NCBI GenBank assembly: GCA_900540865.1
Contig: UQHH01000055.1
Location: 1-18,418 of the forward strand
DNA length: 18,418 nucleotides
Direction of reading: 5' to 3'
Source: an uncultured Oscillospiraceae bacterium
Lineage (GTDB): Bacteria; Bacillota; Clostridia; Oscillospirales; Acutalibacteraceae
Shown here: in pieces, positions 1-18,418 of the stretch
Position numbering within the stretch: the first letter of the stretch is position 1
Layout of the letters: each line of letters opens with the position of its first letter
Program-made: the position numbers and the translations under genes
The notes under the pieces: generated by a model
What the model was told of the DNA's origin: nothing
Databases searched by the model: none
The model's input: the letters and a program-made list of their open reading frames with translations, nothing else

Positions 1-168
1 TGTAAGCGGCGCCGCCCTGCGGCCAAGCCCTTAAAATACGCGAATCCCGTTCTAAAAAAGGGTTAAAAACCAAAAAATTTTTTTTGCATATACTGGTAAT
101 GCAGGAAACCCTGCCGGGGCGGGTACAGGCCCGGCCCCAAAAAATCTGAAACAGAAAGAAGTAATATT

Positions 169-792
169 ATGAGAAATAGCACGAAATACTGCTGTATCGG
201 CCTGATACTCTCCCTGATTATCGGTATTGTCACGTTTGCACTTTTCTCCGCTGGAATCTTTGCAGTCACCGCGGTACCGGCGATTCTATTTTTTACAATT
301 GCCGTCGCATTGATTTTGCTGACCGCAATCCTATTTATCAGTGCTTTTATCAGAAAAACAAAAAGCGTAAGGAAAGCGCTGTGCAGCTGCGGCATGGCCG
401 CAATCGCAAGCGCCCTGCTTACCATCCTGCTTTCCGTTGCCGCCACATTGATACCCGTAACTACCGGCGTAGGCTTTTATGTGGTTGCGGCACTCATCGC
501 TTTTTTCCTTTCCTTCCTTTTATGGTCGGTCGGCAGCCTTTTATACCAGCTCAACGGCTGCGCGTGTGAAAAAATCTGTGTACGCAGGTGCGAATGCCTG
601 GAAGACGACGAATGCGTCTGCACACCGGCCGCAAACGAAGTGTCCTGCCAGAATATTTCGTCCTTCCAAAGCCCGAGCGTCTCTTATCCTGTCGGCGCCT
701 CCTGCCGTCAGACGGCCTCCACTTACCAAAACGGTATCTGCGGGACAAACGGGACGGTACAATATACGAACAACAACGGCTGCTGCAGGTAA
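169..792 (+). CDS. Hypothetical polytopic membrane protein (about 4 predicted TM helices) with a Cys-rich C-terminal tail (CxC...CxC...CxC...GCC).
   Basis: ATG at 169 preceded by a weak SD (agaaagaag). N-terminal ~150 aa is strongly hydrophobic with helix-length segments. C-terminal ~55 aa carries 13 Cys in CxC/CC pairs. Codon usage is consistent with neighbouring genes. A rho-independent terminator lies 130 nt downstream. Confidence 0.5.
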   Translation: MRNSTKYCCIGLILSLIIGIVTFALFSAGIFAVTAVPAILFFTIAVALILLTAILFISAFIRKTKSVRKALCSCGMAAIASALLTILLSVAATLIPVTTGVGFYVVAALIAFFLSFLLWSVGSLLYQLNGCACEKICVRRCECLEDDECVCTPAANEVSCQNISSFQSPSVSYPVGASCRQTASTYQNGICGTNGTVQYTNNNGCCR

Positions 793-919
793 ATCCTCGG
801 TCTTTTATAAGCCGTCTATGCTTTTGTGTAACTTATGCCGGCGCGGGTAACAGCAACCAGACCATATTGACCGCAGAGCACCAAGCGGCACAAAAGCACA
901 ACATAGCTATAGTATAACG

Positions 920-960
920 CAGCGTGCGTGGATTTGCGCACGCTGTTATTATTTGTCTTT
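920..960 (+). terminator. Rho-independent terminator: perfect 9-bp stem cagcgtgcg/cgcacgctg, 8-nt loop, then T-rich tail ttattatttgtcttt.
   Basis: Inverted repeat 920-928 / 937-945 read directly from the sequence, followed by a T-rich run. It lies downstream of the 169..792 CDS. Confidence 0.7.
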
Positions 961-1357
961 ACAAGCATGGTTCGCAGCAGGATTAAAATAAATTGTATTA
1001 TTTATCTTTTTGAGAGAAAAAAACTCGAATTTTTATTGAAATGGAATATATTTCAATTGTAATATATTGTCGAATCTTAAAACAAATAACGACAATAAAA
1101 TCATAAATAAGTACAAAATAGTTTTTTAAATAAAAAATTTTTATATATTTTGACGAAATTTATTCGTGAAAAAATTTCACATTTAGCGAAAAACACGCTT
1201 GTAAAAAATAGACGAACAGGTTAGAATAATGGCGGATTAAATAGTATACTATTATCAAAATCCTACCCAAATAATCTGTTTTTGCAAAAACAAGCAGACC
1301 ACGATTCAAACCCAACACATCACATTTCAAACCCAATTTACATGTAGGAGGTAAATC

Positions 1358-3835
1358 ATGTCAACATTACAGAGAAAAGGCAGGATTGGTATCTCGCTGG
1401 TTTTGGCGCTCTTGATGGTATTCAGTGTCGTTGCAACAGTATCTGCTGCCGACACCGCCGCCAATTCGATTGTCGCTCCGACGGTAGGGCCCGACTATGC
1501 AGGAAACAGTACAATTTACGCTTACGGCGGCGGCGATTCCGCTTCCAAGGATTCTTGGATTAGCTGGAAGGGCGCGTCCGACGGCACAAAATATCTGTGC
1601 CTCCCCTCCAGCGTAGACAGGAACGTCTATTTCTATTCGACTTATTCAAGCAACGTGACCGTTGAAAACATAAAAGACGCATCCGATAAGTTTACGCTTA
1701 CGTCAAATGCGGTCAGCGGCCCGTTTGCAATCGGCACAACAAAAACATACCAGGTGAAGAGCGGAAGCACTGTCCTTTACACCTTGAAATTCAGGCTTTC
1801 CGAGGCGGAAGGCGCCCTGTTCATTACAACAACTGACAAGAACGGCAATTATGTCGACAACTGGAACTATCTCTGCCAGGATAAGGAAAATTCCTCCGCG
1901 GGCAGGTGGGTTGTCTCGGCAAACGGCGGTACCTCTAAGCTCGGCGACCTCAAGAAAATCAAGGGCAGGGGCAACTCCACATGGACAAAGAGCAAAAAGC
2001 CCTTTAACATCACGCTCGATTCCAAGGAAAAGCTGCTCGGCATGAACAAAGGCAAGAAGTTCTCCCTGCTTGCCAACTATCAGGAAGGCACGCTCATGCG
2101 CAACCGCCTCCTGTACGACATGGCTGACGAGGTTGGCCTGAACTATTCGCCTGATTCCCGTTTTGTAGAATTCTATGTCAACGGCTCCTACAAGGGCTCC
2201 TACCAGATGTCTGAAAAGGTTGAGCTCGGCAAGGACAACATGGTAAAGATTACCGACCTTGAAAAGAATACGGAAGAAAAAGCCATTGAAGTAACGGGCG
2301 ATCCCGATTACGATGTATATGGCATCTACGAGACAGAAGAGCATCAGGTACAGGCCGACTACAACGGCGGCAAAATTTATTACTACGATATTCCCGCTGA
2401 ATACAACCCCGACGATATTACGGGCGGTTACCTGTTTGAGTGCGACACCAAGGCAAACTCCGCAGGCGACTGGAACAAGTTTGAAACTCCGAAGGGACAG
2501 GTTGTTACCGTTAAGAGCCCGGCTGCCATGACAGAAGCACAGGTCAAGTACCTGTATGACTACTATGTAGCAATGGAAACAGCCGTGTATGGCACGACCG
2601 ATACCTACAAGAATTACATGGACATCGAGTCCGTGGCAAAGGCATACATGATTGCTGAAGTCGGTAAGAACATCGACGGCGGCATCACGAGCACAGACTT
2701 CTACAAAGACGCCGCTACCGGCCAGAACGGCGGTAAAATCTCCGGCGGCCCGGTTTGGGACTACGACTGCGCAATCGGCAACCTCTACGGCTCCAGAAAG
2801 AGCGTTTCCGGCGTAACCTACAACACCAACGACCCGATTGGCTGGTTCAACCGCTATATCCAGAACGCAGATAACGGCAAGGTTCCGACAATCTTTGCGG
2901 CTGCCTGCCAGCATGCAGACTTCTGGACAACAGTCAAGACGGTTTGGAACGACGAATTCGTCGACGCAATCAAGGTTGCAAACGGCGAGCAGGCCGCTAC
3001 AGGCAGCAGGATGAAGTCCATTGCCGAATACAGCGCAATGCTTCAGAAATCTGCCGACATGAACTACCTGTTCAACCCGTTCCCGTATTACAACAACAAC
3101 GGCGACTTCACATGGATTCCCTGCACGGACACGACCTACACAGGCCATGTCGCTTTCATGCAGAACTGGCTGAACACCCGCGCTGAATGGCTTAACACGA
3201 AGCTCGGTACAAGCACGACCCAGACGATTTATTACAACAACAGCTTCACAAATTGGAGCAAGGTATACGCATACGCTTGGAACGACGGCGACGGCACAAC
3301 GAACGCTGCATGGCCCGGACAGGCTATGACGGCGGTTGTCGGAACCAACGGCTACTACAAGCTCGACCTCGGATTGTTTGACCATGTTATCTTCAACAAC
3401 GGCACGAACGGACAGACAATCGACCTCGACCTCGCGGCCGACAGCTATGTGTTCAAGTCCAACGCAATCGACCATACCTATGGCGGCACCACCTATTATA
3501 AGGGCGAGTGGTCGAAGTTCGACAACACGACCAAGACTATCTACTTTGACAACGCGGCAACGAACTGGACGAACCTGAGCGCTTCTTACTGGGGCGGCGG
3601 CGTCGACCAGGCATGGCCGGGCACGGCTATGACGCTTGTCAGCGGTACCATCTATAAGGTAGAAATCCCGGGTGGCTGCACGAACATCATCTTTAACAAC
3701 GGCGGCAACAAAAAGCAGACCGCTACGCTCGTCCCGCAGGACGGCAAGCTCTATGTAGCAAGCAATACGGTCATCGGCACCGACTACTACGGCAACTCGA
3801 TTTACGGCGGCGACTGGGCAAGCTACACACCCTGA
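1358..3835 (+). CDS. Secreted CotH-family (atypical kinase fold) protein with two C-terminal CBM25/CBM26-like starch-binding repeats, 825 aa.
   Basis: Strong RBS (gtaggaggtaaatcATG). Signal peptide MSTLQRKGRIGISLVLALLMVFSVVATVSAAD. The central region carries the CotH hallmark segments (KIKGRGNSTW..KKPFNITLD; LMRNRLLYDMADEVGL; VEFYVNGSYKGSYQMSEKVE). The C-terminus carries two repeats with the W..VYAYAW...AWPG.AMT...G.YK...IFNNG signature of amylase-type starch-binding modules. Confidence 0.8.
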   Translation: MSTLQRKGRIGISLVLALLMVFSVVATVSAADTAANSIVAPTVGPDYAGNSTIYAYGGGDSASKDSWISWKGASDGTKYLCLPSSVDRNVYFYSTYSSNVTVENIKDASDKFTLTSNAVSGPFAIGTTKTYQVKSGSTVLYTLKFRLSEAEGALFITTTDKNGNYVDNWNYLCQDKENSSAGRWVVSANGGTSKLGDLKKIKGRGNSTWTKSKKPFNITLDSKEKLLGMNKGKKFSLLANYQEGTLMRNRLLYDMADEVGLNYSPDSRFVEFYVNGSYKGSYQMSEKVELGKDNMVKITDLEKNTEEKAIEVTGDPDYDVYGIYETEEHQVQADYNGGKIYYYDIPAEYNPDDITGGYLFECDTKANSAGDWNKFETPKGQVVTVKSPAAMTEAQVKYLYDYYVAMETAVYGTTDTYKNYMDIESVAKAYMIAEVGKNIDGGITSTDFYKDAATGQNGGKISGGPVWDYDCAIGNLYGSRKSVSGVTYNTNDPIGWFNRYIQNADNGKVPTIFAAACQHADFWTTVKTVWNDEFVDAIKVANGEQAATGSRMKSIAEYSAMLQKSADMNYLFNPFPYYNNNGDFTWIPCTDTTYTGHVAFMQNWLNTRAEWLNTKLGTSTTQTIYYNNSFTNWSKVYAYAWNDGDGTTNAAWPGQAMTAVVGTNGYYKLDLGLFDHVIFNNGTNGQTIDLDLAADSYVFKSNAIDHTYGGTTYYKGEWSKFDNTTKTIYFDNAATNWTNLSASYWGGGVDQAWPGTAMTLVSGTIYKVEIPGGCTNIIFNNGGNKKQTATLVPQDGKLYVASNTVIGTDYYGNSIYGGDWASYTP

Positions 3836-3887
3836 TTGTCAGATACTCCTTAATTTTCACTATCATCCTCGATAACTGATATCCTAC

Positions 3888-3920
3888 GCCCCGCTTCGGC
3901 AGTCGCCGGAGCGGGGCGGC
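3888..3920 (+). terminator. GC-rich hairpin (gccccgct ... agcggggc, 8-bp perfect stem) 50 nt after the CotH-like gene stop; weak T tail.
   Basis: Inverted repeat read from the sequence. The tail (ggcctttcgg) is only weakly T-rich, so termination efficiency is uncertain. Confidence 0.4.
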
Positions 3921-3930
3921 CTTTCGGTAC

Positions 3931-3966
3931 AAAAAAGCGGCGCGCCCTTAATGGGCACGCCGCTCG
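3931..3966 (-). terminator. Rho-independent terminator for the minus-strand GGDEF operon. Stem gcggcgcgccc/gggcacgccgc (one mismatch), loop ttaa, then a run of 6 U on the minus strand.
   Basis: Hairpin 3937-3963 with aaaaaa (3931-3936) on the plus strand, which reads UUUUUU after the hairpin on the minus strand. It sits 17 nt downstream of the 3983 stop. Confidence 0.55.
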
Positions 3967-3982
3967 CTTTATTGCGCGCGAA

Positions 3983-5200
3983 TTAATCGGCGCGCATTTT
4001 CTTTTTTTGTTTTCCTGCATACATCCTCCGGTCCGCCTCATAAATCAGCGTATCAGGATTCCGGTACCCCGCCGCGTCGACAATGCCTATGCTCAAAGAC
4101 AAGTCAAACGGGTATTCCTCCGATTTGCTTTTCTCCTGCAATGCTTCCTGCACGTTTTGCAGCCTTTGCTCCGCCTGCGCGGTATCTACGCCGCCGAGAA
4201 GAATAATAAACTCATCTCCCCCATAACGGCAGAGAATATCCTTATCACCGGCACATACCTCCCCAAGCTGCTGCGCCACGGCGACGATATAGCGGTCGCC
4301 TGTCTGGTGCCCGAACTTATCGTTGACGTTTTTAAGGCCGTCCAAATCGGCAAAGCAAAGGCAAAAGCAGTCGCGTTTTTCCATTCGCTGTGTGAGCAGC
4401 ATAGAAAAATACTTCCGGTTGCAGCAGCCGGTCAGCGGGTCTGTATACGCAAGGAAATGAAGCTCGCTTTCCTCCTGCATCCGTTTTAAAAGCTCCTCAT
4501 GCACCGCGTGGTTCTGCTCGCGGTACCTGTTGAGCCTGCTCATTTTGTAGGCATAGAGCGTTGCGATATAATAGCCTATCAGTACGCTGATACAGGCCTT
4601 GATGACCCAGACTTTAAAAATCAGGTAATTTCCCGGCATGTAATAGACAAGCAGGTTTAAAAAGAGGTAGCAGTACATCGCAATCATGAGCCGCGTCGAA
4701 AATTTCAGGTTCGACGGGTCGGCCGCAATGGCGCTGACACGTTCCATCCATACTGTTTTTCTAATGACCTGAAAAACAATGCCGGCAAGGACAAACGCCG
4801 CAGCTACCGGCACAAATCTATATTCGTTGTTCGGGCTAGTGCCGTCAAAGGCAGAGGTAGGTACATTTTGCGCTATTGCCGCGACCGACCGGGAAAGGAT
4901 ATTGATGCTCAGGCCAATCAAAGCGCACGTAAAGCCGTGGAACACACCCTGCCGTACCGGGCATTTGAATAAAAGGGTGGTTTCGGCGACCAGAAAAACG
5001 GCAAACACCGTCCAGTTGACAATCAGGTGGAGCTGTAAATAGCTGCAGGCAATAAACAGGATATAATTGACCGCAAAGGTTGCGCCTATGCCCTTCCAGC
5101 GCGCGACGTTCCGCCCCGTCTGTTCCCCAATATATTGAAAATACTGCCAGTTGCAGTAAAAATACGCGGGGGAAAACAATAAAATGATAAGCAGCTGCAT
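3983..5200 (-). CDS. Membrane-anchored diguanylate cyclase (GGDEF domain). The N-terminal ~230 aa has multiple TM helices; the C-terminal part is a GGDEF domain with an RYGGDEF active-site motif.
   Basis: GGDEF-domain signature (DPLTGCCNRKYF ... RYGGDEFIILL) in the C-terminal ~170 aa; hydrophobic N-terminal half. The start ATG overlaps the upstream gene stop (TAATG). Confidence 0.85.
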   Translation of the reverse strand: MQLLIILLFSPAYFYCNWQYFQYIGEQTGRNVARWKGIGATFAVNYILFIACSYLQLHLIVNWTVFAVFLVAETTLLFKCPVRQGVFHGFTCALIGLSINILSRSVAAIAQNVPTSAFDGTSPNNEYRFVPVAAAFVLAGIVFQVIRKTVWMERVSAIAADPSNLKFSTRLMIAMYCYLFLNLLVYYMPGNYLIFKVWVIKACISVLIGYYIATLYAYKMSRLNRYREQNHAVHEELLKRMQEESELHFLAYTDPLTGCCNRKYFSMLLTQRMEKRDCFCLCFADLDGLKNVNDKFGHQTGDRYIVAVAQQLGEVCAGDKDILCRYGGDEFIILLGGVDTAQAEQRLQNVQEALQEKSKSEEYPFDLSLSIGIVDAAGYRNPDTLIYEADRRMYAGKQKKKMRAD

Positions 5201-6417
5201 TATGAACGTCCCCCTGACTGCCGGCTTTGCTTATCGGCATACATTTTGCGGTCGGCTTCGCTGATGAGCTGTTCGGCCGTCTTGGAGGAATGGGCGGGAA
5301 CCTCAACGACCCCAAAGCTGAACGACAGCGGAACCGCGCCCTGTCTGATAGCAGGCGCCTTTGCCCGGATTCCTTCCATTCGCGTATGTGCATGCAATTT
5401 GCCGCAATTTGGTAGTAAAATCAAAAATTCATCTCCGCCGATACGCGCAAAAATATCGCCTCGTTCAAGGTTTTCACGAATAAGCGACGAAAAGTCGAGC
5501 AGATAGCGGTCTCCTATCGTATGTCCAAACTCATCGTTGACCTGCTTTAAATGGTCAAGGTCGATATATACAAGCGCAAGCTGCTCACCACCCGTAAGCA
5601 GCAGGTTCATCTGCTCCATCGCAAACAGGCGCGTGTACGCGCCCGTCAAGCCATCGAGATACGCGGCAATCCGCAGCCTGCGCGCACGCCGCAAATGCTC
5701 CAGCTTTTGCCGTTCCAGCCGGTCGTGCTCTTCCTCGAGCCACGCGTTTTTCGTAATGGAGTAGACATGGCTCATAAATACATAAACCATCATCAGCAGC
5801 AAAAGCACGCTTCCAATCAAAAACAGCGCGGCAAAAGAACCCGGCAAATCGAACATGCTTGGTATACTGTCAAACAGAACATAACCCATTCCAAACCAGC
5901 TGAACCGGATGAGCAGCCGGAACTCTTCTCCGCTTTGGCCCATCAGACGGGATTTGTCGTTGATTTCTCCATTGTATATAATCACCAGCCCCGCAAGCAG
6001 GTCTGCAAGCGTCGCGATAATCAGACACAAATTTCGCATACTGAAGCTGGAAAGCAGCGCGTAGGTACTGGTTTGCAGAAAAAACGCCGTCACTCCCAGC
6101 ACGAGCAAGTGGACGCTTGCGAAAGCAAGTATCCCCATATCGGCGACAAACCAGCGGCAGACCATCCTGCCGCCGAGCAGCAGAAAAAAAAGGCATTTGC
6201 CGATAAAAAGCGTCAGGTAAAACACGGGCAGGGGTATTCCCCAAAGGCCCATTGCATAAAAAAACACAGCGGTAACCGCCATAAAACCAACAGCCCTCAA
6301 GCGTGGAATCTTCTCCCCCGGCTGAAGGATGGTAAAAAATTTCATTAAAATCAAATCGCAGGGCAAAACCAGCAGAACAAGCAAAGCCGGCAGCCCATAG
6401 TGGTACAAGGCAGGCAT
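5200..6417 (-). CDS. Second membrane-anchored diguanylate cyclase (GGDEF, RIGGDEF motif), paralogous and translationally coupled to the downstream gene.
   Basis: GGDEF signature (DGLTGAYTRLF ... RIGGDEFLILL); 6-7 hydrophobic helices N-terminally. The ATG at 6417 has a good SD (ggggagaagttATG). The ORF track's longer start at 6447 is a TTG without an SD. The stop overlaps the next start by 1 nt. Confidence 0.8.
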   Translation of the reverse strand: MPALYHYGLPALLVLLVLPCDLILMKFFTILQPGEKIPRLRAVGFMAVTAVFFYAMGLWGIPLPVFYLTLFIGKCLFFLLLGGRMVCRWFVADMGILAFASVHLLVLGVTAFFLQTSTYALLSSFSMRNLCLIIATLADLLAGLVIIYNGEINDKSRLMGQSGEEFRLLIRFSWFGMGYVLFDSIPSMFDLPGSFAALFLIGSVLLLLMMVYVFMSHVYSITKNAWLEEEHDRLERQKLEHLRRARRLRIAAYLDGLTGAYTRLFAMEQMNLLLTGGEQLALVYIDLDHLKQVNDEFGHTIGDRYLLDFSSLIRENLERGDIFARIGGDEFLILLPNCGKLHAHTRMEGIRAKAPAIRQGAVPLSFSFGVVEVPAHSSKTAEQLISEADRKMYADKQSRQSGGRS

Positions 6418-6750
6418 AACTTCTCCCCACTCTCTTGCGCACGGCAAAGAACCGGCGCGGCTTACGGCCCAAAATGGCCGCAGCCATCAAATATAATCTT
6501 CTCCAAAGTATTCCGTTCAAAAAGCAATCGTTACGCCCGGCTGCCCAGGCAATCCATAATATGATACCTCCGCGGTCCTGGAAGAGCCACCCTTGCTCCT
6601 GCCATACAGCGCTGTGGTTTCACAGACAAAGACCGCTTTTTTATCATTCAAGGTTTCCCCATTTTCATAACTATAGTTTAACATATGTGTGAAAATAAAA
6701 CAACAGCCATTCCTGTTTTACATAATGCAAAATTTGCTGAATCCATAGCT

Positions 6751-6785
6751 AAAAGGGCGGGGCGCATAAAGCGCCCCGCCCTTTT
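6751..6785 (-). terminator. Perfect bidirectional rho-independent terminator aaaa-GGGCGGGGCGC-ataaa-GCGCCCCGCCC-tttt.
   Basis: 11-bp perfect GC stem flanked by A4 and T4, read directly. It lies immediately 3' of the minus-strand 60-aa gene / flotillin operon. Confidence 0.8.
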
Positions 6786-6787
6786 GC

Positions 6788-6970
6788 TTAGTCAAATTTG
6801 TTTTTGTTCCAGTAGTCGTAATCGCTTGCGTCCTCTTGTTTTTCGTCTAAACAATCTTCGCTGTTCTTAAAAAGGTTTTTTCCCATAGTATAGCTGTGGT
6901 CCGCAAACCGTGCATATGCCACCGCCGCCACCACAATGACTATCACGAGCATTATAATCGCTAAAACCAT
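6788..6970 (-). CDS. Small single-pass membrane protein (60 aa) at the distal end of the flotillin operon.
   Basis: N-terminal hydrophobic helix (VLAIIMLVIVIVVAAVAYA) and an acidic C-terminus. SD-like aggaaaggtgg upstream. It is only 27 nt from the flotillin stop and is followed by the strong terminator. Confidence 0.45.
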   Translation of the reverse strand: MVLAIIMLVIVIVVAAVAYARFADHSYTMGKNLFKNSEDCLDEKQEDASDYDYWNKNKFD

Positions 6971-6997
6971 TTGGCCGCCACCTTTCCTCTTTGCGGC

Positions 6998-8431
6998 TTA
7001 TTGCTCCTGTTCAGTCTGCGCAGCAAGCTCTTCGGAAACAGCCGCCGGTTCTGCCGGTGTTTCTTCTGTTTTTCCAAGCGGCTTGCCCAAAAATTCCGGC
7101 AGCGTCATTCCTGCCATCTGGAACATTTCGTTCATCGGAGGGATGGATTTCATCATACTGGACAAGAAATTCGACGTCGTAGACGCTCCGTCCTTGCCGC
7201 TCATTCCGTCCCACACGGTAACCTTGTCTATCTTGAGGTTCTTGACCGCTTCTACCTGTGTCCTGGTGAGCTCCTCGATTTTGTCTGCAATCATCAGCTT
7301 CATCGCGTCGTTTGCGCTGCCGCCAGCCGCAGAAACGATTTGCGCAAGGCCTGCGGCCTGTTTTGTGAGCATCTCCTGCACACCGCGCGCCTGCGCTTCC
7401 ATTTTGGCGTAAATCGCGTCCGCTTCGCCCTTGGCGCGGCGCCTGATTTGTTCTGCCTGCGCTTCCGCCTGCAGCTCCATCTTCCGTTTTTCAATTTCCG
7501 TTTTTACAATGACGTCGGCCTCAAGCGTCGCCTGTTCGCGCGCAAAACGAGCTTTTTCCGCTTCCTGTTCGGCGGCGTACGCTTCCTCTAACGCCCTTGC
7601 GGACTGTATCTTTTCCGCTGCTGTCGCGCGGCGCTGTGCCTCGGACCGCTTTTCTACAAGGGTAGCGTTCGATTCGGCAACCTGCGCCTTCGCCTCGTTT
7701 TCACCCTTGATGGCCTCTGAATCCGCCAACGAAACCTGTACGCGCTGCTCACGCTTTGCGTTTGCCTCGCCGATTGCGCCGGAACGGTCGGCCTCCGCTA
7801 CGGAAATTTTCGCGTCGTTGATGGCTTTTGCCGCGGCTTCCTTACCGAGTGCCGAAATATAACCGGATTCATCCGTAATATCCGTTACGTTGACATTAAT
7901 CAGACGCAGGCCGATTTTTTTCAGCTCTGTTTCCACGTTATTGGACACGGCTGCCAGAAACTTGTCGCGGTCGGTGTTGATTTCTTCAATGTCCATCGTC
8001 GCGATGATGAGCCTCAGCTGCCCAAAGATGATGTCCTTGGCGAGCTCCTGGATTTCTGTGAGCTTCATGCCGAGCAGCCGCTCCGCCGCGTTCTGCATAA
8101 CGCCCGGCTCGACAGACACGCCCACCGTAAAGCGGGACGGCACGTCGATACGGATGTTCTGCTTGGACAGCGCGTTTTTCAAATCGACCGGTATGGAAAT
8201 CGGCGTCAAATCCAGGTATTCATATGCCTGGATGACCGGCATGATAAACGCCGCGCCGCCGTGGATGCACTTCGCGCTGCGTGAGGTGCCGTCCTTATTG
8301 GAGCCGATTTTACCGTATACGACGAGAATTTTGTCCGACGGGCACTTTCTGTACCGTGATAAAAGGACGATGAGAGTCGTAAACAATAAAACGACGATAA
8401 CGCAAATTAGAATAATTATGGCTGGATCCAT
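6998..8431 (-). CDS. floT: Flotillin-like SPFH/band-7 protein (FloT/YuaG-type), 477 aa. N-terminal TM anchor, SPFH domain, long Ala/Glu-rich coiled-coil region.
   Basis: N-terminal hydrophobic helix. The SPFH-like segment resembles bacterial flotillins. The EA-rich repeats (AEQEAEKARFAREQATLEAD...) are typical of FloT. Gene order nfeD-floT is as in B. subtilis yuaF-floT. The SD is gagggggaa. Confidence 0.85.
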   Translation of the reverse strand: MDPAIIILICVIVVLLFTTLIVLLSRYRKCPSDKILVVYGKIGSNKDGTSRSAKCIHGGAAFIMPVIQAYEYLDLTPISIPVDLKNALSKQNIRIDVPSRFTVGVSVEPGVMQNAAERLLGMKLTEIQELAKDIIFGQLRLIIATMDIEEINTDRDKFLAAVSNNVETELKKIGLRLINVNVTDITDESGYISALGKEAAAKAINDAKISVAEADRSGAIGEANAKREQRVQVSLADSEAIKGENEAKAQVAESNATLVEKRSEAQRRATAAEKIQSARALEEAYAAEQEAEKARFAREQATLEADVIVKTEIEKRKMELQAEAQAEQIRRRAKGEADAIYAKMEAQARGVQEMLTKQAAGLAQIVSAAGGSANDAMKLMIADKIEELTRTQVEAVKNLKIDKVTVWDGMSGKDGASTTSNFLSSMMKSIPPMNEMFQMAGMTLPEFLGKPLGKTEETPAEPAAVSEELAAQTEQEQ

Positions 8432-9108
8432 TGTGAAATTCCCCCTCTGTTTTGATTGGATTGTCCCGTAACCGGCTCGACCTGTACCGTCTGTTCGTCG
8501 ATGACCGCGCTTACGCGTACCGGCGTACCGGTCGGGATTTGCTGCTGTGATTTGGTCACCGCGTCGAGCTCTACCAAACGCTCCTGCAGCATAATCGTAA
8601 TTTTACCCTGTCCCTTTTCGCACGCGGGTACCGGGATATAAACCTTTCCCGCTTTCCCCAATGCGTTTTCAACGTTCAGGTTGCCCTTATCCTGCAGCCT
8701 GAACGCGTATTTGAACAACAGCGCAATGCCCACCAGGGCAGCCGCGCCCGCAAGGAACGCAAGGCCGACCGCAAACCCGGCGTTAAGATATTTTGACAAG
8801 ACAAGTCCCGTCCAGCCTCCGACCGCAAAGAACGCGACCAGGCCGCGCACCGTAAAGAGCCGAAGTCCCGGGTCGACGTCTTCCCCGCCGTCCGCTTCTC
8901 CGTGATGGAGGTCTCCATGGAAATCGCCGTGCGCGTCCATGTCCACATCCATATCTGTGTCCGCGTCCAAACCGTCCACGTCAGCGTGGTCAAATCCGAA
9001 CCCAAACAGCAGCATAATGGATTGGATAACCAGAATAATCGTTGCAGGCGCCGCAATACATACGAAAACCTGCTGGAGCAACGTCATGGCGTTCCACCAT
9101 TCCCACAT
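8416..9108 (-). CDS. nfeD: NfeD-family membrane protein (YuaF-like) with a C-terminal OB-fold beta-barrel and an unusual Asp/His-rich insert.
   Basis: TM segments, then a C-terminal segment (GKVYIPVPACEKGQGKITIMLQERLVELDAVT...VRVSAVIDEQTVQVEPV) typical of short NfeD proteins. It overlaps floT by 16 nt. The SD is aaggggag. The insert DHADVDGLDADTDMDVDMDAHGDFHGDLHHGEADGGEDVD is not typical of NfeD. Confidence 0.75.
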   Translation of the reverse strand: MWEWWNAMTLLQQVFVCIAAPATIILVIQSIMLLFGFGFDHADVDGLDADTDMDVDMDAHGDFHGDLHHGEADGGEDVDPGLRLFTVRGLVAFFAVGGWTGLVLSKYLNAGFAVGLAFLAGAAALVGIALLFKYAFRLQDKGNLNVENALGKAGKVYIPVPACEKGQGKITIMLQERLVELDAVTKSQQQIPTGTPVRVSAVIDEQTVQVEPVTGQSNQNRGGISQWIQP

Positions 9109-9135
9109 AATTCTCCCCTTCTTTCTGTACCAGAA

Positions 9136-9777
9136 TCAGTTCATCGGCTGTTCTTCCGTCGCTTTGGAAATCCCGTTATCCATGACCTGTTCAAACAATG
9201 CGTCCGCCCGCTTTTTAACGATAGAAGACGCATAGTAGGTCAGGATAATCCGCATTCCACCCAGCAGGCGCTTACGCGCGCCGGCATACGGCTCCGGCGT
9301 ATGTACGACGGCGTGCTCCACCATTTCCTCAAATTCCCCCTCGGTAAGCACCGTTTCAAAATCCATTTGGTCGAGTAGCGTACACAAAAAGCAGTAAAGC
9401 TGCGCGTCTGAAATTACATGTCCCTGCGCGTTGTCCGCTTCCCCGTTCGTGTAGGCCAAAAGCAGGGCGATTTGGTCAAGCTTCATGACGCCGCGCAGCA
9501 TGTTTATCATGATGATACGCGCGACATGGTTCTCACTGTACCGTTTATCGACCGGCTTCTGTACCCAGCCGCGGTTGACCCAGTTCTGGATTGCGGGAGT
9601 ATCGAGCCCCGTAATCTCGCGGACCTGCGCCAGCATCAGTCCCTTTGTAACGGAAAAAACACCGCCGAAAAAATCCTGCGCGCTCCTGTCCTTCCGTTCC
9701 ACTACCGTACCGGGAAAATAAGCCACACGTCCGCCCCCTTTCTCAACCTGTGGATTTGCCATGATTATACTACACAT
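9136..9777 (-). CDS. DUF1836-like protein with a MerR-type HTH (…ITGLDTPAIQNWVNRGWV..KRYSENHVARI…). It is the first gene of the nfeD-floT operon. Start uncertain.
   Basis: The HTH-like segment followed by the KRYS..H motif matches my recollection of the DUF1836 family. No convincing SD before either candidate ATG (9777 or 9762), so the start is approximate. 28 nt upstream of nfeD. Confidence 0.55.
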   Translation of the reverse strand: MCSIIMANPQVEKGGGRVAYFPGTVVERKDRSAQDFFGGVFSVTKGLMLAQVREITGLDTPAIQNWVNRGWVQKPVDKRYSENHVARIIMINMLRGVMKLDQIALLLAYTNGEADNAQGHVISDAQLYCFLCTLLDQMDFETVLTEGEFEEMVEHAVVHTPEPYAGARKRLLGGMRIILTYYASSIVKKRADALFEQVMDNGISKATEEQPMN

Positions 9778-9789
9778 TCATTTGAATGT
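9774..9789. promoter_or_regulatory. Perfect 7-2-7 palindrome ACATTCA-tt-TGAATGT at the 5' end / promoter of the DUF1836-MerR-like gene; candidate operator.
   Basis: Palindrome read directly from the sequence. MerR-type regulators typically bind dyads in their own promoter region. It lies in the divergent region between the 9136..9777 gene and the EndoQ-UvrD gene. Confidence 0.3.
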
Positions 9790-9949
9790 AAAGTACATTC
9801 TTAAGAATTTTTTGTGAAAATCATAAGTTGATTTTTTAGAGCTGAACGTAATTTTTCAAATAAAAGGAAGATACATTGTATTGCATACAAAAATGAAAAA
9901 GAGTATAATAGGATTTATCTTAAAAAGACAAAACAGGCAGGTGACTAGG

Positions 9950-12900
9950 ATGTACATTGCTGATTTACATATCCACTCCAAATACTCCCGCGCGACGAGT
10001 AAGGAATGCGTTCCCGAGTACCTTGATTTGTGGGCAAGGCGCAAGGGAATCGACCTAATCGGCACGGGCGATTTTACCCATCCAGCGTGGCGTGAGGAAT
10101 TAAAGGAAAAGCTTGCTCCGTCTGAGGAGGGGCTTTATATCCTCCGGGACAGCGCGCGTATTTCAGACCCGACTGTTCTGGGTACAAAGCAGACGCGTTT
10201 TGTCGTATCGGGAGAAATCAGCTCTATTTATAAAAAGAACGGCAAGGTACGCAAGGTGCATAATGTCATTCTACTGCCATCACTTGAGGACGCGGACACG
10301 CTCGCGCATAAGCTTGAGGCAATCGGGAATGTCCATTCAGACGGACGGCCGATTCTCGGCCTAGACAGCCGCGATTTGCTTGAAATCACGCTGGAAAGCT
10401 GCCCCCAGGCGGTGTTTATTCCCGCGCACATCTGGACTCCGCACTTTTCGCTGTTCGGCGCGTTTTCCGGCTTCGATACGATTGAGGAATGCTTTGAGGA
10501 CCTGACTCCGTATATCCACGCGCTGGAAACGGGCCTATCCTCCGACCCGCCGATGAACTGGCGCGTTTCGGCGCTCGACCGTTACAGCCTTGTATCGAAC
10601 TCCGACGCGCATTCCCCCGCAAAGCTTGGGAGGGAAGCCAATATTATAAATGCCGAGCTTTCCTATCCCGCGCTCAAAAAAGCGCTGGAAGGCGGCGCTG
10701 GCGAGGGCTTCGGCGGCACCATCGAATTTTTTCCTGAGGAAGGGAAATACCATTTTGACGGGCACCGCGGCTGCGGGCTGTGCCTGACGCCCGCACAGTC
10801 TGAGGAATACGGCGGGAAATGCCCGGTCTGCGGCAAAAAGATTACCATAGGCGTACAGCACCGCGTGGAGGAGCTTGCGGACCGCGCGGAGGGCTTTGTA
10901 TTGCCAAACGCTGCGCCCTTTGAAAGCCTCGTCCCGCTGCCGGAGGTGCTCGCCGCCTCCACCGGCTACAGCGCCGCGGGTAAAAAGGTCGCGGCTTTAT
11001 ATGAGGAGCTTCTGTACACAATCGGCTCTGAATTTTTCATCCTCCGGCAGGCGCCGCTGGAAGAAATCGGCCTTACAGCCGGGCCGTGTATCCGCGAGGG
11101 AATCCGCCGCCTTCGTTTGGGACAGGTGCGCCGCGACCCAGGCTATGACGGCGCGTATGGGGTTATCCATATTCTGGAACGGGACGAAATCGAAAGCTTG
11201 AGCGGGCAAATCAGCCTGTTTGGCGCCGCGTCCTCCGCAGACTGGCATACAAAAGCGAGCACGAAGCTTATCCGGAAAAAGAAATCCGCGGAGGTTCCAA
11301 AGGAAGAAACGGCTGCCGCGGAACAAAAGGCGGCTTCGCAGGATTTACTTTCCGGACTCAACGCGGAACAAAAACAAGCCGTGACCTTGCCCCCCTTCGG
11401 CGCCGCCGCAATTATCGCGGGGCCCGGCACCGGCAAAACAAAGACGCTGATTTCCCGCATTGCTTATTTAATAGAGGAATGCGGCGTAAAAGCGCGCGAC
11501 ATAACCGCTGTTACCTTTACAAACAAGGCGGCGAAGGAAATGCGCGAACGCCTCACGCAGCAGCTCGGCTCCAAACGCGCGGCGGCAGGCGTAACCGTAG
11601 GAACATTCCATTCTATTTGCCTGCAAAAGCTAAAAAAAGAGAAGGAGAGCATTACGCTTTTAGACGAATATGAGGCGCTCGAGACAGCGGGCGGTATTAT
11701 AAAAGACCTGAAAATAAAAATAACCCCGCGCGAATTTTTGCGCGAGGTATCGAACAAAAAAAACGGCGTGCCTTTAAAGTACCCTGAGCTGATGGAAGAG
11801 GCGTTCGGCCTCTACTGCGCACGCGTCAGCGAACTGGGGCTGATGGATTTTGACGACCTGCTGCTGGAGGCGCTTGCGCTTTGCGGAGACGCTCATAAGA
11901 AAAATGAAGGCAGCCATTTGCTGGTCGATGAATTCCAGGACATCAACCCGGTTCAGTATCGGTTAATCAGGGAATGGAACAGGACAGGACAGAGCCTGTT
12001 CGTCATCGGCGACCCAGACCAGGCGATTTACGGCTTCCGCGGGAGCGACGCCCATTGCTTTGAACGCCTGCGTGGTGATTATCCTGAGCTCCATGTCATC
12101 CGCTTGACGGAAAATTACCGCTGCTCGCCTGAAATCCTCAGCTGTTCGCTTTCGGTCATCTCCCAAAATTCCGGAGCTTCGCGCACGCTTTCCGCCAACC
12201 GCCCGCCGCAGGGAAGGGTTTTTCTGCGCACCTCGGAAAGCTCCCTGTCGGAAGCAATTTTTGTCGCCAAGGAAATCAACCGTATGGTCGGCGGTATCGA
12301 TATGCTCGACGCGCAGGCGCTCACAGAGCCGCGCGGCGCGCAGCTTTCCCGCAGCTTTTCCGATATCGCCGTGCTTTGCCGCACGCACCGGCAGGCGCGC
12401 CTGCTCGAGATGTGCCTGCGCAAGGAAAGCATCCCCTATATTGCCGCCGGACGCGACGATTTCCTTTCCGACGAAGCGGTGCGCGGCGTATCCGGCTTCT
12501 TCCGGTTCCTGCTTGAACAAAACGACGTGCCCGCCCTGCGCACAGCGCTGAAAAACGTTTGGAGATGTCCGGCGGATTTGGTTCAAAGCTTCTGCGACGC
12601 GCTGAAAAACGCGGGAGAGGCCGGACTGCACGCCGTCCTGGAGGAATATAAAAACGCGGGGCCGCTTAAGTCTTGTATTGAACAAATCATGGAATTCCTT
12701 CCCCGTGCGCATAAAGCAAAGCCGCGCAAATTATTAGAGGAATTTGCTGAGAAAAACAGCCTTACAGAGCACGAGCCGCTTATGCAGTTTATGAATATGG
12801 CCGTGTTCCATAAGGACATGGGCTCCTTTATGCAAACGCTTCTGCTGGGCGAGGAAGCCGATATGGAACGCAGCCCGGCTAAAACCTATCCCGCCGACGC

Positions 12901-13195
12901 CGTGCGCCTGATGACGCTCCACGGCGCAAAGGGGCTTGAATTCCCTGTCGTGTTCCTCTGTGGCGTAAAAAGCGGCAGCATCCCGCTGGAAGCGCAGGGA
13001 CGTGAAACCGATATGGAAGAGGAGCGCCGCCTGTTCTTCGTCGGCATGACGCGCGCAAAGGACGAGCTGTTCCTGATGGGCTCAAAGCAGGAGCCGTCCG
13101 TCTTCCTAAACAGTATTCCGCGGGAGCAGCTGCATACGGCGCCTGTCAGGGAACACACCCAGCGCAAGGATGTACAGCTGAGCCTGTTTGATTAA
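9950..13195 (+). CDS. Fusion protein: N-terminal EndoQ-like PHP-domain endonuclease (with a CxxC...CxxC zinc finger) joined through a Lys/Ala-rich linker to a complete UvrD/PcrA-type SF1A DNA helicase. 1082 aa from the ATG at 9950.
   Basis: N-terminus MYIADLHIHSKYSRATSKE...GIDLIGTGDFTHP is the characteristic endonuclease Q start, and HRGCGLC...CPVCGKK forms a C4 finger. Helicase motifs are all present: Q (LNAEQKQAV), I (AGPGTGKT), Ia (TFTNKAA), II (VDEFQD), III (GDPDQAIYGFRGSD), IV (ENYRCSPEIL), V (LHGAKGLEF), VI (VGMTRAKDEL). The SD is aggtgactaggATG; the ORF track's earlier start at 9881 lacks an SD. Confidence 0.85.
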   Translation: MYIADLHIHSKYSRATSKECVPEYLDLWARRKGIDLIGTGDFTHPAWREELKEKLAPSEEGLYILRDSARISDPTVLGTKQTRFVVSGEISSIYKKNGKVRKVHNVILLPSLEDADTLAHKLEAIGNVHSDGRPILGLDSRDLLEITLESCPQAVFIPAHIWTPHFSLFGAFSGFDTIEECFEDLTPYIHALETGLSSDPPMNWRVSALDRYSLVSNSDAHSPAKLGREANIINAELSYPALKKALEGGAGEGFGGTIEFFPEEGKYHFDGHRGCGLCLTPAQSEEYGGKCPVCGKKITIGVQHRVEELADRAEGFVLPNAAPFESLVPLPEVLAASTGYSAAGKKVAALYEELLYTIGSEFFILRQAPLEEIGLTAGPCIREGIRRLRLGQVRRDPGYDGAYGVIHILERDEIESLSGQISLFGAASSADWHTKASTKLIRKKKSAEVPKEETAAAEQKAASQDLLSGLNAEQKQAVTLPPFGAAAIIAGPGTGKTKTLISRIAYLIEECGVKARDITAVTFTNKAAKEMRERLTQQLGSKRAAAGVTVGTFHSICLQKLKKEKESITLLDEYEALETAGGIIKDLKIKITPREFLREVSNKKNGVPLKYPELMEEAFGLYCARVSELGLMDFDDLLLEALALCGDAHKKNEGSHLLVDEFQDINPVQYRLIREWNRTGQSLFVIGDPDQAIYGFRGSDAHCFERLRGDYPELHVIRLTENYRCSPEILSCSLSVISQNSGASRTLSANRPPQGRVFLRTSESSLSEAIFVAKEINRMVGGIDMLDAQALTEPRGAQLSRSFSDIAVLCRTHRQARLLEMCLRKESIPYIAAGRDDFLSDEAVRGVSGFFRFLLEQNDVPALRTALKNVWRCPADLVQSFCDALKNAGEAGLHAVLEEYKNAGPLKSCIEQIMEFLPRAHKAKPRKLLEEFAEKNSLTEHEPLMQFMNMAVFHKDMGSFMQTLLLGEEADMERSPAKTYPADAVRLMTLHGAKGLEFPVVFLCGVKSGSIPLEAQGRETDMEEERRLFFVGMTRAKDELFLMGSKQEPSVFLNSIPREQLHTAPVREHTQRKDVQLSLFD

Positions 13196-13226
13196 AGCAA
13201 GCAGCTCCTTCTAAACGGGGCCGCAA

Positions 13227-13264
13227 AAATACACGCAAAAGCGGGACGGCATATGCCGTCCCGC
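13227..13264. terminator. Bidirectional rho-independent terminator aaaa-GCGGGACGGC-atat-GCCGTCCCGC-ttttgttctt, serving the convergent EndoQ-UvrD (+) and rubrerythrin (-) genes.
   Basis: Perfect 10-bp stem with a 4-nt loop, flanked by an A-run on one side and a T-run on the other. It lies between the two convergent stop codons (13195 and 13305). Confidence 0.75.
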
Positions 13265-13304
13265 TTTTGTTCTTGGATGAATGTTTTATATGGTGTGTAA
13301 GGAA

Positions 13305-13847
13305 TTAGCCAAAATATCTTTCGAGAAGGCCCTTGAAGCCCGCGCCGTGGCGCGCCTCGTCCTTCGCCATCTCGTGGACGGTGTCGTGGATTGCGTCGAG
13401 GTTCAGTTGCTTTGCTTTCTTGGCAATCTCAAACTTGCCCGCGCACGCGCCTGTTTCCGCGTCGACTCTCATCTGGAGGTTCTTCTTCGTACTGTCCGTT
13501 ACGACCTCGCCGAGCAGCTCGGCAAATTTCGCGGCATGCTCCGCCTCTTCAAACGCGTACTTGGTGAACGCGGCGGAAATTTCAGGATAGCCTTCCCTGT
13601 CGGCTACTCTTGCCATCGCAAGGTACATACCGACCTCGGAGCATTCGCCGTTGAAGTTCTCAACAAGCCCGTCATATATTTCCTTGTCGACGCCCTTGGC
13701 AACGCCGACCTCATGGACGGTCGCGAATCCGGCGTCTTCCGTAACCTCGTTAAATTTTGCCTTCGGGGCCTTGCAGATGGGACATGCGTCCGGTGCCTCT
13801 GTACCCTCATGAACATAACCGCAAACAGTACATACAAACTTTTTCAT
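13305..13847 (-). CDS. rbr: Reverse rubrerythrin: N-terminal rubredoxin-like Cx2C...Cx2C domain followed by a ferritin-like diiron domain.
   Basis: [29 protein letters not shown], then four-helix-bundle motifs (EEAEH, EARH). The domain order (rubredoxin first) is that of clostridial revRbr. The SD is ggagg 9 nt before the ATG. Confidence 0.85.
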
Positions 13848-13905
13848 AACAAATTGCCTCCATTTTTATGTAATTAATTTATTTTTTATCCGGGAAAACC
13901 CGGCG

Positions 13906-14331
13906 TTAAGCGAGTTTTGTTTCCTCCGCGCCGTCTTTCATGCACGCGGCGCAGGTACCGAAAAAGCAAAGGCTGTGATAATCGACCTGAAAACCATAGG
14001 CGGACGCGACCGAATAATCAAGGCTCCTGTTGTCCCCCGTAATTTGGTTTACGTCGATTACGGCGCCGCATTTGGTGCAGATAAAGTGCGGGTGCGGCTT
14101 TACGTTCCCGTCAAAGCGTTCCTGCCCGTTTACCGTCCCGACCGAGATAACCATGCCGCGCTCCTTGAACAAGGAGATGTTCCGGTAAACGGTACCAAGG
14201 CTTAAATCGGGGAACTCGGGCTTTAATTGGTTATAAACCCATTCCGCTGTCGGATGTGTGTCGGTGGAGCAGATAGAACGGAAAATGGCTTCTCTCTTTT
14301 TGCTGAAGTTCTGTCTTTTCATACCATCCAT
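13906..14331 (-). CDS. perR: Fur-family metalloregulator, most likely the peroxide sensor PerR, immediately upstream of reverse rubrerythrin.
   Basis: Fur-family DNA-binding N-terminus and a C-terminal CxxC...CxxC pair (HFICTKCGAVID ... GTCAACMK). The PerR-rbr linkage is known in clostridia. The start may be the second ATG (14322). Confidence 0.75.
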   Translation of the reverse strand: MDGMKRQNFSKKREAIFRSICSTDTHPTAEWVYNQLKPEFPDLSLGTVYRNISLFKERGMVISVGTVNGQERFDGNVKPHPHFICTKCGAVIDVNQITGDNRSLDYSVASAYGFQVDYHSLCFFGTCAACMKDGAEETKLA

Positions 14332-14348
14332 CCTTTAAAAAATAAAAA

Positions 14349-14402
14349 CGAGAATCATTCCTGTTTCTGTATTTAGAATAGCACAGCCGTTTCTATTTGT
14401 AA
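14349..14402 (-). promoter_or_regulatory. Candidate sigma-A-type promoter of perR (-35 TTTACA at 14397-14402, extended -10 TGcTATTCT around 14374-14382, minus strand) with a Fur/PerR-box-like dyad GAGAATcATTCC (14349-14361) between -10 and start codon; possible autoregulation.
   Basis: Hexamers and 17-nt spacing read from the minus strand. The AATcATT core matches the centre of Fur/PerR boxes. Suggestive only. Confidence 0.3.
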
Positions 14403-14531
14403 AGATAAAATTTATGAAAATCAGACTGTTTTACCAAGTTTATGAAAAGCGCACATGAACCTCACACATATTGCGGAAATTTTTGGAATATATTTATTCT
14501 TGCAGAACTTTGACGGTTGGGGCGGTGCGTT

Positions 14532-15416
14532 ATGTATTGGAACCTGCGGATAAAAAAAAGCGTCCTGTGCTGTATTTGTATGGGGCTGATTTTCTGCCTG
14601 TGCCTTGTTATGGTGTCGGGCGGGAGCGTTCCGGCAATTGTTGAGACGGGCGCCGCGGCGGGCAAAGACAGCGTGACGCTTCCGGTTATTATGTACCACG
14701 GGCTGCTGCGCGACCCAAAAATGCAGGGGGAGTTCGTGATTTCGCCCGACCTGTTTGAATCGGACCTCAAGTACATAACGGAGCACGGGTATCACACGGT
14801 CGTCATGAAGGATGTTATCGATTTTGTCCATAAGGGAACAGAGCTGCCGGAAAACCCTATCATGATTACCTTTGACGACGGCAGTTACAACAACTATATC
14901 TATGCGTTCCCTCTGCTTAAAAAGTACGGCTGTAAAATGGTGTTGTCCCCCATTGGCTATTATACCGACCAGTACAGCAAAACGACCGACCTTTCCGCCA
15001 CCTACTCGAACGCCACGTGGGACAATTTAAAGGAAATGCTGCTTTCCGGATGTGTGGAGCTGCAAAACCATTCCTATAACCTGCACGCAAGCTCCGGCAG
15101 CAGGCTTGGAACACAGAAGAAAAAATCCGAAAGCGACGGCGCGTATCAAAAAATCCTGCGCGACGACCTCAAAAAAGCCCAGGAGCGTTTCCAGGATGAG
15201 CTTGGTATGAAGCCTGACACGTTTACCTATCCGTTCGGCGCAATCAGCAAGGCATCCCTCCCGGTCGTCAAGGAGCTTGGCTTTAAGGCAACGCTGACCT
15301 GCGCGGAAAAGCTCAACACCATCACAAAGGGAGACGCGGACTGCCTGTATGGGCTGGGGCGGTTCAAGCGCACCAACAAGGGCACGAGCGCGGCCTTCTT
15401 CAGCAGGCTGAAATAA
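14532..15416 (+). CDS. Polysaccharide deacetylase (CE4 / NodB homology domain), PdaA/PdaB-like, with an N-terminal signal/anchor.
   Basis: The NodB motif ITFDDGSYN plus downstream His-containing motifs fit CE4 deacetylases. Hydrophobic N-terminus. ATG at 14532 with SD ggcggtg; the ORF track's 14517 start is a TTG 15 nt upstream. Confidence 0.8.
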   Translation: MYWNLRIKKSVLCCICMGLIFCLCLVMVSGGSVPAIVETGAAAGKDSVTLPVIMYHGLLRDPKMQGEFVISPDLFESDLKYITEHGYHTVVMKDVIDFVHKGTELPENPIMITFDDGSYNNYIYAFPLLKKYGCKMVLSPIGYYTDQYSKTTDLSATYSNATWDNLKEMLLSGCVELQNHSYNLHASSGSRLGTQKKKSESDGAYQKILRDDLKKAQERFQDELGMKPDTFTYPFGAISKASLPVVKELGFKATLTCAEKLNTITKGDADCLYGLGRFKRTNKGTSAAFFSRLK

Positions 15417-15485
15417 CGCGCTGTGTCAACGCTCCTCGGTGGGCGCATATAATGTCCTATATAACAGAAGGAGTTGACCGTACCA

Positions 15486-16034
15486 ATGCCATCGGTTTTT
15501 TTAAGCCCCTCCACACAGGAGTTCAATCCCTACGTAGACGGCGGCAACGAAGAATATTATATGAACCTGATTGCGGACGCGATGATACCGTACCTTATGG
15601 CAAGCGGAATCACCGTGGCGCGCAACAATCCGGAAGAAAGCCTGCGCCAGGCAATCAACCTTTCAAATTCCGGCAACTACGATTTGCATTTGGCGCTGCA
15701 TTCAAACGCCGCGCCGCCAAACCTTGCGGGGCAATTGAGGGGCACAGACGTTTATTATTACGCGTCGAGCCAGCCGAGCGCCGCGGCAGCCAATATTATC
15801 GCGGATAATTTTAAAAAGGTTTACCCAAACCCAGCGCTCGTAAAGACCGTGGGCACTACAAGCCTTGCGGAGCTGCGCATGACCAGGTCGCCCGCGGTGC
15901 TCATTGAGATTGCGTATCACGACAATCCGCAGGACGCACAGTGGATACGGGATAATATTGACGCGATTGCGCGGAATCTCGCGATGTCGGTCGCGGAGAT
16001 TTTGAAGGTTCCGTTCAGGGAACCCACCGCTTAA
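15486..16034 (+). CDS. N-acetylmuramoyl-L-alanine amidase family (Amidase_3-like) protein, atypical N-terminus, 182 aa.
   Basis: The C-terminal two-thirds match the Amidase_3 core (DLHLALHSNA ... GTDVYYY ... PAVLIEIAYHDNPQD). The canonical N-terminal DxGHGG zinc motif is replaced by FLSPSTQEF, and no signal peptide is present. The ATG at 15486 has GGAGG 13 nt upstream. Confidence 0.55.
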   Translation: MPSVFLSPSTQEFNPYVDGGNEEYYMNLIADAMIPYLMASGITVARNNPEESLRQAINLSNSGNYDLHLALHSNAAPPNLAGQLRGTDVYYYASSQPSAAAANIIADNFKKVYPNPALVKTVGTTSLAELRMTRSPAVLIEIAYHDNPQDAQWIRDNIDAIARNLAMSVAEILKVPFREPTA

Positions 16035-16037
16035 ACG

Positions 16038-16070
16038 AAAAAGGAAGGGCAAAAGCCCTTCCTTTTTCTA
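16038..16070 (+). terminator. Rho-independent terminator aaaaaGGAAGGGC-aaaa-GCCCTTCCttttt.
   Basis: Perfect 8-bp GC-rich stem (13 bp if the A/T flanks are included) followed by a T-run, 4 nt after the amidase stop. Confidence 0.8.
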
Positions 16071-16340
16071 TTCCTTTTACTTTTTCTATTCCTTTTATAA
16101 AAAGAATTTTTATGATTTCTCTTTTATAGCTTTTTACTGATTTTTAAGAAACGTACTTTTCTTGGATTTAAAACTTATTATGTTAATTCAAAACGACGGG
16201 AACCGTGTATTGGTTTCCTCTTTCTCATTTTGAAGCATACTGCTTTTTGTTTTTTTATTTGAAACGTATCCGTTTCTTTTTAATAAACCAAACATTCTGG
16301 TTCTTGAATTTCTTCATCAAACTTTCTATGTTATCTTTTT

Positions 16341-16577
16341 CAAAAGGAAGAAACCGTTTTCGCCGGTTTCCTCCTTTTGGAATCTTCTTTCCGGCGACAG
16401 GGAAAACCTCGTCGCAGGTTTTCCCTTGACCCTTTCCAGCCGAGCAAGGGGCTTCGCCCCTTACAATCCCTGTTTTATAGTAAGCTTGACCGTTCCTCGT
16501 TTTGTGTACGGGTTGTAGAAACGGTACTACGGGACCGCCCAGCGCCGCGCCTGCGCGCGGAGTTCTTCGTGGGTGCG
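16341..16577 (-). repeat. Copy A of a ~235-bp hairpin-dense element (candidate structured ncRNA or cis-regulatory/boundary element). It is oriented on the minus strand relative to copy B.
   Basis: ~88% identical to the reverse complement of 18157..18391. It contains at least five stem-loops read from the sequence: CCGCGC-GCAG-GCGCGG; GUAG-N8-CUAC; GGGGC-GAA-GCCCC; GGGAAAACC-UGCGACGA-GGUUUUCCC; and a 16-bp stem CAAAAGGAGGAAACCG/CGGUUUCUUCCUUUUG. Confidence 0.6.
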
Positions 16578-16773
16578 TTTTTTTAATGAAGCATACTGCT
16601 TCTTGTTTTTCTTCATGAATTTTTCTATGTAGGTACAGTTCTTTCCTTGTATATGGAGTACTTCATAGGTGCGGTACCTCCTTATACGGTTTACTGGTAA
16701 CGGCATAATTTCAGTAAATAGAAGAATTTATTCTGCAATTTGCTGATGTGCCGTTTTACTGGTTTTCTGTCTG

Positions 16774-17142
16774 CTAGACAATATTTACGGGGAACGGTAG
16801 GGCATCTTCCAGTAAGGCCGCAAGCATCAGGCGCGCCCCCAGCCGGTAGCCCTGCGTAAAGCTTTCTATACTCGCTATGTCCAGCAAGTCCTGCTGGCCT
16901 TTCTCCAGATATTCGGTAAACAGCGCCTCGTGCTCTTTGCCGAGCTGCCTCAATATTTCGTCCTCCGGTTTTTTCATCCTCTCTACAGCCTTCTGGTATG
17001 CGGGCGTTGATTTCAAGATACCGGGCTTGATGTCCCCGTAATATAGCTGTTCCAGAATAGGCGTGCTTTCTTCCGCCTTCTGTTCGGGAATACCGCTTTC
17101 CTTTATAAACGGCTGGGTCTGTGCCTTTTTCTCCTTTTTCAT
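16774..17142 (-). CDS. Hypothetical protein, 122 aa. Lys/Glu-rich N-terminus, conserved YYGDIKPG segment, helical C-terminus. Third gene of a three-gene minus-strand cassette.
   Basis: Strong SD (ttGGAGGaagacatATG). The start overlaps the upstream stop (ATGA). No family recognised. Confidence 0.6.
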   Translation of the reverse strand: MKKEKKAQTQPFIKESGIPEQKAEESTPILEQLYYGDIKPGILKSTPAYQKAVERMKKPEDEILRQLGKEHEALFTEYLEKGQQDLLDIASIESFTQGYRLGARLMLAALLEDALPFPVNIV

Positions 17143-17456
17143 ATGTCTTCCTCCAACTGCTCTATGTCATTCTGCCTGCCGCAGCAGGATTTCAGCATAT
17201 TTGTGACAAAGCCGTATCCATTGCCTATGTCATCGTACGCACAGCTTTTATTTAGACACCAATGCACGCACGCCAGGACAAAACGATTTATTTGAAAGTT
17301 ACGCTGCTTTCTGTCCATATCCAGTTCGTCGTCGAGCAGCAGGTAGTTTTCAAAGCATCCTACCGCAAAGCCGATTTGCTCCAAAATCTTGTTATCCAGC
17401 AAAAACGGGTAGTTACTTTCATCATAGGGCGGCGGTAATTTCAATTCTAAATTCAT
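17139..17456 (-). CDS. Hypothetical small protein, 105 aa, paralogous to the gene immediately upstream (shared LE.IGFA N-terminal motif, conserved Cys positions, LKSCCGRQN C-terminal motif).
   Basis: SD GGGAGG 8 nt before the ATG. The start abuts the upstream stop (no gap). The paralogy is seen by aligning the two translations by eye. Confidence 0.6.
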   Translation of the reverse strand: MNLELKLPPPYDESNYPFLLDNKILEQIGFAVGCFENYLLLDDELDMDRKQRNFQINRFVLACVHWCLNKSCAYDDIGNGYGFVTNMLKSCCGRQNDIEQLEEDI

Positions 17457-17753
17457 TTAATTTTCCTCCCTTATCTTTTTATTCTGTTTCCCGCAGCTTA
17501 ATTTCAGGCACAAAGCAATCGTTTCACAAGCGTCTTCTGCTTCCGTTTCCCTGTCACAGGCGCAGAGGCTTGCCGCCAAATATGCAAGGCAAAAATAATC
17601 TTCATACTCAGACTTTCCAAACGGTACCACGTCAAACACACGGAAAATATTAAACGCCCTGCTTGCAAACCCGATTTTCTCGAGCACGCCTGTATCAAGC
17701 TCCGTTTCCTCCAACAGCTCTAAAAGCACTTTCTTTTCCACCATGTCATTCAT
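17457..17753 (-). CDS. Hypothetical small protein, 98 aa (from the second ATG), Cys-containing (C-x8-C-x-C-x8-C ... LKLSCGKQN). First gene of the cassette operon.
   Basis: GGAGG lies 6 nt before the second ATG (17753); the first ATG (17759) directly abuts the SD. Paralogous to the 17139..17456 product. A perfect TATAAT -10 lies on the minus strand at 17820-17825. Confidence 0.6.
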   Translation of the reverse strand: MNDMVEKKVLLELLEETELDTGVLEKIGFASRAFNIFRVFDVVPFGKSEYEDYFCLAYLAASLCACDRETEAEDACETIALCLKLSCGKQNKKIREEN

Positions 17754-17831
17754 AAACATCCTCCTAGAAAATTAAGCTATGGCAACTTAAAACAAATGCT
17801 AAATAAATGTCTAACAAATATTATAAGCGTT

Positions 17832-17897
17832 TGTTTTGTGTTCTTTAATTTTGAATATACCACACTTGTGTTCTGTTTGCAACACTTTTGTGGTGTT
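17832..17897. promoter_or_regulatory. Divergent promoter/operator region between the cassette operon (-) and the XRE gene (+): reiterated TTGTGTT / ACACTT(TT)GTGGTGTT motifs and a GTGTT-N8-AACAC dyad; candidate binding sites for the adjacent XRE regulator.
   Basis: Direct repeats ACACTTGTGTT (17862-17872) and ACACTTTTGTGGTGTT (17882-17897); TTGTGTT also at 17836-17842; dyad GTGTTctgtttgcAACAC at 17868-17885. All read from the sequence. Confidence 0.3.
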
Positions 17898-17927
17898 TTA
17901 TGTTATAAAATTTCTGGAGGTGACAAA

Positions 17928-18149
17928 ATGTACTATTATACAGAAAGGCTTACAAATTTAAGAGAAAAAAATGGTTTGACAAAAAAACAGGTTGCAGATG
18001 CAATAGGAGTAAAACCGGAGCAATACAGGCGCTATGAAATTGGACAAAATGAAATAAAGGCAAGTCACATTGTGAAATTTGCTGAATTCTATCATGTTTC
18101 TGCTGACTATATTTTGGGATTAACAAAGGATAAAAGAAAATTTTGGTGA
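17928..18149 (+). CDS. XRE-family (Cro/cI-type) helix-turn-helix transcriptional regulator, 73 aa.
   Basis: HTH_3 signature (LRELREKNGLTKKQVADAIGVKPEQYRRYEIGQNEIKASHIVKFAEFYHVSADYILG). SD GGAGGTGA 7 nt before the ATG at 17928; the ORF track's start at 17796 is an upstream in-frame extension without an SD. Confidence 0.8.
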   Translation: MYYYTERLTNLREKNGLTKKQVADAIGVKPEQYRRYEIGQNEIKASHIVKFAEFYHVSADYILGLTKDKRKFW

Positions 18150-18156
18150 AAATACT

Positions 18157-18391
18157 TCACTCACAAAGTATTCCGCGCGAAGGCGCGGCGCTGAGCGGTC
18201 CCGTAGTATCTTTTCTACAACCCGTACATAAAACGAGGAACGGACAAGCTGTCTATAAAACGGGGATGGTAAGGGGCGCAGCCCCTTGCTCGGCTGGAAA
18301 GGGTCAAGGGAAAACCTGCGACGAGGTTTTCCCTGTCGGCGGAAAGGTGATTGCAAAAGAGGAAAACCGCCGAAACGGTTTCCCTCTTTTG
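18157..18391 (+). repeat. Copy B of the ~235-bp hairpin-dense element, inverted relative to copy A. It lies immediately 3' of the XRE gene and 5' of an MKK... ORF start at 18411 that is cut by the window end.
   Basis: See copy A. Identical stems, with differences concentrated in loops. The terminal 16-bp stem shows two compensatory base-pair swaps relative to copy A (G-C/A-U changed to A-U/G-C). Confidence 0.6.
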
Positions 18392-18418
18392 AATAAACAT
18401 ATAAAGTTTTATGAAGAA

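Follow-up and report, generated by a model that had tools for sequence, protein, structure and literature searches.

The window analyzed here, meaning the whole stretch of 18,418 nucleotides, contains on its forward strand a gene for a protein of 825 aa in which a predicted export signal precedes a CotH kinase-fold domain and two CBM26 modules. The features of the locus and of its product are as follows (positions in the window, strand, description).

1045-1265, forward: putative promoter/operator block, conserved upstream of the gene
1346-1351, forward: ribosome-binding site AGGAGG, 6 nt upstream of the ATG (direct sequence reading)
1358-3835, forward: coding sequence, stop codon included, of the secreted CotH-CBM26-CBM26 protein of 825 aa (open reading frame and Pfam)
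1358-1447, forward: Sec-type signal peptide, aa 1-30, cleavage predicted between VSA and AD (sequence features)
1490-1942, forward: N-terminal beta-sandwich, approximately aa 45-195, specific to this clade of secreted CotH proteins
1943-3202, forward: CotH kinase-fold catalytic domain, aa 196-615 (Pfam, Foldseek, hhalign)
2669-2782, forward: active-site motifs KNIDGG (N438, D440) and PVWDYDCAIGN (W467, D468, D470, N475) (hhalign, conservation)
3206-3511, forward: CBM26 module 1, aa 617-718, with aromatic platform W641 and W652 and hydrogen-bonding Y639 (PF16738, HMMER alignments to the CBM26 of Amy16 and Sas6)
3524-3832, forward: CBM26 module 2, aa 723-825, with aromatic platform W745 and W753 and S743 at the Y53 equivalent (second PF16738 stretch, alignment to Amy16)
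3935-3965, no strand assigned: GC-rich hairpin with T-runs on either side, likely a bidirectional terminator, also serving the convergent GGDEF gene (terminator scan)

The host belongs to the Acutalibacteraceae-type gut Clostridia, and its NrdD is 92% identical to that of Ca. Scatavimonas merdigallinarum.

The upstream block includes a sigma-70-like promoter (TTGTAA-17-TAGAAT, 1199-1227) and a perfect 14-bp palindrome, AATAGTATACTATT (1240-1253), which is present as a single copy in the window, where 0.04 would be expected by chance, and which was found upstream of orthologues only in loci L001, L002, L083 and L084. About 90% identity connects the block with the region 5' of the 87%-identical orthologue in L083, where the upstream neighbour gene is a different one. 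These sequence features suggest a promoter/operator role for the block. Downstream of the gene, the terminator scan gave a 13-pair stem with 10 GC pairs for the hairpin at 3935-3965, and because its other flank is insulated by a second terminator, upstream at 919-946, the CotH-CBM26 gene is monocistronic. No match was obtained in an Rfam scan of the window, and therefore no riboswitch is present, while a scan for CcpA cre sites gave matches at chance level, none of them within the promoter. An antisense ORF of 590 aa (1703-3475, reverse strand) had no family match and was treated as a shadow ORF.

The signal peptide had been proposed in a sequence-only reading of this DNA, and inspection of the sequence by eye agreed with it: a basic n-region (RKGR) and a hydrophobic core precede an AXA-like site, and there is no lipobox Cys. 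This segment forms a single low-confidence helix in the AlphaFold2 model of the protein, and a hydrophobic N-terminus is common to its homologues. Inspection and a motif search of the protein detected no LPXTG, SLH, dockerin or lipobox motif, a combination that corresponds to the Sec-exported, non-anchored class, and the CotH-CBM26-CBM26 protein would thus be expected outside the cell. In the N-terminal beta-sandwich, residues W70 and P83 (FLPSS motif) are conserved.

The CotH core proposed in the same reading was confirmed both by family profile and by predicted fold. The Pfam profile PF08757 matched residues 201-612 over its entire length (positions 1-322 of 322) with E=2.7e-29 (103.2 bits, cut-off 23.8), and a Foldseek search of the PDB with the AlphaFold2 model (mean pLDDT 88) retrieved B. 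cereus CotH (5jda/5jd9; E=7e-11, probability 1.00, TM 0.68 on the target), so that the predicted structure has the atypical protein-kinase fold of the latter. The two proteins were aligned by hhalign over 310 columns with a probability of 94%, using a B. cereus sequence that had to be reconstructed from a contig with a frameshift; with phmmer and with a local profile, at most the N-lobe could be aligned. In the hhalign alignment to the reconstructed sequence, KNIDGG and PVWDYDCAIGN correspond to QNFDGF and IPWDYD, respectively, which places D440 of NIDG opposite NFDG, and D468/D470 of WDYD opposite the WDYD of B. cereus CotH. The motifs are spaced by 23 residues, as are D228 and D251 of B. subtilis CotH, where mutation of D228 (catalytic) and D251 (metal-binding) renders CotH inactive (Freitas et al. 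2020). By spacing alone, the equivalent of D251 would be D468 rather than D470.

The verification of catalytic residues against B. cereus CotH that had been proposed for this protein was also positive with respect to conservation. K213, E434, D440 and D470 are present in each of 193 relatives (100%) and D468 in 192 of the 193 (99.5%), both in those with and in those without CBM26, in a set of sequences that share about 30% overall identity. Such near-invariance argues for retained catalysis, and the CotH domain is predicted to be competent for phosphotransfer.

With respect to the C-terminal modules, the CBM26 profile (PF16738) matched two stretches of the protein with E=6.4e-21 (74.7 bits, cut-off 28.1), whereas the CBM25 profile (PF03423) gave no match at E<=1. 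The modules therefore belong to CBM26 and not to CBM25; the earlier CBM25/CBM26 label holds in its second half, and its CBM25 half was ruled out by Pfam. Each module spans about 100 aa, and the two are 38% identical (BLASTP E=7e-18). The repeat motifs from which they had been recognized (VYAYAW, AWPG.AMT, IFNNG) are present in the C-terminal units, as VYAYAW...AWPGQAMT...IFNNG in module 1 and SASYW...AWPGTAMT...IFNNG in module 2. Foldseek matched the CBM26 of E. rectale Amy13K (6b15, E=1.3e-8) and further CBM structures, namely 2c3x/2c3w (CBM25) and 2c3h (CBM26) of B. halodurans and 7uww (Sas6), and the predicted structure of the modules has the CBM25/26 beta-sandwich fold. As phmmer also matched the CBM26 modules of R. 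bromii Amy16 (9qf9) with E=1.2e-16, the presence of two starch-binding-type modules was significant by Pfam, phmmer and Foldseek.

According to the Sas6 preprint, ligand binding by its CBM26 involves Y53 through hydrogen bonding and Y55 and W63 through stacking. HMMER alignments revealed that the pair of stacking aromatics (Y55 and W63 in Sas6; W32 in LaCBM26) is kept in both copies of the protein studied here, and that the hydrogen-bonding Tyr is kept as Y639 in module 1 and replaced by Ser (S743) in module 2. The modules are consequently predicted to bind starch, and because the platform for alpha-glucan binding is kept in both copies, the natural reading is that a secreted kinase-like enzyme is directed to starch.

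Extracellular CotH proteins form a large family in Acutalibacteraceae/Ruminococcus gut bacteria, of which this protein is a member. An identical protein (P0001) is encoded on two metagenome contigs, orthologues at 87%, 60% and 56% identity show the same architecture, and the close orthologues lie in housekeeping gene contexts. The combination of CotH and CBM26 had been considered unusual, a view that the distribution among relatives contradicts: CBM26 was found in 42 of the 120 nearest protein clusters, with a dockerin as well in 28 of these 42, and among the 52 nearest representatives at 50% identity there are 25 with CBM26, 22 with dockerin, 6 with CBM25, 2 with CBM53 and one each with CBM2, CBM6, CBM35 and CBM49. 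The architecture is not rare in this lineage, and cultured relatives such as Ruminococcus sp. zg-924 and Oscillospiraceae LCP25S3_E10 also have the fusion. Across four CotH clades, CBM26 is placed at the C-terminus, after a linker, at the N-terminus or in 3-5 copies, and at least four arrangements joining CotH to CBM26, CBM25 or CBM53, some including a dockerin and some lacking it, recur in gut genomes of Acutalibacteraceae/Ruminococcus. In some relatives the starch modules are replaced by cellulose- or xylan-binding ones, and the combination of a single conserved catalytic domain with address modules directed to various polysaccharides favours a role of the CBM in localisation. Around 40 CotH-CBM26 loci, the neighbouring genes were a housekeeping mix in which neither GH13 nor cohesin nor another plausible partner was enriched.

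The protein also lacks a dockerin, as no match to PF00404 and no dockerin-like motif were detected and its sequence ends with CBM26 module 2; dockerins are absent from all eight listed members of its clade (P0001-P0008). Nothing therefore ties it to a cohesin-based amylosome. There is no gene for an amylase, a cohesin or another CBM26 protein in the 18-kb window, and there are no cohesin-bearing scaffoldins in the window and two overlapping contigs. A homologue with 33% identity, a secreted CotH bearing a dockerin, is present in R. bromii ATCC 27255. In the same species, Amy16 and Sas6 have CBM26 modules homologous to those described here (E=1e-16 to Amy16; profile matches to Sas6), with the aromatic platform kept, but in R. 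bromii CBM26 is found on amylases or Sas6 and CotH carries a dockerin only, in contrast to the fusion of CotH to CBM26 without dockerin in the present protein. In the amylosome literature surveyed, no CotH is named among amylosome proteins "of unknown function"; Doc22 of a 2025 amylosome paper is a protein of starch adherence and not a CotH.

Outside starch systems, a close parallel in architecture is provided by CotH proteins of cellulosomes (C. thermocellum CseP/Cthe_0044 and Cthe_0239, R. cellulolyticum Ccel_1101 and anaerobic-fungal CotH-dockerin proteins), in which an extracellular CotH is likewise attached to an address module of a polysaccharide-degrading apparatus. Cellulosomal CotH proteins dock through dockerin and cohesin in plant-cell-wall systems, whereas the protein analyzed here has two CBM26 modules and no dockerin; type I dockerins are nevertheless found on many of its close homologues. 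In R. albus 7, a "spore coat protein CotH (CBM37)" (gene 1044), induced 4.09-fold on cellulose compared to cellobiose, is also a secreted CotH fused to a CBM and not to a dockerin. CBM37 is directed to cellulose and the cell surface with broad ligands, in contrast to the alpha-glucan of CBM26. The description of the fusion as functionally unexplained remains valid: reviews up to December 2025 assign no defined function to cellulosomal CotH proteins, and searches of the literature on CotH with CBM26, amylosome, starch or R. bromii yielded nothing relevant and no description of a CotH-CBM26 protein.

Taken together, we favour, with a probability of about 60%, a secreted, soluble phosphotransferase of the CotH type that is positioned on starch by CBM26 and that would be to a starch system what the CotH proteins with dockerins are to cellulosomes. 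The protein would be exported by the Sec route, followed by cleavage of the signal peptide, and its two tandem C-terminal CBM26 modules would hold the enzyme on alpha-glucan, either starch granules or malto-oligosaccharide chains, where the CotH domain, with a nucleotide as phosphate donor, would phosphorylate a substrate located on the surface of the starch or at the interface between starch and cell. The CBMs would then represent the address and not a sign that the glucan is the substrate, which is most likely a protein, for example one of the secreted or surface proteins working on the granule, rather than the glucan itself. Three points stand against this reading: an extracellular kinase needs extracellular ATP, whose supply is limited in the gut lumen, there is no conserved neighbour gene pointing to a substrate, and the absence of amylase, cohesin and further CBM26 genes from the 18-kb window makes the host only a putative starch degrader.

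An alternative is that CotH phosphorylates the glucose residues of the starch held by CBM26, loosening its crystalline packing and helping amylases, with an outcome like that of plant glucan, water dikinase, although through a different fold and mechanism. In many lineages the catalytic domain is fused directly to between one and five starch-binding modules, which speaks for such an extracellular alpha-glucan kinase, as does the lack of a conserved protein partner encoded nearby, and sugar kinases, namely the xylose kinase Fam20B and POMK, are found in the superfamily of secreted kinases to which CotH is related. On the other hand, relatives with the same domain (about 35-40% identity) bear address modules of cellulose, xylan or dockerin type (CBM37 in R. 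albus), an observation that fits poorly with a specific sugar being recognised; moreover, the only characterised CotH enzymes phosphorylate proteins, and the problem of extracellular ATP applies equally. We thus consider phosphorylation of the glucan unlikely. The bolder proposal of CotH as an extracellular polysaccharide kinase, a kinase-fold analogue of glucan, water dikinase that would use luminal ATP to phosphorylate alpha-glucan chains at the surface and disrupt the packing of resistant starch ahead of amylases, appears to us more doubtful still; if true, by extension, cellulosomal CotH proteins would phosphorylate plant cell-wall glycans.

CotH could also act as a binding or assembly module of a non-catalytic adhesin or structural protein, with CBM26 gluing it to starch. 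A binding or assembly role has been proposed for the CotH invasins of Mucorales. For bacterial extracellular CotH, no activity has been shown in the literature surveyed, and a review counts a structural, assembly-facilitating role as one of two suggested for the cellulosomal proteins. However, the residues that define a kinase are essentially invariant in the 193 sequences at about 30% overall identity, the pattern expected of an enzyme and not of a scaffold, which leaves a purely structural function rather improbable.

The Bacillus CotH proteins (5JD9, 5JDA) share with the present one the Pfam family, the kinase-like fold and the catalytic Asp motifs NxDG and WDxD. They are proteins of about 360 aa without signal peptide, N-terminal beta-sandwich or CBM, all three of which are found here, and they work inside the mother cell, where CotB and CotG of the coat are their targets, in contrast to the export predicted for this one; the present protein also has two insertions (approximately aa 290-345 and 476-510). 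A classical spore-coat protein H, that is, a mother-cell kinase patterning the coat as in Bacillus, is suggested by the Pfam CotH membership and by spore formation in many Clostridia of this group, but it is disfavoured to the point of being hardly credible by three elements that B. cereus CotH lacks (the signal peptide, the additional N-terminal domain and the pair of CBM26 modules), by an identity to B. cereus CotH of only about 15-21%, and by the dockerins or CBMs of the nearest relatives, which are marks of extracellular polysaccharide-degrading systems. With these additional elements and its 825 aa, the protein departs from spore coat protein H in the strict sense (cytoplasmic, single-domain, about 360 aa), and the name spore coat protein is not appropriate for it.

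For about two decades, extracellular CotH proteins have appeared in lists of cellulosome components without an assigned function, and recent papers call a kinase outside the cell "unexpected". Their link to starch recurs, through CBM26, CBM25, CBM53 and/or dockerins, in the lineage of R. bromii, a keystone degrader of resistant starch, and this recurrence, together with the strictly conserved active site, makes a general accessory role of extracellular CotH in polysaccharide breakdown likely. Expected to be soluble and to bind a defined ligand, devoid of dockerin and with predicted catalytic and binding residues, the protein of this locus offers an easy test case. If the CotH-CBM26 protein proved inert, a long-standing annotation puzzle would be settled, and if amylosome or surface proteins, or the glucan, were found to be phosphorylated, an extra regulatory or chemical layer would be added to fibre degradation in the gut.

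The open reading frame at 1358-3835 is a genuine gene whose product joins a predicted signal peptide, an N-terminal beta-sandwich, a CotH domain and two CBM26 modules. The gene stands alone, surrounded by the following features.

169-792, plus strand: 207-aa ORF with several hydrophobic segments and a Cys-rich C-terminal tail, without Pfam family
919-946: terminator 3' of this upstream membrane-protein ORF
Directly 5' of the CotH gene: AT-rich spacer of 565 bp
Inside 1045-1265: promoter-like TTGTAA-17-TAGAAT
1240-1253: perfect 14-bp palindrome AATAGTATACTATT, just 3' of the promoter-like -10
1358-3835, plus strand: CotH-CBM26-CBM26 coding sequence, 825 aa, ATG 6 nt past an AGGAGG ribosome-binding site
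1703-3475, minus strand: antisense 590-aa ORF opposite the CotH gene, no Pfam match
3935-3965: GC-rich, likely bidirectional terminator between the CotH gene and the convergent GGDEF gene pair
3983-5200 and 5200-6447, minus strand: tandem diguanylate cyclases (GGDEF), paralogues of each other
9881-13195, plus strand: UvrD/PcrA-like helicase, 1104 aa, helicase domains starting at residue 493
16100-18418: region of lower GC (41-46%) with a DUF6809 protein, two small unknown minus-strand ORFs and a divergent HTH_3 regulator
Rest of the window, besides the helicase: SPFH/Band_7, DUF1836/MerR-like, Fur, polysaccharide deacetylase, amidase and HTH proteins

Residues 1-30, read by eye, contain a basic n-region (RKGR), a hydrophobic core and then VSA/AD, a predicted textbook Sec signal, in line with the export proposed in the sequence-only reading; because cysteine is absent, it is not of the lipoprotein type. 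Pfam matched CotH (PF08757, E=2.7e-29) over residues 201-612, covering the whole profile, and CBM26 (PF16738, E=6.4e-21) in two stretches, and no other family in the protein. Thus the two modules first described as CBM25/CBM26 are both CBM26, the CBM25 profile having no match. Module 1 (about aa 617-718) and module 2 (about aa 723-825) share 38% identity (E=7e-18). Pfam and motif searches of the protein found no dockerin, LPXTG or other anchor. The antisense ORF was considered as a gene and is probably a shadow ORF, lacking a family match; it is accounted for by the low T content of the CotH sense strand (483 T in 2478 nt), which depletes the antisense frame of stop codons.

An AlphaFold2 model built from an alignment of 30 homologues was confident (mean pLDDT 88, pTM 0.81). 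Its top PDB matches by Foldseek were B. cereus CotH structures 5jda and 5jd9 (E about 1e-10, target TM 0.68), which together with the full-profile Pfam match confirms the CotH core; next came the E. rectale Amy13K CBM26 pair (6b15), followed by B. halodurans CBM25/CBM26 and R. bromii Sas6. In a sequence search, the C-terminal repeats hit the R. bromii Amy16 CBM26 modules (9qf9, E=1.2e-16), and a family profile search also matched the Sas6 CBM26. In the latter, Y55 and W63 stack on the ligand and Y53 donates a hydrogen bond, the residue equivalent to W63 being essential in another CBM26. HMMER alignments place Y639, W641 and W652 of module 1, and S743, W745 and W753 of module 2, at Y53, Y55 and W63, respectively, so that both aromatic platforms are predicted to be intact.

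Direct sequence searches against B. cereus CotH aligned the N-lobe only, and for this reason the B. cereus protein was rebuilt and compared with the family profile. The reference was stitched from a frameshifted metagenome contig and shares 100% identity with 5jd9 across the part shown; in this B. cereus-group contig from ENA (L082, 2200-3800), frameshifts that are probably assembly errors split cotH into three called ORFs. The comparison (hhalign, 94% probability, 310 columns) aligned KNIDGG (N438, D440) with QNFDGF, PVWDYD (W467, D468, D470) with IPWDYD, and IKGRGN...KKPFNI with IVYRGA...KKSYHV of B. cereus, so the catalytic-residue correspondence expected for a CotH enzyme was found at D440, D468 and D470. 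The 23 residues from the first Asp to the WD Asp equal the D228-D251 spacing of B. subtilis CotH, in which D228Q and D251A are inactivating, making D440 the predicted catalytic and D468 the predicted metal-binding Asp. Among 193 non-identical relatives, K213, E434, D440 and D470 never vary, 192 retain D468 and about 99% retain N475, with the same conservation in the 86 relatives that carry CBM26 and the 107 that do not. Such constraint on the active site, despite about 30% overall identity, points to an enzyme. The sole relative replacing the D468 equivalent, a clade member of 687 aa (P0008, 37% identical), has PVWSFD, with the second Asp intact.

The architecture, initially judged unusual, is common in the lineage of the window and not rare in sequence space. 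CBM26 occurs in 42 of the 120 nearest protein clusters, 28 of these also bearing a type I dockerin; their NCBI names are 'starch-binding protein' or 'CotH kinase family protein', and their sources Ruminococcus or Clostridiales MAGs. In a local census, 93 of 206 CotH proteins carried one to five copies of CBM26, placed directly C-terminal, between a helical linker and a dockerin, N-terminally, or within giant proteins holding many such modules. The arrangements spread over four CotH clades, the directly C-terminal one being that of the window's clade, whose nine sequences have one or two CBM26 and never a dockerin. Searching 1.84 billion cluster representatives exhaustively gave 970 proteins at E<=1e-30. 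Among the 52 nearest representatives (length up to 1500 aa), Pfam detected CotH in 50, CBM26 in 25, dockerin in 22, CBM25 in six, CBM53 in two, and CBM2, CBM6, CBM35, CBM49 and a lamin-tail domain once each. The best CotH match in a species-level genome collection was only 34% identical. Source names indicate gut origins in ruminants, deer, goats, rabbits, chickens and humans. Several MAGs have more than one CotH locus; rumen MAG RUG122 has tandem genes (L003, 5096-7594 and 7601-10027), one with two CBM26 and the other with a dockerin. In Ruminococcus MAGs from herbivore guts, giant proteins of 2000-2400 aa carry four or five CBM26 flanking the catalytic domain (L039 6870-14123, L045 6765-13409, L047 7128-13565, L037 7161-13148).

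Neither amylase nor cohesin nor further CBM26 was found in the 18,418-nt window, and around 40 CotH-CBM26 loci no partner gene was enriched. Two metagenome contigs encode the identical protein, with the same genes around it; the 87%-identical orthologue sits in the same chromosomal region, flanked there by different inserted genes on either side, and the 56%-identical one at a different genomic location. About 220 bp upstream (1045-1265) accompany the CotH gene: the 87% orthologue, whose upstream gene differs, retains them at about 90% identity. The palindrome AATAGTATACTATT is kept 5' of the orthologues in L001, L002, L083 and L084, has no second copy in the window and is absent from the remaining loci; it is a candidate operator. 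No Rfam family was matched, and the promoter contains no cre site. The 207-aa ORF is also present in L001 and L002, its place in L083/L084 being taken by a dlt-like cluster (AMP-binding, small carrier-like ORF, MBOAT). The GGDEF pair, in which the N-terminal half of each protein (about 250 aa) crosses the membrane several times and has no Pfam family, is present with the adjoining Band_7 gene in the 87% relative. The N-terminal 490 aa of the helicase belong to no clear family, with a weak MJ0043_C match in the precomputed annotation of L001, and 16100-18418 may be a mobile-element remnant or a small regulatory cassette. The anaerobic ribonucleotide reductase on an overlapping contig shares 92% identity with that of Candidatus Scatavimonas merdigallinarum, 83-84% with those of Acutalibacteraceae MAGs and 80% with that of [Clostridium] leptum, values that place the host among uncultured gut bacteria of the Oscillospiraceae/Acutalibacteraceae group.

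Bacterial and fungal cellulosomes contain non-CAZyme CotH-dockerin proteins (CseP/Cthe_0044, Cthe_0239, Ccel_1101) with no defined function, proposed to act structurally and/or as regulatory kinases, and a secreted 'CotH (CBM37)' of R. albus 7 is induced 4-fold on cellulose. R. bromii ATCC 27255 encodes a secreted homologue (L072, 7920-9974; 33% identity) without CBM26, a presumptive amylosome component because of its C-terminal dockerin; the amylosome papers searched do not name it, a 2025 study mentioning only dockerin proteins 'of unknown function'. No paper in the literature searched linked CotH with CBM26, amylosomes or starch binding, and the architecture is undescribed there. In our reading, the window protein would be the starch-side counterpart of cellulosomal CotH.

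The feature itself is confirmed, and its overall domain reading holds. The protein is best described as a putative secreted CotH-fold phosphotransferase put on starch by two CBM26; we infer its export, starch binding and catalysis alike. That starch itself is the substrate, as a glucan kinase would require, seems unlikely, since closely related catalytic domains are coupled to modules that would direct them to starch, cellulose, xylan or cohesins. For the same reason, the CBMs would determine where the enzyme acts, and its more likely substrate is a protein at the surface of the polysaccharide. The invariant active site speaks against a purely structural CotH domain, and the signal peptide and CBMs against a spore-coat role. 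Any kinase model is weakest in its need for nucleotide outside the cell. The window protein is a good experimental entry point to the unexplained role of extracellular CotH enzymes.

Follow-up and report, generated by a model that had tools for sequence, protein, structure and literature searches.

The pair of inverted elements in the right-hand part of the window (the whole 18,418-nucleotide stretch of DNA analysed here) represents a single locus of a modular repeat family, rich in hairpins and present in many copies, in an uncultured gut Clostridia bacterium. Our best reading, to which we assign a probability of about 0.5, is a lineage-specific mosaic repeat of the BIME/BOX kind, whose bidirectional terminators would insulate small regulator cassettes and whose copies would be reshuffled by recombination. 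The original prediction, made from the window alone, had proposed determining the copy number of the element, and the metagenome contigs contain a dispersed multi-copy family. In total, 28 distinct full copies were found in contigs of human-gut and other metagenome assemblies, and a pattern scan yielded 25 metagenome loci. In assembly OJQY01, the element is present on at least 10 contigs, and nhmmer mapping places approximately 20 copies at 11-13 loci in this assembly alone. Many contigs terminate within the element. Copy A of the window (left) recurs with 100% identity in four metagenome contigs (L001, L002, L012 and L013), while copy B (right) matches a copy at another genomic site (L003) with 100% identity along 219 nt.

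Within the window, a repeat search identified inverted arms of 253 nt, which are 85% complementary and separated by 1564 nt; in blastn, copies A and B share 88.2% identity across 245 nt. The pair that had been delimited at 16341-16577 and 18157-18391 lies inside these arms, and its outward-facing arrangement and high identity (85-88%) were confirmed. At both outer ends, the repeat proved to be longer by approximately 90 nt. Leftward, DNA derived from it reaches to approximately position 16140, with window positions 16141-16630 corresponding to a repeat block at 8214-8703 of contig L001; on the right, the repeat runs off the window. The first base of copy B is the last base of the stop codon of a helix-turn-helix (HTH) gene. 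Both copies fold at approximately -100 kcal/mol, compared to approximately -75 kcal/mol for dinucleotide shuffles (z = -4.9 and -5.0; 0 of 200 shuffles equally stable).

16332-16584 (arm; feature 16341-16584), minus strand: element copy A with a type 1 central module (repeat search, fold, blastn), in the order 5' domain, central module, linker, terminator hairpin
18149-18401, plus strand: element copy B, type 1 (repeat search, fold, blastn)
16342-16378, minus strand: terminator hairpin A, AAAAGGAGGAAACCG-GCGAAAA-CGGTTTCTTCCTTTT, 15 bp, with A4/T4 at its base (fold, terminator scan)
18355-18390, plus strand: terminator hairpin B, AAAAGAGGAAAACCG-CCGAAA-CGGTTTCCCTCTTTT (fold, terminator scan)

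The details that had been noted between the two copies were largely recovered. The loops differ as described (GCAG/GAAG, GAA/GCA and UACCGUUU/UAUCUUUU), the stem GGGAAAACC-UGCGACGA-GGUUUUCCC can be read identically in both copies, and in both arms of the terminal stem two neighbouring pairs have traded places, A having G-C, A-U where B has A-U, G-C. Beside these exchanged pairs, a G.U in A corresponds to a G-C in B, and a G-C in A to an A.C mismatch in B. The Shine-Dalgarno-like motif is present in copy A (AAAAGGAGGAAACC), but copy B has AAAAGAGGAAAACC instead.

The comparison of all copies revealed that the unit is modular, mosaic, multi-copy, paired and non-coding. It comprises 1-3 short 5' repeats (consensus AAGTACC-N5-CACGARGTAC), a GC hairpin that does not vary (CCGCGCG-nAGG-CGCGCGG) and a 5' domain conserved in sequence. 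A central hairpin module, which comes in three interchangeable types, an A4-stem-T4 hairpin, a conserved outer module of approximately 45 nt (S module) and small 15-nt hairpins in variable number complete the unit. Units measure 220-300 nt, plus approximately 90 nt of outer modules. The three central types occur in combination with several terminator versions. Furthermore, lone terminator/S units and repeated 5' units were found, and some units are internally deleted. At least 10 distinct outward-facing pairs, with inner segments from 100 nt to 1.8 kb, and 4 tandem arrays were identified, and no inward-facing pair was found among the mapped copies. One cassette is present at two sites in a single sample (L003 and L053). 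The window elements are not a unique new RNA gene.

A protein-coding function was likewise rejected. The claim that neither copy carries an open reading frame holds in that no frame is kept across the three variants, but type 1 is stop-free over its full length in one sense and one antisense frame. The open frames differ between types, the variable columns show no codon periodicity (14/17/14 by phase), and in the open sense frame the differences between A and B are mostly non-synonymous.

The element was not found in phage and plasmid records, and one scan of viral contigs with a 19-nt core returned chance hits only. It was also absent, at the pattern used, from 185,579 species-representative genomes, and from the position beside the orthologous amidase gene in the sister species. 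Judged by these record sets, the family is best read as a probably lineage-specific repeat.

The A4-stem-T4 hairpin is the only module for which compensatory evolution was demonstrated. It occurs in 17 distinct versions, all 17 of which fold into hairpins of 9-16 bp, and nearly every rank of the stem is occupied by at least 2 Watson-Crick pair types across versions. The versions range from -12 to -24 kcal/mol and are equally stable on either strand, and both window hairpins were flagged on the plus strand by a terminator scan. On both strands, a stable G+C-containing stem-loop is followed by a U-tract of 4 nt, as is characteristic for bidirectional terminators. Four U residues on each side of the hairpin are weak for an intrinsic terminator.

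The original prediction had described at least five stem-loops with compensatory changes, as expected under selection on secondary structure. At the family level, this holds for the terminator hairpin but not for the 5' domain, where two of the predicted stems fail to form in 24-44% of copies and no covariation was seen (score 0.028 compared to 0.027 in shuffles), nor for the central modules, whose helices are near-invariant within a type and replaced wholesale between types. In the 5' domain, 33 of 78 columns are invariant. This sequence conservation, like that of the S module, suggests a sequence-specific partner for each of them, which may be a protein or a nucleic acid.

The absence of a match to a named RNA family held at the Rfam threshold: no family reached its gathering score in the window and 20 loci searched. 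Below threshold, however, the central modules showed a strand-consistent match to RF02937 (Clostridiales-2; gathering score 58.6 bits), a bioinformatic candidate small RNA motif in Rfam.

16387-16478, minus strand: central module of A, sub-threshold RF02937 match of 34.4 bits
18255-18346, plus strand: central module of B, sub-threshold RF02937 match of 27.7 bits

A further type 1 copy (L071) scored 28.5 bits. The type 1 copies align to model positions 1-82 with an enlarged second hairpin. In common with Clostridiales-2, they have a lead-in of AUAAAA..GGG..UG, a hairpin of 8 bp whose loop has 5 nt, another hairpin after it and the GUCG..GGAA tail. Compared to the 82-nt model, 10 nt are added in this second hairpin and 3 nt are missing from the linker, the element as a whole is 3 times the length of the motif, and two of the three central variants lack it (no match of types 2 and 3 at E<=1).

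This match bears on the alternative that a functional structured RNA of 240-300 nt, related to Clostridiales-2, is the main selected role and that the copies form a multigene RNA family. The RNA would be the 3' UTR of cassette mRNAs or a separate small RNA ending at its own intrinsic terminator, and its action could be in cis or in trans, such as by protein binding via conserved single-stranded stretches. We regard this as possible, though rather unlikely. The full length of RF02937 is matched by the two window copies and by one more copy of type 1, on the strand with the 3' hairpin and with co-oriented upstream genes, and such a strand-consistent match finds its more natural explanation in a functional RNA. 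The strong folding (z of approximately -5), the presence of hairpins at the same position in all three central types despite their different sequences, and a wobble U.G replaced by C-G in the first central hairpin of one copy point in the same direction. Moreover, the copies of two pairs that are only 100-134 nt apart (L071 and L084) and the right-hand copy of L081 have no co-oriented gene upstream and would therefore need their own promoter. However, no upstream promoter common to the copies was found, and the scores reach only approximately half of the gathering score. The counts of G.U and A.C pairs do not discriminate between the strands (sense 160/23, antisense 151/38), and the consensus energies favor the sense strand for types 1 and 3 but the antisense strand for type 2. 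The broken stems and the lack of covariation in the 5' domain also speak against this reading, and the wholesale swaps of central modules and the internal deletions are unexpected for an RNA with a defined three-dimensional fold.

The cassette between the two window copies encodes four small proteins.

16774-17142, minus strand: DUF6809 protein, 122 aa (PF20648, E 3.6e-17)
17139-17456, minus strand: 105-aa protein with an 'IGFA' motif, no assigned family (cargo gene)
17457-17759, minus strand: 100-aa protein with weak paralogy to the 105-aa protein
17928-18149, plus strand: XRE-family HTH regulator, 73 aa, divergent from the three-gene operon

A homologue search with the DUF6809 protein found only 5 relatives, and the 100-aa and 105-aa proteins have a 22-residue motif in common (E 7e-4). 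Across the family, the cassettes are small and mostly divergently transcribed, flanked by outward-facing inverted pairs or tandem arrays, and encode regulator-type genes (XRE-HTH or ribbon-helix-helix), DUF6809 proteins and an unassigned family of 98-119 aa. In most pairs examined, the cargo genes are co-oriented with the adjacent element. Of the roles that had been considered for the window elements, that of 3' structures of two divergent transcription units fits the window and most other loci, whereas that of leaders for outward genes does not, since the genes that lie opposite the two window copies are convergent and turn their 3' ends towards them. The general picture of outward-facing, strongly hairpin-forming, non-coding elements that end in a terminator-like hairpin was borne out.

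Based on this anatomy, we favor the insulating mosaic repeat. The A4-stem-T4 hairpin would act as a bidirectional intrinsic terminator that ends the outward transcripts of the cassette and blocks read-through from neighbouring genes, so that each cassette would be insulated. The structured body would form the 3' part of the cassette mRNAs, which it may shield from 3' exonucleases. Recombination between copies, either by gene conversion or by site-specific exchange near the outer module, would homogenise and reshuffle them, which could account for repeats of 85-100% identity next to cargo that appears to consist of old, divergent paralogues; by eye, the HTH paralogues look highly diverged, whereas the repeats are near-identical. 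Ongoing recombination is shown by two pairs of strains (L001 and L002, as well as the window and L054) that differ by swapped or added modules. The invariance of the 5' domain and the conservation of the S module are left unexplained by a model of termination and insulation. No empty site was recovered among the contigs and sister-species loci examined.

Next to the terminator hairpins, the outer modules of copy A and its surroundings comprise the following features.

16309-16336, plus strand: outer S module core of A, read inward, TTTCTTCATCA AACTTT CTATGTTATCT (conserved-module comparison)
16609-16636, plus strand: further S-like core, inward of A, in direct repeat with 16309-16336
16588-16602, plus strand: H hairpin, GAAGCATACTGCTTC (hairpin scan)
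16231-16276, plus strand: two more H hairpins on the outer side of A, GAAGCATACTGCTT (16232-16245) and GAAACGTATCCGTTTC (16261-16276)
16153-16230, plus strand: degenerate lone S-like/terminator-like remnant with a hairpin at 16198-16218, the outermost repeat DNA on the left
16655-16684, minus strand: degenerate P0 5' repeat, GGTACCGCACCTATGAAGTACTCC, between cargo and copy A (comparison with P0 units)

The S core of A may be either a weak promoter-like site or a dif-like site with an 11-6-11 layout. In every pair, S cores are located at the outer end of each arm and point inward. Furthermore, the second S-like core means that copy A is bracketed by direct S repeats (direct repeat D1, 16279-16331 and 16578-16630, 75% identity).

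This arrangement would fit Xer-dependent modules, in which the S module is a genuine dif-like XerC/XerD site bounding chromosomal cargo modules of a Clostridia lineage. Cassette pairs would be bounded by inversely oriented sites with their XerD arms inward, the structured arms of approximately 250 nt would be accessory, and the dimer-resolution recombinases of the host would gain, lose and exchange cassettes, with tandem units changing via directly repeated sites. We consider this reading quite improbable, even though several observations speak for it. The S core can be parsed as TTTCTTCATAA AACTTT CTATGTTTAAT with almost invariant central six bases, and its consensus matches the arms of Escherichia coli dif at 6 of 11 (XerC) and 9 of 11 positions (XerD), with single copies reaching 10 of 11 for XerD. 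Using the reference dif sequences and the palindrome criterion from PMC3025954 (Kono et al. 2011; more than 4 complementary pairs out of 6 when positions 7-12 of the 28-bp site are set against 17-22), 16 of 31 S instances qualified; the other 15 had exactly 4 pairs (11 instances) or fewer (4 instances). Described dif modules carry small cargo bounded by inversely oriented sites (PMC6449649), and the S sites likewise flank, in inverse orientation, small cargo with regulator and possibly toxin-antitoxin-like genes; copy A lies between the direct S repeats, and both observable strain polymorphisms break at the S core. However, such breakpoints are equally explained by homologous recombination within a conserved module. 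Known dif sites are better conserved in the XerD arm than in the other arm, and strongly so at the inner positions of the palindrome (PMC6449649), while in the S module the outer XerD arm has the lowest conservation of the site (0.2-1.1 bit) and position 18, where all three reference dif sites have a T, varies (0.5 bit). The flank beyond the 28-mer is conserved as much as the core, and recombination between inverted sites inverts a segment rather than moving it. Finally, the dif likeness was singled out from a large number of conceivable motifs and is thus subject to a look-elsewhere effect.

The elements had also been proposed as repeat boundaries of a mobile segment, which was right in spirit given the dispersed multi-copy family, but they do not form a classical MITE with fixed termini, target duplication or a transposase. 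A non-autonomous transposon, with the arms as terminal inverted repeats (a MITE or 'mobile insertion cassette') and a transposase supplied in trans, would account for the dispersal, for inverted pairs around cargo or almost nothing, for the identical cassette at two sites and for the orthologous locus of the sister species without the element. We nevertheless judge it to be very unlikely, as the outer ends stop variably within hairpin and S modules, sharing neither a common terminal sequence nor a target-site duplication, and none of the cassettes examined encodes a transposase. Arms of 250-340 nt that also form tandem arrays and leave sub-modules on their own do not resemble the ends of a transposon, and the cargo looks far more diverged than the arms. 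The only transposase gene seen, in L083, is of an unrelated IS type and seems to split a copy of the element.

A segment with divergent promoters between long inverted repeats of 85-88% identity could also be an invertible switch that flips the 1.6-kb cassette for phase variation. This is extremely improbable, however: in the limited sampling of junction-spanning contigs, all that extend from the amidase gene past the repeats have the same orientation, with the DUF6809 gene beside copy A, so that the proposed invertible segment was not borne out, and no recombinase gene is located nearby. Since the segment is near-symmetrical, with outward genes and an element at each end, inversion would change little.

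If the family is as it appears, it represents a previously undescribed mosaic repeat of an abundant uncultured gut Clostridia lineage, in which regulator cassettes are packaged between bidirectional terminators and which breaks metagenome assemblies at at least a dozen places per genome. What appeared as a 'covarying RNA' from two copies turned out to be a repeat family with structural selection demonstrable only in the terminator, which calls for caution in motif discovery. The comparison further suggests that the orphan Rfam motif Clostridiales-2 may be a module of such repeats and not a free-standing small RNA. The presumed partners of the 5' domain and the outer module are concrete targets for follow-up work. 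Should the S module be a Xer site, a system known essentially from Acinetobacter plasmids would extend to Firmicutes chromosomes and would provide a DNA-level explanation for the Clostridiales-2 'small RNA'.

With the pdif/dif modules of Acinetobacter plasmids (PMC6449649), the family has in common small cargo, among it toxin-antitoxin-type and regulator genes, between inversely oriented short conserved sites, and the relocation of modules, and its S core resembles their sites in the 11-6-11 layout and a good XerD-arm match. In contrast to these modules, the site match is partial, with several conserved positions failing, the sites lie within structured arms of 300 nt, and the setting is chromosomal and in a Clostridia lineage.

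Bidirectional intrinsic terminators consist of an A-tract, a G+C-containing stem-loop and a T-tract, so that each strand can form a hairpin with U residues behind it. The A4-stem-T4 module shares this layout and is located between convergent transcription units, with its stem kept by compensatory changes, while it differs in its U-tract of only four residues and in being a repeat module and not a gene-specific hairpin.

The BIME/REP elements of enterobacteria and the BOX elements of Streptococcus pneumoniae are intergenic, multi-copy assemblies of variable hairpin modules, often at the 3' ends of transcription units and without a transposase. The family likewise consists of multi-copy intergenic hairpin modules that vary in number and order and have no mobility gene of their own. 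This likeness is one of organisation, and sequence similarity is not expected. Compared to BIME/REP and BOX, the units of the family are much longer, are arranged as outward-facing pairs around regulator cassettes and contain a long, sequence-conserved 5' domain.

The outward-facing inverted repeat of the original prediction is present in the window and is somewhat larger than first delimited. A repeat search of the window returned arms at 16332-16584 and 18149-18401 (253 nt, 85% complementary, spacing 1564 nt), and blastn aligned copy A (16341-16584, minus strand) with copy B (18149-18401, plus strand) at 88.2% identity over 245 nt. The details that had been singled out, namely loop differences between the copies, a 9-bp stem identical in both, and two neighboring base pairs swapped on both arms of the last stem, can all be read in the sequence. 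Each copy folds at approximately -100 kcal/mol, compared to approximately -75 kcal/mol in dinucleotide shuffles (z-scores of -4.9 and -5.0 for the two copies; 0/200 shuffles fold as well), and a terminator scan showed that the final hairpin is followed by a short U-run, as in an intrinsic terminator. Furthermore, the inverted repeat extends approximately 90 nt farther outward on both sides. On the left side, copy A lies within the following array, in which "S" denotes a conserved module of the element and "S core" a 28-nt part of it.

Features of the left-side array of the window
16655-16684, degenerate 5′ repeat
16609-16636, S-like core
16588-16602, small hairpin
16342-16378, terminator hairpin of copy A
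16309-16336, S core
16231-16276, two small hairpins
approximately 16153-16230, degenerate terminator/S remnant

Directly 3′ of the amidase terminator (16037-16068), ahead of this repeat-derived DNA, a short tandem duplication is found (CTTTTTCTATTCCTTTTA, twice, at 16063-16098).

The observation is real, and it is more elaborate than first described; its meaning has changed to that of one locus of a repeat family. Aligning 28 copies in the orientation originally chosen (5′ domain, central module, terminator hairpin) revealed a modular build.

Modules of the element, in 5′ to 3′ order
Module 1, short repeat AAGTACC-N5-CACGARGTAC, one to three copies
Module 2, invariant GC hairpin CCGCGCG-nAGG-CGCGCGG
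Module 3, 5′ domain, 33 of 78 columns invariant
Module 4, central module, one of three types: type 1 (that of both window copies); type 2 (one hairpin only, shorter); type 3 (three hairpins, approximately 40 nt longer)
Module 5, short linker
Module 6, hairpin of 9-16 bp with A4 at the 5′ base and T4 at the 3′ base
Module 7, conserved S module, approximately 45 nt
Module 8, 15-nt perfect hairpins in variable number, GAAGCA-nnn-TGCTTC and GAAACG-nnn-CGTTTC

Central types pair freely with different versions of the terminator hairpin (module 6), so the copies are mosaics. Lone terminator-plus-S units and units with internal deletions were found as well.

The proposed search for further copies by sequence yielded many in metagenomes and, with blastn, no match in phage or plasmid records. 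A metagenome scan using the invariant 5′ positions as its pattern recovered 25 loci. Within a single assembly, OJQY01, the element was placed on at least 10 contigs by pattern scan and mapped with nhmmer to approximately 20 copies at 11-13 loci; overall, the nhmmer mapping distinguished 28 full-length copies, and numerous short contigs terminate within the element. The usual layout is an outward-facing inverted pair enclosing 100, 134, approximately 430, approximately 1000, or 1600-1800 nt, with other copies single or in tandem arrays; none of the pairs among the mapped loci faces inward. A scan of viral contigs with a 19-nt core gave two chance matches within coding sequence and not the element, and another with the canonical linker of the Rfam family Clostridiales-2 (RF02937) gave no match. 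Likewise, at the stringency of a pattern shared by the element with Clostridiales-2, the element is absent from 185,579 species-representative genomes (0 of 8 matches). It is also absent beside the orthologous amidase gene in sister species (87% and 75% identity), where the gene order diverges directly after that gene. In one sister species (L085, 3745-3800), a lone hairpin, CAAAGGAAAAAACAG-TTCG-CTGTTTTTGTCTTTT, lies 3′ of the amidase gene and is preceded by ATGATTATCTTTT, resembling the inner end of the S module together with the terminator module; this could be a decayed remnant, occupying the same site in a species from which the element is otherwise missing.

With regard to selection on structure, as originally proposed from compensatory changes between the two copies, the claim stands for the terminator hairpin but not for the 5′ domain. 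The terminator hairpin occurs in 17 distinct versions, all of which fold; at almost every pair position, ranked from the loop, two or more kinds of Watson-Crick pair are seen (counted without a MAFFT alignment of the hairpins, in which bulges shift the arms). This is real compensatory evolution, and the base-pair swap between copies A and B is one instance of it. For the 5′ domain, formal pair counting in a gapless alignment of 25 sequences detected no covariation (score of 0.028 versus 0.027 in shuffles). Its GC hairpin and UCCC/GAGGA pairing do not vary in these sequences and are therefore uninformative either way; the inner position of the GUAG/CUAC stem is unpaired in 11 of the 25 copies, and the CCG/CGG stem in 2-7 of them, depending on the pair. 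The 5′ domain is conserved as sequence. The central hairpins, near-invariant inside a type and swapped for other hairpins between types, fit a need for "a hairpin here" rather than for a defined fold. A host terminator, that of lepA (L061, 5095-5135; AGGAGGAAACCG-TTAAAA-CGGTTTCCTCCT), is almost identical to version A of the terminator module; either the repeat has supplied host genes with terminators, or host terminators gave rise to the module.

In agreement with the failure to recognize a known RNA in the original prediction, no Rfam family reached its gathering score in the window, and among 20 related loci the single exception was an unrelated T-box leader near one repeat pair (RF00230, 101.8 bits; L062, 904-1141, minus strand). 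At permissive thresholds, the type 1 central module aligned to the full 82-nt model of RF02937 on the expected strand, with type 1 copies scoring 34.4, 27.7, and 28.5 bits compared to the 58.6 bits needed; types 2 and 3 gave no match. Therefore, the element is not a member of Clostridiales-2; for its type 1 central module, a distant relationship is plausible. That the primary role of the element is that of a structured RNA related to Clostridiales-2 appears rather unlikely to us, given also the absence of detectable covariation in the 5′ domain, but it stays a serious rival because the other readings leave the conservation of that domain and the Rfam similarity without explanation. The sequence AUAAAAUAGGGGGUGCAGGGGGCGAAGCCCCCUGCCG, which matches the 5′ half of the Clostridiales-2 consensus almost perfectly, was found close to a contig end in a hydrothermal-vent Chloroflexota MAG (DRAO01000086.1; L020, 4842-4893, plus strand; 35.6 bits, below threshold), and this half-motif is therefore not restricted to Clostridiales.

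The statement that neither copy carries an ORF needs qualification, as one sense and one antisense frame run through type 1 copies from end to end without a stop codon; type 3 is open in antisense frames only and type 2 in no frame. A coding function was nevertheless rejected: these frames are not shared across types, the 5′ domain lacks three-base periodicity (variable columns by phase 14/17/14), and most differences between copies A and B in the open sense frame are non-synonymous. At the end of the HTH gene, a GTG that shares bases with its TGA stop codon (GTGA) begins a frame of approximately 100 codons without a stop, spanning the whole of copy B plus the S module (18146-18418 and beyond; 10219-10530 in L001, a metagenome contig carrying the same locus), which is missing from the ORF list because it runs past the end of the window. 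It is not retained in other central variants and differs from copy A mostly non-synonymously. Concerning the strand, sense-strand structure predictions contained 160/23 cells with G.U versus A.C, and antisense predictions 151/38; by consensus energy, types 1 and 3 prefer the sense strand and type 2 the antisense strand, and the terminator hairpin is equally good on either. Indirectly, the original orientation is favored by the Rfam match, the co-oriented upstream cargo, and the 3′-terminal location of the hairpin. No shared motif for a sense-strand promoter was found upstream of the copies.

Read inward, the S module has the sequence CTGCTTCTTGGnTTTCTTCATAAAACTTTCTATGTT, and the terminator hairpin begins 3-9 nt beyond it. 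It could be taken for an inward sigma-70 promoter (TTGnnn, 17 nt, TATGTT); however, the match is only 7-8/12, the promoter scan does not flag it, and such a promoter would fire directly into the terminator hairpin. This assignment is not established, and neither is a second one, as a dif/Xer-like 11-6-11 site, which we compared with the dif sequences and palindrome criterion of Kono et al. 2011 (PMC3025954) and with described features of dif modules (PMC6449649). The consensus TTTCTTCATAA AACTTT CTATGTTTAAT shares 6/11 and 9/11 positions with the E. coli arms (up to 10/11 for the XerD arm in single copies), the palindrome criterion is passed by 16 of 31 S instances, and the central six bases are nearly invariant. 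On the other hand, position 18 varies, conservation is lowest in the outer XerD arm, and the flank is conserved as much as the core. Overall, we regard the element being a Xer module as improbable.

The element had also been suggested to form MITE-like boundaries of a mobile segment. The results speak against a MITE: the end of the repeat-derived DNA varies within the small-hairpin and S modules, no common terminal sequence or flanking direct repeats were found at the outer limits of copies, and no transposase or recombinase lies within any pair examined. Variable ends without direct repeats argue against a cut-and-paste transposon, which we rate as slightly less probable still than the Xer module. 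The one transposase gene seen, of IS type with a helix-turn-helix N-terminus (L083, 106-1284, minus strand), is situated beside a truncated inverted partner copy (1403-1477) as if an insertion sequence had inserted into the repeat or beside it. The alternative of an invertible segment found no counterpart either, since no contig shows the cassette in the opposite orientation. No empty site was recovered; contigs with the amidase gene all carry the cassette or break at the repeats. Two strain differences are visible, an extra unit in L002 compared to L001, L002 representing one strain with a third, tandem copy 3′ of copy B, and a terminator and inner S module in L054 unlike those of the window; in both, identity breaks at the S core. 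At a further locus (L003), the HTH and small-protein genes of the window recur beside rimM and trmD, together with a copy B of 100% identity, in a sample that also contains the amidase locus (L053).

The repeat pair sits in a lower-GC stretch of the window, and left of 16034 are ordinary-looking chromosomal genes (CotH, two GGDEF, SPFH, UvrD-like helicase, Fur, polysaccharide deacetylase, amidase). The two GGDEF genes (3983-6447, minus strand) are adjoining paralogs encoding diguanylate cyclases of 405 and 415 aa, with a stop/start overlap. Elsewhere, long ORFs overlap on opposite strands; according to the gene caller and Pfam, that on the minus strand (13305-13847) encodes rubrerythrin, and the 198-aa ORF on the plus strand (13281-13877) has no Pfam match. 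Exact-protein look-up located the same locus on L001 (117 kb; sample ERZ27263340), where a 131-aa gene, rpoD, and dnaG make up the right flank, in that order. Each element therefore points at the 3′ end of a converging housekeeping gene and, contrary to one of the original suggestions, is not a leader of outward-facing genes.

Enclosed by the window pair are four small genes, for an XRE-HTH regulator on the plus strand and for a 100-aa, a 105-aa, and a DUF6809 protein on the minus strand. Across the pairs examined, the cargo comprises XRE-HTH regulators, ribbon-helix-helix repressors, DUF6809 proteins, and a family of 98-119 aa with an "IGFA" motif; sequence searches against PHROGs, NCBIfam, and PDB returned generic repressor matches only, and a literature search on DUF6809 turned up nothing. 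Cargo is mostly co-oriented with the adjoining element, except at the right-hand copy of L081 and in pairs almost without inner segment. Cassettes can also cluster, as in L077 (1112-3529), where one with an HTH gene, an IGFA-family protein, a 130-aa protein, and then the element adjoins another with a second HTH gene and one resembling DUF6809. Between cassettes, the HTH proteins look by eye (identity not computed) like old and diverged paralogs, whereas their flanking repeats are 85-100% identical; therefore, the repeats spread recently or are homogenized. The closest named relatives of the flanking and HTH proteins belong to Acutalibacteraceae or "Clostridiales" MAGs. The element was not found after more distant HTH homologs in other species: one at 75% identity, upstream of rpoB, is followed by a plain terminator alone, and those at 65-70% identity lie within integrative elements that lack the repeat.

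Taken together, the window pair is one locus of a hairpin-rich mosaic repeat that is lineage-specific, is present in many copies, and brackets small regulator cassettes, and we assign a probability of roughly 0.5 to this reading with the mechanism given below. The part with demonstrable compensatory evolution is the bidirectional terminator-like hairpin. The most economical mechanism combines termination and insulation with possible 3′-end protection and with recombination: the hairpin would end transcription and insulate the cassettes, the element could possibly protect the 3′ ends of cassette mRNAs, and recombination would homogenize and reshuffle the copies. No search result identifies the family as one already described; its kind, that of mosaic intergenic repeats, is already known.

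Follow-up and report, generated by a model that had tools for sequence, protein, structure and literature searches.

A Strain-Variable Cassette of a Small XRE Regulator and Three Coupled Small Proteins between Inverted Structured Repeats in Human-Gut Oscillospirales

What is the role of a small regulator gene that stands divergently from three tightly packed small genes, and why does this group lie between two structured elements? We examined this question on an 18,418-nt stretch of DNA from an uncultured Oscillospiraceae bacterium (contig UQHH01000055.1, positions 1 to 18,418; the window). Read from its right end, the cassette consists of a structured repeat on the + strand (right el), an XRE-family helix-turn-helix (HTH) gene (+), a divergent operon of genes A, B and DUF6809 (−) and a second repeat on the − strand (left el). 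We conclude that it represents an accessory cassette that exists in multiple copies, varies between strains and combines a small repressor with tiny proteins.

The gene map given by an earlier note on this sequence, a 73-aa XRE gene divergent from an operon that encodes 98, 105 and 122 aa, is correct to the base. The regulator is encoded at 17928–18149 (+ strand; basic, pI 9.5), gene A at 17457–17753 (− strand; acidic, pI 4.5), gene B at 17139–17456 (− strand; acidic, pI 4.3) and the DUF6809 gene at 16774–17142 (− strand; Lys-rich N-terminus, no Cys). The strong ribosome-binding sites are also there: all four genes have a GGAGG-type site, placed 7–8 nt upstream of the starts of B, DUF6809 and the HTH gene. 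For gene A, a start at 17759 would give 100 aa, but since AGGAGG (17765–17760) stands 6 nt ahead of the ATG at 17753, the 98-aa version is the better choice; it is also the one that gene callers assign in the loci L067 and L070. Coupling of the three genes could be read directly from the sequence, as the stop codon of A (TAA, 17459–17457) directly adjoins the start codon of B (ATG, 17456), and a single ATGA (17142–17139) combines the stop of B with the start of DUF6809. All four genes are kept elsewhere under purifying selection (dN/dS 0.08–0.41; A, 0.08–0.32; B, 0.34–0.41; DUF6809, 0.17) and so are not chance open reading frames. Two further frames were discarded as spurious: a 117-aa frame from 17796, which is an upstream extension of the HTH gene, and a 59-aa frame at 16527–16706.

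None of the three operon products had been assigned to a nameable family. For the 122-aa protein this has to be corrected, because it belongs to Pfam DUF6809 (PF20648; 63.4 bits, cutoff 27, E 3.6e-17) and spans positions 4–84 of the 85-position model. The YYGDIKPG motif that had been singled out in this protein is real and corresponds to the N-terminal motif of the family; the cassette protein carries it as LYYGDIKPG together with GYRLGARLML. Four diverged cargo variants match the same model above its gathering score (65–81 bits), and the exact 122-aa protein (P0034) occurs on 8 contigs. AlphaFold2 modeling from five sequences returned only low-confidence helices (pLDDT 49), and a literature search found DUF6809 mentioned in no paper. 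Relatives of this protein in IMG/VR contigs adjoin genes for a tyrosine integrase and an excisionase-like HTH protein, or accessory genes of integrative conjugative elements (ICEs).

Proteins A and B had been described as paralogs, and this relationship was borne out, though as a weak and distant one: BLASTP aligns them with 26% identity across 77 aa (E 5e-4), and profile–profile comparison with hhalign gives a probability of 93% (E 3.6e-7). The proposed LE.IGFA motif is a true signature in the family alignments; in protein B it reads LEQIGFA and is accompanied by PPY..YPF, FVLAC and GNGYGFVT. The claim of four conserved cysteines did not survive the alignment of 18 superfamily sequences, in which no Cys column is invariant and no CxxC pair occurs; only columns of L, G, A, F and F are invariant. 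The commonest superfamily Cys, that of FVLAC, is replaced by Tyr in the window's own protein A, and B2 and distant members of the superfamily lack most cysteines. Since these positions are not conserved, the idea of a metal-binding or disulfide-dependent complex is unsupported. A reading of the Cys-rich C-termini as precursors of ribosomally synthesized and modified peptides was likewise rejected, as no maturase is present and the cysteines vary.

Neither A nor B matched any entry in Pfam, NCBIfam, PHROGs or PADLOC, and a Pfam search with 18 superfamily members found no related family. A profile search of the PDB gave only chance matches to retroviral matrix proteins (E 0.008–0.35), and hhalign detected no kinship with DUF6809. 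A model of protein A from a 17-sequence alignment contains helices only, at low confidence (pLDDT 54). The family is extremely rare, with 18 representatives among 1.84 billion; B falls into only 5 clusters in 5.8 billion proteins, and for A there are 14 clusters. A, B and B2 form a new, very rare superfamily of small proteins. The operon products may be translationally coupled, nonenzymatic, acidic helical proteins that would act jointly through protein–protein binding, not through catalysis or metal chemistry, possibly in the manner of a partner switch, an anti-repressor or a toxin–antidote pair.

The 73-aa regulator contains an HTH_3 domain (PF01381, residues 10–62; 51.7 bits, cutoff 23, E 9e-14). 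In NCBIfam it comes closest to the RstR-type phage repressors, with a score of 56.8 bits where the cutoff is 80. Between this gene and gene A lies a divergent control region (17760–17927) with promoter-like sites and operator-like repeats, located by promoter scan and repeat search. The scan placed a promoter-like site for leftward transcription, TTGCAA-17-TATATT extended by TG, at 17882 to 17854, and direct reading of the sequence added a rightward candidate extended −10 element, TGtTATAAA (17901–17909). The reiterated repeats previously noted in this region are present. One candidate operator pair consists of ACACTTGTGTTCTGTTT and ACACTTTTGTGGTGTTT, with starts 20 nt apart (17862–17878 and 17882–17898); in the second pair the starts are 62 nt apart (17832–17851 and 17894–17913). 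We infer from this layout that the XRE protein would bind the repeats overlapping the −35 and −10 elements of the leftward promoter, and that it may thereby repress the A-B-DUF6809 operon and autoregulate its own gene.

The structured elements on either side had been taken as mere boundaries, yet no other feature of the locus proved as informative as these el repeats. Left el (16319–16586, − strand; nhmmer 264.9 bits) points its 5′ end toward the cassette. Right el (18147–18411, + strand; nhmmer 292.5 bits) follows the HTH gene in sense orientation, and the stop codon of that gene adjoins the 5′ end of the repeat. The two form an inverted pair of 253 nt, in which the left copy is 85% complementary to 18149–18401. 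Because the copies are only 85–88% identical, they do not stem from a recent duplication in the window. Right el ends with a hairpin and U-run (about 18354–18395) and a terminator-like site at 18364–18381. The last hairpin of left el (about 16341–16379) is preceded by an A-run and followed by a U-run, has a terminator-like match on the + strand (16350–16370) and reads as a predicted bidirectional terminator. The RNA of right el folds with −101 kcal/mol (z −4.75), and the G–U pairs of the el fold lie on the el-sense strand. Anatomically, both divergent transcripts enter a sense el, whose terminal hairpin would serve as a bidirectional intrinsic terminator. Given such terminators at both ends, the module would be shielded from the rpoD and amidase operons beside it.

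The 3′ end of left el is trailed by an array of hairpin modules (16190–16318, − strand) of the types GAAGCA-nnn-TGCTTC and GAAACG-nnn-CGTTTC; this array is marked by the direct repeats D1 and D2 and contains terminator-like hairpins at 16198–16218 and 16261–16276. The same short modules follow most el copies at other loci. Direct reading against the el alignments and the D1/D2 repeats also identified an internally deleted mini-el (16587–16678, − strand), in which about 25 nt of the el 5′ end (GGTACCGCACCTATGAAGTACTCC) run directly into the 3′ tail of el and a hairpin module of the GAAGCA type. Three other interpretations of el were dismissed. Coding function of its 69- and 78-aa Arg-rich frames does not fit with copies that diverge through 1-nt indels and the exchange of whole modules. 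As a regulatory device, an invertible switch of promoters with phase variation is at odds with the position of both promoters inside the cassette and of terminators at both ends. Finally, the template/variable repeat pair of a diversity-generating retroelement would not be dispersed over 49 loci without overlapping the 3′ end of a target gene.

The middle of el resembles the Rfam motif Clostridiales-2 (RF02937) below the gathering score of 58.6, both in left el (16387–16478, 34.4 bits) and in right el (18255–18346, 27.7 bits). At the gathering threshold there was no match in the window and none among the el copies of 18 further loci. A literature text search for "Clostridiales-2" returned microbiome papers that, judging by their titles, are irrelevant to this motif.

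The cassette family belongs to uncultured human-gut Oscillospirales (records labelled Ruminococcaceae UMGS231, Acutalibacteraceae or Christensenellales), a host lineage found on hundreds of public contigs, mostly from assemblies of human-gut metagenomes. UMGS231 is the sole GTDB species with the cassette and has three such loci; three A-family paralogs also share the locus-tag prefix ACLVMF of a single assembly (03315, 06830 and 09280). The el repeat is dispersed in the same lineage over 49 metagenome loci, 16 of them from one sample, and is absent from IMG/VR. Searches of phage and plasmid collections with A, B, the DUF6809 protein and el gave no match. Terminal inverted repeats with many dispersed copies are the mark of miniature inverted-repeat elements (MITEs), and both features are found here (253 nt at 85%; 49 loci). 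Inverted bracketing by el also occurs in L001–L006, L015, L018–L020, L024, L029, L032, L034, L035, L039, L041, L049–L052, L059 and L061. Members of the A/B, DUF6809 and XRE or RHH families recur together in varying orders and at varying levels of divergence; the layouts seen are XRE / A, B, DUF6809; XRE / A, B2; XRE / DUF6809; RHH, RHH, DUF6809, B-like; and XRE alone. The three proteins do not all turn out to be members of housekeeping families, and the expectation that they co-occur with one another and with a regulator holds in many combinations. In L063 an IS-like frame lies near an el, and no el is found on the other side of this frame.

One could argue that this bracketing is coincidental and that el is an independent repeat of the MITE, REP or BOX kind that amasses in any AT-rich spacer. 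Solo, tandem, antisense and truncated copies do lie beside ordinary genes, and the modular build of el, with swappable middle parts and trailing hairpins, is that of known mosaic repeats, among which pneumococcal BOX is a comparable intergenic example. Moreover, the A/B2 type of cassette (L007–L014, L016) has no detectable el, from which it follows that bracketing is not obligatory. We nevertheless consider coincidence highly improbable. Across the 49 loci, every non-empty inverted el pair encloses a regulator with DUF6809 or A/B cargo and no other gene type; empty pairs also exist (L001, 1712–2303, and L038). The 5′ ends of el adjoin stop codons of cassette genes, and of the 37 cassette genes beside such an end, 35 point in the same direction as the repeat. 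An HTH gene stands directly upstream of an el, in the same orientation, in 19 other loci, and the same bracketed unit is found at different chromosomal sites.

The earlier note had suggested a toxin–antitoxin, abortive-infection or other defense module. Such a reading, which includes an addiction module, would make DUF6809, A or B a growth-arresting toxin, neutralized by another small acidic protein or by the tail of the XRE protein, with XRE or RHH as the transcriptional regulator in a three-component, omega–epsilon–zeta-like logic. In its favor, the small genes are coupled in translation, the acidity of A and B is shared by many antitoxins, and the cassettes are multi-copy, strain-variable and in some cases degenerate, with truncated HTH and DUF6809 genes. 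XRE and RHH interchange between homologous cassettes as they do in toxin–antitoxin families, and there is a weak HTH-level likeness to the XRE antitoxins MqsA, HigA and spr1629, all below cutoffs. However, A, B and DUF6809 contain no toxin domain recognized by Pfam, NCBIfam, PADLOC or PHROGs; nor was an abortive-infection or defense domain detected, and the last three returned generic HTH matches only; in PADLOC-DB v2 these concerned the regulator alone (RmrA, capH; E 6e-7 or weaker). A type II system is a bicistron with a DNA-binding antitoxin, whereas here the gene of the sole DNA-binding protein lies on the other strand, points away from the small genes and is not co-transcribed with them. 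Cassettes of XRE only, or of XRE and DUF6809 only, occur. The proteins are missing from the phage and plasmid collections, and the neighbors are housekeeping operons (rpoD, rimM, nusA, sigF) rather than defense islands. We therefore regard a toxin–antitoxin or abortive-infection function as unlikely.

The surroundings of the cassette carry no sign of a larger mobile element. The ten largest frames of the window have either no Pfam match or matches to non-mobile families (CotH, GGDEF twice, SPFH, DUF1836, UvrD-like helicase, Fur). The rubrerythrin, deacetylase and amidase genes of this neighborhood are annotated in the syntenic L067, which reaches as far as dnaG-rpoD. Among these ten frames and the annotated genes of L067 there was no integrase, recombinase, structural or transfer gene. 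The cassettes themselves sit in different contexts (rpoD/amidase, rimM-trmD, sigF and rimP-nusA-infB), and L002 and L004 differ by an evolutionary inversion relative to rimM. At the amidase locus of L034 and L041, the flanks are 92% identical to the window over 2845 bp, and the cassette is a different one, with an XRE gene (40% aa identity), a DUF6809 gene (57% aa, 67% nt) and neither A nor B. A search with the exact amidase protein yielded no empty site, as all contigs with this identical protein carry the cassette or break at the repeat. Variable hairpin modules follow the outer ends of el, so that no target-site duplication is readable. As neither a recombinase nor a target-site duplication or empty site turned up, mobility is deduced solely from the distribution of the cassettes.

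A decaying, largely functionless islet, left by the immunity switch of an ICE, an integrative mobilizable element or a prophage after loss of its integrase, would account for several of these observations. DUF6809 relatives directly follow excisionase-like HTH and tyrosine integrase genes or lie among ICE accessory genes, the divergent repressor layout is like that of immunity regions, and degenerate cassettes, HTH-only cassettes and empty el pairs exist. Against this stand the purifying selection on intact copies and the presence of several paralogous copies per genome. The window contains neither an integrase nor an att-like site nor further genes of such an element, and the cassette ends in its own conserved repeats rather than in element ends. 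A relic of this kind, or a domesticated form of it, is thus quite unlikely.

Even less do we expect a host developmental or stress module, in which paralogous switches like SinR/SinI or Streptomyces WhiJ/BldB would tune sporulation or cell-envelope genes, with the small proteins antagonizing the XRE repressor. The XRE proteins are indeed minimal, SinR-sized HTH domains, several paralogous sets of XRE and small proteins exist per genome, and several cassettes have sporulation-related neighbors: in L001 the spoIIAA-AB-sigF operon, in L004 YabP/YqfD, and in the window genes for a cortex-type amidase and deacetylase. However, genomic positions are not conserved, close relatives have other cargo at one and the same site, and the family is restricted to a very narrow lineage. 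Bracketing by repeats and the link of DUF6809 with mobile elements indicate accessory rather than core regulation.

Our preferred reading, to which we give an even chance, is a transcriptionally insulated, repressor-controlled accessory module of mobile-element type that is exchanged through its flanking repeats. The proposal that the locus is accessory and not housekeeping is upheld by its multi-copy, site-variable occurrence and by the DUF6809 relatives beside integrases and ICE-type genes. Each cassette pairs a regulator (XRE, or RHH in some variants) with combinations of DUF6809 and small A/B-family proteins predicted to be helical, and most cassettes are enclosed by two inverted el copies. 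The pattern of the loci suggests that cassettes spread or swap between intergenic sites through the conserved flanking repeats; the route could be homologous recombination at el or a recombinase acting in trans, analogous to repeat-enclosed or "minimal mobile" elements.

A bolder and rather doubtful extension would be a previously undescribed cassette platform, in which inverted el ends mobilize or exchange XRE or RHH, DUF6809 and A/B modules among intergenic sites beside highly expressed housekeeping operons, and in which el RNA, with its Clostridiales-2-like core, is a functional 3′-UTR or sRNA partner of the cassette proteins. If true, this would provide the first functional context for DUF6809, the A/B family and the Clostridiales-2-like RNA. 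As it stands, the genetic link of the A/B superfamily with DUF6809 and XRE or RHH gives three unknowns a shared, testable context, and el is a candidate context for the orphan RNA motif. The difference in cargo at one site between close relatives offers a compact model of repeat-mediated cassette exchange in Firmicutes. Should the products prove to be toxin–antidote or anti-repressor pairs, their families would be new ones; otherwise the locus still serves as a useful marker of variation at strain level.

How does this cassette compare with known systems? With the switches cI/Cro, ImmR, RstR and SinR/SinI it shares a minimal HTH_3 protein divergent from a small operon and reiterated repeats over a promoter. 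It differs from them in that the window has no ImmA-type protease, phage or ICE genes or integrase, and in that the partner proteins are related to neither SinI nor Cro. Like HigBA, MqsRA and omega–epsilon–zeta, it consists of small, coupled genes in multi-copy, strain-variable sets with decayed copies, and the type of DNA-binding domain is swapped among cassettes; unlike them, it has a divergent regulator, no recognizable toxin and no above-threshold match in NCBIfam or PADLOC. The 122-aa protein has the DUF6809 family motifs LYYG.I.P and GF/YRLGARL, whereas its Lys-rich N-terminal tail and its coupling to the A/B genes set it apart, and the IMG/VR relatives come after integrase and excisionase-like genes instead. 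As for Clostridiales-2, the invariant central ~90 nt of el align end-to-end with the 82-nt model and contain two hairpins and the conserved linkers AUAAAA...AGGG...UCA...GUCG...GGAAA; in el, however, the motif makes up just the middle part of a longer element, and other modules take its place in the short and long el types.

The Correia repeat-enclosed elements, NIME arrays and minimal mobile elements are likewise dispersed, structured, modular and transposase-less, and lie between housekeeping genes (PMC3898611). The Correia element of Neisseria has 26-bp inverted repeats in 100–155 bp (PMC3898611), and el, at ~260 nt, is much longer than these repeats. For el no target-site duplication was seen, its cargo is limited to one kind of module, a regulator plus small proteins, and its lineage is Clostridia. 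As in these systems, different whole-gene cassettes occupy the same site in related genomes, and the repeats could supply portable homology and transcription signals.

The key to this locus is the pair of elements that flank it. A 253-nt inverted repeat (16332–16584 and 18149–18401, 85% complementarity) encloses the cassette, which consists of an XRE helix-turn-helix (HTH) gene and a divergent operon coding for protein A, protein B and a 122-aa protein. The repeats are two copies of a structured element (el) with their 5' ends pointing toward the cassette, and the right copy begins at the HTH stop codon. The fold of each el copy is far better than that of shuffled sequence (z −4.75), and at its end lies a long hairpin, preceded by an A-run and followed by a U-run, which a terminator scan marked as terminator-like in both directions. 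Over its central part, el gives an end-to-end but sub-threshold alignment to the Rfam motif Clostridiales-2 (34.4 and 27.7 bits for the two copies vs 58.6); scans of the window and further el loci gave no match at the gathering score, and the locus does not qualify as a member. An internally deleted copy (mini-el, 16587–16678) lies between the operon and the left el, which is trailed by short hairpin modules (16190–16318). The reiterated palindromes CAAGAAGCAGTATGCTTCA and AGAAACGGnACGTTTCA, each with a 6-bp stem and a 3-nt loop (16190–16330 and 16587–16632), trail most el copies in variable number and look like a REP-like layer of a mosaic repeat. In addition, TTCCTTTTTCTATTCCTT occurs twice as an 18-nt tandem duplication (16059–16094) directly after the amidase terminator hairpin (16037–16068).

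Re-reading of the ORFs, their stops and starts and the GGAGG sites confirmed the gene map of the earlier note. The minus strand carries the 122-aa gene (16774–17142), B (105 aa, 17139–17456) and A (17457–17759), and the plus strand carries the 73-aa HTH gene (17928–18149). The TAA that ends A lies directly against the ATG of B, the stop of B and the start of the third gene share an ATGA overlap, and GGAGG precedes the B, third-gene and HTH starts by 7–8 nt. We read AGGAGG at 17765–17760 directly followed by an ATG, with a second ATG 6 nt on at 17753. Because of the spacing of AGGAGG to this second ATG, the product of A is likely the 98-aa form, which gene callers also chose on identical contigs. 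A 117-aa ORF from 17796 was rejected as a separate gene; it is an upstream extension of the HTH gene. All four are real genes: dN/dS is 0.08–0.41, and each is conserved in other contigs.

The HTH gene encodes a minimal XRE protein of 73 aa (HTH_3, E 9e-14), with RstR-type phage repressors as its best named similarity, below cutoff. A promoter scan placed a promoter-like site that reads leftward, TTGCAA-17-TATATT extended by TG, at 17882 to 17854; it suits the operon. The repeats noted earlier in the divergent region are present as two direct-repeat pairs, one overlapping this site (starts 20 nt apart, 17862 and 17882) and one with starts 62 nt apart; the repressor presumably binds these control-region repeats. 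By our own reading, TGtTATAAA at 17901–17909 could serve the HTH gene as a candidate promoter element.

As had been proposed, A and B are paralogs, albeit distant (BLASTP E 5e-4; hhalign probability 93%, E 3.6e-7), and belong to no nameable family: neither matched Pfam, PHROGs, NCBIfam, PADLOC or PDB. The family is extremely rare, with 14 A and 5 B clusters among 5.8 billion proteins, 18 representatives of a joint profile among 1.84 billion, and a single GTDB species representative (uncultured Ruminococcaceae UMGS231, three loci). A third superfamily branch, B2 (130–146 aa), occurs in related cassettes. The invariant residues L, G, A, F and F come from the helices L-[ED]-x-I-G-[FY]-A...F and F-[VC]-L. 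Since the superfamily alignment contains neither an invariant Cys column nor a CxxC pair, the four conserved cysteines suggested earlier do not hold up, and the metal-binding idea is unsupported; nothing at the locus qualified as a Cys-metal protein. Both proteins are acidic (A, pI 4.5; B, pI 4.3). AlphaFold2 models of A and of the 122-aa protein are low-confidence and helical only (pLDDT 54 and 49, respectively).

The third protein, previously considered equally family-less, belongs to Pfam DUF6809 (63 bits vs cutoff 27), of which YYGDIKPG is the N-terminal signature; the window member contains no Cys. On IMG/VR contigs L073 and L074, a tyrosine integrase and an excisionase-like double-HTH protein directly precede a DUF6809 relative, and on L076 one lies amid ICE-type accessory genes (amidoligase, AIG2-like, Cys-rich VLP). 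The cassette could be the relic of an ICE, but this reading is weakened because the cassette genes are under purifying selection. No integrase or mobile-element genes were found in the window, searches of phage and plasmid collections recovered none of A, B, DUF6809 or el, and the locus qualified as neither prophage nor ICE. Elsewhere the window is ordinary chromosome, coding for a CotH-kinase-like protein of 825 aa that carries two CBM26 starch-binding modules, a tandem pair of GGDEF diguanylate cyclases, and a UvrD-like helicase of 1104 aa with a long, uncharacterised N-terminal region before the helicase domain (from residue ~493); this stretch includes 1358–3835, 3983–6447 and 9881–13195.

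The el 5'-module pattern was found at 49 human-gut metagenome loci, 16 from one sample, and at none in IMG/VR. An nhmmer and tblastn map shows solo, tandem and inverted-pair copies. They fall into three size classes whose middle modules can be swapped, and these modules differ between the short type of ~230 nt and the long type of ~305 nt. A core of ~90 nt, resembling the orphan motif Clostridiales-2 below threshold, is almost invariant between genomes, and the 5' and 3' modules vary (window copies; contigs L018–L066). The terminal hairpin shows compensatory changes, with G-U pairs on the el-sense strand. Across the 49 loci, every non-empty inverted pair holds one of six regulator/small-gene layouts: XRE divergent from A, B and DUF6809 (window, L067, L070); its decayed form with N-truncated HTH and DUF6809 remnant (L004–L006); XRE divergent from A and B2; XRE divergent from DUF6809; two RHH-like genes with DUF6809 and a B-like gene; or XRE genes alone, one or two of them. 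Some pairs are empty. The co-occurrence expected earlier is thus seen, A/B, DUF6809 and XRE genes recurring together between el copies. The cassette gene beside the el 5' end is co-oriented with el in 35/37 cases. A purely coincidental association of el with cassettes is weakened by this orientation rule and the exclusive cargo; the cassette type of L007–L014 and L016 has no detectable el.

The RHH-like proteins that replace XRE in some cassettes (58–80 aa; L001 7326–7568; L059 5083–5259 and 5662–5859) give weak Pfam hints only (RepB-RCR_reg, MobC_2, TraY, DUF6364). A 392-aa IS-type transposase-like ORF with an N-terminal HTH (L063, 106–1284) lies 250 nt from a solo el 5' end and is probably unrelated, since its far side carries no el. 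A bona fide T-box leader (L024, 904–1141, 101.8 bits) lies ~170 nt from el fragments, so el copies also settle beside ordinary regulatory leaders.

Contig L067 extends the window locus to dnaG-rpoD-131aa-[el HTH A B DUF6809 el]-amidase. Related cassettes adjoin rimM-trmD, the spoIIAA-AB-sigF operon or rimP-nusA-infB, and the orientation of one of them to rimM is flipped between L002 and L004. A genome with an amidase-side flank 92% identical over 2845 bp carries a different cassette at this same position, XRE (40% aa identity) and DUF6809 (57% aa, 67% nt) without A/B, and its other flank differs. One assembly holds three A-family paralogs with widely separated locus tags, and contig ends frequently fall at the cassette. 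L002 (1–1475) matches window 17139–18411 with 100% identity in el, HTH and A and 91% in B, beyond which lie a short-type el and rimM; its sample is shared with the amidase-locus contig L080. This mix points to recombination of cassette paralogs or, alternatively, to a chimera that arose in assembly across the repeat. The variability in position and content weakens the reading of the locus as a host developmental switch.

Of the readings weighed here, the best supported is that the locus is an accessory cassette of mobile-element type, repressor-controlled and transcriptionally insulated, and one of many paralogous cassettes in the lineage. The flanking el repeats would supply its terminators and probably give homology or recognition sites for cassette spread and replacement. 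Of the types first considered, an accessory, mobile-element module fits the variable cargo and the integrase-linked DUF6809 relatives, whereas no domain speaks for a toxin-antitoxin (TA) or defence module, for which the gene layout would also be atypical; the locus qualified as neither a type II TA nor a known defence system. Among the families and systems compared, it qualified as a member of DUF6809 and HTH_3 alone. A, B and the DUF6809 protein most likely work together in a complex without enzymatic activity, which may be an anti-repressor/partner switch or a toxin-antidote pair. The gene products are very rare, and the repeat-bracketed architecture of the cassette appears undescribed in Clostridia. 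The closest concepts are XRE immunity-type switches, three-component TA logic and, for the el-bracketed arrangement, the repeat-enclosed or 'minimal mobile' cassettes of Neisseria, which are embedded in mosaic intergenic repeats (PMC3898611).
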